Positions 1-38,007 of a stretch of 38,007 bases of DNA are shown here, one piece after another. Both the position numbers and the translations under genes were made by a program. The stretch comes from Chloroflexota bacterium. GTDB lineage: Bacteria; Chloroflexota; Anaerolineae; Anaerolineales; Villigracilaceae. Within the stretch, counting starts at the first letter, position 1. Each line of letters opens with the position of its first letter. The notes below the pieces were generated by a model, which did no database searches, had not been told where the DNA came from, and saw nothing but the letters and a program-made list of their open reading frames with translations. The DNA lies in the NCBI GenBank assembly GCA_021840275.1, contig JAKBYW010000001.1:1-38007 (forward strand), read 5' to 3'.

Positions 1-470
1 CCAAATATTGCTTTGGCGATGTAATCTCAAGGGAACACAATATTTGGCGTCGGCAAGGTTGGTTATACCCATATATGGGGGTCTCGGCCAAATAAATTAT
101 GCCAACAATTACGCTCCCTCCTTCCAGGGAGCGTAATTGTCTAAAGAAAGGTGCTGTAAACCTTTGGATGTGGGAATACATACATTGGATATGTTTTTCG
201 TGTTTGGCGAATAGCAAAAGACTGATCTAAGCGCGCCTCAAGGTTATACATCTAATGTATAGTCGAGCAACTTAGCGGAAGAGAAACTCACTTCGGCATA
301 ATTTTATATGGTTACTTATACCCATATACATGATATATACCGCGCGGGGCAACTCTGTGTTCAGCTTTGAAACTAAAAATATGCAATTTTGAGCCTAGAT
401 TTGATACTAACATGACTTTCGTTTTGGCTGTTCGTGACTGTCGCTATTGGCAAACACAGCAGTCCCGGAC
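1..470. repeat. Non-coding ~460-nt repeat element, copy 1 (direct repeat of 27443-27905)
   Basis: Colinear hand alignment to 27443-27905 gives ~91% identity over the first 360 nt and ~76% over the next 100. No ORF is conserved. Hairpins 1-10/38-47 and 105-119/126-140 are invariant. The left end is cut by the window edge. Confidence 0.85.
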
Positions 471-662
471 CGCCTATGAGCGATAAACTTAGTGGACAAT
501 TAGAGACACTCACTATAATGAAATACCATTCTTAGATACAACTCAGATCCATGTAAACCATGCTGTCGTAGAATTGCTGTCGTGAGTTGGTGTGATTTTG
601 GAGCGCCAAAATGCCGTATCAGGTTAATAGTTCTGCAAGGATGGCAAATCGGCGGGCATTCT

Positions 663-692
663 TTGAGTGTGATAAAATAAAGTCAATAATAT
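663..692 (+). promoter_or_regulatory. Candidate sigma70-type promoter of the fluoride-riboswitch operon A
   Basis: TTGAGT (663-668), 18-nt spacer, TAATAT (687-692). The predicted start falls at the first G residues of the aptamer (~697). Confidence 0.4.
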
Positions 693-696
693 TTCT

Positions 697-745
697 GGCG
701 ATGAGGCTCGCCAAAACCGTCCTTACCGACTGATAGCCTCTACCG
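697..745 (+). promoter_or_regulatory. Fluoride riboswitch aptamer (crcB motif) #1
   Basis: The sequence is GGCGAUGAGGCUCGCCAAAACCGUCCUUACCGACUGAUAGCCUCUACCG. It has P1 GGCGA/UCGCC, pseudoknot GAGGCU/AGCCUC, a short GUC/GAC hairpin and conserved AAAC and CUGAU segments. It is nearly colinear with the crystallised Thermotoga petrophila aptamer as I recall it. crcB lies downstream in the same operon. Confidence 0.85.
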
Positions 746-779
746 ATTTTCCCCTTTTCGGTAGAGGCTATTTATTTTG
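733..779 (+). terminator. Intrinsic terminator / expression platform of riboswitch #1
   Basis: 14-bp stem ATAGCCTCTACCGA (733-746) / TCGGTAGAGGCTAT (758-771) followed by TTATTTTG. The left arm contains the 3' pseudoknot strand AGCCUCUAC, so aptamer folding and terminator formation are mutually exclusive. It ends 3 nt before the ATG at 782. Confidence 0.85.
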
Positions 780-781
780 CC

Positions 782-2206
782 ATGACGGAACATCTTCTCG
801 AAATCAAAATCACTCAACCAGGTCGTGTGACGGGGCAATACTTTTCCGTGGATGCAGACACGCTTCGTCTCGAAAAGATCGTGCGTCCGGATGAATCCAT
901 CCCCTTTGATGTAGGCATCCTGCCGACAGCGTTAACTCCCTTCAATGAACCGCTTGCCGTCCTTGTCATGGGCAGTCTCTCACATCCCAAAAATACAGAA
1001 TTGGAAGCCAAATTGCTTGGAGCTCTTCAAAGAAAAGAAGAAGCCCCTATTCTTTTGACCATCCCTGTTGTTGACGATTGTGCAATGCAGCGTCTGGATG
1101 AATATGCCGGAGAACAACGCGCTGATATTGTCAGGGTTTTGAGTCGCATCTACCCAGGCGAATGGCATTGGCTGACCGTGGAGGAGGTGGAACCCGCGCT
1201 ACATGCCGCCGCGCTGCGACATCGGCAGAAGCAGGCCGAAGGTAAACTGCCGCATCTTGACCCAGCCTGGCAGCCCATCCGTATGGGCCGCCCCACGGCA
1301 AGTTTTGCAGAGGCAGAACGTTTTACTGCCGCCGAATACACCTTCTATGAATTGCCTCATCGTTTTCAACATTATGTCAGTGAATACCTTGCGCCCGATG
1401 AACGCATCCTTTACGCGGCGCGCCGCCCAGCCATGTACAGCCATCGTAAACACTCCTGGTTTCGTCGAGCGCAATTGCAGGAAGGTGTCCTGATCCTTAC
1501 GAGTCAGCGGCTGATTCAACTAACCGAGCTTATCCCTCCTGACTCAGCGAACGTCCGATATGGGTTTCATGCGACTATCGGTGTACTCGAACGATTGGCA
1601 GAAACAACACTCACATCTCTTGGCCCCAATCTTCTTCTGCGAACCAAATGGAAAGCTGCCGGCGGGGAATCTGCCCTTGAATGGGAATCTCCAAATCATA
1701 CCCGCGCTTCGCTCGATGAATTGATTATGCTTTTGCGTGGATTTCTCACTACTGCAGATGCCTGCGCTCTGCGACGGGCGACTCCGCCCGACCCGCCAGA
1801 AAAACTGCCTTCATTGACAGATACCGCATCAGACGACCCTGAAAAGTTGCTTCTGCTTGATGAGCATTTTTCCAAAGCTGTGACAGATTTCCTCGCCCCC
1901 GATGAGCAAGTCCGCGCGTGGGCGCTTTTACCGAAATGGTCAGATCACCAAAAAACCGATAGGGCGCTTGTTGTAACAGAGAGACGCATCTTCCAGTTGC
2001 CTGACCATTCCATTGACATACCCCTCACGAATATAGCAACATTGGAATACACCAGTTCAATTCTGCAATCGTCGTTAGTAATCAATCATATTCAAGATGG
2101 CAAATCGCAACGAAAAGAGATTTATTTTCCCTATCCTGCACAGGATGCTTTTCGGGATTGTTTTGAAACCGCAAGGCGTTGCATGGCAGTCCTTCCTTTA
2201 TTATGA
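782..2206 (+). CDS. Hypothetical protein: degenerate family-I inorganic-pyrophosphatase-like N-domain plus two bacterial PH-like repeats
   Basis: 474-aa ORF. The N-terminal ~150 aa follow the PPase pattern (IPFDVGILPTALTPFNEPLAVLV vs YPxNYGxIPxTxxxDGDPxDVLV; LLGALQRKEEAPILLTIP; VLSRIYPGEWHWL), but the acidic metal ligands are replaced. There are two segments of the type PDERILYAA...GVLILTSQRLIQL and PDEQVRAWA...RALVVTERRIFQL. Confidence 0.8.
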   Translation: MTEHLLEIKITQPGRVTGQYFSVDADTLRLEKIVRPDESIPFDVGILPTALTPFNEPLAVLVMGSLSHPKNTELEAKLLGALQRKEEAPILLTIPVVDDCAMQRLDEYAGEQRADIVRVLSRIYPGEWHWLTVEEVEPALHAAALRHRQKQAEGKLPHLDPAWQPIRMGRPTASFAEAERFTAAEYTFYELPHRFQHYVSEYLAPDERILYAARRPAMYSHRKHSWFRRAQLQEGVLILTSQRLIQLTELIPPDSANVRYGFHATIGVLERLAETTLTSLGPNLLLRTKWKAAGGESALEWESPNHTRASLDELIMLLRGFLTTADACALRRATPPDPPEKLPSLTDTASDDPEKLLLLDEHFSKAVTDFLAPDEQVRAWALLPKWSDHQKTDRALVVTERRIFQLPDHSIDIPLTNIATLEYTSSILQSSLVINHIQDGKSQRKEIYFPYPAQDAFRDCFETARRCMAVLPLL

Positions 2207-2691
2207 ATTTATTCTTTTGCCCTCAATGTCGCCGACCTTTTGCATCCGTTCAGATATGTCCTGATTGCAGCGTCACTACCGACGCTGTGGCAGATACTTA
2301 CGTTGAAAGGTTATTGGAAACGGTATTATCCAACGAAACCAGTCGCGCAGGGATGGCGGTGGATGTATTAACCAAATGGCTGCATGAACCAAGAGCCATC
2401 CTTCCGTTGACTCTGTTATTGGAAAGAAAGAACGATCCTTATTCATTGGTCATCGGAGCACGAGGCTTGGGATGGCTGGGAGATGCGGCAGCTGTTCCAG
2501 TGTTGGCAAAATTCCTTTTAAACGAGAGCCAGCCCTACGTCGCGCGGGTTGCGGCGGCTGAGGCGCTGGGACGGATTGGTGGAGAAGAGTCCATCCAGGT
2601 ATTGGAGCAAGCGGCGGGAAGTCCGCGCCCCAGTGTGGCAGAGGCAGCATTAGAAAGCCTCCATAAAATAGAACAGGAAATCAAATCATGA
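2203..2691 (+). CDS. Zn-ribbon plus HEAT-repeat (PBS-lyase HEAT-like) protein
   Basis: CPQC...CPDC near the N-terminus, and HEAT-like repeats (ARGLGWLGDAAAVPVLAKFL; ARVAAAEALGRIGGEESIQVLEQA). I chose the ATG at 2203, which overlaps the upstream stop as ATGA. The ORF track starts at 2179. Confidence 0.75.
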   Translation: MNLFFCPQCRRPFASVQICPDCSVTTDAVADTYVERLLETVLSNETSRAGMAVDVLTKWLHEPRAILPLTLLLERKNDPYSLVIGARGLGWLGDAAAVPVLAKFLLNESQPYVARVAAAEALGRIGGEESIQVLEQAAGSPRPSVAEAALESLHKIEQEIKS

Positions 2692-4214
2692 CATTTTATA
2701 GTATCCTTTTCGAAAAGGAAAATATTCAGAAAGAAGCGGCAAAACAACCCGATTTTTTTAGTGACCTGAATTTGGATCAGGTGATAGATGCCATTGCAGC
2801 GCGCAAAAAAGACTATAACCTGAAACCATTCTTCTACAATCACCTGCGCGATGCCGAGACCATCTATTATCGTCATGAAGTAATGCGGGACTTGGAAGAC
2901 AAAGTGTTGATGGCCTGTATCAATGCCTTTGCCGAAAGAATGATCATTGTGCAACGTTACATGAGAATGGTTGAAAAACTGGATTCTCACCACCACAAAC
3001 AAGGCTGGATATTGGAGGCTGTGTTGCTTTATTGCGAGGCTATAACGAATTTTGCACATGAATTGGAAAAAATAAATATAACATCGCGCGGTTTGATCGC
3101 CTTTCACGAATATGTAACAACCTATGTTCATGCCCACACGTTTCAAGCTTTACAGAAGGAAGCGCAAAAGGTCAAGCACGAATTGTCGAGTGTGAAATAC
3201 TGTGTGATCATACAAGAAGGCAGGTTTAGTGTAAGAAGATACGAAGGGGAGACAGACTATAGTATTGAGGTGGAGCAGACCTTCGAGAAATTCAAACAGG
3301 GCGCTGTGAAAAATTACCTGGTTGATCTTTATAAAGGCGCGGGCATGAACCATATCGAAGCGAAAATTCTCGAATTCGTTGCCCTGCTGTATCCCAAACC
3401 TTTTGCCGCGCTCGATCAATTTTGCGCCGTTCACAGCCGATTCATGGATGAGACGATTCTTGTCTTCAATCGCGAGATTCAGTTCTACGTTGCTTATCTT
3501 GAATTCATCGCCGAGATTAAATATAAAGGATTGAATTTTTGTTATCCGCAAATCGGCGTAAATCGTGAGGTGTACGATTACGATGGCTTCGATCTGGCAT
3601 TGGCGAATGCTTTGATTTATACCGAGAAGCCAGTCATCCGCAACGACTTTTATCTCAATAACCCGGAACGTATCATCGTTGTTTCGGGACCGAATCAGGG
3701 CGGCAAGACCACTTTTGCCCGCACCTTTGGACAATTGCACTATCTTGCCAGTCTTGGTTGCCCGGTGCCAGGGCGCGAGGCGCGGCTGTTTCTATTCGAC
3801 CAGATTTTTACCCATTTCGAGAAAGAGGAGGACATTCACAACCTGCGCGGCAAATTGGAGGACGATGTGGCGCGCACTCATGACATCCTTGTCCGCGCCA
3901 CACCAGATAGTATTTTGATAATGAATGAGATTTTCGCATCCACTACCTTAAAGGACGCCGTTTTCTTGAGCAAGGAAATCATGGCGAAAATCATGGAACT
4001 GGATTTGTTGTGCGTGTGGGTGACGTTCATGGATGAGTTGGCTTCCTTGAGCGAGAAAACCATCAGCATGGTCAGCACCGTCGTTCCCGAAAATCCCGCG
4101 ATGAGGGCCTTTAGAATTATCAGAAAGCCTGCTGATGGGCTGGCCTACGCTCTCTCGCTGGCTGAAAAGCATCGATTGACCTACGAACAAATCAAGGAGC
4201 GAATTCAATCATGA
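2688..4214 (+). CDS. MutS-related ATPase (domain III/V only, no mismatch-binding domain), paralog 1
   Basis: Walker A is GPNQGGKTT. The MutS-type Walker B region ILIMNEIFASTT has N in place of the usual D. The N-terminal part is a helical core. Start and stop both overlap neighbours as ATGA. Confidence 0.85.
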   Translation: MTFYSILFEKENIQKEAAKQPDFFSDLNLDQVIDAIAARKKDYNLKPFFYNHLRDAETIYYRHEVMRDLEDKVLMACINAFAERMIIVQRYMRMVEKLDSHHHKQGWILEAVLLYCEAITNFAHELEKINITSRGLIAFHEYVTTYVHAHTFQALQKEAQKVKHELSSVKYCVIIQEGRFSVRRYEGETDYSIEVEQTFEKFKQGAVKNYLVDLYKGAGMNHIEAKILEFVALLYPKPFAALDQFCAVHSRFMDETILVFNREIQFYVAYLEFIAEIKYKGLNFCYPQIGVNREVYDYDGFDLALANALIYTEKPVIRNDFYLNNPERIIVVSGPNQGGKTTFARTFGQLHYLASLGCPVPGREARLFLFDQIFTHFEKEEDIHNLRGKLEDDVARTHDILVRATPDSILIMNEIFASTTLKDAVFLSKEIMAKIMELDLLCVWVTFMDELASLSEKTISMVSTVVPENPAMRAFRIIRKPADGLAYALSLAEKHRLTYEQIKERIQS

Positions 4215-5725
4215 AAGTTTTCCTGATGCATCCCAATCGGGATTTCGACCCAAAGCAAAAACTTCCGTTTAATGAAGACGCATTGACGCAGGACTTGGAA
4301 TTGAACACATTGTTCAACGCAATGGCGCAGGGAGATGAATTTCTGTTTGATGTGGCCAAACAATCTGTTTTGTCCAGTTTGGATTCACCCGATGCCATTC
4401 GCTATCGCCAGGAGATTCTCAGGGATTGCCTGAAAAATCCCGCCATTGTGAGGGAAATCTACAGTATCCCGATAGAGTCAATTGAAAATAAACACAGGCA
4501 TTGGATGGGAATTTTTTCAAAATACCCAAGCAGTATATTAAACGGCGCAGTCGAAATGCTGGAGATGTTCGTCGTCCTGCTCAAAAAATTAAAGCGGATT
4601 GCCGATGAACATGCACAGGAATTCGAATCGCCGGGCTTTCGAAGATTCTTTGCGATGATCCAGCAGGAGTTGGATGATGAGTATTTCGCCGTTGTCGAAA
4701 ATCATCTCAAAGTGCTGAAGTTTCGTAACGGTGTTCTCATCAGCGCTGAACTGGGAAATGGAAACGAGGGAACAAATTACATCCTTCGCAAAACCAATTA
4801 CGACAACCAGAATTGGGTCAAGCGCATCCTTGCGAGAAAATCCCAGGCCTACTCCTATTCCCTTCCTCCCCGCGATGAAGCGGGTGCGCAGGCGCTTGAG
4901 AATTTGAGGAGCAGAGGACTCAACTTGGTGGCCAATGCGGTGGCTCAATCCGCCGATCACATTGATAGTTTTCTCAATAACCTGCGGCTGGAACTGGCTT
5001 TTTACATCGGCTGTTTGAATTTATCCGAGCAGCTCGCCCAATTGGGGGGACCTATTGCATTTCCCCAACCTGCGCCTTCTGACGAGCGCCGACATTCGTT
5101 TACAAGTTTATACGATGTTGCATTGGCGTTGACCATGAAGCAAAAGGTTGTGGGCAACGATGTGAATGCTGATGGCAAAGATCTCGTCATTATCACAGGC
5201 GCCAACCAGGGCGGCAAATCCACTTTTCTGCGAAGTATTGGCCTGGCCCAGCTAATGACGCAGTGCGGGATGTTCGTGCCGGCGAAATCGTTTTCCGCCA
5301 GCTTGATTAAGGGACTTTTCACACACTACAAACGGGAAGAAGACACATCCATGCAAAGCGGTAAGTTCGATGAAGAACTTGGCAGGATGAGTGTGATTGT
5401 GGATCATATCACGCAGGATTCGATGATATTGTTCAATGAGTCGTTTGCCGCAACCAATGAAAGGGAAGGCTCGGAGATTGCGAGACAGATCGTGATGGCC
5501 TTGCTTGAAGAGCGAGCCAAAGTCTTTTATGTCACGCATTTATATGAGCTTGCATACGGTTTTCATGCGAAACAATTGGATAATGCCATTTTCCTGCGGG
5601 CGGATAGAAAATCGGATGGTCTTCGAACCTACAAATTAATCGAGGGAGAACCCCTGCAAACCAGCTATGCCGTGGATGCCTATAATAAGATATTCAGGTT
5701 GAACGAACATGAAAAAGACATTTGA
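4211..5725 (+). CDS. MutS-related ATPase (domain III/V only), paralog 2
   Basis: Walker A is GANQGGKST. The Walker B region MILFNESFAATN again reads NE instead of DE. YVTHLYELA follows. The start overlaps the upstream stop as ATGA. Confidence 0.85.
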   Translation: MKVFLMHPNRDFDPKQKLPFNEDALTQDLELNTLFNAMAQGDEFLFDVAKQSVLSSLDSPDAIRYRQEILRDCLKNPAIVREIYSIPIESIENKHRHWMGIFSKYPSSILNGAVEMLEMFVVLLKKLKRIADEHAQEFESPGFRRFFAMIQQELDDEYFAVVENHLKVLKFRNGVLISAELGNGNEGTNYILRKTNYDNQNWVKRILARKSQAYSYSLPPRDEAGAQALENLRSRGLNLVANAVAQSADHIDSFLNNLRLELAFYIGCLNLSEQLAQLGGPIAFPQPAPSDERRHSFTSLYDVALALTMKQKVVGNDVNADGKDLVIITGANQGGKSTFLRSIGLAQLMTQCGMFVPAKSFSASLIKGLFTHYKREEDTSMQSGKFDEELGRMSVIVDHITQDSMILFNESFAATNEREGSEIARQIVMALLEERAKVFYVTHLYELAYGFHAKQLDNAIFLRADRKSDGLRTYKLIEGEPLQTSYAVDAYNKIFRLNEHEKDI

Positions 5726-5780
5726 TCATTTCTGGTATTCAATTTCAAACCGCTTGAGAAAGGTTGTTTTGCCAAAAGAC

Positions 5781-6155
5781 ATGGAAACGTTTTTGTTGAT
5801 TTCAATAGGTGCGATTTTTGGGGCTAATTTAAGATATTGGGTTGGCGGCTGGGCGGCCACCCGCTTTGGGACTGCATTCCCTTACGGGACTCTGATTATT
5901 AACCTGACCGGCAGTTTTGTACTGGGTCTTTTTATAACACTGGCGACTGAGCGCTTATTGCTGGACCCGCGCTGGCGGTTAGTGGTCGCAATCGGCTTTC
6001 TCGGCGGCTATACAACATTTTCATCGTATACTTTCGAGAGTATGAGTCTGATTCTCAATAATCAATGGCTGCCTGGCTTGTTCGATCTCTTTGGGAGCGC
6101 TTTTTTGGGGGGAGTGGCGGTGTTGTTAGGTATTTTATTAGCAAGAGCCATTTAA
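5781..6155 (+). CDS. crcB: Fluoride ion channel CrcB/FluC
   Basis: FPYGTLIINLTGSFVLG and GFLGGYTTFSSY motifs with 4 predicted TM segments. The ORF track starts at 5709, but that 24-aa extension is atypical for CrcB, so I prefer METFLL at 5781. Confidence 0.85.
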   Translation: METFLLISIGAIFGANLRYWVGGWAATRFGTAFPYGTLIINLTGSFVLGLFITLATERLLLDPRWRLVVAIGFLGGYTTFSSYTFESMSLILNNQWLPGLFDLFGSAFLGGVAVLLGILLARAI

Positions 6156-6169
6156 TCTAAGGAGGCACA

Positions 6170-7432
6170 ATGTCACCGGAACAATTGATGGGAAAGAAAG
6201 TCAAACGGCTTAGCATTTATATCGGCGAAAGTGATCAGTGGCGCGGCAAGGCGCTGTACGTTGCATTAATCGAAACTCTTCGAGCACAGGGAATGGCTGG
6301 CGCAACCGTCTCACGCGGGATGGCGGGGTTTGGCGCGCATTCCGTGGTCCACACCGCCGCGATCCTGCGGCTCTCGCTCGATCTGCCGTTGATCATCAAT
6401 GTGATCGATTCTCCAGAGAAAATCAAGAATGTCCTCAAGATCATTGCCCCAATGGTGGGTGAGGGTTTGATCATTCTTGAAGATGTTGAAGTGGTCAAAT
6501 ATACACATCGTTATTTGAATCCCCTCCCAACCGATAAACCTGTTTCAGAAGTGATGACCAAAAAAATTATTACGCTGGCCGATACCATGTCCGTGGCAGA
6601 AGCATGGGAAAAGATGCTCAAGCATTTGCTCAAAGCTTTACCAGTTTTGAACAAACACGGTGATGTGGTCGGGATGTTGACCGATGAAGATTTGCTCGAA
6701 CGCGCTGGTCTGCAACAGCATTTGTCTGTGGCTGAACGAATGGATGAGCAAACGCTTCAAACAGAGATAACAGCATTGCGAAGCAGTCCGTTCAAAGTAG
6801 CGGATGTAATGACTTCCCCGGCAGTCACAATTCGAGGAGATGAGCCTTTGGGCGTTGCCACAGCACGCATGGTTGAACACGGGATCAAACGACTGCCTGT
6901 TCTCGATGGAAACGGAAAATTAATCGGCGTGCTTTCGCGTGTAGATGTGTTACGGCAGGTGGTTAGTGAGGAAGCGAAGAAACGCGCAGCGAAAGCCCCC
7001 TCCGGCGCAGCCCATACGGTGGGTGACATCATGATCTCTGAAATTCCCACTATTCATGAGGACGCACAACTGGCAGATGTGATCGCCAGCTTCCTGGAGG
7101 CCGGGACCCGCCGCCTGATCGTAACCGACGATGCTGGCCGACCCCTGGGTCTGATTAGTGATGCGGATGTAGTAACGCGGGTACAACCCAGCGCGCGACG
7201 CGGTGTTTTGCAAGCCCTACGTGGCAAACGTAAAGTTTCAGATGAAAAGACATCTGCCGCGCAATTGATGTCTCGTGAAGTGTTGAGTGCAACTCTAGAA
7301 ATATCCCTGACAGACGCCGCGCATCTTATGCTCTCACAAAAGCGCAAATGGATGGTGGTTGTGGATGCTGATGGCAAAGCTGTCGGTCTGGTGGATCGCC
7401 AAATTTTATTCAAGGCACTTTCAGGTCATTAA
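6170..7432 (+). CDS. DUF190 (PII-like, CrcB-associated) domain fused to four CBS domains
   Basis: The N-terminus LSIYIGESDQWRGKALYVALIETLRAQGMAGATVSRGMAGFG matches the DUF190 pattern, followed by four CBS-like units (e.g. VMTKKIITL, VMTSPAVTI, IMISEIPTI, LMSREVLSA). AGGAGG lies 5 nt upstream. Confidence 0.85.
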   Translation: MSPEQLMGKKVKRLSIYIGESDQWRGKALYVALIETLRAQGMAGATVSRGMAGFGAHSVVHTAAILRLSLDLPLIINVIDSPEKIKNVLKIIAPMVGEGLIILEDVEVVKYTHRYLNPLPTDKPVSEVMTKKIITLADTMSVAEAWEKMLKHLLKALPVLNKHGDVVGMLTDEDLLERAGLQQHLSVAERMDEQTLQTEITALRSSPFKVADVMTSPAVTIRGDEPLGVATARMVEHGIKRLPVLDGNGKLIGVLSRVDVLRQVVSEEAKKRAAKAPSGAAHTVGDIMISEIPTIHEDAQLADVIASFLEAGTRRLIVTDDAGRPLGLISDADVVTRVQPSARRGVLQALRGKRKVSDEKTSAAQLMSREVLSATLEISLTDAAHLMLSQKRKWMVVVDADGKAVGLVDRQILFKALSGH

Positions 7433-7716
7433 TCTGATGCCAGTTTTCCCAAAACACTAATTTTTATCACTTGTGCATTCGCCTCGATTTAATTCAATCA
7501 AGGCGTCTGAAGGCTAATGAAGTTGCCATCTCGATTTTGGGTAAGGTTATTGTTGTGCAGTACAAAAACAAGGAAATTTAACATTTCAACCGAGGCCGAA
7601 AACTGTCCAAATACAATGCTAAGTTGGATGAAAACGACTGTTCGCTCGAATTCATGGAAGGCATATCCCGCAACAGACACTGATCTCCAAAAAATAAAAT
7701 CGCTGGCGAACTCCTC

Positions 7717-7746
7717 TTGACGAATGCTCTGATACGGGATTATAGT
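7717..7746 (+). promoter_or_regulatory. Candidate promoter of the M-box/mgtA leader
   Basis: TTGACG (7717-7722), 18-nt spacer, TATAGT (7741-7746), about 15 nt upstream of the M-box. Confidence 0.45.
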
Positions 7747-7761
7747 AATAATGCAAATTGA

Positions 7762-7930
7762 AACCTCGTTAGGCCAGGCGGCTGCAAGGTACACAGGCCA
7801 TTGCCCTGGAACGTCGAAAGACGCCAAAGGGTAGACCAGGTGAAGTCGGATTAAGGCTTCATTCAAAGTGGCTGGGATGTAATGTTACTCCCCTACGACG
7901 CGCAGTGCCAAAGCTAAACCAGGAGGTGGT
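7762..7930 (+). promoter_or_regulatory. M-box (ykoK leader) Mg2+ riboswitch
   Basis: Conserved M-box blocks are present: CGUUAGGCCAGGC, GUCGAAAGACGCCAAAGGGUAGACCAG, GGAUUAAGG, GCUGGGAUG and CAGUGCCAAAGCUAAACC, colinear with the B. subtilis mgtE leader as recalled. It lies upstream of mgtA. Confidence 0.85.
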
Positions 7931-7960
7931 TGTGGGTGTATTTTGTATACATTTAACCGG

Positions 7961-7992
7961 CCTCCTGTTAATTAACGGGAGGTTTTCTTTTT
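7961..7992 (+). terminator. Intrinsic terminator 1 of the mgtA leader (M-box expression platform)
   Basis: Stem CCTCCTGTT/AACGGGAGG followed by TTTTCTTTTT. The left arm CCTCC can alternatively pair with GGAGG (7922-7926) at the 3' end of M-box P1. Confidence 0.8.
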
Positions 7993-8046
7993 GACGCTGC
8001 ATCTGGCATGGCCAAATTAAACGTGCAGTTGGGAAGGAGTTTGCGC

Positions 8047-8148
8047 ATGGACTCGGATAGTTCAAGTCATCTAATGTCGCACGGGCGAAATGTCCAGTCG
8101 TTTCTTTCGACATACATCGATCCCTTCCCTGATTTGATAATGGTATAG
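8047..8148 (+). CDS. Candidate 33-codon leader peptide in the mgtA leader
   Basis: ATG at 8047 lies 7 nt after AAGGAG (8034-8039). It encodes MDSDSSSHLMSHGRNVQSFLSTYIDPFPDLIMV and stops ~55 nt before the second terminator. There is no homology evidence. Confidence 0.25.
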   Translation: MDSDSSSHLMSHGRNVQSFLSTYIDPFPDLIMV

Positions 8149-8202
8149 TCTTTCGGGCTCATCAATCAAGTGGGGAAAGAAACGATGTCTGTCTCTGAAA
8201 CG

Positions 8203-8240
8203 CCGCCTTTTCGCTGCAAGCGAAGGCGGTTTTTCTTTTG
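8203..8240 (+). terminator. Intrinsic terminator 2 of the mgtA leader
   Basis: CCGCCTT..TCGCT gca AGCGAAGGCGG stem (11 bp with a 2-nt bulge) followed by TTTTTCTTTT. Confidence 0.7.
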
Positions 8241-8511
8241 CCTTCGCACCAAAGTTTTGGCGGAGGTTCGTATGGAATTTTTGATGAAAACAGGCATCTG
8301 CCTGTTGCCTCGCATTCAAGTAGCAAAATTTCATGGCAGCGATGTTTGGCTGATCTCCACCAGCCTCACTGTTTGTGAATATCTTGAAAAGGAAATGCCC
8401 CATACTGCGCGGGATCATGTTCCGTTAAGCAGTTGCCTTCAGATACTTTAATTGTAGAAGCCTGCTACTGCAGGCTCAGTCATCTGAAATATTTATATTC
8501 TGGAGGTACAA

Positions 8512-11145
8512 ATGGGATTCTTTACAACGATAATCACTACTCCCCAGCGCTGGGCAAATGCCACAAAGGGGAACAATATTCAAATATCAAAAGCATTAGC
8601 GGATAGCGCCCGGTTAGATGCCGCCGCTGTGCTCGAAAAACTAGGCACGTCTCAGAACGGACTCACAGTTCTTGATGTTGAAGCCCGCTTTGAACAGTAT
8701 GGGCCCAACGAGGTTGCCAAGGAGAAACACCAGACTTGGCTGATGCGCTTGATTGAAAACATCAAAAATCCGCTGGTTATTCTTCTGTCTGTACTCGGCT
8801 TGGTCTCTTATCTGACCGGTGATGTCCCCGGAACAATCGTGATCTTTATCATGGTTTTGCTGGGCATCGTGTTGCGCTACATACAGGAAAGCCGGGCTGA
8901 TTCTGCTGCAGCGAGGCTCAAGGCAATGGTAAGCACAACTGCTACGGTGGTACGCGCTGGAAAACGTATCGAAATTCCATTGAAGGAGTTGGTCCCCGGG
9001 GATATCGTTCATCTTTCAGCTGGCGATATGGTTCCCGGTGATGTACGGTTGCTCTCAGCAAAGGATCTGTTCTTGAACCAGGCCGCACTGACCGGGGAGT
9101 CCATGCCAGTGGAGAAGTTGCCTGCTGTTGTTACAGACGAGGCACTGAATCCACTCGAGATGCCAAATCTCTGCTTCCTTGGGTCAAACATTGAAAGCGG
9201 CACCGGTCTGGCAGTTGTCGTTCAAACGGGTAGCCAAACCTATTTTGGGTCCCTGGCAGGTAGCATTGTAGGTCAGCGACAATTGACCAGCTTTGACAAA
9301 GGTGTAAATGGTTTTACCTGGTTAATGATTGGTTTTATGGCCATTATGGTCCCCTTGGTGTTTCTGTTCAACGGCTTGAGCAAGCATAACTGGGTAGAAG
9401 CTTTCCTATTTGCGCTGGCAGTCGCAGTTGGACTGACGCCTGAGATGCTGCCAATGATCGTCACTGTCAATCTGTCCAAAGGCGCGCTTTCCATGTCAAA
9501 GAAAAAGGTGATCGTTAAACGATTGAACGCTATTCAGAATTTCGGTGCCATGGATGTTCTTTGCACGGACAAGACTGGCACGATCACAGAAGGCAAGATT
9601 GTACTGGAGAAGTACATGGATGTGAAAGGCAACACCAGCGAACAGGTACTTCATTACGGATATATGAACAGCTACTATCAGACAGGCTTGAAGAATCTGA
9701 TGGATGAAGCCATTCTCAATCATGTTAATCTCAACGATGATTTACAAGTGGATGAGCTTTACCGAAAGATCGACGAACTGCCCTTTGACTTCCAACGCAA
9801 ACGCATGTCTGTGATCGTAGAGAACAACCAAAACCAACACATCTTGATCTGCAAGGGCGCAGTCGAGGAAATCATGCAACTTTCCACACACGTGGAGGTT
9901 GGCGGTGAGGTTCTGGAAGTCCTGCCGGAACATGACGAACACCGCAAAGAGCGTGTGAAGCAGTTGAACTCCGAGGGCTTCCGTGTCATCGCGGTTGCTT
10001 ATCGGATCTTCTCCGGTGACAATGATGAACCGCACTACAAGGTGGCTGATGAGTCAAACCTGACCCTGCTCGGATACATGGCCTTCCTGGACCCACCGAA
10101 AGCGACCGCATCCGCCGCACTGGACAAACTCCATTTTCACAATGTGGTCGTCAAGATCCTGACCGGCGATAACGACATTGTCACAGCCAACATTTGTGAG
10201 CAGGTCGGCCTGTCCGTCGATCGGATACTACTCGGTCCGGAAATCGAACAAATGGATGATGTACAACTAGCGGAAGCTGCCGAGGCAATCACCGTTTTTG
10301 CCAAACTCTCCCCAACCCACAAAGAACGCATCATTCGCGCTTTGCAAGGGAAAGGTCACGTTGTCGGGTTCATGGGCGATGGGATTAACGATGCGCCAGC
10401 GCTCAAAACTGCCGATGTGGGCATTTCTGTGAACAGCGCAGTCGACATTGCCAAGGAGTCGTCCGACATCATCCTGCTTGAAAACAGCCTTCTGGTCCTG
10501 GAAGAAGGCGTCATCGAAGGTCGCAAGGTCTTTGGTAACATCATCAAATACATCAAGATGGCAGCCTCTTCCAACTTCGGGAACATGTTCAGCGTGCTGG
10601 GCGCCAGTCTATTCTTACCTTTTCTGCCGATGCTGCCTATTCAGGTCTTAACCAACAACCTATTGTATGACTTCTCGCAGACCGCGATCCCGACAGATGA
10701 AGTCGATCAAGAGTGGCTGACCAAACCGCGCAAATGGGAAATCAATTCGCTACGCCGCTTCATCATTTACATTGGCCCAATCAGTTCGATCTTCGATTAC
10801 ATGACGTACTTCATTATGTTGTATGTCTTCAATTGCTGGAGCAACCCTACACTGTTCCAGACGGGCTGGTTCGTAGAGTCTTTGTTCACCCAAACGTTGA
10901 TCATTCACGTTATCCGCACGAACAAGATTCCTTTCATTCAAAGCCGGGCGAGCAAATCGTTGATCTTTACTTCGCTCATTATTGTCGCAGTTGGCGCCTG
11001 GTTGACTGTTTCTCCATTGGCGTCTACATTAGGGTTTGTGACCTTGCCGCCTCTATACTGGCCCTTGCTGGCCGGCATGTTGATTGTTTATATCATCCTT
11101 ACACAGGTTGTGAAAGTCTGGTTTATTCGGCGGTTTGCTGAATAG
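8512..11145 (+). CDS. mgtA: Mg2+-importing P-type ATPase MgtA/MgtB
   Basis: 877 aa with TGES, CTDKTGTIT, TGDN and MGDGINDAPALK motifs and a P3-type 10-TM layout. GGAGG RBS. M-box leader upstream. Confidence 0.9.
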   Translation: MGFFTTIITTPQRWANATKGNNIQISKALADSARLDAAAVLEKLGTSQNGLTVLDVEARFEQYGPNEVAKEKHQTWLMRLIENIKNPLVILLSVLGLVSYLTGDVPGTIVIFIMVLLGIVLRYIQESRADSAAARLKAMVSTTATVVRAGKRIEIPLKELVPGDIVHLSAGDMVPGDVRLLSAKDLFLNQAALTGESMPVEKLPAVVTDEALNPLEMPNLCFLGSNIESGTGLAVVVQTGSQTYFGSLAGSIVGQRQLTSFDKGVNGFTWLMIGFMAIMVPLVFLFNGLSKHNWVEAFLFALAVAVGLTPEMLPMIVTVNLSKGALSMSKKKVIVKRLNAIQNFGAMDVLCTDKTGTITEGKIVLEKYMDVKGNTSEQVLHYGYMNSYYQTGLKNLMDEAILNHVNLNDDLQVDELYRKIDELPFDFQRKRMSVIVENNQNQHILICKGAVEEIMQLSTHVEVGGEVLEVLPEHDEHRKERVKQLNSEGFRVIAVAYRIFSGDNDEPHYKVADESNLTLLGYMAFLDPPKATASAALDKLHFHNVVVKILTGDNDIVTANICEQVGLSVDRILLGPEIEQMDDVQLAEAAEAITVFAKLSPTHKERIIRALQGKGHVVGFMGDGINDAPALKTADVGISVNSAVDIAKESSDIILLENSLLVLEEGVIEGRKVFGNIIKYIKMAASSNFGNMFSVLGASLFLPFLPMLPIQVLTNNLLYDFSQTAIPTDEVDQEWLTKPRKWEINSLRRFIIYIGPISSIFDYMTYFIMLYVFNCWSNPTLFQTGWFVESLFTQTLIIHVIRTNKIPFIQSRASKSLIFTSLIIVAVGAWLTVSPLASTLGFVTLPPLYWPLLAGMLIVYIILTQVVKVWFIRRFAE

Positions 11146-11154
11146 AAAATTGAT

Positions 11155-11193
11155 TTGGGGTGGTTGGTTCATTGGCGTGATCAACCACCCCAA
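11155..11193 (+). terminator. Hairpin downstream of mgtA (possible terminator, no U-tract)
   Basis: Perfect 12-bp stem TTGGGGTGGTTG/CAACCACCCCAA starting 10 nt after the mgtA stop. Confidence 0.4.
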
Positions 11194-11260
11194 TCAAGCT
11201 GAAAGTATGTTTTCATAAAAGTCCTCCCATCTTTACATGAGAGAGTCATGGAGGCGAAAA

Positions 11261-11638
11261 ATGTTTTCCAAAAGAGTGCTTCTGGAAATTCAGATAAAAA
11301 GAGCTTTCATAAATGTTCTTCGAAGAGCGTATCAACACGAAAGGATCGCCGCACTATCCTACTATGCATTGGCCAATCAACAGTTGGATCGTGATCAACG
11401 AAGTTTGATTTTACAATCTGCTAAAATTTCAAGTCGGAAGGCCCATCATTACGTTGTGCGCCTCGGTTTATTGCGAACATCAAGAACACGAAGGAACTGG
11501 GCTTGGCGTGACAGACTTTTGTATTGGTATTTGATACACTGTAATGTAAGTCGTGCAACTATGTGGATCGAGCGGATTGAAAATCGAGACAACGATGATC
11601 TTGACTCTCTGTTCTCTGTCAAAGAATTTTGGTATTAA
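11261..11638 (+). CDS. Hypothetical protein (weak ferritin-like/helical pattern)
   Basis: ORF 11237-11638. I prefer the ATG at 11261, 6 nt after GGAGG. There is no confident family match. Confidence 0.4.
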   Translation: MFSKRVLLEIQIKRAFINVLRRAYQHERIAALSYYALANQQLDRDQRSLILQSAKISSRKAHHYVVRLGLLRTSRTRRNWAWRDRLLYWYLIHCNVSRATMWIERIENRDNDDLDSLFSVKEFWY

Positions 11639-11886
11639 GGCTCGACTGGACCATTAATATCCCCAAAACCATTGCTCTTTGTAGATAACCTGAACATAAG
11701 TTAAGAGCGAAAGGTATTTTGGTTTCGAGCAGATTTACGCGGCCAATCCCCCTTGTCCGACCAAAAGAGGTGACCACCGCTTATCAACTGATGTTCCACG
11801 AAGTTCTGAGTGGATTTCCAAACACATCCCTGAGAGAAGCCGCACACACCCTGCCTTTGAGATATGGAAATAGATAGTAGTTGTGG

Positions 11887-11931
11887 ATAAAAAATGTAGG
11901 ACAATTGGACTCACAGATTGCCAAGTCCTAC
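11887..11931 (-). terminator. Intrinsic terminator ending operon B
   Basis: On the minus strand: GTAGGAC..TTGG...CCAA.GTCCTAC stem followed by ATTTTTTAT, 30 nt after the stop of the histidine phosphatase gene. Confidence 0.75.
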
Positions 11932-11960
11932 TCAAAGCACTTTCAAAGCCGCTAAATCAA

Positions 11961-12605
11961 TCATACGGTCTTTGAAGTACTGTGGCTTGAGATTATCGAT
12001 AATAAATGGCTGGTTTCATTCAAAAGGGTCAGCGTGAATTTATTGTCTTCCGCCTCGAACGAATTAATCGCGCAGGTGTCCTGACGAACCCTCCAAAAGC
12101 TGCGGGAATCCATTCCAAGCGTTGAAAGCAGGATCAGGCGATTAAGTGCAGTATGGCTAACCAGAACAATCGTTTGGTCTGGATAACGGGCAATCAAACC
12201 ATCCACACATTTCATGGCCCTTAAGCGCGCCATCTCCAATGCTTCGCCGCCCGGAAAACGGAAGTCGCCCGGCGCATGAAGATAAGCCTGGAACTCTGTT
12301 GGCCAGCGCTGACTCGCTTCATCAGGAGTTAGACCCTGCCATTGACCACAATCCACATCAATCAAGCTTGGTTCAACGCGGACAATCAAATTGAATAAGC
12401 ATGCAGTGGATTCGGCAGTTTGGATGGTGCGCGAGAGCGGTCCCGCGTAGACGGCTTCAGGTTTCCACTGTGATGCGATTCGTACACCAGTCACTTTCGC
12501 TTGAGCAAAGCCGGTTTCATCAGGCGGTATGTCTGCGTGCCCACGGAAGCGCTCCTCACGATTCCAGGCAGTCTGGCCGTGTCTCACCAGGATAATCCTT
12601 GTCAT
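11961..12605 (-). CDS. Histidine phosphatase family protein (phosphoglycerate mutase-like)
   Basis: N-terminal RHGQTAWN motif, the ERFRGH segment and a second catalytic His (VSHTA). Confidence 0.85.
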   Translation of the reverse strand: MTRIILVRHGQTAWNREERFRGHADIPPDETGFAQAKVTGVRIASQWKPEAVYAGPLSRTIQTAESTACLFNLIVRVEPSLIDVDCGQWQGLTPDEASQRWPTEFQAYLHAPGDFRFPGGEALEMARLRAMKCVDGLIARYPDQTIVLVSHTALNRLILLSTLGMDSRSFWRVRQDTCAINSFEAEDNKFTLTLLNETSHLLSIISSHSTSKTV

Positions 12606-12682
12606 TATTCAAGTCCTTTATTTACTCTAGTCTTGAACGAACCAATCATGAATTCGAAGATCGTTTGAAAGTGGAACATTTG

Positions 12683-13435
12683 TTATCTTTTCTTGATAAT
12701 ATTTTCATCGTAATAGGCAAGCATATCTTCCGGGCTGCCGTGATTAATGATGATTCCCTGATCCATCACAATAACACGATTGCATAGATTTTTGATTTGT
12801 TCAGGATTGTGCGAAACTATGATGACTATTTCCGACTCTTCGACCAGTTGGTGGATACGCTGAGAACTCTTCTGCACAAAGTATGCATCACCGGTCGCAA
12901 AAACTTCATCAATCAGCAGGATTTCCGGCTCTATCATGATGGCAATCGAGAAAGACAGCCGCCCGAACATTCCTGTTGAATAGTATTTTACAGGCAGGTC
13001 AAGAAACTCCTCCAGTTCCGAAAATTCGGCTATGGCTTTTTCTTTTACCTTCATTTGGGCTGGAGAGTATCCCAACAGGGCGCCATACAAATAGATATTT
13101 TCCCGCCCGGTTTGTTCAGGGTCAAATCCTGCACCGAGTTCCATCAAAGGGGTGACGTGCCCGGCAACCACGACTCGCCCGTATTGGGGAGCATAAATTC
13201 CGGCGATGGTTTTTAGTAATGTTGATTTCCCCGACCCATTCAAACCAATGACACCCAAACGATCTCCCGGATATACTGAAAGAGAGATGTTATTTAATGC
13301 GCAGAACTCTGTAAAACCATCCCGGTTGTTCCTGCCCATGAACCAGTTGATCAGCGCTTCTTTGAGGGATGGAATGGGATTATGGTAGATTCGAAATTTG
13401 ACAGAGACATCCTGCATCTGAATAGATATTTTCAT
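12683..13435 (-). CDS. ABC transporter ATP-binding protein, Wzt/TagH/KpsT polysaccharide-export type (no cognate permease nearby)
   Basis: GLNGSGKST Walker A, YSTGMFGRLSF signature and LLIDEVF Walker B. I prefer the start MKISIQ at 13435. The ORF track starts at 13486. Confidence 0.85.
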   Translation of the reverse strand: MKISIQMQDVSVKFRIYHNPIPSLKEALINWFMGRNNRDGFTEFCALNNISLSVYPGDRLGVIGLNGSGKSTLLKTIAGIYAPQYGRVVVAGHVTPLMELGAGFDPEQTGRENIYLYGALLGYSPAQMKVKEKAIAEFSELEEFLDLPVKYYSTGMFGRLSFSIAIMIEPEILLIDEVFATGDAYFVQKSSQRIHQLVEESEIVIIVSHNPEQIKNLCNRVIVMDQGIIINHGSPEDMLAYYDENIIKKR

Positions 13436-13542
13436 AATTTGTGGAGTACGCCCGATATAACAAATGAGTTCACAAATAATCAACAAACCTTAAGCTGGCA
13501 TTGACTCTCGTAAATTTGTTATCCGAGTTGATAGCTGGTTTT

Positions 13543-14469
13543 CTATTTATCATCAGATTGTTTCGGACTTGACCAAAGGCTCTCCACATCCAAGGCTTTA
13601 TCGTTTTCCATCATCACCTGGCGGTCCAGCGCAACCGAATTTCTCGCCAGATGGATGCAGATATTGCGCCATTCCCTGTTTGACCGGCTTTCAACCGTTT
13701 CAACCACCTTCCGCAGGCAGAGGGTAATTACCCAGCCATATGATGGGCCACCGACCTTCTCTTCCTCGATCAGAATGACAGCTTTGTCGGTCAATGCCAA
13801 CAGGGATGATGGAGCAATGGGACGATTGAAAAAATGCAGGAGGGGTTGTTTGATGCGAGGTTGGTAAACATACCCCAGCAAACGTTCGCCACGTTGCAAT
13901 GCGTAATGCCTTAAGCCGTTCATGAATTTGAAGGACTCAGTTTCCAATTTTTGCAGCAGAGCATCATTCTGTTCCCGAATGGATGCAACCGGTTGAGCCA
14001 TGCCATAAGTCAAGTACAGGAATTGGGTCAACATTATTTCCACGAGATGTTGTCCAACGGTATTGTATTCAATAACAATGTGCACAAGCCTGCCGTTAAC
14101 TTCCCCTGCCAGTTCCAGGCGGTTATAGAGCAACACAAGTGTGTAATGCACGTATAGAAGCGACTCGCCATGAAGATAGGTTGCGGTGGGAGGCTGACCA
14201 TCCCGAATATGCAAAATCCCTTGGGCTGTGGATAGAAGTGCCTGCCGCGGCACGCCGCGCCTTCCCAGAAATGGCTGTGGCGGGAGCATCAGGATAGAAG
14301 TGATTGGCTCCACAGGCTTCAATAATGGCTGTGCTGCCTGTTGAAAACGCTCTGGCAGATCCTTTAGGTCTGACACTTCGTAGGGAAACTGACTTTCTCT
14401 ATCGGCCATAAGGGATTGTGTTTTTGGATATTCAACAGCCACTCCCGCTTTGGGAGTGGCTTCGATCAA
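13543..14469 (-). CDS. Hypothetical protein with two PH-like repeats; distant paralog of 782-2206
   Basis: LPERFQQAAQPLLKPVEPITSILMLP resembles LPHRFQHYVSEYLAPDERILYAARRP of ORF 782. GERLLGYVYQP...LLALTDKAVILIEEE...YGW resembles PDERILYAARRP...VLILTSQRLIQLTE...YGF. The start is TTG at 14469, and the first ATG is at 14409. Confidence 0.7.
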   Translation of the reverse strand: MIEATPKAGVAVEYPKTQSLMADRESQFPYEVSDLKDLPERFQQAAQPLLKPVEPITSILMLPPQPFLGRRGVPRQALLSTAQGILHIRDGQPPTATYLHGESLLYVHYTLVLLYNRLELAGEVNGRLVHIVIEYNTVGQHLVEIMLTQFLYLTYGMAQPVASIREQNDALLQKLETESFKFMNGLRHYALQRGERLLGYVYQPRIKQPLLHFFNRPIAPSSLLALTDKAVILIEEEKVGGPSYGWVITLCLRKVVETVESRSNREWRNICIHLARNSVALDRQVMMENDKALDVESLWSSPKQSDDK

Positions 14470-14484
14470 GAATTACATCTAACG

Positions 14485-15768
<1,284 letters not shown>

Positions 15769-15794
15769 TTAGTCTCCAAATTAGTGATTTACAT

Positions 15795-16022
15795 TTACAG
15801 GCTTTGTGGGCCTATGATGTTTTCAAGAAGAAAACCGATAACGAAAGACAATACAATAAAGAATACCAACGTAACCAGGGCCGCCTCTGTCGCCAGCTTT
15901 ACGGGTTTCCTTTTATCCGGATAATGATGTGAGTATTCGCCATATGTAATAAGAAACGCCATGACAGACGCCAGAGGCGAAAAGACCAGACTGATCACAA
16001 CAGAAACCGCAACAAATTTCAT
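15795..16022 (-). CDS. Small 2-TM membrane protein, unknown function
   Basis: 75 aa with two hydrophobic helices flanking YPDKRKPVK. It is tightly packed between the MFS gene and eno on the same strand. Confidence 0.5.
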   Translation of the reverse strand: MKFVAVSVVISLVFSPLASVMAFLITYGEYSHHYPDKRKPVKLATEAALVTLVFFIVLSFVIGFLLENIIGPQSL

Positions 16023-16092
16023 GGCTGGGCTGGTTCTTGAATCCGTAAGCTATCTGGGGTTGGATGAGCATTGATAGGCGTGAGGAAATATA

Positions 16093-17307
16093 TCATTCAG
16101 TTTCTTTCTTTACTGGAAGTCGCCGGGTTTGCTTGGCTACGATGAAGAATAAAGGCACGGCGGCCAGTTGCGCAACGACCGAGAAGATTATCAGTGCTGG
16201 CAGCGAGATGCCGTACAGAAGCCCAATCACCGCGCTGCCCAGAAACCAGAAGATACCGTAGCCTGCTGTGAACAATCCGTATGCGGAAGCGCGGCGCTCG
16301 GGTGCAACCATCGGCGCTACTGCCGCGGGAATAATGGATTCATGCACTCCCATGCCCAAACCCCAGATCGCCATCCCAATAAGCGCGGTCCAAAAACCGC
16401 CCAGGAAAACCAACGGCGCAAAGAGTGCGGCGATGATTGTCAAAACAATCAGGATGGAAAAACCAAAACGGTCATAAAGCCGTCCGAATACCAGCGAACC
16501 AGCCCCGCTCACGCCCATCGCCACAGCATAAAATACCGGAATAACGTCCAGTGAAACAATGGAGGCTTGCGCGAAATGGTAGGCAATCAGCGGAAAATCC
16601 GCGAAGCCTGCCGCGACCAGTGCCGCGCCCACCAGATACAGCCAAAAGACGCGCGGCAGTCCACGCGGTTGAACATTCGGGACGTTTGTCTCCATTTCTT
16701 CAGGGTGCGGATAAGTTCGGTAGGCCAACAGGAGCAAGCTAAAGTTAATGACTGCGGGCACGGCCAGTGCCGCGAAGGCGAGATGATAATCGCCACGCAT
16801 CGCCAAGACCCACGCGACCACCAGGGGTCCAAACAGGGCGCCAAATTGATCCAGCGCTTCGTGCAAGCCAAATACCCATCCAATGCCGAGCTGTTTACCA
16901 GCATGTGATAGCATCACATCGCGTGGTGGATTGCGTGTGGCTTTTCCCACGCGTTCGAGAATAATCAGTACCGCCGCCATCGGCCAATTCCCCGCTAAAG
17001 CCAGCAGTGGTACAGATGCCATCTGGACGGCATAGCCAATAATCGTGATGGGCCAGAATTTCTGGGTGCGGTCAGCGAGTCGTCCCGAGACAAGCCGCAG
17101 GCCATAGCCCAGCAACTCTCCAAAGCCTGTCACAAGGCCGACAACGAAAGCACTCGCCTGCAAATGTGCGAGATAAGGACCAATAATGCTACGAGAGCCT
17201 TCGTATGTAAAATCAGCGAAGAAACTCAGGATACCAATCAAGAGTACAAACTTGAAGGCCATCTGTTGCACAGTGGTTTGTTCGGAAACCGCCGAATTAT
17301 TTTTCAT
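16093..17307 (-). CDS. MFS transporter
   Basis: 404 aa with ~12 hydrophobic segments and MFS motif A (GRLADRTQKF). AGGAG RBS. Confidence 0.85.
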   Translation of the reverse strand: MKNNSAVSEQTTVQQMAFKFVLLIGILSFFADFTYEGSRSIIGPYLAHLQASAFVVGLVTGFGELLGYGLRLVSGRLADRTQKFWPITIIGYAVQMASVPLLALAGNWPMAAVLIILERVGKATRNPPRDVMLSHAGKQLGIGWVFGLHEALDQFGALFGPLVVAWVLAMRGDYHLAFAALAVPAVINFSLLLLAYRTYPHPEEMETNVPNVQPRGLPRVFWLYLVGAALVAAGFADFPLIAYHFAQASIVSLDVIPVFYAVAMGVSGAGSLVFGRLYDRFGFSILIVLTIIAALFAPLVFLGGFWTALIGMAIWGLGMGVHESIIPAAVAPMVAPERRASAYGLFTAGYGIFWFLGSAVIGLLYGISLPALIIFSVVAQLAAVPLFFIVAKQTRRLPVKKETE

Positions 17308-17344
17308 ACAATGGCATTTCTCCTTTGTGATTCGATGCTGGCAA

Positions 17345-17381
17345 CAAAAAAGCTTCTACCAGCAGGATTGTGGTAGAAGCT
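17345..17381 (-). terminator. Intrinsic terminator / expression platform of fluoride riboswitch #2
   Basis: On the minus strand: AGCTTCTACCA (17381-17371) / TGGTAGAAGCT (17361-17351) 11-bp stem followed by TTTTTTG. The left arm is the 3' pseudoknot strand of the aptamer. It lies 38 nt upstream of the MFS start. Confidence 0.8.
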
Positions 17382-17440
17382 ATCAGTCGGAAAAACGACG
17401 AAGGTGTTTTGTTCAACGCTGACGAGCTTCATCGTCAACG
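17372..17440 (-). promoter_or_regulatory. Fluoride riboswitch aptamer (crcB motif) #2
   Basis: The minus-strand RNA is CGUUGACGAUGAAGCUCGUCAGCG..AACAAAAC..CGUCGUUUUUCCGACUGAUAGCUUCUACC. It has the same architecture as #1, with compensatory changes in P1 (GACGA/UCGUC) and in the pseudoknot (GAAGCU/AGCUUC). The segment CCGACUGAUAGC is identical to #1. Confidence 0.75.
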
Positions 17441-17470
17441 TGCCTGTGAATATTTGGTTTGTTGATGAAT

Positions 17471-17479
17471 ATTATAACA
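17471..17479 (-). promoter_or_regulatory. Candidate extended -10 promoter of operon B
   Basis: The minus strand reads TGTTATAAT (TGnTATAAT) ~30 nt upstream of aptamer #2. TTGCAA at 17502-17497 lies 20 nt away, a poor -35 spacing. Confidence 0.4.
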
Positions 17480-17673
17480 CCCAGTTCACTACACGTTTGC
17501 AAAGGATGGTCACCTAAAATCTATTAACCGCAATGTTATGTCGAAGCGTGTTCCTTGATTCAAGGCAAGATAACCTCAGTTTTCCCATGATGGGCCTGGA
17601 AGATAGCCTGGACAATAGCAGGCCTAACCCGGTTCCTTTATCTACACCATATTTTAGCTGTTGTACTATTTCA

Positions 17674-17710
17674 CCCAGAAAAATCGATCCTGCGATTTTT
17701 TCTGGGTTTT
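17674..17710. terminator. Hairpin after the 128-aa gene (possible bidirectional terminator)
   Basis: CCCAGAAAAATCG/CGATTTTTTCTGGG stem (13 bp, 1 bulge). A T-run follows on the + strand only. It lies 55 nt downstream of the minus-strand stop at 17760. Confidence 0.4.
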
Positions 17711-17759
17711 AATTCTTCAGACGCATCTAAACGTGTCAGATTCAATAGATGAAAGATGC

Positions 17760-18146
17760 TTATGACAAGTCAAAGCCGCAGAATGGACAATGCTTCCAGT
17801 TTGGTTCAAGATCAGTTGCACAGGCGGGACAAATTTTCAGCGGATCATCAGATTGGTCGCTAGATGCGAGTTCGGTCTTTGGCCTTGAACGGATTGCCAG
17901 AAACAGGCCTCCGAGGATCAGCAGGGAGAAGATAATTCCCCAAACTAGCCCTCCGTAAGATGGCCAGACTCCGAATGTTGAATGGCGCCCGCCATATATC
18001 ATGCTGCCATGCCCGAATGATGTGATGGATTGACTCATCCAGGTACCGTTAAGAAATAGCAACCCCATCAGCAGAAGCCCGCATAACACAGCCCCGACAA
18101 CAAGAATCCATTTCAATATGCTTTTCATCGAAAAACTCCTTTTCAA
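17760..18146 (-). CDS. Membrane protein with C-terminal zinc-ribbon
   Basis: 128 aa with 2-3 TM segments, then CPACATDLEPNWKHCPFCG. Confidence 0.65.
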   Translation of the reverse strand: MKRSFSMKSILKWILVVGAVLCGLLLMGLLFLNGTWMSQSITSFGHGSMIYGGRHSTFGVWPSYGGLVWGIIFSLLILGGLFLAIRSRPKTELASSDQSDDPLKICPACATDLEPNWKHCPFCGFDLS

Positions 18147-18258
18147 ATGACTTCGTTACTTATATTTATTGTATCGAAGCCATGTATTGGGTTTGTAAAG
18201 AAAAAATAAAGAAATGGGGAAGAATTTATTCTTTAGCAGGCATGTCTGTAGCTGAAAG

Positions 18259-19425
18259 TCAGGCGAACATGAACAGGGAGAGAATCGTTCCTATCAGAAC
18301 CACCCAGAGAATATCCACTTTGCGGAGCAAGGCCAGCAACGCAGCGCTGGCAAGCAAGATGTGGGACAGATCCCAATGGACGTTCAATCCAAAGCGAATG
18401 GTAACGGTCAGGAGCAAGCCTACGAAGGAGCACAGTACGCCCGCAATGATTTTATTGAAATAAGGTGAAGTCCGTAAGCGATCGAAATAGGGCGTGACGC
18501 CTACCACCATGATAAAGGATGGCAGGAAAATGCCAATGGTGGCAACAATGCTCCCAAACAAGCCGTCCAATAAATACCCGACAAAGGTGGCGGTAATGAC
18601 GATCGGCCCCGGTGTGACCTGCCCAAGCACGATCCCATTCATAAAAGTCTGACCATCCATCCAATGCCGGACCTCGACAATTTCATGCAGCATCAGGGGC
18701 ACAGATGCAAACCCGCCTCCAAAAGCGAACAGGTCTATTTTGGACATCAAGATAGCCAGATTGAATAAGTTGCGGTTGAAAATGAAAAGCAGAAGAAAAC
18801 CGACTGCAAAAACTGACAGGGTCAGCAGGAGCGGTCTTGTATAAGCCGTGCTTTGTCCGATGGAAGTGCGATGATTAACGCTGGCAGGCTTGGGCTTGAC
18901 GAGCACCAATCCTATTACAGCCGCCAGAAGAATAACAAAGATCGGATTGGCATTGAAGCCGAACAGCGCCGCCGCAGCACCTGCAATCAGGAATGCCTTC
19001 CAATCTTTTAGCGTATTTTTGCCAAAAGATAAAGCGGCATTGGCTATGACGGCGACAATGATGGCCTGTAACCCGCTAAAGGCCGAGATCACAAGGGGGA
19101 GATTGTGGTTATTCGTATACAGGGCGGCCAGGCTCAGCATCAAAACAAAGGCAGGCAGACCAAAGCCAATGAAGCTGGCGCCTGCGCCGGGCAAGCCCTG
19201 CGTTTTCAAACCCACATAGGCGGCTGTTTGCATGGCAGTTGCGCCGGGTAGCATTTGGCACAGCGCCACGCCGTCGCTAAAGGTTTCCGCCTCAAGCCAG
19301 TGCATCTTTTCCACCGTCATCTTGCGGATATAGGCGATCATGGACGGCCCGCCAAATGCAGTCAGTCCCAGGCGCAAAAAGGAAGTGAACAGTTGTGGTA
19401 TGGACGGTTTCGTATTCAGCGGCAT
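18259..19425 (-). CDS. chrA: Chromate transporter ChrA (CHR family, two-domain form)
   Basis: 388 aa with the CHR signature GLTAFGGPSMIAY and a duplicated half (FAFGGGFASVPL). Confidence 0.85.
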   Translation of the reverse strand: MPLNTKPSIPQLFTSFLRLGLTAFGGPSMIAYIRKMTVEKMHWLEAETFSDGVALCQMLPGATAMQTAAYVGLKTQGLPGAGASFIGFGLPAFVLMLSLAALYTNNHNLPLVISAFSGLQAIIVAVIANAALSFGKNTLKDWKAFLIAGAAAALFGFNANPIFVILLAAVIGLVLVKPKPASVNHRTSIGQSTAYTRPLLLTLSVFAVGFLLLFIFNRNLFNLAILMSKIDLFAFGGGFASVPLMLHEIVEVRHWMDGQTFMNGIVLGQVTPGPIVITATFVGYLLDGLFGSIVATIGIFLPSFIMVVGVTPYFDRLRTSPYFNKIIAGVLCSFVGLLLTVTIRFGLNVHWDLSHILLASAALLALLRKVDILWVVLIGTILSLFMFA

Positions 19426-19447
19426 GACGAGTCAGTCAATGCGAGAG

Positions 19448-19645
19448 TTATTTTTTATCCTGTATATCTTTTTTCTGATCCTCCTGCCCAGCCGGAGGCT
19501 GGTTGAGCAGGTTTTCTTCACGGTCCAATTCATACACCCCCAAACAACCATAACAACAGAAGTTCAGAACCTTGCCGTCGAACTCTTTTTTGATCGGGTA
19601 GTTGGTTTCCTTACCGCATAGTTCGCACGTGACTTTTTCTACCAT
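19448..19645 (-). CDS. Stand-alone FixI/CcoI N-terminal-type metal-binding domain protein (CxxC...CCxGC)
   Basis: MVEKVTCELCGKE...LNFCCYGCLGVYE. This is the 65-aa C-terminal part of the 165-aa track ORF. The ATG at 19645 overlaps the stop of the upstream gene. Confidence 0.65.
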   Translation of the reverse strand: MVEKVTCELCGKETNYPIKKEFDGKVLNFCCYGCLGVYELDREENLLNQPPAGQEDQKKDIQDKK

Positions 19646-20379
19646 AGCATCACCTGTCCAAAAGAAACTGATGGGACGAGGTTGGCGACTGCCAGCCCGC
19701 GTAAAACGGTTTGAATAGCAAAGAGCATAATCAGCGCTGCGGCGAAATATTGCAAGCGCCCGCGTAGTTTTGGACTTAGCAGGTTGGCGGCCAGACCGAA
19801 ACCAAGCAAGGTCGGGATGGTGCCGAGACCAAAGGCCAGCATGGTCAACGCGCCGCCCCACGCTGACTGTGTCCTCGCCGCGACAACCAGCATCGCAAAC
19901 ACCAGTCCGCATGGCAGGAAGCCCCAGAAGAATCCCAGCGTCCACGAAGAGAGAAAACTGCGCTTCCCGAACAGGCCGCGCATTCTCGTCATCGGCGAGA
20001 TTTTTTGGGACACCGAGGCCAGCGCCAGTTCAATCGGCGGCAGGATGCCCATCAGGCTGAGTGAGACAACGAACATGGCCAGCCCGACCAGAATGGAGAA
20101 AGCGCCCTGCCAGCCGAGCAGCCCGCCCGCCTGATTGAGCAGCGAACCAGCCAGGCCGATCACTGCTCCGAAGATGGTGTAGGTTGTGATGCGCCCAAAA
20201 TGTACAGGGGCAAGGCTGGCGATGCGCGCCAGAAGGCCCGGTTGTTTTCCATCCGCCTTGGCTTGCGCGGACTGTCGCGCAGAGTAGATGGCGACGATCC
20301 CGCCGCACATGCCGATACAATGTCCGAAGCTGCTGATAAGCCCGGTGATAAAAGCCAGCGCCAGATTACTGAGCAGCAT
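19639..20379 (-). CDS. DsbD_2-type membrane protein (often annotated sulfite exporter TauE/SafE family)
   Basis: HCIGMCGG motif in TM1, LPCG motif later, ~6 TM segments. I prefer the start MLLSNLAL at 20379, 6 nt after the upstream stop. The track ORF extends to 20538. Confidence 0.75.
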   Translation of the reverse strand: MLLSNLALAFITGLISSFGHCIGMCGGIVAIYSARQSAQAKADGKQPGLLARIASLAPVHFGRITTYTIFGAVIGLAGSLLNQAGGLLGWQGAFSILVGLAMFVVSLSLMGILPPIELALASVSQKISPMTRMRGLFGKRSFLSSWTLGFFWGFLPCGLVFAMLVVAARTQSAWGGALTMLAFGLGTIPTLLGFGLAANLLSPKLRGRLQYFAAALIMLFAIQTVLRGLAVANLVPSVSFGQVMLW

Positions 20380-20384
20380 TTTAT

Positions 20385-20891
20385 TTACAACCAGACATCG
20401 AAGTATACCGATTGGGTCTTTGCGCCGCGCGTGATGACCACTTCGATTCGCCACGGACCGCGCATGGTGAACTGGCCTGATGCGGAGTATTTCCCATTGG
20501 AGGCCGCTGTCAGCGGGAATTGGTTCGGCGGCATCCACATGGTCGGCATCGTCAGATTCACGTTGACCGTTGCATCGCTAATCGCCTGCCCATTGGCGTC
20601 GGTCAGCGTCACTTCGAAATCAGATGGATTGTATCCGGTCGGTGGATATGGATTGAGTGTGATCGAAACGGTCATGTCGCCTGCCTGTTGCACTGCCATG
20701 TTTTCAGGCAATGACGTGGCTGCGGCGTTGGCCGGGGGCGGGATCGGCCTGCCATCCGCTGAAACCGCCACCAGACCACCCGCCGCCTGCGATGTTTGCG
20801 ATAACATGTTCGAGCGCCTCATGTTCATGACCATGATGGCTACTACGATCACAAGTACGATAACGCCGACTGCTATTATTTTTTTGCCCAT
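20385..20891 (-). CDS. FixH/YtkA-like protein (signal anchor plus Ig-like domain)
   Basis: N-terminal TM segment, then MTVSITLNPYPP...LTMPTMWMPP...GKYSASGQFTMRGPWRIEVVI, typical of FixH/YtkA domains. Confidence 0.65.
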   Translation of the reverse strand: MGKKIIAVGVIVLVIVVAIMVMNMRRSNMLSQTSQAAGGLVAVSADGRPIPPPANAAATSLPENMAVQQAGDMTVSITLNPYPPTGYNPSDFEVTLTDANGQAISDATVNVNLTMPTMWMPPNQFPLTAASNGKYSASGQFTMRGPWRIEVVITRGAKTQSVYFDVWL

Positions 20892-21221
20892 GGACTGTGC
20901 TCCTGCTTACAAATTGTTTATTGGGGATCACTTTACAGCCGCCAAGCATATCACTGGTGGCTTTCCCCTATGTGAAGATTATGTAAAGGATTTTGGCTAC
21001 CCTACATCCAGAAAAACCGGTGTCGGATATCAAAGCTCATCGCTACACAATCTTTATTTCTTTAAACTCGGATCATTTCTATGCGCCAGTGTGTCAATGG
21101 TCATTTGCCAGGAACCCTCGAAGCGTGTCTAAGAAGTAGCATACCATTCTGCTTCTCCATCATCTCCCACTCATATACGCAAAGTAGTGTTTATAATCGA
21201 CAGACCTTTTCAGGTAATTGG

Positions 21222-22673
21222 CTAGTGAGACTGTAGCAGCTCAACCAACAAATTCCATACTCGCGTCACAGATGGAATATACAACTTCTCGTTTGGAGAG
21301 TGTGCATTCTTTATCGTTGGACCGAGCGAGATCATGTCCATCTCTCCGCATCGTTCGCCGATAATTCCGCACTCCAGACCTGCATGGATGATCTTGACTT
21401 CGGGCTTTTGACCAAAAAGTTTCTCATATGTTTCGACTGACTTCTTTAATAGGTCTGAATCCATGTTTGGTTTCCAGCCGGGATATCCGTCTATATGATT
21501 TACCTGCGCTCCTGCCAGTTTAGCGACAGCCTCTATGCGGCGGCTCAATTCATCAAGGCGCGACATCATGGAACTACGCTGGCTGGATGTAATCTGTAAC
21601 GAGTCGTCCATCATTTCAACTTTTGCCAGATTATTGGATGTTTCTACAAACCCTTCAATGCTATCCGACATGTGAGCAACGCCGTGAGGCAGTGCCATCA
21701 GCAGCCGGATAATTTTTTCTGTCTCTACAATGCTGGTCACTTCATAGTTGTTGCCATCTTTTTCCGATATGAGTCTTATTCGCAGATCAGGATCAGACCT
21801 GGAAAACTCCTCCAGCAACTCTTTTTCAAGCAAGGCGATTTGGTCTTTGCAATCACCCAGCTTTTCCTCCGGGCAGACAAAGACCGCTTCGGCTTGACGC
21901 GGGATGGCGTTATGAGCAGTGCCGCCTTGAATTAAGCTCAATTGAATTGGAACGGTTCTCTGGATGCGGTCCAAGGTCCGCGCCAGAATCTGGTTGGCAT
22001 TGCCGCGATGTTTATGGATTTCCGCGCCGGAGTGTCCACCTTGCAATCCATCGACCACGATGCGTAATCTTTTATGATTAGGAGATGGCAATTCACAAGA
22101 AAGGGGTAATTGGATTTGAGTCGTGATTCCACCCGCACACCCAACGAAAAACTCGCCTTCATCTTCCGAGTCGAGATTGATCAAGGTCTTGCCGCGAATC
22201 AAGTTTGGATCAAGATGAGACGCGCCTCCGATACCGACTTCCTCTTCGACAGTGAAAAGCAATTCAAGAGGTGGATGGAATACGTTCGTATCTTCGACCA
22301 ACGCCAGAGCGAGAGCAATTGCGATTCCATTATCCGCGCCGAGAGTCGTCTTGTCTCCCCGAAGCCAGTCACCATCTACAATGCAACGAATGGGATCGCG
22401 CAGGAAGTCATGGGGGGAATCTGATGTTTTTTCACAGACCATGTCCATGTGTCCCTGGAGCACAACCGCCGCTCTGTCTTCATATCCCGCACTGGCTGGA
22501 ACTTGTATGACCAGATTTCCAGCAGAGTCGGTTAGGGTCGAGCAGCGAAGCTCCATAGCCCATTCTTGCAGCCATGCGGAAATTTTTTGCTCGTGTTTTG
22601 TCCCGCGCGGGACGGAAGAAATTTGTTCGAAACGTTCGAGAATACGTTCAATGGGTTCCATGTGTTTATCCAT
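21222..22673 (-). CDS. pepD: Aminoacyl-histidine (Xaa-His) dipeptidase PepD, M20 family
   Basis: 483 aa with GHMDMV, GADNGIAIA and EEVG motifs and a PepD-like length. Confidence 0.9.
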   Translation of the reverse strand: MDKHMEPIERILERFEQISSVPRGTKHEQKISAWLQEWAMELRCSTLTDSAGNLVIQVPASAGYEDRAAVVLQGHMDMVCEKTSDSPHDFLRDPIRCIVDGDWLRGDKTTLGADNGIAIALALALVEDTNVFHPPLELLFTVEEEVGIGGASHLDPNLIRGKTLINLDSEDEGEFFVGCAGGITTQIQLPLSCELPSPNHKRLRIVVDGLQGGHSGAEIHKHRGNANQILARTLDRIQRTVPIQLSLIQGGTAHNAIPRQAEAVFVCPEEKLGDCKDQIALLEKELLEEFSRSDPDLRIRLISEKDGNNYEVTSIVETEKIIRLLMALPHGVAHMSDSIEGFVETSNNLAKVEMMDDSLQITSSQRSSMMSRLDELSRRIEAVAKLAGAQVNHIDGYPGWKPNMDSDLLKKSVETYEKLFGQKPEVKIIHAGLECGIIGERCGEMDMISLGPTIKNAHSPNEKLYIPSVTRVWNLLVELLQSH

Positions 22674-24402
22674 TTCCAGGTGAAATATAAGACATGCGCT
22701 CGCCTACCATCTGGATGAGAGCGCGGCTCCAGGCATTTTCTTCATTGTCGTTCAACAGATCGCGCCGTATAGCATCGCGCTTCAAGACGTAATTGCGCAT
22801 GTCTTCTGATAATTCTTCAAGATGTCTTGATTGCTCCTCCAGCAGAAAGTCCCGAATATCATCTGTAGGATTCGCAACCAGCATTGCCTCGAGATGGGGA
22901 AGGCATAACCCCAGTGCATTTTGATAATAGACCTTTCCGTCAGATATCTTCATGTATTCAAGGAATTTTTCCACCTGCACACGTTGCATCCTTTCCAACA
23001 ACGCGCAGGCAGCGCAAGACTTTTGCCTGGATGGCCTGCCTTTACTATGATCGCCGCGCATCTGCTTTAACTGGACTGCGATAGACTCGATTAGCGGCGT
23101 ATACATCTGGTTGATTGTACTCGCGGTGGCCATGTCACGAAACTGCCAGGCGTGTACCTGGCACAATCCGCCGCCTGCAAGAAAATCCTGCTGTTCTTCT
23201 GCTCCAACCTGTTGCAAATCCACGAAGTAATCGAACAACTCCTGGCGCAATCCAGCGCAGATTGGGCAGGTGCGGGTTTGGGAAAATCCCCGTTTCCTGG
23301 GCGGCGTGGAATTTTGTTGAGGCTGGTTTTGTTTTTTGAGGATTGTTGCGGAATTTATTTTCTCCTTCAGTGTAATTGAAACGGATTGTTCACCCTTAAG
23401 CAGTGTATCGCGCAGATCCGTCGCGGCGATCTGAATCGGATTTAATCGTTCCTGTAACGAAGCTTTTACTTCTTGTCCTGAAATCGCTGACGACAGGATA
23501 TGAATCAGATGATCCAGAACCGAAACGGACAAAGAGCGATTCTTTTCATTGACTAAAAACGCTTCCAACGCCGCTTCGAGTTGGTCAATGCCACTCTCAG
23601 TTTTTCCTCCCCCCGTTTTATCGGTCAGGGCCTGCCGCGCCGAAATCGGGAAGAATGGAATTCCATTTGTACCCAGAACGTCCTCGACGTTTGTTCGAAC
23701 ATAGTCGAGCACTTTCGCGCGTTCCGTGGGAGATACCAGGTCCATCTTATTGACAACAACAAAGAGTTTGCGCACGTAAGTGGAAACGTCGCGTAGGAAA
23801 TCCTGTTCCGCTTGACTGAGCGGCGCTTCTACACTGGTTACGAAGATGACTGCATCCGCTTCGGGCAGGAACTCGTAAGTGGTCGCAGTGTTTTCGATGC
23901 GCGAGGAGCCGACGCCGGGCGTGTCCACGAAATGCACGCCCCGCCGTAAAAATGGAACCGGCAGCTCGATCCGCGCTTCGATCAATCCTTTTTCATTGCC
24001 CGGATTACCTTCTTCTGTGACAAAATCAGGCAGATCGTTAATCGTGACTTCCTGCTCCATGACCCAATCTTTCCGGACGAGAGCAATGCGTTCCTGCGGG
24101 CCATAACACAAAGTGGTAATGGCCGAGGTGAGTGGCAATAGGCCGGTGGGCAGCAAATCTCTTCCGATGATCGCGTTGATGAGCGAACTCTTGCCGCGTT
24201 TGAATTGCCCCAGGACAACAAGATTGAAGCGATCCGCCGCCAGTTTTACCTGCAATGCCCGGCATGCATCCTCCCAGTTCTCGGATTTTTCCATCTTGAA
24301 ATTCTGGCGCGCAGCGCGGATCAAATCGGCAATTTGCTGTTTGATAACAGTGTATTGACGGAACGATTTTGTTTTTTCCATATCTATTCTCTTGGATATC
24401 AA
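22666..24402 (-). CDS. Dynamin-family GTPase with a C-terminal Cys/His-rich domain
   Basis: G1 GQFKRGKSS, G3 DTPGVGS and G4 NKMD. The C-terminal ~200 aa carry two CxxC-N32-34-CxxH units (C379/C382/C414/H417 and C463/C466/C500/H503). There is an 8-nt overlap with the pepD start. Confidence 0.85.
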   Translation of the reverse strand: MISKRIDMEKTKSFRQYTVIKQQIADLIRAARQNFKMEKSENWEDACRALQVKLAADRFNLVVLGQFKRGKSSLINAIIGRDLLPTGLLPLTSAITTLCYGPQERIALVRKDWVMEQEVTINDLPDFVTEEGNPGNEKGLIEARIELPVPFLRRGVHFVDTPGVGSSRIENTATTYEFLPEADAVIFVTSVEAPLSQAEQDFLRDVSTYVRKLFVVVNKMDLVSPTERAKVLDYVRTNVEDVLGTNGIPFFPISARQALTDKTGGGKTESGIDQLEAALEAFLVNEKNRSLSVSVLDHLIHILSSAISGQEVKASLQERLNPIQIAATDLRDTLLKGEQSVSITLKEKINSATILKKQNQPQQNSTPPRKRGFSQTRTCPICAGLRQELFDYFVDLQQVGAEEQQDFLAGGGLCQVHAWQFRDMATASTINQMYTPLIESIAVQLKQMRGDHSKGRPSRQKSCAACALLERMQRVQVEKFLEYMKISDGKVYYQNALGLCLPHLEAMLVANPTDDIRDFLLEEQSRHLEELSEDMRNYVLKRDAIRRDLLNDNEENAWSRALIQMVGERMSYISPGNG

Positions 24403-24441
24403 TGATCCATATTTTGAAGAAAATCATTAGCAGGATGCTTT

Positions 24442-26139
24442 TTAACGGGTAAAGTATCCCGACGTGAAAATCCAAATATACGGGCTGATGAATAAAGCCG
24501 CCATCATAAAAATTCTCAATATTCTTAATTGCCCAACCCGCCACTTTATCCTTTCAGCGCCTTCGAAAAGCCGCAACAGATCAGTCAAATCATTGATAAG
24601 AATTTTGGAAAATCTCCTCGCGATGGGAGAACTGTTCTTCAGGAATGATATTCCCACATCTGCTGCTTTTAGCGCTATGCCGTCATTTAATCCGTCTCCG
24701 ACCATCCCCACGCAATCACCTTTTTGCTGGAGAAGCCTGATCAGGACGCCCTTTTGCGAGGGGATTAGTCTTGCAAACACGGAGCAATACGAAGCTTGTC
24801 TGGCGACCTCCTTCAATTCCATTCTTTCAATTGTTCCCCCGGTCAAAACCATCGTTGAATCTTTCGCGATGCTGCATTCTTCGGCAACCCTTCCTGCTGT
24901 TTCCGCCCTGTCCCCGGTGAGCAGGATGTTTCTTATGCCTTTTTCCGTCACACTTTTTATGGTCTCCCGGACTCCGGGCCGTAATGGATTCTCCAATTGG
25001 AGCAGGCACAGAAACGTATAATTTTTGGATGTTATATCGGATGTATCAGTTGAGTACGCCAGCGCAATTGCAGTATCGCCACTTCGGTTGATTGCCTGCA
25101 TATTCGAGAGGTTCAATTTCCAAAACTTAAGATTCATCTTTTTCTTGTCGCCGGTTGCGGTCATATAATGATCGCACATCCCCAAGATCACACCGGGATC
25201 GCCTTTGGCAAAAAACTGTTCCTTATCATCCAGTTCGAACCCGCAGACCATATACCGATTTTCAGAATCAAAAGGTTTGTCATAGATGCGTTTGGAGTGC
25301 AGGAATAATTCCCTTGCATCAACCCCCTTTTTAATGGCAAAGGATATTAACGCCTTGTCAATTGGATTTGCCAGATCCAGCTTTTCAAAGAACAAAACAT
25401 CATTGCACAATGCGCATGCAATTTTGATCCAATGAAATGCGCTTGCATCGATGGTTGATACATCGTCTGCGTTCGATATTTCGCCTGCCAAATGAATATT
25501 TTTGACTTCCATCTGACGCGTGGTTAAAACCCCCGTTTTATCCAAACAGAGGATGTCAATTTGACTCATCTGTTCCAGGGCTCTCATGTCCTTGATTTGA
25601 ATATTGAAACTCTCCAAACTCTTAAGTTCACTTGAAACAGGGAGATACCTGAAAAGATCATCGTTTTGCAGCAATATGAGAGAGAAAGATAACAACAAGT
25701 ACAAAGCGATCACACCAATAACATTATTTGATTGTGTCGCTTGAATAATGAAGGCCGGCAGGAGCAATAAAACGAGGCCAAGGTATTTTTTATTAATGAA
25801 CTGGAATTTGTAAATATGGTTTTGTTCCGAGCTTTGACTTAGAATCTTTCCAAATTCCGTTTGTTCCCTGGTTGCAACGACAACTCCTTTCCCTGTTCCT
25901 CTGATTATTCTGCTCCCCATATAGATGATGACATCCACCCCCACCCTTTTGAGAACCGGTAAAAGCTCGCCGGTAATATCAAATTCATCGACTTCCAGCC
26001 CATTTGCTTCAACAAGATTAAGGTCGGCGGGAACGACATCAGCCGTCTGCAATACCACCATGTCATTCTTGCACAGATGGTCATCCTCTATATTTATGAG
26101 TTTTCCATCCTTGACGATTGTCACAAGATTACTGTTCAT
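24442..26139 (-). CDS. Minimal P-type-ATPase-like protein (A, P and N domains, only ~3 TM segments)
   Basis: DKTGVLT, LLTGDR and VGDGLNDGIALK are present. TGES is replaced by TGEL. There is no M1-M2, no PEGL in M4 and a single C-terminal TM. Total length is 565 aa. Confidence 0.8.
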   Translation of the reverse strand: MNSNLVTIVKDGKLINIEDDHLCKNDMVVLQTADVVPADLNLVEANGLEVDEFDITGELLPVLKRVGVDVIIYMGSRIIRGTGKGVVVATREQTEFGKILSQSSEQNHIYKFQFINKKYLGLVLLLLPAFIIQATQSNNVIGVIALYLLLSFSLILLQNDDLFRYLPVSSELKSLESFNIQIKDMRALEQMSQIDILCLDKTGVLTTRQMEVKNIHLAGEISNADDVSTIDASAFHWIKIACALCNDVLFFEKLDLANPIDKALISFAIKKGVDARELFLHSKRIYDKPFDSENRYMVCGFELDDKEQFFAKGDPGVILGMCDHYMTATGDKKKMNLKFWKLNLSNMQAINRSGDTAIALAYSTDTSDITSKNYTFLCLLQLENPLRPGVRETIKSVTEKGIRNILLTGDRAETAGRVAEECSIAKDSTMVLTGGTIERMELKEVARQASYCSVFARLIPSQKGVLIRLLQQKGDCVGMVGDGLNDGIALKAADVGISFLKNSSPIARRFSKILINDLTDLLRLFEGAERIKWRVGQLRILRIFMMAALFISPYIWIFTSGYFTR

Positions 26140-26192
26140 AAGTGCCCTATGCTCTTTTTATTCGCCTACACACAAGACACGCACCGAAAGGG

Positions 26193-26230
26193 AATTAAAA
26201 ACCTCTACTGAAGAACATATTCAGTAGAGG
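26193..26230 (-). terminator. Intrinsic terminator after the metallophosphoesterase gene
   Basis: On the minus strand: CCTCTACTGAA/TTCAGTAGAGG 11-bp stem followed by TTTTTAATT. Confidence 0.75.
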
Positions 26231-26355
26231 CCATCAGCTATGGAGCTAGCGGTTGAATAAATTCAGAGCGAGCCTCATCGCTCAAACCTATAAAATTTTA
26301 CCACGACCCTTGCCTCAGGTGATCAAAAGCCATTCAACGGGAGTTGAGAGAACGG

Positions 26356-27021
26356 CTAAGGATTCATTGGCACGATCTCAAGAGTCTGAACTCCTCCCTG
26401 TGTCACTTCTGCATAAGCATAATTTCCCTTTGAAAGCGGACCCGGGTTAATAATCTTTGTATTCCCGATTTGATCGATACCAACTCCTTCGTGAATATGT
26501 CCTGTAAAACATATCAGTGGTTGATTTCGTTCGATAAATTTGCGAACGGTTTTACTGCCAACATGTACTTTTCCTTGCGCTAAGTCGTTTTGAGTGCCAT
26601 AGGGAGGTTGGTGACAGATAAGAATATCAGGCTCACCAGGAAGCAAATTCGAATTTATCTCGGTAAAGAATGTTTCAAAATCAGCTTCTGTAATCTCATT
26701 AGGAGTTGGCACAATCCCAGGCAAGGATAACCCCATGCCGACGAAAGTGAGACCTTCTCGTCGAATATGTCTTCGATGCAGATTTATGCTTTCTTGGGAA
26801 AGATAATTTTCGATTTCTGGTGTGTCCCAATTTCCTGGTATTGCCAAAACCGAGGCATTAAATCTTCGGACAAGCTGGACCACTTGGCTGGCATCCTGTG
26901 CAGGTCCACCATTGGTGAGATCGCCGACGAGTAAAACCAAATCAACCTGGGAGAGGTTGTTGCTAATTTCTGAAAGGCTGGTTAAGCCATTGTGTAAATC
27001 AGGGAGAGCTATGATTTTCAT
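26356..27021 (-). CDS. Metallophosphoesterase (calcineurin-like)
   Basis: LPDLHN, VGDLTNGG, GNWD and GHIHEG motifs. Confidence 0.85.
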   Translation of the reverse strand: MKIIALPDLHNGLTSLSEISNNLSQVDLVLLVGDLTNGGPAQDASQVVQLVRRFNASVLAIPGNWDTPEIENYLSQESINLHRRHIRREGLTFVGMGLSLPGIVPTPNEITEADFETFFTEINSNLLPGEPDILICHQPPYGTQNDLAQGKVHVGSKTVRKFIERNQPLICFTGHIHEGVGIDQIGNTKIINPGPLSKGNYAYAEVTQGGVQTLEIVPMNP

Positions 27022-27253
27022 TGGCTTCTATAGAATAGTCAAGACGATATGTCGCTTGCATCGACCATTCTACCCTGATCATCTCTTCTGTTCCGTTGAT
27101 AACGGAATATTTAACTCTTTGTCTATTGTTGCAACCAAAGGCAATTAGCAAAACGTCGGTTTCCAAAGTACTCCTTTCATTTAGTTGATTTCGTATCACT
27201 CCCGCTTCAGATACTCTCAAGAGTCTTTTCTGTGCTCCCTGCTTTTCAATCAT
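26999..27253 (-). CDS. Hypothetical 84-aa protein
   Basis: The ORF overlaps the metallophosphoesterase start by 23 nt. No motif was recognised. Confidence 0.3.
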   Translation of the reverse strand: MIEKQGAQKRLLRVSEAGVIRNQLNERSTLETDVLLIAFGCNNRQRVKYSVINGTEEMIRVEWSMQATYRLDYSIEANENHSSP

Positions 27254-27442
27254 GATAAACTAGCTTTGTTCCCCAAAACATTATAGGTTGCGATGTAATC
27301 ACAAGAGAACGCTGTATTTTAACGACATATTTTCCACCGAAGAAAGAAAAAGTACCAAAATAGTTGGTATATTTACCCAATTTCCCGCTATTTTACACAT
27401 TGAGAAGATATGAAAACTCTTTCAGCCACCGCTCAGGCAAAT

Positions 27443-27905
27443 CCAAATATTGCTTTGGCGATGTAATCCCAAGGGAACACAATATTTGGTGTCAGCAAGA
27501 CTAGTTGTGCCCATATATGGAGGTTCCAGCCAAATGAACTATGTCAACAATTACGCTCCCTCCTTCCAGGGAGCGTAATTGTCTAAAGAAAGGTGCTGTG
27601 AATCCTTGAATGCGGGAATACATACATTGGATATGTTATTCGTGTTTGGCGAATAGCAAAAGACTGATCTAAGCGCGCGCCTCAAGGCTATACATCTGAT
27701 GTATAGTCGAGCAACTTAGCGGAAGAAATACTCACTGCGGCATAATTTTATACGGTTACTTATACCCGTATACATGATATATGCCGCGCTGGGCAACTTT
27801 GCATTCAACTTTGAAGCTAAAAATATGCGATTTGGGAAATGAATTTAATACTAACCTGACTTTCACTTAGGTTGCTCGCGACCATCGCTATTGGCAGATA
27901 AAGTA
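27443..27905. repeat. Non-coding ~460-nt repeat element, copy 2
   Basis: It aligns with 1-470 and lies in a 667-nt gene-free gap (27254-27920). Confidence 0.85.
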
Positions 27906-27920
27906 AGCCACTTGGAATAA

Positions 27921-30008
27921 CTATTTTTGTTTCAGCAATCTTGCTGAATTTCCCATGATGCCAATGTCGGGCAGGGATTGCGCTGCGGCGGCAAGGACGG
28001 GAGGAAGTATGCCAATCGCCGCAAGGGACAATCCTACAAGGTTATATACAGTGGTGAACGCCAGATTCATTTTGACAATGTTCATGGTGCGCTTGGCGAT
28101 CTTCAAGACATCGGGTACCAAATTCCAATCTTCGCGCATGAGGGCGATATGAGCTGCTTCGATGGCGACATCCGTGCCTGCCGCGCCCATTGCGATACCA
28201 ATATTCGCCTGGGCAAGCGCGGGTGCGTCGTTCACGCCGTCGCCGATCATAACAACGATGTGTCCCTTTGCCTGATATTCCTTCACCACATCGATCTTGT
28301 GTTCTGGAAGAAGATTGGCACGATAGGAGACTCCCAGTTTTTCTGCAAGCGTGGCAGCCGTTCTTTCATTATCACCTGTGAGCAGTTCAATATGTCGAAT
28401 GCCGAGGGAACGAACTTCAGCCAGGGCGGCCGGCACTTCGGAACGTAATGTATCTGCTGCCGCAAACACGCCCACTAATTCCTGATCGCGTTCCATGAAT
28501 AAGAGGGTTTTGCCCTGTGCTTCCAGGTCTGCGGCGATGGGCAACGACACGGCAGAGGGGATCATGCGTCGATTACCGACTCGAATGGTTTGAGAATTGA
28601 TGATCGCCTGGACGCCATGTCCTGGCACGGCTTCGAATTTCTCGGGTTCGATCAACGCGGCATTTTCCTCACGAGCAAGGACGCGTACCGCTTCCGCCAG
28701 CGGATGTTCGGAGTAACGTTCGGCAGAGACGGCAAGGCCAAGCAGGTCTGCGCGTGACAATCCGTTCAATGAAATTACATCAGTTATTTGCGGTTGACCG
28801 AGGGTGAGCGTGCCGGTTTTATCCACGAGCAGAACATCAGCTTTTGCTAATAATTCGAGATACTTGCCGCCCTTGATCAGCAACCCGCGTTTGGCACTGG
28901 CGCCCACGGAGGCAAGCATGGCAACCGGTGTTGCCAATGCGAAGGAACAGGAACAGGCAACCAACAGAACAGCGGCGGTTGCCAATGGGTTGCGGCTGAT
29001 CAGGAAAGTTAATGCCGCGATGATGGCAACCACTGGAAGATACCAGGCGCTGAATTTGTCGGCAACTCGTTGAACATCGGCACGATGCGCTTCTGCCTCC
29101 TCCACCATCTTGACCACGCGCCCAAAGGTCGTATCCGTTCCAATCCGCTCAGTGCGGATACGCAGACTGCCCAGTTTTGCAATTGTCGCTGCATATACAT
29201 GGGTTCCGCTTGCGGCTTCAACAGGCATGGATTCGCCGGTGATGGCGGATTGATCGATAGTCGCCTGTCCGCTGATGACTTCACCGTCCACAGCGATCTT
29301 TTCGCCTGGACGCACGGTAATTGTTTCACCAAGTTTCACCTCCGCGACAGGGATCTCCACTTCCATCCCATCGCGTTCCACGCGGGCGGTCTGCGGGGCA
29401 AGGGAGGTTAATTCTTTTACCGCGCGGCGGGCGGATTCAGTGGTGAAGTTCTCTACATAATCGCCGACACGCATGAAGACAACCACAAGTGCTGCTGTGA
29501 CCCATTGACCGACAACCAGCGCTGCTATCACACCGATGGTCATCAGAGTGTGCGAAATAATCTGGCGTTTCAATGTGGCGCGAATCACGTTCATAAAGAC
29601 AGGGTAGCCGCCTGCCAGTACAATCACAACTCCAATTGGGAAGGGGATCAGGTCATTGAGAAAATCGAACAAGCCCAACCCTTCGCCGAAGATCACCACA
29701 CTCAAAATGATGGCAAACACGCTGACCAGTAGGATCGTCAGTCGGCGGTTGAAATCGCCCATCGAGACGGGGTCAGCTTTGGGGGAGTCTGAGGCGGGCA
29801 CATCATATCCTGCACCCTGAACGGCGGTGCGGATGGTAGTCATATCCACCTGCGCAGGGTCAAGTTTCACCACGGCTTTTTCCGTGCCGAGGAAAACATT
29901 CACGGATTGCACACCTGGCAGTTTTTCGATGGCATGTTGAACATGCTGTGTGCATTCAGCGCAGTCCATGCCGGAGATGGGGATTTCTAGAGTTTGCGGG
30001 TTAGCCAT
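27921..30008 (-). CDS. Heavy-metal P1B-type ATPase with an atypical CSC transmembrane motif
   Basis: N-terminal HMA domain (GMDCAEC), TGES, DKTGTLT, SEHPL and GDGVNDAPAL. The M6 motif reads ACSCSF (TGT TCC TGT at 28955-28947) instead of CPC. The last TM carries PDIG (DxG-like, Zn/Cd/Pb type) rather than the Cu-type MxxSS. Confidence 0.9.
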   Translation of the reverse strand: MANPQTLEIPISGMDCAECTQHVQHAIEKLPGVQSVNVFLGTEKAVVKLDPAQVDMTTIRTAVQGAGYDVPASDSPKADPVSMGDFNRRLTILLVSVFAIILSVVIFGEGLGLFDFLNDLIPFPIGVVIVLAGGYPVFMNVIRATLKRQIISHTLMTIGVIAALVVGQWVTAALVVVFMRVGDYVENFTTESARRAVKELTSLAPQTARVERDGMEVEIPVAEVKLGETITVRPGEKIAVDGEVISGQATIDQSAITGESMPVEAASGTHVYAATIAKLGSLRIRTERIGTDTTFGRVVKMVEEAEAHRADVQRVADKFSAWYLPVVAIIAALTFLISRNPLATAAVLLVACSCSFALATPVAMLASVGASAKRGLLIKGGKYLELLAKADVLLVDKTGTLTLGQPQITDVISLNGLSRADLLGLAVSAERYSEHPLAEAVRVLAREENAALIEPEKFEAVPGHGVQAIINSQTIRVGNRRMIPSAVSLPIAADLEAQGKTLLFMERDQELVGVFAAADTLRSEVPAALAEVRSLGIRHIELLTGDNERTAATLAEKLGVSYRANLLPEHKIDVVKEYQAKGHIVVMIGDGVNDAPALAQANIGIAMGAAGTDVAIEAAHIALMREDWNLVPDVLKIAKRTMNIVKMNLAFTTVYNLVGLSLAAIGILPPVLAAAAQSLPDIGIMGNSARLLKQK

Positions 30009-30348
30009 TGTTGGAATCCTTTACGTTATAGCGTGTACATTCATAAACGCCTTTGGCAACATCAGCGAGAAGTTCGTCTGCTAATAGAAGCAGTTTTGCG
30101 ACGCGATCATCGCTCAGGGAGTAGTACGAGAAGCGTCCCTGTTGGCGGACCGTGACCAGTCCGCAATCGCGCAGACAGGATAAGTGGTTGGAAACATTGG
30201 GTTGGGTGAAACCTGTGGCTTGCACCAGATCGCTGACGGTTCGCTCCTGTTCAAGCAGTGCTTCAAGGATGGAAAGACGGGAGGGGTCGGCGAAGCCGCG
30301 AAAAAGTTTGGCTTGCAAGTCAATGCTGGAAGTTGTGGATGTCAACAT
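30001..30348 (-). CDS. ArsR/SmtB-family metalloregulator, CmtR-like (Cd/Pb sensor type)
   Basis: PNVSNHLSCLRDCGLV matches the CmtR alpha4 Cys pair segment as I recall it, with an additional C-terminal Cys (YECTRY). There is an 8-nt overlap with the ATPase start. Confidence 0.8.
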   Translation of the reverse strand: MLTSTTSSIDLQAKLFRGFADPSRLSILEALLEQERTVSDLVQATGFTQPNVSNHLSCLRDCGLVTVRQQGRFSYYSLSDDRVAKLLLLADELLADVAKGVYECTRYNVKDSNNG

Positions 30349-30357
30349 ATTTCATTG

Positions 30358-30383
30358 TATCACTATATCAGTATATAATGATA
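30358..30383. promoter_or_regulatory. Candidate ArsR-type operator (imperfect 11-4-11 palindrome)
   Basis: TATCACTATAT-CAGT-ATATAATGATA with 10/11 arm positions complementary. It lies 10 nt upstream of the repressor ATG and overlaps TATAAT-like hexamers on both strands. Confidence 0.5.
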
Positions 30384-30499
30384 TTATAATCAGAGAGATT
30401 AAACTGTCAAGGATCGTTAGGACTCTTTCACATGTTCTACATAACTTCTATACATTGGGCGAGTATCCTGTATGAAACTTCACAAACAGGAGATTGCAC

Positions 30500-31309
30500 A
30501 TGAAATTCCTAAAAATCATTCTTGGTCTGGTTGCCGCTGGCGCCCTGTTGGCGGGCGGATTTATGGCAGGCGCGTTCATCACACAGCCGCGCGCCGCGAG
30601 CTTCCCCGCGCAACAGTTTGCCCAACCGACGTTCATTCCGCAACAGCAATATCAACCCACGATAGTTCCACAACAACAAATTCAACCCACAGTGGTTCCA
30701 CAACAACAAATTCAACCCACAGTGGTTCTACAACAACCCCAGGTTACGCCAATTCCGCAGACAACCCTGCCTGCCATTCCACCACAGGACCAATGGAGAC
30801 CAGGCATGTGGATGATGGGTTCCCAGGGAGAATGGGAACATGGTTGGATGACGAATCCGAACTACTCACAGCAGGGACAACCAGGCTGGGGCATGATGCA
30901 CGATTGGGAGGACCACAACTGGAGTGGAATGCACGGCGGCATGATGAACGGATATGGTAATGGTTCGCAGGCGAATCCGAATTGGAATTCCACGCCGACT
31001 GTACCCAACGGCTCGCCGTATTATCCCACTCCCTCGACTCCTGTTTCATTCAGGAATAACGTCCAGCCCATCTTTGTCTCGCGCTGTATCGCCTGTCACG
31101 GCGGGACAAATGGGTTGTATCTTGACACATACGATAACGTGAGGAAAGGCGGCGTAAACGGCGCGGTCATCATCCCTGGTGATGTATACAACAGCCGTCT
31201 TGCTTACTACGTGTACAGCGGCTACATGCCCTTCCGCAACGCGCCTCTCACTCCAGCGGAAATCCAAACCATTTTGGATTGGATCGCGGCGGGCGCTCCC
31301 AACAATTAG
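30500..31309 (+). CDS. Membrane-anchored protein: Q/P repeat linker, Met/Trp/His/Gly-rich region and C-terminal PSCyt1-type c-heme domain
   Basis: Signal anchor, QPTVVPQQQI repeats and GMWMMG...GWGMMHDWEDHNWSGMHGGMMNGYG. A CIACHGG (CxxCH) motif is followed by LYLDTY...KGG...MP...ILDWIAAGA. The ATG at 30500 is 7 nt after AGGAG. The track ORF starts at a TTG at 30494. Confidence 0.8.
   Translation: MKFLKIILGLVAAGALLAGGFMAGAFITQPRAASFPAQQFAQPTFIPQQQYQPTIVPQQQIQPTVVPQQQIQPTVVLQQPQVTPIPQTTLPAIPPQDQWRPGMWMMGSQGEWEHGWMTNPNYSQQGQPGWGMMHDWEDHNWSGMHGGMMNGYGNGSQANPNWNSTPTVPNGSPYYPTPSTPVSFRNNVQPIFVSRCIACHGGTNGLYLDTYDNVRKGGVNGAVIIPGDVYNSRLAYYVYSGYMPFRNAPLTPAEIQTILDWIAAGAPNN
30641..30740 (+). repeat. In-frame 30-nt tandem repeat (about 3 units) inside the CDS
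   Basis: Units 30671-30700 and 30701-30730 differ at 1 nt. The flanking units are degenerate. They encode QPTVVPQQQI. Confidence 0.85.
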
Positions 31310-31328
31310 CCTGAAAGGAAATGATAAA

Positions 31329-31640
31329 ATGAAAAACATTACCCTCTGGATCGTGATTGGCGTAATTGCCATCTTCTTACTTGGCTTATTTGGCGGCATG
31401 TTCATGCCGTTTGGATGGAACAACTCTGCTTATGGTTACGGCTGTGATGGCTGGAATGGATACGGTATGATGGGCTATCGCGGCTTTATGCCTATGATGG
31501 GTGGCTGGGGCATGGCGCCTTTTGGATTTTTTGGCATGGCGCTCATGTGGCTCATTCCGCTCGGCGTTCTTGCGCTCATCGTCGGCGGCATATTCTGGCT
31601 TGTACGCACCCTCACACAAAAGAAGGCTTCCCCATCCTAG
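31329..31640 (+). CDS. Small 2-TM membrane protein with a Gly/Met/Trp-rich loop
   Basis: MKNITLWIVIGVIAIFLL...GMMGYRGFMPMMGGWGMAPFGFFGM...LIVGGIFWLV. This is an internal ATG of track ORF 31179-31640, preceded by GGAAATG. Confidence 0.6.
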   Translation: MKNITLWIVIGVIAIFLLGLFGGMFMPFGWNNSAYGYGCDGWNGYGMMGYRGFMPMMGGWGMAPFGFFGMALMWLIPLGVLALIVGGIFWLVRTLTQKKASPS

Positions 31641-31661
31641 TCGAACTCGAATAGCAGGAGA

Positions 31662-32366
31662 TTGATCTTGGCAGACAAAATTTTAGTCGTAGAAGATGAA
31701 GCGCACATCACGCGCACCCTGCGCTTATATCTTGAACAGGCTGGCTACCAGGTTGCCATCATTGCCGATGGCGCGCTGGCAATGCCAGCCTTTCGGCATG
31801 AAAAGCCAGACCTGGTCATTTTAGACCTGCACCTGCCTCATGTGGATGGCTGGGAGGTCTGCCGCCAGATCCGCCACGAAGCGGATACGCCAATCATCAT
31901 GCTCACTGCCCGCAGCGAAGAGAGTGACAAATTGATCGGATTGGAATTGGGCGCGGATGATTACGTCACCAAGCCGTTCAGTCCGCGTGAAGTGACGGCG
32001 CGTGTGCGTGTGGTCCTGCGCCGAAGCCGTGGACAGGTGCAACCGCCGCCCATCCTGCGCGCCGACACGCTCATCCTGGACCTGGAAGCGCATACCGCAA
32101 CCAAGGATAACAAGCCTCTTGATCTGACGCCCACCGAATACGACATCCTAGCCGCGTTCATGCGCCATCCTGGGCAGGCATTCACCCGATTGCAGTTGGT
32201 CGAGGCCGCGCAAGGTATGGCTTATGAAGGCTACGAGCGTGTGATGGATCAGCACATCAAAAACCTGCGCGCCAAAGTGGGCGACGATGCCCGCACGCCG
32301 CGATTCATTGAAACAGTGTTTGGCGTGGGCTATCGTTTCTCTGCGGAGTTTCGTCATGATGCGTAG
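31662..32366 (+). CDS. OmpR/PhoB-family response regulator
   Basis: Receiver domain (VEDE, LVILDLHLP, MLTA) and winged-helix domain (LTPTEYDIL, VFGVGYRF). The start is TTG at 31662, or TTG at 31668 which is 7 nt after AGGAG. Confidence 0.9.
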   Translation: MILADKILVVEDEAHITRTLRLYLEQAGYQVAIIADGALAMPAFRHEKPDLVILDLHLPHVDGWEVCRQIRHEADTPIIMLTARSEESDKLIGLELGADDYVTKPFSPREVTARVRVVLRRSRGQVQPPPILRADTLILDLEAHTATKDNKPLDLTPTEYDILAAFMRHPGQAFTRLQLVEAAQGMAYEGYERVMDQHIKNLRAKVGDDARTPRFIETVFGVGYRFSAEFRHDA

Positions 32367-33798
32367 CCTGTGGCTTAAACTGATGGGCGCATTTCTGCTG
32401 GTCGTGTTGATCGGCGGCGGCATCGATACCTACCTGGTCAGCCGTTCAACCCAGACTCAATTCAGCCAGTTTGTCAATCAGAATGGCAGGGCGTTCGTGC
32501 GGCAACTTGCCCCAACTCTGGCGCAATATTACGCCAGTCATGGAAACTGGCAGGGAGTGGAGAGCTTGCTCGATAATCCCTGGGGTAGCATGATGATGAA
32601 TGATGGCATGGGGATGATGGGAGAAAATGATTGGGACATGTGGCAGGGCGGGAATGGAGTGAGGGACATGGGTTCCAATTCAAGCCCTTGGAGCATGATG
32701 GGAGTGCGCCTCCTGCTTGCCGATGCGCGGGGGACCATCGTCGCGGATAGCGCGGGGCAGGATGTTGGAAAGACGATCTCCTCGGCTGACCTTGCAGTTG
32801 GTGAGCCAGTTCTTGTTGGAAATCAACAGGTGGGAACAATCCTGCCTCTTTTTGCGGGAACGACCGCGCCCAATGCAGCAGATGACTTTGTCTCATCCGT
32901 CAATCACTCCACCTGGCTGGCTGGAGGTATTGCCGCGCTCGTCGCCTTGCTTCTTGGCTCCGTTCTATTCTTTCAAATCGTTTCACCTGTACAGCGGTTG
33001 ACTTCCGCCGCTCAGAAAATCGCGGCTGGAGATTTAAGTCAGCGCATTCCAACCCAATCACAGGATGAAATTGGCACACTGGCAACATCCTTCAACCAGA
33101 TGGCAGACTCACTTGCAAAACATGAGGAATTGCGCCGCAACCTGATTGCCGATATCGCGCACGAACTGCGGACGCCGCTTACGGTTATTCAGGGAAATCT
33201 TGAAGCCATGCTGGATGGGGTGCTGCTAGCCAGCCCGCAGGAAATTGCAACCCTTCGGGATGAAACGGCATTGCTGGCGCGTCTCGTCTCAGACTTGCGG
33301 TTGCTTTCGCTGGCGGAAGCGGGTCAACTGAAGCTAGAGCGCGTCAAAACCGACCCTGCGGAACTGGTTGCGCGCGCGGTGGAACCGTTCCGCCTGCAAG
33401 CGCAGTCCAGCCAGGTTGAACTGGCAATGGACATTAAATCGAATCTGCCTCTCATCCATGTGGATGCAGACCGTATCGCGCAGGTGATTCGCAATCTGGT
33501 GAGTAATGCTTTGCGTCATACGCCTTCAGGAGGGCGGGTGAAAGTAGCCTGCGGCAAAGATAATTCCCAAAGCCTTTTCATCACGGTATCTGATACAGGC
33601 GAAGGTATTCCACCTGATGATCTTCCCTTTGTCTTTGACCGCTTCTACCGCGCCGACAAATCCCGTTCACGCGCGAGCGGCGGATCAGGGATTGGACTTG
33701 CGATTGCCAAACAACTGGTCGAAGCGCATGGCGGGAAAGTATGGGTGGAAAGTCAGCCAGATTGCGGGGCAACATTTGGATTTACATTGCCATCTTGA
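32356..33798 (+). CDS. Sensor histidine kinase with a Met-rich periplasmic loop
   Basis: Two TM segments, HAMP domain, H-box IADIAHELRTPLT and HATPase N/G boxes. The periplasmic loop contains WGSMMMNDGMGMMGENDWDMWQGG. The ATG at 32356 overlaps the RR stop by 11 nt. Confidence 0.9.
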   Translation: MMRSLWLKLMGAFLLVVLIGGGIDTYLVSRSTQTQFSQFVNQNGRAFVRQLAPTLAQYYASHGNWQGVESLLDNPWGSMMMNDGMGMMGENDWDMWQGGNGVRDMGSNSSPWSMMGVRLLLADARGTIVADSAGQDVGKTISSADLAVGEPVLVGNQQVGTILPLFAGTTAPNAADDFVSSVNHSTWLAGGIAALVALLLGSVLFFQIVSPVQRLTSAAQKIAAGDLSQRIPTQSQDEIGTLATSFNQMADSLAKHEELRRNLIADIAHELRTPLTVIQGNLEAMLDGVLLASPQEIATLRDETALLARLVSDLRLLSLAEAGQLKLERVKTDPAELVARAVEPFRLQAQSSQVELAMDIKSNLPLIHVDADRIAQVIRNLVSNALRHTPSGGRVKVACGKDNSQSLFITVSDTGEGIPPDDLPFVFDRFYRADKSRSRASGGSGIGLAIAKQLVEAHGGKVWVESQPDCGATFGFTLPS

Positions 33799-33818
33799 CG
33801 AGTCCTCGATAGCGGGTA

Positions 33819-33858
33819 TATAATCTCAAATAGTTGAGCAACTATTCAACTATTTGAG
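33819..33858 (+). promoter_or_regulatory. Candidate -10 box plus ArsR-type operator of the ICMT-czrA-like-ATPase operon
   Basis: TATAAT (33819-33824) is followed directly by a perfect 13-bp inverted repeat, CTCAAATAGTTGA (33825-33837) / TCAACTATTTGAG (33846-33858). It ends 6 nt before the ATG at 33865. Confidence 0.6.
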
Positions 33859-33864
33859 ATTTAC

Positions 33865-34467
33865 ATGACAACCCTCCTAAAAATCTTTCTCCCCATTTAC
33901 TTCCTGTTGTTCTTCGGACTTGCCATGTTCTGGCGTTCGTATATCGCGTGGAAACGAACAGGCATCAACCCTTATAAACTGGGTAAGGGCGATACCGTTC
34001 ATGACTTCGTTGGCAAACTGTTTCGTCTGACCTTGATCGCCACTGCGTTGATCGTGTTCGTGTTTTCCTTCATGGATCAGTATTATGAATGGCTTTCTCC
34101 CATTGCATGGATAAATTCCTCCGTGCTGATGATCCTCGGGATCGCATTGCTCGTTCTGGCTTTGATCTGGGTGCTGGTTGCCCAGCTTCAAATGGGTGAT
34201 TCGTGGCGCATCGGCATTGATGAAAAAAGTGAATCCGTCCTCGTCCAACACGGCTTGTTCGGCGTTTCACGCAACCCCATCTTCCTGGGGATGCTGGTCA
34301 TGCTGGTGGGTTTGCTGTTATTATTGCCCACCGCTATCACCCTGACAGTAACCGTACTTGGTGTCGTCTTGATCCATGTCCAAGTGCGACTGGAAGAGGC
34401 TTTCCTCACAGAAAAATATGGTGAGGACTACCGTAAGCACCAAATGAGTGTGCGCCGCTGGTTCTAA
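33865..34467 (+). CDS. Isoprenylcysteine carboxyl methyltransferase (ICMT/PEMT)-family membrane protein
   Basis: Multi-TM protein with RNPIFLGML and a C-terminal LEEAFLTEKYGEDYRKH motif typical of the family. It is in the same family as CzcN/NccN-type metal-cluster proteins, as I recall. Confidence 0.8.
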   Translation: MTTLLKIFLPIYFLLFFGLAMFWRSYIAWKRTGINPYKLGKGDTVHDFVGKLFRLTLIATALIVFVFSFMDQYYEWLSPIAWINSSVLMILGIALLVLALIWVLVAQLQMGDSWRIGIDEKSESVLVQHGLFGVSRNPIFLGMLVMLVGLLLLLPTAITLTVTVLGVVLIHVQVRLEEAFLTEKYGEDYRKHQMSVRRWF

Positions 34468-34469
34468 TC

Positions 34470-34769
34470 ATGGCAAAGGATAAGGTCACCCCTGAAGTCG
34501 CCTCTGATCTCGCCAACCTGTTCGATGCGCTGAGCGACCCGACCCGTATTCTCATCATCAGCGCTTTGCTCGATGGGGAGGTTGGTGTCGGCGAACTGGT
34601 GGAGCGCCTGGGGTTGACCAAGTCTGCCGTTTCGCATCAGTTGCGCGGACTGCGCGACAAGCGCCTCATTCGCACACGCAAACAGGGGCGTAACGTCTTC
34701 GTTTGTCTCGATGATAATCATGTGATCGAACTGTTCAAACGCGGTCTCGACCATGTTCTTCATGGATAA
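34470..34769 (+). CDS. ArsR/SmtB-family metalloregulator, CzrA/NmtR-like alpha5-site type
   Basis: HTH region LSDPTRILIISAL...VSHQLRGL. The alpha5 ligand pattern is LDDNHVIELFKRGLDHVLHG (D, H ... H, H). Confidence 0.85.
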   Translation: MAKDKVTPEVASDLANLFDALSDPTRILIISALLDGEVGVGELVERLGLTKSAVSHQLRGLRDKRLIRTRKQGRNVFVCLDDNHVIELFKRGLDHVLHG

Positions 34770-34770
34770 T

Positions 34771-35031
34771 ATGATGAAAGCACTCCGACGACCCTCTCTG
34801 GCTCTCCTCCTCGTCCTGCTCTTGATTGGCATTGCAGGACATCTGCTTGCACCAGTCGGCGGGTCACATCATGTTCTTTCTGAGTCCACCTGCGCTATCC
34901 ATCACGGCATGAATTTGCCAGCGAATCTTCAATCCTTCTGGAACGAGTCAAGTCTTGCTCCTGAACCGACCAATGACGATAACTGCGTCCTGAATCTGGT
35001 CCTAAAAATTTCCCATCCTCCTACCCTCTAA
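34771..35031 (+). CDS. Small exported or membrane-anchored protein with His/Cys residues
   Basis: MMKALRRPSLALLLVLLLIGIAGHLL signal-like N-terminus, then GGSHHVLSESTCAIHHGM. The ATG lies 2 nt after the repressor stop. The track ORF starts at 34753. Confidence 0.45.
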   Translation: MMKALRRPSLALLLVLLLIGIAGHLLAPVGGSHHVLSESTCAIHHGMNLPANLQSFWNESSLAPEPTNDDNCVLNLVLKISHPPTL

Positions 35032-35115
35032 TCTAAGATTGATTCATTACTGACCTGCCCATTTTATTGGGATGGGCATGAACTGTTTATCGTTATTATT
35101 CAAAAGGATTATGGT

Positions 35116-37455
35116 ATGGAAAAAACAATCGAACTCGAATTCCCCCTCCTACTCCCAGGCATCGAAAACGAAAAGGATGAGTGTCTCCTCCGTCTGGAAT
35201 CTTCTCTTCAAAATTACAAGGGGATTCTGCGCGCACATATCGAGCGCGAAAAATCCCCTGTGGACTTGTGTTTGCACTACGATCCCAACTTGCTGACTCT
35301 CTCCGATGTCAAACGCCTCGCCGAGCGCGCGGGTGCACAGATCGTCAACCGCTTCCATCACGATTCGATTTCCATCGAGAATATGGACTGCTCGGATTGT
35401 GCGAGGGTCATCGAACACAGTCTCGGACGAATGGATGGCATATTGTCGGTTAATGTCAACTACCCCGCTGAAAAGATGTGGGTCGAATATGATAATCAAA
35501 AGATCAATCGCGCATCCATTGAAAATCGTGTGCGCTCGCTGGGATATGAAATCCCAGTGGAGGGATTGCGTAGTTGGTATAAAGAAAACCGTGAAGTCAT
35601 ATTTAGCCTTACAGCGGGATTACTTGTCTTGTTGGGTTGGCTCGGACAGACCTTCTTCGGTTTGCCTGTGCTTGTTGCGACCATCCTATATCTAGCGGCT
35701 TATGTCTTCGGCGGTTGGGACATTTCACAACATGCCTGGCACGCAATCAAAGAAAAACATTTCGATACCGACCTGCTGATGGTGATGGCGGCGCTCGGCG
35801 CGGCGTTCCTCGGCGAGTTTGCCGAAGGCGCACTCCTGCTTTTTCTGTTCAGTCTCGGTCATGCTTTGGAGGAACGCGCGCTTGATCGTGCCCGCGCCGC
35901 TGTGCGTGCGTTGGCAGACCTTGCGCCCAAGATCGCCCTCGTCAGGCGTGACGGGAAAGAACAGGAACTGCCCGTTGAATCTTTGGGACTGGAAGATGTC
36001 GTCATCGTCCGCCCTGGCGTGCGTATTCCTGTTGATGGTGTCATCCTCACTGGAAACTCTGGCGTGGATCAAGCCTCAGTCACGGGTGAATCACTTCCCG
36101 TGGATAAAGTTCCTGGTGATCAGGTATTTGCCAGCACTGTCAATGGTGAAGGTGCGCTGGAAGTAAAGGTCACGCGCCTGGCAAAAGACTCAACACTCGC
36201 CCGTGTCATGAAAATGGTGGAAGAGGCGCAGGCCCAAAAATCGCCCACACAACAAACGGTTGAAAAATTCGAGCGGGTCTTTGTTCCCGCCGTGCTGGTA
36301 CTGACTGTACTGGTTATCATCATTCCTCCATTGTTCGGCTTTCCGTTCCGCGAATCGTTTCTGCGTGCCATGACTCTCCTCGTCGCAGCTTCGCCTTGCG
36401 CCCTCGCACTTGGCACACCTGCCACGGTCCTCGCGGGCGTCGCGCAAGCCGCGCGTAACGGCGTTCTCGTCAAGGGTGGCGCGCACCTTGAAAATTTGGG
36501 TCGTCTCAAAGCCATCGCCTTCGACAAAACGGGCACGGTGACTCATGGCAAACCTGAGGTAACTGATATGGTCGTATTCCCAGCTTCGGGGTGGAAGGAG
36601 GCGGATTTACTGTCTCTTGCGGCGGGTGCGGAATCACGTTCCGCACATCCCCTCGCCCAGGCAGTCGTCCGCTCGGCTCAGACTCAGGGTTTGCCTGTTT
36701 CCGTTATGGACGAAGTCGAGTCGCTGACGGGACGCGGTCTTCGCGCCGTCTCGAACGGCAAAACCGTTTGGATCGGCAATCAAAAATTGATGGATGAAGT
36801 GGGCGCGCCGATCTCTCCCGATGCGCTCAATCACGCGCAATCGCTTCAAGGATCAGGGAAGACGTTGATGTGGATTGCGATGGACAAAATTTTGATCGGT
36901 TTGATCGCCCTCGCCGACACCCTGCGCACCGAAACCGCGCCGACCATGAAGGCCCTTAAAGCTGCCGGCGTAAGCCACACAATCATGCTGACTGGCGACA
37001 ATGCGCGTTCGGCTTCTGCTATTACATCTGAAATCGGTCTAACTGAATTCCGTGCCGACCTCATGCCCGAAGATAAACTGACCGTGATCCGCGACCTTGT
37101 AAAAGAATATGGGCAGGTTGCGATGATCGGCGACGGCGTGAACGACGCCCCTGCACTCGCAAATGCAACGGTGGGAATAGCAATGGGCGGCGCGGGTACA
37201 GACGTTGCATTGGAGACTGCCGATGTTGCCCTGATGGGTGACGATCTATCCAAACTACCGTTTGCTGTTGGACTGGGTCGCGCCACCCGCGCGATCATCA
37301 TCCAAAATCTTTTTATCTCACTCGGTGTGATTACCCTGCTCGTCATCGCATCCCTGACAGGCATTGTCAGTATCGGCATTGCCATCATATTCCACGAAGG
37401 TAGCACATTGGTCGTTGTCGCAAATGCATTGAGGTTGTTGGGATATCGAAAGTAA
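35116..37455 (+). CDS. P1B-4-type heavy-metal ATPase (Co/Zn/Ni-type signature) with N-terminal metal-binding domains
   Basis: SPC in M6 (LVAASPCALALGTP) and HEGST in the last TM, plus TGES, DKTGTVT, SAHPLA and GDGVNDAPAL. There is an HMA domain with MDCSDC and an upstream degenerate ferredoxin-like domain. Confidence 0.9.
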   Translation: MEKTIELEFPLLLPGIENEKDECLLRLESSLQNYKGILRAHIEREKSPVDLCLHYDPNLLTLSDVKRLAERAGAQIVNRFHHDSISIENMDCSDCARVIEHSLGRMDGILSVNVNYPAEKMWVEYDNQKINRASIENRVRSLGYEIPVEGLRSWYKENREVIFSLTAGLLVLLGWLGQTFFGLPVLVATILYLAAYVFGGWDISQHAWHAIKEKHFDTDLLMVMAALGAAFLGEFAEGALLLFLFSLGHALEERALDRARAAVRALADLAPKIALVRRDGKEQELPVESLGLEDVVIVRPGVRIPVDGVILTGNSGVDQASVTGESLPVDKVPGDQVFASTVNGEGALEVKVTRLAKDSTLARVMKMVEEAQAQKSPTQQTVEKFERVFVPAVLVLTVLVIIIPPLFGFPFRESFLRAMTLLVAASPCALALGTPATVLAGVAQAARNGVLVKGGAHLENLGRLKAIAFDKTGTVTHGKPEVTDMVVFPASGWKEADLLSLAAGAESRSAHPLAQAVVRSAQTQGLPVSVMDEVESLTGRGLRAVSNGKTVWIGNQKLMDEVGAPISPDALNHAQSLQGSGKTLMWIAMDKILIGLIALADTLRTETAPTMKALKAAGVSHTIMLTGDNARSASAITSEIGLTEFRADLMPEDKLTVIRDLVKEYGQVAMIGDGVNDAPALANATVGIAMGGAGTDVALETADVALMGDDLSKLPFAVGLGRATRAIIIQNLFISLGVITLLVIASLTGIVSIGIAIIFHEGSTLVVVANALRLLGYRK

Positions 37456-37590
37456 AAACGCATGAAGGTTTTCACAGATTAGGCGGTGAATACAGGTTCA
37501 TTGACATTCATGATCACTATGATAGGAAGCCGGCTTACCAGTGTTTCGTTCGTGGAATCAAACTGTGTTGGGATTGAATAAAAATTTCAT

Positions 37591-37632
37591 GTGGATAAAT
37601 AATTGATGTTCAAACGTCAATTATTTATCCAC
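37591..37632. other. Perfect 16-bp inverted repeat with a 10-nt loop
   Basis: GTGGATAAATAATTGA (37591-37606) / TCAATTATTTATCCAC (37617-37632), 135 nt downstream of the ATPase stop. No U-tract follows. Confidence 0.8.
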
Positions 37633-37881
37633 TTATCGAAGGATTGTCTTGTTTTATGGTGCGCGTTTGTGGTTAGCTTATTCCATATGCAGTTGCACCC
37701 CATACCGCCCACGCGCTGCCTATGTTCTTTTGCGAAATTTATATCCGCATACATGATAAATAGAGGTCCCCAAGTGTCAAATTACTCAAACAATTACGCC
37801 TCTGTTACTTTGGGGTTTCGTTCTGGCCAAGCAGATGATCATTTCCTACAATAAGCGGGTGATTCATTTTCCTTCTTTCCT

Positions 37882-37929
37882 TTGACAAATTGCCCAGCGT
37901 GTAATGAGATAAGGGAACTGGTTTGTCGA
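37882..37929 (+). other. Hairpin carrying the GCG(A)TGTAAT-N3-5-AAGGGAAC module of the repeat element
   Basis: Stem TTGACAAATTG / TGGTTTGTCGA (WC plus G.U pairs) encloses CCCAGCGTGTAATGAGATAAGGGAAC. In the repeat copies the same loop module is enclosed by a different stem, CCAAATATTG/CAATATTTGG. Confidence 0.5.
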
Positions 37930-38007
37930 CAGGAACATATTACTCTTTGATAAAAGAATTAAGTGTGACCGATATAAACCTTGAAGAAGGAATCATAAAT
38001 AGCGTTC

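What the first reader, a model, noticed from the sequence alone, without database searches (positions are those of the whole stretch)
782..5725. Four translationally coupled unknown genes heading a fluoride-riboswitch operon: candidate undescribed fluoride-response module
ORFs 782-2206, 2203-2691, 2688-4214 and 4211-5725 are linked by three consecutive ATGA stop/start overlaps. This implies coupled translation and probably a stoichiometric complex. They encode a degenerate pyrophosphatase-like/PH-like protein, a Zn-ribbon-HEAT protein and two MutS-domain-V ATPase paralogs that lack any mismatch-binding domain. They sit between a fluoride aptamer and crcB plus DUF190-CBS. As I recall, the original comparative surveys of crcB-motif RNAs listed MutS-related genes, enolase and pyrophosphatase among associated genes. 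To my knowledge the MutS-related association was never explained mechanistically. Here the MutS-like pair is embedded in a defined four-gene cassette. This suggests a dedicated ATP-driven machine responding to fluoride damage or sensing, not DNA mismatch repair.
Basis: partly seen in the sequence, partly recalled or inferred. Interest (0 to 1): 0.85.

Follow-up and report, generated by a model that had tools for sequence, protein, structure and literature searches.

The report
Fluoride-switched operon with MutS4 ATPase pair
A fluoride-sensing RNA switch turns on six genes in an Anaerolineae-type bacterium; the conserved core is a known but unexplained pair of MutS-like ATPases (MutS4A/B), and the two "partner" genes in front of it are separate fluoride-response genes joined on in one lineage.

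Summary
A fluoride aptamer with an overlapping terminator (688-780) precedes six same-strand genes. Three ATGA stop/start overlaps link the first four, and the domain calls are correct.

In 72 related loci from more than 10 phyla, the conserved unit is the MutS-like pair, not the four-gene set:
- G3 and G4 are always adjacent, and 62 of 68 junctions carry the 4-nt overlap.
- An aptamer lies within 260 nt upstream in 43 of 63 loci.

The pair fits the published MutS4A/MutS4B subfamily (Lin, Nei & Ma 2007). Its link to the crcB motif was reported in 2010. G1 (a catalytically dead pyrophosphatase fold plus two PH-like domains) and G2 (zinc ribbon plus HEAT) each occur elsewhere behind their own aptamers. 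The full cassette is confined to an Anaerolineae subclade.

New details on the pair:
- It has a MutS2-like lever-clamp-ATPase fold with no mismatch-binding or nuclease domain.
- Walker B Asp is replaced by Asn in both subunits.
- The MutS S-T signature is replaced by G-K.
- The H-loop His is lost only in the A subunit.

Function remains unknown. My best guess is a fluoride-induced asymmetric heterodimeric clamp ATPase. Interest is moderate.

The parts
663..690 (+). sigma-70-like promoter candidate (TTGAGT-16-AATAAT) just before the aptamer
   Evidence: 9 of 12 consensus positions match. The number of such sites in the region is no higher than in shuffles, so this is only a candidate.
688..749 (+). 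fluoride riboswitch aptamer (crcB motif, RF01734)
   Evidence: 41.2 bits against a gathering score of 34, E 3.2e-8, full-length model match; 66.3 bits with my own model R1.
732..780 (+). intrinsic terminator (15-bp stem, 11-nt loop, UUUAUUUU) that competes with the 3' strand of the aptamer; expression platform of an ON switch
   Evidence: MFE -41.7 kcal/mol, z = -8.05. Sequence read. The simple scan missed it because its loop limit is 8 nt.
782..2206 (+). G1: pseudo-pyrophosphatase domain (residues 1-155) plus two bacterial PH-like domains, 474 aa
   Evidence: weak PPase and bPH hits. AF2 pLDDT 85, family I PPase fold; none of the 14 E. coli PPase active-site residues is kept; about 122 clusters, all named ones Chloroflexota; first gene after a fluoride aptamer in 9 of 10 contexts.
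2203..2691 (+). G2: four-Cys zinc ribbon plus HEAT-like repeats, 162 aa
   Evidence: HEAT_2 E 3.8e-18; matches alphaRep-type HEAT repeats. G2-like ORFs in 13 of 72 MutS4 loci, at variable positions.
2688..4214 (+). G3 = MutS4A-type subunit: lever, small clamp and ABC-type ATPase; Walker A GPNQGGKTT, Walker B N-E, H-loop His replaced by Phe
   Evidence: MutS_V 66.7 bits; aligns over its full length with the G4 family; best PDB sequence match is the T. thermophilus MutS2 core; motif counts; more than 150 50%-identity clusters with E below 1e-118, nearly all 484-560 aa long.
4211..5725 (+). G4 = MutS4B-type subunit: same architecture; Walker A GANQGGKST, Walker B N-E, H-loop His kept
   Evidence: MutS_V 94.8 bits. 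AF2 pLDDT 81, pTM 0.80, full-length Foldseek matches to MSH2, MutS and MutS2; homologs at 50-95% identity across many phyla; motif counts.
5709..6155 (+). crcB (Fluc-type fluoride channel)
   Evidence: PF02537 87.6 bits. TIGR00494 97.4 bits against a cut-off of 80.45.
6170..7432 (+). DUF190 domain plus four CBS domains; last gene of the operon
   Evidence: DUF190 122.7 bits, CBS 172.6 bits in 4 stretches. The same gene follows crcB in L002, L003, L044, L066 and L080.

Best explanation
This is a fluoride-inducible operon. With low fluoride, transcription stops at the terminator at 732-780. With fluoride bound, the aptamer holds the terminator's 5' arm and RNA polymerase reads through 782-7432.

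The operon strings together several modules, each of which also occurs elsewhere behind its own fluoride aptamer:
1. G1, a catalytically dead pyrophosphatase fold fused to two PH-like domains.
2. G2, a zinc-ribbon and HEAT-repeat protein.
3. G3 and G4, the MutS4A/MutS4B pair.
4. crcB, followed by DUF190-CBS.

Only G3-G4 is an obligate unit. The two are made in coupled fashion through a conserved 4-nt overlap. I infer that they form a 1:1 heterodimer shaped like the core of MutS2, with two long lever helices, a small clamp tip and an ABC-type ATPase head. They have no mismatch-binding domain, connector domain or nuclease.

The two composite ATP sites are built unequally. The B subunit keeps the H-loop His, and the A subunit always has Phe there. 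Both subunits carry Asn instead of the Mg-coordinating Walker B Asp, and a Gly-Lys in place of the MutS Ser-Thr trans signature.

My committed mechanism is inference, at about one chance in three. The heterodimer is a nucleotide-driven clamp or switch that acts on a universal nucleic-acid or nucleoprotein substrate, such as stalled replication, recombination or translation complexes, when fluoride poisons Mg-dependent phosphoryl transfer. Its weakened Mg coordination would keep the switch working, or resistant to ADP-MgFx trapping, at high fluoride.

G1 and G2 are lineage-specific accessory fluoride-response proteins, not fixed subunits.
For: Shown.
- Aptamer and competing terminator.
- G3 and G4 are adjacent in all 69 loci where DNA upstream of G4 is available. 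The (A/G)TGA overlap is present in 62 of 68 junctions.
- An aptamer lies within 260 nt upstream of G3 in 43 of 63 loci, and at 0.5-2 kb with intervening genes in 9 more.
- The Rfam curated threshold confirms 13 aptamers in a 12-locus sample, at the same coordinates as my model.
- The loci span Chloroflexota, Actinomycetota, Desulfobacterota, Nitrospirota, Bacillota, Alpha- and Gammaproteobacteria, Acidobacteriota, Eremiobacterota, Dormibacterota and the archaeon Methanocella.
- The pair often has an aptamer of its own, and a new aptamer starts right after G4 in L012, L023, L047 and L054. It therefore needs no fixed partner gene.
- Fold: full-length Foldseek matches to MSH2, MutS and MutS2, including the T. 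thermophilus MutS2 core at TM 0.56 normalised to the target. G3 and G4 align over 474 columns.
- Motifs: Asn for Asp in 60/60 and 65/67; Gly-Lys for Ser-Thr; Phe for the H-loop His in 60/60 A subunits; His kept in 66/67 B subunits. T. thermophilus MutS2 keeps DE, STF and TH.
- One 1026-aa A-B fusion exists.
- Independence of G1 and G2.
- Decay of G1 and G2 in relatives: the L044 internal deletion and the P0228 G1-half fused to G3.

Literature. MutS4A and MutS4B are adjacent, with the stop codon overlapping the start codon, and have only the MutSac domain. mutS is listed among crcB-motif genes.
Against: - No experiment and no multimer model supports the heterodimer. It is inferred from coupling, paralogy and one fusion that could be a frameshift artefact.
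- The substrate is unknown. The clamp tip is the least confident part of the model (pLDDT 43-48 for residues 172-215). By my own hand count, the tip of G3 carries no net positive charge, which is not typical of a DNA clamp.
- The link between Asn-for-Asp and fluoride is my own idea. It rests only on the engineered E. coli MutS D693N entry (PDB 3k0s) and on my memory of the paper describing it.
- G1 and G2-like genes do turn up near MutS4 pairs in distant lineages (L012, L018, L075, L080, L082). A looser physical partnership cannot be excluded.
- My aptamer model R1 was trained on these loci and is more permissive than Rfam. The hits in L016, L063 and L025 were not confirmed at the Rfam threshold.
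Confidence: 0.6

Rival explanations
1. One reading: G1, G2, G3 and G4 are stoichiometric subunits of one dedicated four-protein fluoride-damage machine.
For: - Three consecutive ATGA overlaps in the window, and again in L066.
- The same four genes in the same order occur in L002 and L066.
- About 19 of the closest 120 G4 clusters have the same longest-contig length as a G1 homolog. This suggests the cassette recurs within an Anaerolineae subclade, though only L002 was checked directly.
- G1-like and G2-like genes are in the same long operon as a MutS4 pair in the distant locus L075.
- G2-like ORFs directly flank the pair in L012 and L018.
Against: - Only 2 of 72 genome loci carry the full set.
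- 43 of 63 loci have the aptamer directly in front of G3.
- G1 stands alone behind its own aptamer in L073, L076 and L078.
- L080 has G1-G3-G4 without G2.
- In L081 the pair is on the other strand, and in L082 two unrelated genes separate G1 from it.
- G1 and G2 are deleted or decayed in L044 and P0228 while G3-G4 stay intact.
- The G1 family is confined to Chloroflexota, while the pair spans more than 10 phyla.
Confidence: 0.12
2. MutS4A/B is a protein-directed remodelling or reactivating ATPase. It would strip tightly bound Mg-fluoride-phosphate complexes from poisoned enzymes such as enolase or pyrophosphatase, and would not act on nucleic acids.
For: - NCBIfam names a MutS-type ATPase of the same size (508-position profile, ATPase domain at the same place) as the lysine 5,6-aminomutase reactivase ATPase KamC. 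G4 matches it at 81.7 bits.
- Enolase genes occur in 15 of the 72 loci and PPase-like genes in several, often behind their own aptamers.
- In this window a PPase-derived protein is the first gene of the operon.
Against: - The KamC match is far below its cut-off of 300 bits and no stronger than the matches to MutS1 and MutS2.
- It covers only the ATPase domain.
- No paper on such a reactivase was found.
- The lever and clamp elements typical of polymer-binding MutS proteins are retained.
- Enolase or PPase are not consistently next to the pair.
Confidence: 0.15
3. MutS4A/B is a cytoplasmic ATPase partner that gates or energises the CrcB (Fluc) exporter, possibly together with DUF190.
For: crcB follows G4 directly in about 20 of 72 loci, usually followed by DUF190 genes. 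The MutS head domain is an ABC-type ATPase.
Against: - Many pairs form a two-gene unit with their own aptamer and have no crcB in the 10-kb flanks.
- Neither protein matched a membrane-protein or transporter family.
- By established knowledge, Fluc channels are passive.
- The lever and clamp architecture has no counterpart in transporter ATPases.
Confidence: 0.05
4. Ordinary DNA mismatch repair MutS genes, or an anti-phage or mobile-element ATPase system that happens to lie here.
For: Source databases annotate homologs as 'DNA mismatch repair ATPase MutS'. The patchy distribution suggests horizontal transfer.
Against: - There is no MutS_I or MutS_II domain.
- The S-T-F signature is not kept.
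- The Walker B Asp is lost.
- No significant PADLOC match was found.
- Direct control by a fluoride aptamer in most loci.
Confidence: 0.03

Closest known systems
MutS4A/MutS4B subfamily (Lin, Nei & Ma 2007, PMC2190696)
   Same: - Only the C-terminal MutS ATPase ('MutSac') domain is detectable by sequence.
- Two paralogs, A and B, are adjacent.
- The stop codon of A overlaps the start codon of B.
- The distribution is patchy across distant bacteria (including Chloroflexus and Thermoanaerobacter) and a few archaea, suggesting horizontal transfer.
- The function has not been studied.
All of these hold for G3/G4 and their 72 relatives.
   Different: I compared no reference MutS4 sequence, so placement in that clade is inferred from features. 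That paper does not mention fluoride, the riboswitch or the active-site substitutions.
'mutS' / MutS-related genes of the crcB-motif (fluoride riboswitch) regulon (Weinberg et al. 2010, PMC2864571; Baker et al. 2012 from my own knowledge, paper not held)
   Same: A MutS-like gene lies directly downstream of a fluoride aptamer with an overlapping terminator.
   Different: In 2010 the gene was read as DNA repair. Here it is shown to be an A/B pair lacking mismatch recognition, with a distinctive ATP site. In this window two further fluoride-regulon genes precede it in the same transcript.
MutS2 (Smr endonuclease; the ribosome-collision sensor of B. subtilis)
   Same: It has the same core of lever, clamp and ATPase without mismatch-binding or connector domains. 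The T. thermophilus MutS2 core is the best sequence-profile match to G3 (E 2e-23) and a top fold match to G4. MutS2 on a collided disome (7qv3) is also among the fold matches.
   Different: The proteins end right after the ATPase domain and show no Smr domain hit, and no KOW region follows as in MutS2 (own knowledge). They form a pair of paralogs where MutS2 is a homodimer. MutS2 keeps D-E, S-T-F and T-H where MutS4 has N-E, G-K and, in the A subunit, T-F.
Family I inorganic pyrophosphatase (for G1)
   Same: The whole PPase fold is recovered for residues 1-155 (TM about 0.64 normalised to the target). More distant G1 homologs pass the Pfam PF00719 hit.
   Different: None of the 14 E. coli active-site residues is kept in the window protein, and the D-x-D-x-x-D metal site is degenerate in the whole family. 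Two PH-like domains are fused on. It is a pseudoenzyme.
E. coli MutS D693N (PDB 3k0s)
   Same: It carries the same Asp-to-Asn change of the Walker B residue that holds the catalytic Mg2+. The entry appears among the fold matches.
   Different: It is an engineered mutant that, as I recall, is defective in fast ATP switching and in repair. In MutS4 the Asn is the fixed natural state in both subunits.

Membership tests
Fluoride riboswitch (RF01734) | Score at or above the Rfam gathering threshold over the full model | tested here: met
   41.2 bits against 34, model positions 1-64.
Fluoride riboswitch (RF01734) | Expression platform consistent with a fluoride ON switch (terminator overlapping the aptamer's 3' strand) | tested here: met
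   15-bp hairpin at 732-772 plus a U-tract, z = -8.05. The arm at 732-746 lies inside the aptamer.
Fluoride riboswitch (RF01734) | Fluoride binding and fluoride-dependent read-through | not testable with these tools
   Needs in-line probing or a reporter assay.
MutS family | MutS domain V (ABC-type ATPase) above the Pfam threshold | tested here: met
   G3 66.7 bits and G4 94.8 bits against a cut-off of 30.2.
MutS family | Lever (domain III) and clamp (domain IV) elements | tested here: met
   two long helices (106-169 and 223-278) flank a small beta tip. Full-length Foldseek alignments to MutS, MSH and MutS2 (E down to 3.5e-19). The tip itself has low confidence.
MutS1 (mismatch repair MutS) | N-terminal mismatch-binding domain I and connector domain II | tested here: not met
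   no MutS_I or MutS_II hit. The proteins are about 505 aa, and the fold match starts in the core domain.
MutS1 (mismatch repair MutS) | Canonical ATP-site residues (Walker B D-E, S-T-F signature, H-loop His) | tested here: not met
   N-E in 60/60 and 65/67; G-K for S-T; His to Phe in all A subunits.
MutS2 | C-terminal Smr nuclease domain | tested here: not met
   both proteins end with the ATPase domain, and there is no Smr hit.
MutS4A/MutS4B | Two adjacent paralogs, with the stop codon of A overlapping the start codon of B | tested here: met
   for the window; 62 of 68 junctions in other genomes.
MutS4A/MutS4B | Only the MutSac domain recognisable by sequence; patchy bacterial and archaeal distribution | tested here: met
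MutS4A/MutS4B | Phylogenetic grouping with the reference MutS4 sequences of Lin et al. | not tested
Family I inorganic pyrophosphatase (G1) | PPase fold | tested here: met
   TM about 0.64 normalised to the target, over about 160 columns.
Family I inorganic pyrophosphatase (G1) | Catalytic and metal-binding residues (E20, K29, E31, R43, Y51, Y55, D65, D67, D70, D97, D102, K104, Y141, K142 of E. coli PPase) | tested here: not met
   0 of 14 are kept in the window protein.
   the full set occurs in 2 of 72 loci, and G1 and G2-like genes occur independently.
CrcB/Fluc | Equivalog model above cut-off | tested here: met
   TIGR00494 97.4 bits against 80.45.

The most novel reading that the evidence does not exclude
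MutS4A/B is a nucleotide switch specifically adapted to fluoride. Asn in place of the Mg-binding Walker B Asp, and a trans-acting Lys in place of the Ser-Thr signature, would let it cycle with weak Mg2+ coordination. It would then resist, or even read out, ADP-Mg-fluoride complexes that jam ordinary P-loop enzymes. The induced clamp would then clear fluoride-stalled replication, recombination or translation complexes. In Anaerolineae the dead pyrophosphatase-PH protein and the HEAT adaptor would act as targeting factors. That would be a new class of damage response: repair of fluoride-jammed machines, not export of the ion.
Probability: 0.12. Interest if true: 0.8.

Novelty: new variant of a known kind. 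Interest (0 to 1): 0.5.

Why it matters
MutS-like genes have been listed in the fluoride riboswitch regulon since 2010, and I found no function for them in the open literature. This analysis narrows the question to a clean two-gene unit, MutS4A/B, that is widespread and tightly riboswitch-linked. It predicts a heterodimer architecture and identifies a fixed, unusual ATP-site signature that can be mutated and assayed directly.

The analysis also shows that a dead pyrophosphatase-PH protein and a zinc-ribbon-HEAT protein are fluoride-regulon members in their own right. It warns against building a four-subunit model on one lineage's operon. If the pair turns out to repair or unjam fluoride-poisoned machinery, fluoride resistance would extend beyond export and enzyme replacement.

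Tried and rejected
- Anti-phage defence: PADLOC gave no significant match for G1, G3 or G4, and only generic HEAT and P-loop noise. Rejected.
- Specific kinship with the KamC reactivase ATPase: 81.7 bits against a cut-off of 300, no better than MutS1 or MutS2, and ATPase domain only. No literature found. Kept only as an analogy.
- Baker et al. 2012 (PMC4140402) could not be read. Statements about it rest on my own knowledge.
- Six literature searches for a MutS-fluoride mechanism found only the 2010 listing.
- The consensus terminator scan missed the riboswitch terminator because of its 11-nt loop. It was found by folding.
- tblastn alone under-counted G2-like genes. An HMM over all ORFs raised the count from 5 to 13 loci.
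- Domain fusions as functional hints: the best 150 representatives of G3 are nearly all 484-560 aa. The outliers are one A-B fusion and two unannotated extensions. No informative fusion was found.
- Not done: a structure of G3, any multimer prediction, and a domain-level fold search of G1's PH-like domains.

Full report
**Observation.** Rfam places a fluoride aptamer at 688-749 on the + strand, at 41.2 bits against a gathering score of 34. The stretch 688-790 folds into the P1 stem plus a 15-bp hairpin at 732-772, followed by UUUAUUUU. The energy is -41.7 kcal/mol, z = -8.05, and none of 200 shuffles folds as well. The hairpin's 5' arm is the 3' strand of the aptamer. This is the usual layout of a terminator-type ON switch. 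A weak promoter-like site lies at 663-690.

Six same-strand ORFs follow:
- G1, 782-2206
- G2, 2203-2691
- G3, 2688-4214
- G4, 4211-5725
- crcB, 5709-6155
- DUF190 plus four CBS domains, 6170-7432

ATGA stop/start overlaps sit at 2203, 2688 and 4211.

**What the proteins are.**

*G1.* It gives only sub-threshold PPase and bPH hits. Its AF2 model, built on 62 homologs (pLDDT 85), matches family I pyrophosphatases over residues 1-155 (TM about 0.64 normalised to the target). Two beta-sandwich-plus-helix domains of PH type follow. None of the 14 active-site residues of E. coli pyrophosphatase is kept, and the D-x-D-x-x-D metal site is degenerate across the family. G1 is a pseudoenzyme.

*G2.* It is a four-Cys zinc ribbon plus HEAT-like repeats.

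*G3 and G4.* Both have MutS domain V above the Pfam threshold and no domain I or II. They are 28% identical over the ATPase head. Their family profiles align over 474 columns, so they are full-length paralogs. The AF2 model of G4 (pLDDT 81, pTM 0.80) has two long lever helices (106-169 and 223-278) flanking a small, low-confidence beta tip, followed by the ATPase head. Foldseek aligns the whole chain to MSH2, MutS and MutS2. The T. thermophilus MutS2 core gives TM 0.56 normalised to the target. The same MutS2 core is the best sequence-profile match to the G3 family. Both proteins end with the ATPase domain, and neither has a Smr domain.

**Related loci.** One scan of species-representative genomes with G4 returned 72 loci at 34-80% identity. 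They come from Chloroflexota, Actinomycetota (mostly Solirubrobacterales), Desulfobacterota, Nitrospirota, Bacillota, Alpha- and Gammaproteobacteria, Acidobacteriota, Eremiobacterota, Dormibacterota and the archaeon Methanocella.

- tblastn shows a G3 homolog immediately upstream of G4 in every locus where that DNA is present, 69 of 69.
- The 4-nt (A/G)TGA overlap is present in 62 of 68 junctions.
- A covariance model built from 54 aptamers of these loci found 149 matches in 1.2 Mb.
- In 43 of 63 loci with a visible G3 start, an aptamer ends within 260 nt upstream of G3.
- In 9 more loci the aptamer lies 0.5-2 kb upstream, with one or two genes between. These include G1, a G2-like gene, an MFS transporter and a dihydroxy-acid dehydratase-like gene (my reading of the sequence).
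- The remaining 11 loci have no aptamer within 2 kb.
- Rfam's curated threshold confirmed 13 aptamers in a 12-locus sample at the same coordinates. It did not confirm my hits in L016, L063 and L025, so my model is somewhat permissive.
- In several loci a new aptamer starts right after G4 (L012, L023, L047, L054). The pair is therefore often a self-contained two-gene unit.

**G1 and G2 are not part of the conserved unit.** Among the 72 loci the full G1-G2-G3-G4 set is present only in L002 and L066. L044 keeps an internally deleted G1. P0228 is a G1 N-terminal half joined by junk sequence to an intact G3.

The G1 family has only about 122 clusters, and all named members are Chloroflexota. Many of the closest members have the same longest-contig length as G4 homologs. 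This suggests the cassette recurs inside an Anaerolineae subclade, though only L002 was checked directly. More distant G1 homologs show a range of contexts:
- In Leptolinea tardivitalis and two metagenome lineages they are single genes, each 100-170 nt downstream of its own aptamer.
- In L080 G1 is followed directly by G3-G4 without G2.
- In L081 the pair is on the other strand, 5 kb away.
- In L082 a ClpP/NfeD gene and a methyltransferase gene lie between G1 and the pair.
- In L075 a G1-like gene and two G2-like genes sit in a 14-gene operon that ends with a dynamin-like GTPase and a MutS4 pair.

G1 is the first gene after an aptamer in 9 of the 10 contexts examined. G2-like ORFs occur in 13 of 72 loci: before G3 (L012), after G4 (L018), or on the opposite strand behind a separate aptamer (L038, L039).

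The window's operon is therefore a chain of modules that each belong to the fluoride regulon independently. The neighbourhoods are fluoride islands. Judged by eye from one representative sequence per ORF cluster, they also carry CrcB, DUF190, enolase, formate-hydrogenlyase-like membrane subunits, MFS transporters, histidine phosphatases and dynamin-like GTPases. Families that also occur in the window or the JGI loci have Pfam support.

**Comparison with what is known.** Lin, Nei and Ma (2007) defined a MutS4 subfamily with these features:
- Only the MutSac domain is present.
[quoted passage not shown] - The function was not studied.

G3/G4 fit every listed feature. I could not fetch a reference sequence, so clade membership is inferred. 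Weinberg et al. (2010) already listed mutS among the genes downstream of crcB-motif RNAs and read it as DNA repair. From my own knowledge, Baker et al. (2012) listed MutS-related genes in the fluoride regulon; that paper could not be opened. Six full-text searches found no mechanistic account. The family and the association are thus known, and the function is not.

| Site (E. coli MutS) | A subunit (G3 type) | B subunit (G4 type) |
|---|---|---|
| Walker B Asp (D693) | Asn in 60/60 | Asn in 65/67 |
| Catalytic Glu | kept | kept |
| Ser-Thr of the S-T-F trans signature | Gly 60/60, Lys 59/60 | Gly 67/67, Lys 63/67 |
| H-loop His | Phe in 60/60 | His in 66/67 |
| R697 equivalent | lost | lost |

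T. thermophilus MutS2 keeps D-E, S-T-F and T-H, so these changes are specific to MutS4. The engineered E. coli MutS D693N is in the PDB (3k0s). As I recall, it weakens Mg2+ coordination and slows ATP switching. One representative (P0284, 1026 aa) is an in-frame A-B fusion. It could be real, or it could be a frameshift at the overlap. The family comprises more than 150 50%-identity clusters with E below 1e-118, nearly all of uniform length. A further 1058 clusters have E up to 1e-30; that count includes B-type and other MutS proteins.

**Mechanism.** Shown:
- Riboswitch control by sequence and structure.
- An obligate, translationally coupled A/B pair.
- A MutS2-like core fold.
- Fixed asymmetry and unusual metal-site chemistry.
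- Independence from any fixed partner gene.
- Wide phyletic spread at high identity.

Inferred:
- A 1:1 heterodimer with one competent and one degenerate composite ATP site.
- A universal substrate, because no lineage-specific partner is conserved.

My best guess, at about one in three, is a clamp or switch that acts on nucleic-acid or nucleoprotein complexes stalled when fluoride poisons Mg-dependent phosphoryl transfer. On this view the Asn-for-Asp site keeps the switch usable at high fluoride.

The rivals are:
- A protein reactivase for fluoride-poisoned enzymes. The analogy is the KamC name in NCBIfam, but the match is weak and covers only the head.
- A partner of the CrcB channel. crcB follows G4 in about 20 loci, but many pairs have none nearby.
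- Classical mismatch repair or phage defence. Both are rejected on domain content, motifs and the absence of PADLOC hits.

**Verdict.** The MutS-like pair is a real, recurrent and still unexplained member of the fluoride regulon, and it belongs to a named family (MutS4A/B). The four-gene cassette is a lineage-specific arrangement, not a conserved machine. I rate the novelty as a new variant of a known kind and the interest as 0.5. A specialist would not be surprised by the association. The clean two-gene unit and its fixed ATP-site signature do make an open question directly testable.

Noticed in passing
window 26218-26291 (-), then 24442-26139 (-), 22666-24402 (-), 21222-22673 (-): A second fluoride aptamer (Rfam 37.4 bits) heads a separate operon. 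Its genes are a 565-aa P-type-ATPase-like protein that keeps DKTG and GDGxND but has only about three hydrophobic segments, a dynamin-family GTPase with a DUF6062-like tail, and an M20 peptidase.
   Followed up: partly
window 17368-17445 (-), upstream of MFS gene 16093-17307 (-): A third fluoride-aptamer-like element has an insertion in P2 and its own terminator hairpin. It scores 34.6 bits with my model but falls below the Rfam gathering score. The same MFS family is the first gene after an aptamer in 7 related loci.
   Followed up: partly
window 7758-7932 (+), 7959-7984 (+), 8512-11145 (+): An M-box magnesium riboswitch (122 bits) with a terminator, followed by an MgtA-type P-type ATPase, lies directly downstream of the fluoride operon. 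Magnesium import sits next to a response to a magnesium-complexing ion.
   Followed up: no
L003, L038, L047, L075, L081 and 13 other loci; window 22666-24402 (-): A dynamin-like GTPase family, often with DUF6062-type Cys-rich partners, is present in 18 of 72 MutS4 loci. It is the first gene after a fluoride aptamer 8 times. This is a second unexplained P-loop NTPase in the fluoride regulon.
   Followed up: partly
L056 8529-9014 (-), L046 7674-8141 (-): Short (about 160 aa) PPase-like ORFs lie directly after aptamers in Solirubrobacterales and also lack the catalytic residues. L029 13258-13914 (-) keeps nearly all of them (13 of 14). Dead pyrophosphatase folds seem to recur in fluoride regulons.
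   Followed up: partly
L066 6454-9452 and 9495-12514; L046, L048, L056: Some genomes carry two MutS4A/B pairs in one locus. They are in tandem in L066 and on opposite strands in L046, L048 and L056.
   Followed up: no
P0284 (1026 aa): A single polypeptide joins a MutS4A-type half to a MutS4B-type half starting at residue 501 (53% identical to G4). It is either a natural fusion or a frameshift at the ATGA overlap.
   Followed up: partly
L075 3182-3248, 3260-3307, 3644-3708 (+): Two or three aptamer matches lie in series ahead of a 14-gene operon. By Pfam family it runs His_Phos, MFS, HIT, CBS, an unannotated ORF, HEAT, a G1-like gene, two unannotated ORFs, a zinc-ribbon-HEAT gene, DUF6062, an unannotated ORF, a dynamin-like GTPase and a MutS4 pair.
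   Followed up: no
Solirubrobacterales loci such as L072 1709-2836, L060 5735-7363, L036 7123-8055: Three ORF clusters that by eye look like a MoxR-type AAA ATPase, a DUF58 protein and a DUF4129-like protein recur near the aptamers in actinobacterial loci. One of them is the first gene after an aptamer 3 times. No profile search was run on them.
   Followed up: no

Follow-up and report, generated by a model that had tools for sequence, protein, structure and literature searches.

In a Chloroflexota bacterium, an operon preceded by a fluoride riboswitch starts with the gene for a protein in which a family-I inorganic pyrophosphatase (PPase) fold that has lost its catalytic site is fused to two PH-like modules. 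We call it PPL, for 'pseudo-pyrophosphatase plus tandem PH-like' protein. Judging from its sequence and those of its relatives, we propose, with a probability of about 0.4, that PPL is a fluoride-induced pseudoenzyme that would serve as adaptor or scaffold in the cytoplasmic response to fluoride, with CrcB providing export. Beyond the exporters, this cytoplasmic response is poorly understood in bacteria. All coordinates below refer to the window, the whole stretch of 38,007 nucleotides that was analysed, and all features lie on its forward strand.

The PPL gene follows a fluoride riboswitch

The PPL open reading frame (782–2206) starts with ATG and encodes 474 amino acids; the N-termini of the 120 homologues that we found are co-linear. 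Upstream lies a fluoride riboswitch aptamer (RF01734, 688–749), which Rfam cmscan detected as a full-length model match at 41.2 bits (GA 34, E=3.2e-8), and 32 nt separate its 3′ end from the PPL start. An intrinsic terminator (732–780) consists of a 15-bp stem, in which 732–746 pair with 758–772, and then UUUAUUUU. RNA folding of the hairpin (732–772) gave a dG of −25.3 kcal/mol (z=−7.9), and 0 of 200 shuffled sequences were equally stable. A consensus terminator scanner missed this hairpin because its 11-nt loop exceeds the scanner limit of 8; direct folding found it. Since the left arm of the terminator shares sequence with the 3′ end of the aptamer, the arrangement suggests ON-switch logic: at high fluoride the riboswitch would block the overlapping terminator, and the operon would be transcribed.

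The earlier note took this gene to be the first of a fluoride operon, which is borne out by the 41.2-bit aptamer and by a CrcB gene at 5709–6155. The same holds elsewhere: in at least 18 of 28 loci the PPL homologue has an aptamer immediately before it, which scores above the GA of 34 in 16 loci, while L002 reaches 34.0 bits and L020 reaches 32.8 bits. The riboswitch association is thus conserved among PPL orthologues. No fluoride riboswitch was found in the four distant loci L031–L034, where the fluoride link consists only of neighbouring genes (enolase, Na/H exchanger, Usp, CBS, MFS, HEAT and DUF6062).

A pyrophosphatase fold without its active site

Residues 1–150 (782–1231) are a true homologue of family-I PPase, as had been supposed from the pattern of the first ~150 amino acids. 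The family profile matched 37 family-I PPases in the PDB (best E=1.5e-14) over profile positions 8–150, nearly the full PPase length, and hhalign aligned PPL residues 1–150 to E. coli PPase at 97% (E=1e-10). As a single sequence, PPL scores 20 bits (E=6e-4) against Pfam PF00719 and does not reach the cut-off of 23.5 bits; 68 of 88 close and 66 of 86 distant relatives match this model, the best at 1.4e-27. We built an AF2 model of the whole protein (pLDDT 84.9, pTM 0.79) from family members only, with neither templates nor PPase sequences in the input. The PPase beta-barrel and its two C-terminal helices are present in this model, and the top 50 Foldseek matches are family-I PPases throughout (prob 1.0, target-relative TM 0.56–0.66). 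The similarity to PPases is therefore beyond chance in profile and structure searches alike. By hhalign, PPL does not retain H136, H140 and D143, through which trimers of the E. coli enzyme contact each other; this counts against an oligomerising barrel, although these residues are variable among PPases too.

We then compared PPL with the active site of the E. coli enzyme (E20, K29, E31, R43, Y51, Y55, D65, D67, D70, D97, D102, K104, Y141 and K142; reference sequence checked against PDB 1FAJ). None of the 12 mapped residues is identical in PPL, and only three changes are conservative (R43 to K, D67 to E and D97 to E, E. coli numbering). Two substitutions proposed in the earlier note, FNEPLA for DGDPVD and DVG for NYG, are correct by the profile alignments, which place F54-N55-E56-P57-L58-A59 of PPL opposite D65-G66-D67-P68-V69-D70 and D43-V44-G45 opposite N54-Y55-G56. 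A third, IYP for HYK, is one of two possible registers, the hhalign register deleting H140-Y141-K142 instead. Neither register has a Lys at this site, and Y124 of PPL is found in just 27 of 88 relatives.

The loss is family-wide. At most 3 of 12 active-site residues are kept in the 88 close relatives and at most 5 of 12 in 85 distant representatives; no member among these 88 and 85 sequences has an intact site, and no DxDxxD metal motif occurs at the expected position in 190 full-length members. We also considered that the family might be a true PPase with a degenerate sub-clade, and rejected this because none of these sequences has an intact site or DxDxxD in its expected position. In the PPL clade the old acidic pocket is now hydrophobic or aromatic (D65 to F, D70 to A, Y55 to V, K104 to I/F/Y, E31 to Y/F). 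By this mapping no complete catalytic set remains, PPL would not qualify as a family-I PPase on catalytic grounds, and the suggestion that the domain is catalytically dead appears sound. Fluoride poisons real PPases by forming an Mg-F-PPi complex. With the fold of its barrel kept and the Mg2+ and pyrophosphate ligands gone, PPL should neither hydrolyse PPi nor form this complex, and we infer that it has no enzyme activity.

Could PPL still be an enzyme, its N-domain site re-tooled for another phosphate-containing or an unrelated substrate, or its activity located elsewhere in the protein? Within the close clade, D43 and Y20 are invariant and S67/H68, R77 and D98 near-invariant, and some members carry the name 'inorganic diphosphatase/pyrophosphatase' at NCBI and JGI. 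However, these residues fall where normal PPases, too, have conserved or structural positions (Y30, N/D54, R88), and no residue of the PPase-like domain, these included, reaches 90% conservation in the distant set. The names given in the databases were probably taken from a domain match, because PF00719 is recorded for most named members, and PH domains are not catalytic. We regard an enzymatic PPL as quite unlikely.

Conceivably, the degenerate pocket still binds PPi, Mg-F species or fluoride, and PPL serves as a sensor that signals through its PH modules or as a decoy that buffers toxic species. Its leading place in a fluoride operon would suit such a function, as would E56, the equivalent of E. 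coli D67, which is E or D in 75 of 88 relatives; the pocket aromatics F54 and F/Y21 also loosely recall the aromatics through which Fluc channels coordinate fluoride. Yet PPL has lost all three metal-cluster Asp, together with the counterparts of E20, E31, D97 and D102 and of the PPi binders K29, Y55, K104, Y141 and K142, and the replacement residues are not conserved across the wider family. A stoichiometric decoy would, moreover, be costly and ineffective against millimolar fluoride, and we find a ligand-binding role hard to credit.

PH-like modules and conserved residues

The remainder of PPL is built around two modules. Residues 183–320 (1328–1741) form two short helices and PH-like module 1 (PH1), a beta-sandwich with nine strands and a C-terminal helix (305–319); residues 353–474 (1838–2203) form a helix and PH-like module 2, with seven strands and a C-terminal helix (451–470). 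These assignments come from DSSP on two models, the second of which covers the PH-like modules at pLDDT 89.8. In Foldseek, the only interpretable matches were PH-domain proteins (prob up to 1.0), and hhalign between the two module sub-alignments gave 77% probability (E=2e-5). Against Pfam bPH_3 (PF14470), PPL scores 17.1 bits (E=0.0078), short of the cut-off of 23, and at E≤0.01 the model is matched by 49 of 88 close relatives (best 3.2e-6) and by just 9 of 86 distant members. The family profile retrieved no PDB homologue of the modules by sequence; matches came from fold comparison alone. As modelled, both modules have the antiparallel beta-sandwich and C-terminal helix of the PH-like superfamily, and the two repeats (PDERILYAA... 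and PDEQVRAWA...) had rightly been recognised as PH-like in the earlier note.

This architecture is fixed. When the last 294 aa of PPL were searched with phmmer in 1.84 billion representatives, 154 matches came back, nearly all of them 470–530 aa long with the match starting near residue 180–210. The combination of PPase-like domain and tandem PH modules is thus conserved in about 154 clusters at 50% identity, and these matches do not support the presence of the tandem module behind other N-terminal domains. All 30 genome loci belong to Chloroflexota, mainly Anaerolineae.

Conservation is unevenly spread along the protein. The PH1 segment is the most conserved part and the PPase-like domain the least: 39 of 138 columns are ≥90% conserved in residues 183–320, compared with 14 of 150 in the PPase-like domain. 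E185, P192, R194, F195, E207, R208, R215, T240, G261 and R271 are invariant in residues 183–320. Together with W163 and R332, they are conserved across ~170 sequences, and all lie outside the PPase-like domain. W163 (codon 1268–1270) belongs to an invariant 'DPAW(Q/K)P' in linker 1 (residues 151–182, 1232–1327), which is modelled at low confidence (AF2 pLDDT <50 at residues 161–163 and 171–180); it is kept in 88 of 88 close and 83 of 86 distant members. An invariant residue that the monomer model leaves unplaced is what would be expected of an intermolecular contact. Linker 2 (residues 321–352, 1742–1837), also of lower pLDDT, holds the conserved R332, P339, L345 and D347. The 'L.PDE.IL' of PH1 resembles the generic bPH beta-1 signature, so part of the conserved motif may serve the fold and not the binding of a partner.

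Membrane association is common among PH and bPH domains, and PPL might instead dock on lipids, or on CrcB or MFS transporters, through its PH-like modules and modulate export. Several conserved Arg in PH1, the presence of CrcB in the same operon and an MFS transporter that recurs in a monocistronic clade and at distant loci would be in keeping with this. At many loci, however, neither CrcB nor MFS is adjacent, and we consider a membrane- or channel-associated regulator rather improbable.

Operon neighbours

Five genes follow PPL. A Zn-ribbon and HEAT-repeat protein (2203–2691; Pfam HEAT_2, 7.5e-14) begins within the PPL stop (ATGA), an overlap that suggests translational coupling. Two MutS-domain-V ATPase paralogues come next: A (2688–4214; 508 aa, without a mismatch-binding domain; Pfam MutS_V, 3.4e-18), which is syntenic in 15 loci, and B (4211–5725; 504 aa; Pfam MutS_V, 8.6e-27), which matches the NCBIfam KamC-reactivase model at 5e-23, under the model cut-off. 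The CrcB/Fluc fluoride channel (5709–6155; Pfam CRCB, 8.2e-25; TIGR00494, 97 bits, cut-off 80) precedes the last gene of the operon, a protein with DUF190 and four CBS domains (6170–7432; DUF190, 8e-36; CBS, 1.9e-51 in 4 stretches).

The neighbourhood is conserved: the Zn-ribbon/HEAT protein, the two MutS-like ATPases, CrcB, DUF190-CBS, MFS and enolase recur beside PPL. The HEAT gene adjoins PPL homologues in L001, L002, L005, L020, L025, L027, L028 and L029 and lies nearby in L033/L034, so that this adjacency is seen again in very divergent lineages. The PPL homologues of one clade, which includes Leptolinea and Anaerolinea thermolimosa, are monocistronic, with neither HEAT nor MutS nearby. 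This clade implies that a PPL partner is not always co-encoded and that PPL function may be autonomous.

Prokaryotic family-I PPases are obligate oligomers, and it is tempting to think of PPL as a 'prozyme'-like regulatory pseudo-subunit that joins the housekeeping family-I PPase in one assembly, where it would protect the enzyme, change its location or help to free it from fluoride inhibition. Retention of the full PPase fold under purifying selection despite the loss of catalysis would make sense in such an assembly, and the sub-threshold similarity of the co-encoded MutS-like ATPases to the KamC enzyme-reactivase model would too. PPase is, besides, a classic fluoride target whose genes are among those most commonly linked to fluoride riboswitches (PMC11139923). 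But a search of the window and of 34 related loci turned up no genuine PPase gene, and the PPase-like domain, the presumed contact with the enzyme, is the least conserved part of PPL and has no residue at the 90% level in the distant set. We judge a pseudo-subunit unlikely.

An even more speculative idea, to which we give very little weight, is that an ATP-driven machine rescues fluoride-poisoned enzymes and that PPL is the subunit by which it recognises its substrates. Here the PPase-like body, itself immune to fluoride, would assemble with the cell's real PPase or another Mg-dependent phosphoryl-transfer enzyme, or would mimic it, while the co-encoded HEAT protein and two MutS-like ATPases would be brought in by the PH modules and the Trp motif. 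The ATPases, distantly similar to the KamC reactivase model, would prise apart the dead-end Mg-F-PPi complex and thereby restore the enzyme.

PPL as a putative adaptor

The earlier note left the function as sensor, decoy or scaffold. We favour the scaffold, because the family-wide invariant residues sit in linker 1 and PH1 and not in the PPase-like domain, whereas a canonical sensor or decoy for Mg-F-PPi is disfavoured by the loss of all Mg2+ and PPi ligands. As an adaptor, PPL would bind partners rather than substrates, through the Trp motif and the PH-like modules. The PPase-like barrel would be its structural, possibly oligomerising, body, and the invariant Trp motif of linker 1 and PH1, backed by module 2, its working surfaces. 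The likeliest partners would be the coupled Zn-ribbon/HEAT protein and, where present, the MutS-like ATPase pair.

PPL thus brings a new domain architecture, PPase fold plus tandem PH, and a probable further pseudoenzyme from bacteria. MutS-like, HEAT, DUF190-CBS and DUF6062 proteins accompany fluoride riboswitches for unexplained reasons, and PPL offers a concrete way into them through its invariant residues, such as W163, R208 and R215, and its candidate partners.

Comparison with known systems

With family-I PPases (PF00719; E. coli Ppa, 1FAJ/1INO; S. acidocaldarius, 1QEZ) PPL shares fold and ancestry over ~150 residues, including the structural positions Y30/Y20, P52/P41, G56/G45, R88/(K/R)77, G91/G80 and P109/P95 (E. 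coli/PPL). Unlike them, it extends C-terminally by 320 residues, which contain the two PH-like modules. The modules resemble bPH_3 (PF14470, YokE-like) in the PH beta-sandwich capped by a C-terminal helix and in the 'L.P.E.i' beta-1 motif, but differ from it in being tandem and fused to a PPase-like domain and in the extra strands of module 1.

The top Foldseek matches that span both modules are eukaryotic tandem PH proteins, FACT (Spt16M/Pob3-SSRP1) and FARP1/2 (PH-PH), with 241–307 aligned columns and E of about 4e-4 to 1e-2. Identity to the PPL pair is ~7–14%, the rmsd is near 20 Å and the query-normalised TM is ~0.2, and on the last two values we rejected relatedness. The individual PH folds match and the arrangement of the pair does not, so the likeness is a structural analogy only.

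At the level of the operon, PPL recalls the regulons of Weinberg et al. 2010 (PMC2864571), in which MutS-related genes have been noted with fluoride riboswitches since the crcB motif was first described; the two MutS-domain-V ATPases are neighbours of PPL, not PPL itself. We found no description of PPL in the literature on pseudo-PPases or on bPH domains and fluoride, and the 'pyrophosphatase' class of Baker et al. 2012 may include members. As far as that class is relayed in PMC11139923, PPL is like its genes in being a PPase-family gene directly behind RF01734, and the usual rationale given there is that such genes supply extra copies of the fluoride-inhibited enzyme. This rationale is inapplicable to PPL because it has no catalytic site. 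A lineage-wide family of riboswitch-linked 'pyrophosphatase' genes is thus predicted not to encode PPases, and annotations such as 'inorganic diphosphatase' would need correction. What the databases sometimes call a pyrophosphatase here is probably a non-enzymatic adaptor of the Chloroflexota fluoride stress response.

The PPL operon and other ion-responsive elements in the window

PPL, the protein encoded by the ORF at 782-2206 (+; 474 aa, ATG at 782), is under riboswitch control. Upstream of it, Rfam reports a full-length fluoride riboswitch aptamer (RF01734; 688-749, +), whose 41.2 bits exceed the gathering score of 34. At its 3' end the aptamer shares bases 732-746 with a 15-bp hairpin (732-772, +; dG -25.3 kcal/mol, z=-7.9 vs shuffles), of which they form the left arm; 3' of the hairpin come UUUAUUUU and then the PPL ATG at 782. 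Judging from this layout, the overlap probably represents the usual transcriptional ON-switch architecture. Five genes follow with overlapping stop and start codons: a Zn-ribbon/HEAT protein (2203-2691, +), MutS-domain-V ATPase paralogues A (2688-4214, +) and B (4211-5725, +), CrcB (5709-6155, +) and a DUF190 + four-CBS protein (6170-7432, +). PPL stop and HEAT start share an ATGA, suggesting that the two genes are translationally coupled. The earlier note put PPL at the head of a fluoride operon, and the RF01734 match upstream and CrcB downstream bear this out.

In both MutS-domain-V paralogues Walker A is intact (GPNQGGKTT and GANQGGKST), but Walker B is N-E (MNEIF and FNESF), compared to D-E in MutS. 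Both give sub-threshold matches to the NCBIfam model 'lysine 5,6-aminomutase reactivase ATPase KamC', whose length (~508 aa) is the same as theirs.

A second fluoride riboswitch (26218-26291, -; 37.4 bits) precedes three minus-strand genes. The first (24442-26139, -) encodes a P-type-ATPase-like protein that is only 565 aa long and starts within the actuator domain, the second (22666-24402, -) a dynamin-family GTPase with a weak DUF6062 match at its C-terminus, and the third (21222-22673, -) an M20 peptidase. They appear to form a further uncharacterised gene set linked to fluoride; DUF6062 also occurs 3' of a distant PPL homologue in the metagenomic locus L031. The same strand carries an enolase (14485-15765, -), an MFS transporter (16093-17307, -), a chromate transporter (18259-19425, -) and DsbD_2 (19639-20538, -). 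Enolase and MFS are classically associated with fluoride, so much of the window resembles a fluoride or ion-stress island. Directly 3' of the fluoride operon, an M-box (Mg2+) riboswitch (7758-7932, +; 122 bits) lies upstream of an 877-aa MgtA-like P-type ATPase (8512-11145, +), placing fluoride and Mg2+ control elements side by side.

Domain folds of PPL

As a single sequence, PPL matches Pfam PF00719 below the cut-off (E=6e-4, 20 bits; cut-off 23.5) and gives weak PDB matches, every one a PPase. A search of 5.8 billion proteins returned 120 homologues, and a profile of the 88 full-length sequences among them (A1) matched 37 distinct family-I PPase sequences in the PDB (best E=1.5e-14, nearly the whole enzyme covered). 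With hhalign, the N-domain sub-alignment matched E. coli Ppa at 97% probability (E=1e-10, 149 columns); the Ppa reference was checked and is identical to PDB 1FAJ/1INO. To reach more distant relatives, we used the C-terminal half in a phmmer search of 1.84 billion representatives and added 85 divergent full-length sequences (19-43% identity to PPL), giving the 86-sequence alignment A3, in which 66 sequences match PF00719 (best 1.4e-27). A template-free AlphaFold2 model based only on the family alignment (pLDDT 84.9, pTM 0.79) had only family-I PPases among its best 50 Foldseek matches in the PDB (prob 1.0, E 2e-7 to 7e-6; TM 0.56-0.66 relative to target). Profile and predicted structure both indicate that the N-terminal domain is genuinely homologous to pyrophosphatase, in agreement with the PPase-fold pattern that the earlier note read in the first ~150 aa and proposed checking by Foldseek. 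That PPL acts as a pseudo-subunit of a real PPase seems unlikely to us.

DSSP on the models gives two beta-sandwiches in the C-terminal half, each capped by a long C-terminal helix (module 1, strands across 209-304, helix 305-319; module 2, seven strands across 377-449, helix 451-470). For a separate model of residues 181-474 (pLDDT 89.8, pTM 0.89), the interpretable Foldseek matches were PH-domain proteins only, among them FACT Spt16M/Pob3, FARP1/2 PH-PH and the PH domains of GRK2, SIN1/Avo1, TFIIH p62, Exo84 and BRAG2; E ranged from 4e-4 to 0.09, with prob reaching 1.0. For matches across both modules the rmsd was near 20 A, so the similarity is in the individual folds and not in their arrangement. 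Pfam bPH_3 is matched in 49 of the 88 relatives (best 3.2e-6), and hhalign aligns module 1 with module 2 (77% probability, E=2e-5), bringing together PDERILYAA and PDEQVRAWA, the motifs from which two PH-like repeats had been proposed. On this evidence the C-terminal half consists of two related PH-like modules.

Loss of the catalytic site

In the hhalign register, none of the 12 mapped active-site residues of E. coli Ppa is identical in PPL: E20 aligns with T11, K29 with Q19, E31 with F21, R43 with K32, Y51 with I40, Y55 with V44, D65 with F54, D67 with E56, D70 with A59, D97 with E86, D102 with A88 and K104 with I90. The metal and PPi ligands are lost, and the substitutions of FNEPLA for DGDPVD and DVG for NYG are as first described. 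The proposed change of HYK to IYP survives as an alternative register on I123-Y124-P125, with Y124 kept in only 27 of 88 relatives; the hhalign register puts H140-Y141-K142 in a deletion. Within A1, 51 of the 88 sequences keep no active-site residue and the maximum is 3; within A3 the maximum is 5 of 12, and no sequence has the complete three-Asp cluster. A MAFFT register agrees with this. Among 190 full-length members, a DxDxxD regex run on the first 230 residues found none at the expected position 50-70 and only two matches overall, both at position 132-141. In the window's clade, hydrophobic or aromatic residues replace the acidic pocket. Across the family the catalytic site is lost, in a pattern of mosaic decay from an ancestral PPase site, and the label of a catalytically dead domain appears justified by the residue mapping.

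We infer that PPL would have no PPase activity and would be unable to form a Mg-F-PPi complex. Of the roles first suggested (sensor, decoy or scaffold), sensor or decoy is improbable, given the loss of every ligand and the lack of conservation among the replacements; the scaffold is the one we favor. A re-tooled enzyme is similarly hard to credit.

Distribution and gene neighborhoods

GTDB species genomes yielded 30 loci, all Chloroflexota. The majority are Anaerolineales/Anaerolineaceae MAGs; the others include Leptolinea tardivitalis, Anaerolinea thermolimosa, one Thermoflexales MAG and one Limnocylindrales MAG. The neighborhood is conserved: RF01734 lies directly upstream of the homologue above gathering score in 16 loci, as well as in L002 (34.0 bits) and L020 (32.8 bits), and further upstream on the same strand in L027 and L028. 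The gene order PPL-(HEAT)-MutS-like A-MutS-like B is shared by 15 loci, and CrcB and DUF190-CBS often come next. In a deeper clade (L013, L016, L019, L021, L023, L024) the PPL gene is monocistronic, and the gene after it is convergent; in L013, L019, L021 and L023 this gene encodes an MFS transporter. The divergent L029 and L030 retain the 'RAWQP' and 'DDERILYA..RPP' motifs, and the L029 homologue adjoins a Zn-ribbon/HEAT ORF and enolase. No fluoride riboswitch was found in metagenomic loci L031-L034. Neighbors across these loci and the JGI contig of homologue P0179, which also carries enolase, include DUF6062, CBS, HIT, MFS, HEAT, Usp and a Na+/H+ exchanger, several of them known fluoride riboswitch companions (PMC11139923, PMC2864571).

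Several further features were seen. Weak RF01734 matches (25-29 bits, below gathering score) precede the convergent MFS transporter in L013 (10717-10789, -) and L021 (10821-10884, -). In the Anaerolineales locus L001, PPL-HEAT and CrcB are separated by two MutS-like A/B pairs in a row (9919-15979). In L014 (9621-9695, +) and L030 (5051-5110, -) the fluoride riboswitch directly precedes the MutS-like pair rather than PPL, with an unannotated 143-aa ORF in between in L014, so the pair is an independent riboswitch target. In L029 (4211-5068, -) and L030 (5692-6735, +), both high-GC Chloroflexota loci, a conserved Cys-rich hypothetical protein ('HPLGD.EI..L.WFS...', CLLCD/CGRC motifs) with no Pfam match adjoins the PPL homologue.

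Conservation and proposed role

Module 1 (PH1, residues 183-320) is the most conserved segment of PPL, with 39 of 138 columns at least 90% conserved compared to 14 of 150 in the PPase-like domain. Across the distant set, only W163, E185, P192, R194, F195, L203, E207, R208, R215, T240, G261, R271 and R332 remain at least 90% conserved, none of them in the PPase-like domain. W163 is in the linker, which the monomer model leaves unplaced (pLDDT<50). The N-domain residues conserved in the close clade (Y20, P41, D43, G45, R/K77, G80, P95) are, by hhalign, structural positions of ordinary PPases. Since these are structural and the widely conserved positions lie elsewhere, we infer that the barrel is retained as a body, with function in the linker motif and PH1.

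We therefore rank an adaptor or scaffold role first, at a probability of about 0.4: PPL would bind partners through W163 and PH1, and the PPase-like barrel would be the scaffold. Our confidence is limited by the monocistronic clade, from which it follows that co-encoded partners are not obligatory. We doubt that PPL is instead a membrane or transporter regulator.

Comparison with known systems

PPL resembles FACT Spt16M/Pob3 and FARP1/2 PH-PH in its single PH folds, not in the arrangement of the pair. The known system within which it works is the fluoride riboswitch regulon, where PPase genes have already been described (PMC11139923). The searchable literature, outside the gene list of Baker et al. 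2012, gave no match for a catalytically dead PPase with tandem PH-like modules. PPL offers a way into the MutS-like and HEAT genes, which are so far unexplained. It descends from the PF00719 family but lacks the catalytic residues that define it, and so the name inorganic diphosphatase, which NCBI and JGI give to some family members, should not be applied to it. As a clean, testable pseudoenzyme case, it alters how a 'riboswitch-controlled PPase' is to be read in one phylum.

What the first reader, a model, noticed from the sequence alone, without database searches (positions are those of the whole stretch)
17345..17440. Second fluoride riboswitch, related to the first by compensatory changes in P1 and the pseudoknot
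On the minus strand the RNA is CGUUGACGAUGAAGCUCGUCAGCG-UUGAACAAAAC-ACCUUCGUCGUUUUUCCGACUGAUAGCUUCUACC. Relative to aptamer #1, P1 changes from GGCGA/UCGCC to GACGA/UCGUC. The pseudoknot changes from GAGGCU/AGCCUC to GAAGCU/AGCUUC. In each case a G-C pair becomes A-U through two coordinated substitutions. CCGACUGAUAGC is identical. The 3' pseudoknot strand is again the left arm of a terminator (17381-17345, U6 tail). A TGnTATAAT promoter lies ~30 nt upstream. The J region between P1 and AAAAC is longer than in #1, which is the main uncertainty.
Basis: partly seen in the sequence, partly recalled or inferred. Interest (0 to 1): 0.65.

Follow-up and report, generated by a model that had tools for sequence, protein, structure and literature searches.

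The report
Hidden variant fluoride riboswitch before enolase operon
This is a genuine fluoride-sensing RNA switch in front of a transporter–enolase operon, belonging to a small structural variant group (longer first stem, extra outer stem, A-rich bulge) that the standard Rfam model fails to detect.

Summary
On the minus strand at 17445-17343 lies a fluoride-riboswitch-type aptamer. Its 3' pseudoknot strand is the left arm of an 11-bp terminator, and it sits 25 nt downstream of a TGTTATAAT promoter and upstream of an MFS-transporter/enolase operon. Rfam RF01734 matches full length but scores only 21.9 bits (gathering score 34; E=0.065 window-wide).

The "too long J region" is not disorder. Its first 5 nt extend P1 to 9 bp. 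About 10 A-rich nt then form a one-sided bulge. The next 4 nt (ACCU/GCCU) probably pair with AGGC 5' of P1, forming an outer helix, P0.

Fifteen distinct homologues share this design. They come from Chloroflexota MAGs and metagenomes and sit before the same MFS or enolase genes. Across them 94.5% of cells are paired (31-47% when partners are slid), and 10 pairs show two-sided changes. None of the eight homologues I scored with RF01734 reaches its threshold.

The pocket nucleotides (AUG, UGAU, the U after the pseudoknot) are intact. The MFS gene family sits beside canonical fluoride riboswitches in 24 of 40 genomes checked. The most likely function is a fluoride-induced transcriptional ON switch.

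Verdict: a new structural variant of a known class, of moderate interest. Ligand binding is untested.

The parts
17471..17479 (-). Extended -10 promoter TGTTATAAT, with no clear -35
   Evidence: Read. TGnTATAAT is kept at the same distance in 9 of 10 aligned homologous leaders. Assigned by consensus match only.
17446..17463 (-). 5' leader holding the conserved motif ACAAYCAAAUAUU (function unknown)
   Evidence: Alignment A6. The CAAAUA core is present in most clade leaders and absent in L118 and L178.
17442..17445 (-). P0 5' strand, AGGC
   Evidence: RNAalifold on A6. Counts on A7: 93.2% paired, inner pair CG:9 UA:3 other:2. In the window, the pair C17442.A17405 is a mismatch.
17433..17441 (-). 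P1 5' strand ACGUUGACG (9 bp; the canonical core is the last 4 nt)
   Evidence: P1 is 94.1% paired and 6 of 9 pairs show two-sided changes.
17425..17432 (-). P1 loop AUGAAGCU. It holds the pocket nucleotides A-U-G and the 5' pseudoknot strand GAAGCU (17430-17425)
   Evidence: RF01734 alignment. Pseudoknot is 6/6 Watson-Crick and 98.9% paired across 15 sequences.
17416..17424 (-). P1 3' strand CGUCAGCGU.
17406..17415 (-). A-rich one-sided bulge UGAACAAAAC
   Evidence: Alignments A5 and A7. The purine/A-rich composition is conserved, the sequence is not.
17402..17405 (-). P0 3' strand, ACCU (GCCU in most homologues)
   Evidence: The alternative partner, the P1 loop (decoy pseudoknot), is 86.4% paired with no compensation.
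17386..17399 (-). Second hairpin (P3): GUCG-UUUUUC-CGAC, directly 5' of UGAU
   Evidence: It is 89.8% paired, with G-C<->U-A at the outer pair and G-C<->A-U at the inner pair. The register differs from the Rfam alignment.
17382..17385 (-). UGAU, equivalent to U38-G39-A40-U41 of the solved aptamer (pocket and linchpin A)
   Evidence: alignment. Roles taken from PMC8752731 and PMC11077080.
17372..17381 (-). 3' pseudoknot strand AGCUUC (17381-17376) followed by UACC (U17375 is the linchpin partner)
17343..17381 (-). Intrinsic terminator: 11-bp stem whose left arm is the pseudoknot 3' strand plus UACCA, a 9-nt loop, then UUUUUUGUU
   Evidence: -16.9 kcal/mol. The terminator is kept in all 10 leaders examined, and its pair covaries with the pseudoknot (UA:5 CG:4 UG:1).
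11961..17307 (-). Regulated operon: MFS transporter 17307-16093, 75-aa ORF 16022-15795, enolase 15765-14485, 308-aa unknown 14469-13543, ABC ATPase 13486-12683, histidine phosphatase 12605-11961
   Evidence: No intergenic terminator-like site was found inside it. The operon extent is inferred.

Best explanation
This is a fluoride-responsive transcriptional ON riboswitch of the crcB/RF01734 type, in a variant architecture.

Transcription starts about 7 nt after the TGTTATAAT box. The nascent RNA folds into a long P1 of 9 bp, probably closed by a 3-4-bp outer helix (P0) across an A-rich bulge. A small hairpin (P3) follows.

With Mg2+ and fluoride present, the P1 loop (GAAGCU) pairs with AGCUUC to form the pseudoknot. 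That fold is locked by the conserved UGAU and by the U that follows the pseudoknot. AGCUUCUACCA is then unavailable as the left arm of the terminator, so RNA polymerase reads through into the MFS-enolase operon.

Without fluoride, the much stronger terminator hairpin displaces the pseudoknot and transcription stops at the U tract.

Shown here: the sequence elements, their conservation and covariation, the overlap with the terminator, and the gene context. Inferred: fluoride binding, the ON logic, the start site and the operon extent.
For: - **Model match.** RF01734 matches full length at 21.9 bits, and it is the only sub-threshold hit in the window.
- **Pocket nucleotides.** A-U-G, U-G-A-U, the 6/6 pseudoknot and the following U are all present.
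- **Conservation.** Fifteen distinct homologues share the architecture. 94.5% of cells are paired against 31-47% when partners are slid, and 10 pairs have two-sided changes. P0 and the pseudoknot were not in the aligning model, so their counts are not fitted.
- **Terminator.** It overlaps the pseudoknot strand in all 10 leaders examined, and the shared position covaries. Stabilities are -16.9 kcal/mol for the terminator and -6.3 for the pseudoknot duplex.
- **Downstream genes.** The operon holds enolase (651 bits to TIGR01060), a classic fluoride target that is often found in fluoride-riboswitch operons (PMC11139923). Clade members sit before the MFS gene or before a 94-96% identical enolase.
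- **MFS family context.** It has gathering-level fluoride riboswitches within 2.5 kb in 24 of 40 genome loci. At least 11 loci have one directly upstream on the same strand, counting the two clade-type leaders in L003 and L004.
- **Same contig.** It carries a canonical fluoride riboswitch before MutS-like, CrcB and DUF190-CBS genes.
- **Mechanism in the literature.** Terminator overlap implying an ON switch is described in PMC2864571, PMC8752731 and PMC11077080.
Against: - The score is below Rfam's gathering threshold, and the conserved AACC that normally precedes the second hairpin is absent.
- If P0 stacks on P1, only 2 nt would connect it to P3. A docked pseudoknot would then need a sharp fold-back at the bulge, or P0 would have to open.
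- In the window itself P0 has a C.A mismatch and adds only -0.5 kcal/mol.
- P3 has a C.A mismatch in 3 homologues.
- A few clade members carry changes in UGAU (UGAC, UAAU), which shows that not every copy need be functional.
- There is no binding or expression data.
Confidence: 0.85

Rival explanations
1. The RNA is a decayed copy of a fluoride riboswitch that no longer binds ligand. It acts only as a constitutive, leaky terminator or attenuator in front of the operon.
For: The Rfam score is sub-threshold. The AACC linker motif is missing. There is a mismatch in the window's P0, and some relatives have altered UGAU.
Against: All four helices are kept by compensatory changes across 15 sequences whose adjacent MFS proteins, where there is one, are only 53-93% identical to the window's. 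The pocket nucleotides are intact in the window copy. Promoter, aptamer and terminator are all maintained together. Decay would not preserve pairing.
Confidence: 0.07
2. The variant clade has the fluoride-riboswitch scaffold but senses a different ligand or signal. It would be an altered-specificity variant of the kind known for FMN or guanidine-I-like classes.
For: The clade is a discrete group, well separated by a clade-specific model (52-100 bits versus 44 or less for other fluoride aptamers). Its junction architecture is different.
Against: Fluoride is held through Mg2+ and five backbone phosphates rather than bases (PMC5473149), and the nucleotides that build this site are unchanged. The regulated genes (enolase, and an MFS gene that canonical fluoride riboswitches control in other phyla) are fluoride-type. 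CrcB and DUF190-CBS genes lie next to the clade copies in L004.
Confidence: 0.05
3. The linker's (A)GCCUU does not close an outer helix. Instead it forms a decoy pseudoknot with the P1 loop, with the A-rich strand lying in the groove of the long P1. This would hold the loop away from the true 3' strand until fluoride is present. It concerns only the role of the long J, and is compatible with a fluoride switch.
For: AGCCUU is a near copy of the true 3' strand AGCCUC. The pairing is 86.4% satisfied across 15 sequences. A linker of about 12 nt crossing a 9-bp stem is classical H-type pseudoknot geometry (general knowledge).
Against: There is no compensatory change. The G-to-A variants of the linker break this pairing in 5 of 15 sequences, and three of those five are compensated in the 5' flank under the P0 model.
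Confidence: 0.15
4. A chance resemblance: an ordinary terminator or small RNA (Rfam also lists weak sau-19 and RefA1 hits here).
For: Weak hits to RF02386 (26.2 bits against a gathering score of 80) and RF02842.
Against: Those hits cover only the terminator hairpin and lie far below their thresholds. The full aptamer is conserved with covariation in 15 loci.
Confidence: 0.01

Closest known systems
Fluoride riboswitch (crcB motif RNA, Rfam RF01734), transcriptional type as in Bacillus cereus crcB
   Same: P1 hairpin whose loop begins A-U-G. Six-bp pseudoknot between that loop and the strand after UGAU. Small hairpin directly before UGAU. A U after the pseudoknot, giving the A-U linchpin. Terminator whose left arm is the 3' pseudoknot strand, so an ON switch. 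Control of fluoride-toxicity genes such as enolase.
   Different: P1 is 9-11 bp instead of 4-5 bp. The 5-6-nt linker ending in AACC is replaced by a one-sided A-rich bulge of about 10-12 nt, then (G/A)CCU, which probably pairs with AGGC 5' of P1 (outer helix P0), then 2-3 pyrimidines. RF01734 scores are 21.9 bits or lower, below the gathering score of 34.
Fluoride riboswitches with the optional hairpin in the P1-P3 linker (present in 31% of crcB RNAs; PMC3023696); window 26218-26291 is an example
   Same: The distance between P1 and the second hairpin is also long. They are found in the same environments and the same gene neighbourhoods.
   Different: Those carry a local, stable hairpin followed by the usual A-A-C-C-like motif, and they reach the Rfam threshold. 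The candidate's clade has neither a local hairpin nor AACC. Its extra nucleotides pair with the 5' flank instead.
The window's own aptamer #1 (688-749, before the MutS-like/CrcB/DUF190-CBS operon)
   Same: The pseudoknot, UGAU and P3 3' side are near identical (CCGACUGAUAGC is shared). It has the same terminator logic and is a likely paralogue.
   Different: Aptamer #1 has a 4-5-bp P1 and the canonical AAAACC linker, and scores 41.2 bits. It differs from the candidate by G-C to A-U changes in P1 and in the pseudoknot.

Membership tests
Fluoride riboswitch (crcB motif, RF01734) | P1 stem closing an 8-nt loop that begins A-U-G | tested here: met
   GACG-AUGAAGCU-CGUC, extended to 9 bp. P1 is 94.1% paired, and 6 of 9 pairs covary across 15 homologues.
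Fluoride riboswitch (crcB motif, RF01734) | Pseudoknot between loop nucleotides 3-8 and the 6 nt that follow UGAU | tested here: met
   GAAGCU/AGCUUC is 6/6 Watson-Crick. The clade is 98.9% paired, with pair 3 as GC:7 GU:6 AU:1 other:1.
Fluoride riboswitch (crcB motif, RF01734) | Conserved pocket and linchpin nucleotides (A6 U7 G8, U38 G39 A40 U41, U48 in the numbering of the solved aptamer) | tested here: met
   All are present at 17432-17430, 17385-17382 and 17375. Their roles are taken from PMC8752731, PMC11077080 and PMC5473149. The mapping of numbers onto the solved sequence is from memory.
Fluoride riboswitch (crcB motif, RF01734) | Second hairpin immediately 5' of UGAU | tested here: met
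   GUCG-UUUUUC-CGAC. It is 89.8% paired and 2 of 4 pairs covary.
Fluoride riboswitch (crcB motif, RF01734) | Short P1-P3 linker ending in the conserved A-A-C-C (with or without the optional hairpin) | tested here: not met
   The linker is UGAACAAAAC-ACCU-UC. No AACC abuts P3 in any of the 15 clade members.
Fluoride riboswitch (crcB motif, RF01734) | Score at or above Rfam's gathering threshold (34 bits). This is an operational criterion, not a structural one. | tested here: not met
   21.9 bits. Of eight clade loci, only L118 is even listed, at 18.5 bits.
Fluoride riboswitch (crcB motif, RF01734) | Expression platform: terminator overlapping the 3' part of the motif | tested here: met
   An 11-bp stem sharing AGCUUCUACCA with the aptamer. 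It is present in all 10 leaders examined.
Fluoride riboswitch (crcB motif, RF01734) | Association with fluoride-toxicity genes | tested here: met
   Enolase is in the operon (PMC11139923). The MFS family lies next to RF01734 hits in 24 of 40 loci.
Fluoride riboswitch (crcB motif, RF01734) | Selective binding of fluoride with Mg2+, and fluoride-dependent gene control | not testable with these tools
   Needs in-line probing, transcription termination assays or reporter assays.

The most novel reading that the evidence does not exclude
The candidate and its 14 relatives define a structurally distinct subclass of fluoride riboswitch: an outer helix P0, a 9-11-bp P1 and an A-rich bulge in place of the AACC linker. 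Its tertiary arrangement around the pseudoknot must differ from the solved aptamer, either by a fold-back of P0 or by a competing decoy pseudoknot. Its sensitivity or switching kinetics may differ accordingly. Because RF01734 misses it, fluoride regulons in Chloroflexota and similar uncultured lineages are under-annotated.
Probability: 0.3. Interest if true: 0.6.

Novelty: new variant of a known kind. Interest (0 to 1): 0.45.

Why it matters
There are three practical points.

1. Rfam-based annotation misses this whole group. The best member scores 21.9 bits against a threshold of 34. Fluoride-responsive operons in Anaerolineae-like Chloroflexota are therefore being under-called, and the clade alignment made here could seed an improved model.

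2. The variant is a natural experiment on the one part of the fluoride aptamer that is not in the ligand pocket, the strand that crosses P1. A stem twice the usual length, a long A-rich strand and an extra closing helix still have to deliver the same pseudoknot. That is informative for people who study co-transcriptional folding of this model riboswitch.

3. The regulated first gene belongs to a large, uncharacterised MFS family. It sits beside fluoride riboswitches in many phyla and is a candidate new player in fluoride tolerance.

None of this changes the concept of the class, so the interest is moderate.

Tried and rejected
- **First regex scan.** My first regex for the motif found nothing because of an off-by-one error in the pattern. 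I replaced it with a structure-aware scanner.
- **MAFFT alignments.** MAFFT alignments of the leaders misplace the 5' strand of P3 because loop lengths differ. I therefore built a small covariance model from three length-matched members and used model-fitted alignments (A5, A7).
- **Local hairpin in the long linker.** I considered a weak local hairpin inside the linker (GAA/UUC, AAAG/CUUU, AAAA/UUUU). I dropped it because the pairing is low-complexity and is better explained by the P1 extension plus P0.
- **Rfam's P3 register.** UUCG/CGAC with a mismatch is rejected in favour of GUCG/CGAC, which covaries.
- **Decoy pseudoknot.** It was tested and is less well supported than P0, though not excluded.
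- **Other pairings checked by eye.** The conserved 5' leader (CAACAAA) pairing with the terminator tail (UUUGUUG) works in the window but is not conserved in L107 or L003. The linker CCUUU acting as an anti-Shine-Dalgarno sequence against AAAGG upstream of the start codon reaches only 4-5 bp and was not pursued.
- **Weak Rfam hits.** sau-19 and RefA1 cover only the terminator hairpin.
- **Literature.** The structure paper (PMC3744881) and Baker et al. 2012 (PMC4140402) are not held. Statements about the solved structure therefore rest on secondary papers and on memory. Searches found nothing on a long-P1/P0 variant or on this MFS family.

Full report

Relative to the window's aptamer at 688-749, the P1 core changes GGCG/CGCC to GACG/CGUC and the pseudoknot changes GAGGCU/AGCCUC to GAAGCU/AGCUUC. 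Each is a G-C to A-U double substitution. CCGACUGAUAGC is identical in both.

AGCUUCUACCA (17381-17371) is the left arm of an 11-bp hairpin whose right arm is 17361-17351. A run of six U follows, counting the last base of the stem (-16.9 kcal/mol). The simple terminator scan missed it only because its loop is 9 nt. TGTTATAAT lies at 17479-17471.

**2. Rfam.** At gathering thresholds the window has an M-box (7758-7932) and two fluoride aptamers, at 688-749(+) with 41.2 bits and at 26218-26291(-) with 37.4 bits. The candidate is not among them.

With permissive filters RF01734 aligns full length to 17445-17367 at 21.9 bits, with E=5e-4 for the 301-nt region. In a permissive scan of the whole window it is the only sub-threshold hit of any of 4227 families, at E=0.065. 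The score is lost to an 11-nt insertion after P1 and to a mis-registered second hairpin.

**3. Context.** Five large ORFs lie downstream on the same strand:
- an MFS transporter (17307-16093);
- enolase (15765-14485; 651 bits to TIGR01060);
- a 308-aa protein with no family match;
- a TagH/Wzt-like ABC ATPase;
- a histidine-phosphatase-family protein.

No intergenic terminator-like site interrupts them.

Enolase is a classic fluoride-inhibited enzyme and is often found in fluoride-riboswitch operons (PMC11139923).

The first riboswitch of the window heads an operon with two MutS-domain-V proteins, CrcB and a DUF190-CBS protein. The contig therefore carries a fluoride-response island. It is a metagenome contig, and its closest relatives are Anaerolineae/Chloroflexota MAGs.

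**4. The MFS gene as a fluoride-regulon gene.** Eighty genome loci encode relatives of the MFS protein at 58-88% identity, spread over many phyla. I scanned 40 of them at Rfam gathering. There were 37 RF01734 hits, falling in 24 loci.

Nine loci have a hit on the same strand within 700 nt upstream of the MFS gene. L003 and L004, the two closest relatives, show no gathering hit but have the candidate's variant form. That gives 26 of 40 loci with a fluoride aptamer and at least 11 of 40 with one directly upstream.

**5. What the long 'J' is.** A structure-aware scan of the window and all fetched loci recovered the Rfam hits and parsed the candidate as follows:

P1 core | 21 nt | GUCG-UUUUUC-CGAC | UGAU | AGCUUC | UACC

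Most of them carry a stable local hairpin followed by an A-A-C-C-like motif. This is the known optional hairpin, present in 31% of crcB RNAs (PMC3023696).

A small group lacks both features. In that group the first 4-7 nt of the 'linker' are complementary to the bases 5' of P1. Its members rank at the top for P1 extension among 151 distinct aptamers, whose typical extension is 0-2 pairs.

In the window, P1 is ACGUUGACG (17441-17433) paired with CGUCAGCGU (17424-17416).

RNAalifold on ten full leaders then paired the conserved (A/G)GGC just 5' of P1 with the conserved GCCU in the linker. This gives an outer helix, P0. The A-rich stretch (window UGAACAAAAC, 17415-17406) becomes a one-sided bulge, and only UC/UU separates P0 from the second hairpin.

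**6. Homologues and covariation.** I built a covariance model from three length-matched members. It separates the group, at 52-100 bits, from all other fluoride aptamers, at 44 bits or less. The three seed sequences, including the window, match it by construction.

Close MFS homologues yielded five more members, giving 15 distinct sequences. On the model-fitted alignment A7:
- 94.5% of cells form standard pairs, against 31-47% when the 3' partners are slid by 1-3 columns;
- 10 of 23 pairs have changes on both sides;
- no shuffle reaches the observed paired fraction or covariation score.

| Helix | Cells paired | Variation |
|---|---|---|
| P1 | 94.1% | 6 of 9 pairs change on both sides |
| Pseudoknot | 98.9% | pair 3 is GC:7 GU:6 AU:1 other:1; the window is the A-U case |
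| P3 | 89.8% | 2 of 4 pairs change on both sides; C.A mismatch in three sequences |
| P0 | 93.2% | inner pair CG:9 UA:3 other:2 |

P0 and the pseudoknot were not in the model, so their counts are not fitted to it.

The window's own P0 has a C.A mismatch and adds only -0.5 kcal/mol.

There is a rival partner for the linker's (A)GCCUU, namely the P1 loop, forming a decoy pseudoknot. That pairing is 86.4% satisfied but shows no compensation. It is broken by the same G-to-A variants, three of which P0 compensates. I favour P0 but cannot exclude the decoy.

**7. Expression platform.** All ten leaders aligned in full keep the terminator, and nine keep the TGnTATAAT box. The terminator's left arm is the pseudoknot 3' strand plus UACC(A). 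The variable pseudoknot position also covaries with the terminator's right arm.

The candidate's leader folds to -40.8 kcal/mol, z=-5.0. The terminator (-16.9 kcal/mol) far outweighs the pseudoknot duplex (-6.3 kcal/mol). This is the arrangement expected for a switch that terminates unless ligand locks the pseudoknot (PMC2864571, PMC8752731, PMC11077080).

Clade members precede the MFS gene (window, L003, L004, L162, L194, L199, L203, L206, L207) or an enolase 94-96% identical to the window's (L118, L178). Others precede a small ORF or a CBS-domain gene.

**8. Membership.** The features that build the fluoride pocket and the switch are all present:
- the A-U-G loop start;
- the pseudoknot;
- UGAU, and the U after the pseudoknot;
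- the hairpin before UGAU;
- the terminator overlap;
- the gene context.

Two features are not met: the conserved AACC linker and the Rfam gathering score. Of eight clade loci scored with RF01734 in permissive mode, only one is even listed, at 18.5 bits.

Fluoride is bound through Mg2+ and five backbone phosphates rather than bases (PMC5473149). A change of ligand therefore seems unlikely while the pocket nucleotides are intact. I file it as a new structural variant of the fluoride riboswitch class, not as a plain member and not as a new class.

**9. Geometry (inference only).** In an H-type pseudoknot, the strand that leaves the 3' side of the first stem has to travel back along that stem to reach the second stem. 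That is general knowledge of pseudoknot geometry. A P1 of 9-11 bp instead of 4-5 bp therefore calls for a longer connecting strand, and A-rich strands are typical of such groove-crossing segments.

If P0 forms at the same time as the docked pseudoknot, it cannot stack coaxially on P1, because only 2 nt link it to P3. It would have to fold back at the bulge, or else P0 and the docked state alternate. These tools cannot settle this.

- Ordinary: it is a fluoride riboswitch doing what fluoride riboswitches do.
- Not ordinary: it belongs to a conserved variant architecture that the reference model misses, and it controls an uncharacterised MFS family strongly linked to fluoride riboswitches across phyla.

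Confidence that it is a functional fluoride ON switch is 0.85. Interest is 0.45.

Noticed in passing
window 26218-26291 (-), with ORFs 26139-24442 and 24402-22666: A third fluoride riboswitch in the window (RF01734, 37.4 bits) with a hairpin inserted in its linker. It precedes a 565-aa P-type-ATPase-like protein that seems to lack the usual N- and C-terminal membrane parts, and then a dynamin-like GTPase with a weak DUF6062 match. The finding's title calls the 17345-17440 element the 'second' riboswitch, but there are three.
   Followed up: partly
window 688-7432 (+): The first fluoride riboswitch (41.2 bits) heads a six-gene operon: a 474-aa protein with only a faint pyrophosphatase match, a HEAT-repeat protein, two MutS-domain-V proteins, CrcB (5709-6155) and a DUF190-plus-CBS protein. 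The 474-aa first gene has no family assignment.
   Followed up: partly
window 7758-7932 (+) and 8512-11145 (+): A strong M-box (Mg2+) riboswitch (122 bits) precedes an MgtA-like P-type ATPase, and it lies between two fluoride-controlled operons. The review PMC11139923 notes that divalent-cation transporters are over-represented near fluoride exporters.
   Followed up: no
window 16093-17307 (-); loci L003-L082: The MFS transporter belongs to a very large family: more than 7600 database proteins at E<=1e-100, named only 'MFS transporter' or 'arabinose efflux permease'. It lies within 2.5 kb of a gathering-level fluoride riboswitch in 24 of 40 genome loci from many phyla, often directly downstream of one. 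I found no paper on it. It is a candidate fluoride-tolerance transporter of unknown substrate.
   Followed up: partly
window 17446-17463 (-); alignment A6: A conserved leader motif, ACAAYCAAAUAUU, lies between the -10 box and the start of the structure in most clade members. L118 and L178 lack the CAAAUA core. I found no conserved pairing partner for it.
   Followed up: partly
L203 163-238, 669-745, 2066-2139; L004 2370-2444 and 3732-3807: Single genomes carry two or three clade-type aptamers within 1.5-2 kb. They stand in front of a 79-aa ORF, the MFS gene and a CBS-domain gene (L203), or before and after the MFS gene (L004).
   Followed up: no
L203 669-745; L206 673-747; L207 671-744: Three clade members have changes inside the otherwise invariant UGAU: UGAC in L203, and UAAU in L206 and L207. 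The U equivalent to U41 is reported to be essential in the B. cereus switch (PMC11077080). These copies may be inactive, or the variant fold may tolerate the change.
   Followed up: no
loci L203-L215: The genes next to close MFS homologues repeat the window's own gene set: enolase, His_Phos_1, CBS, MutS_V, HEAT, dynamin/DUF6062, pyrophosphatase and peptidase M20. This looks like a recurrent, shuffled 'fluoride island' in these uncultured lineages.
   Followed up: no
window 17402-17407 versus 17376-17381 (-): The linker segment (A)(G/A)CCUU is a near copy of the 3' pseudoknot strand AGC(C/U)UC, and the 5' flank AGGC copies part of the 5' pseudoknot strand. This may reflect an internal duplication or a designed competitor. 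The decoy pairing was tested and is less well supported than P0.
   Followed up: yes
window 13543-14469 (-) and 15795-16022 (-): Two operon ORFs have no Pfam or NCBIfam match. One is a 308-aa protein just upstream of the ABC ATPase, possibly its membrane partner. The other is a 75-aa ORF between the MFS gene and enolase, which is 71% identical in L003.
   Followed up: no
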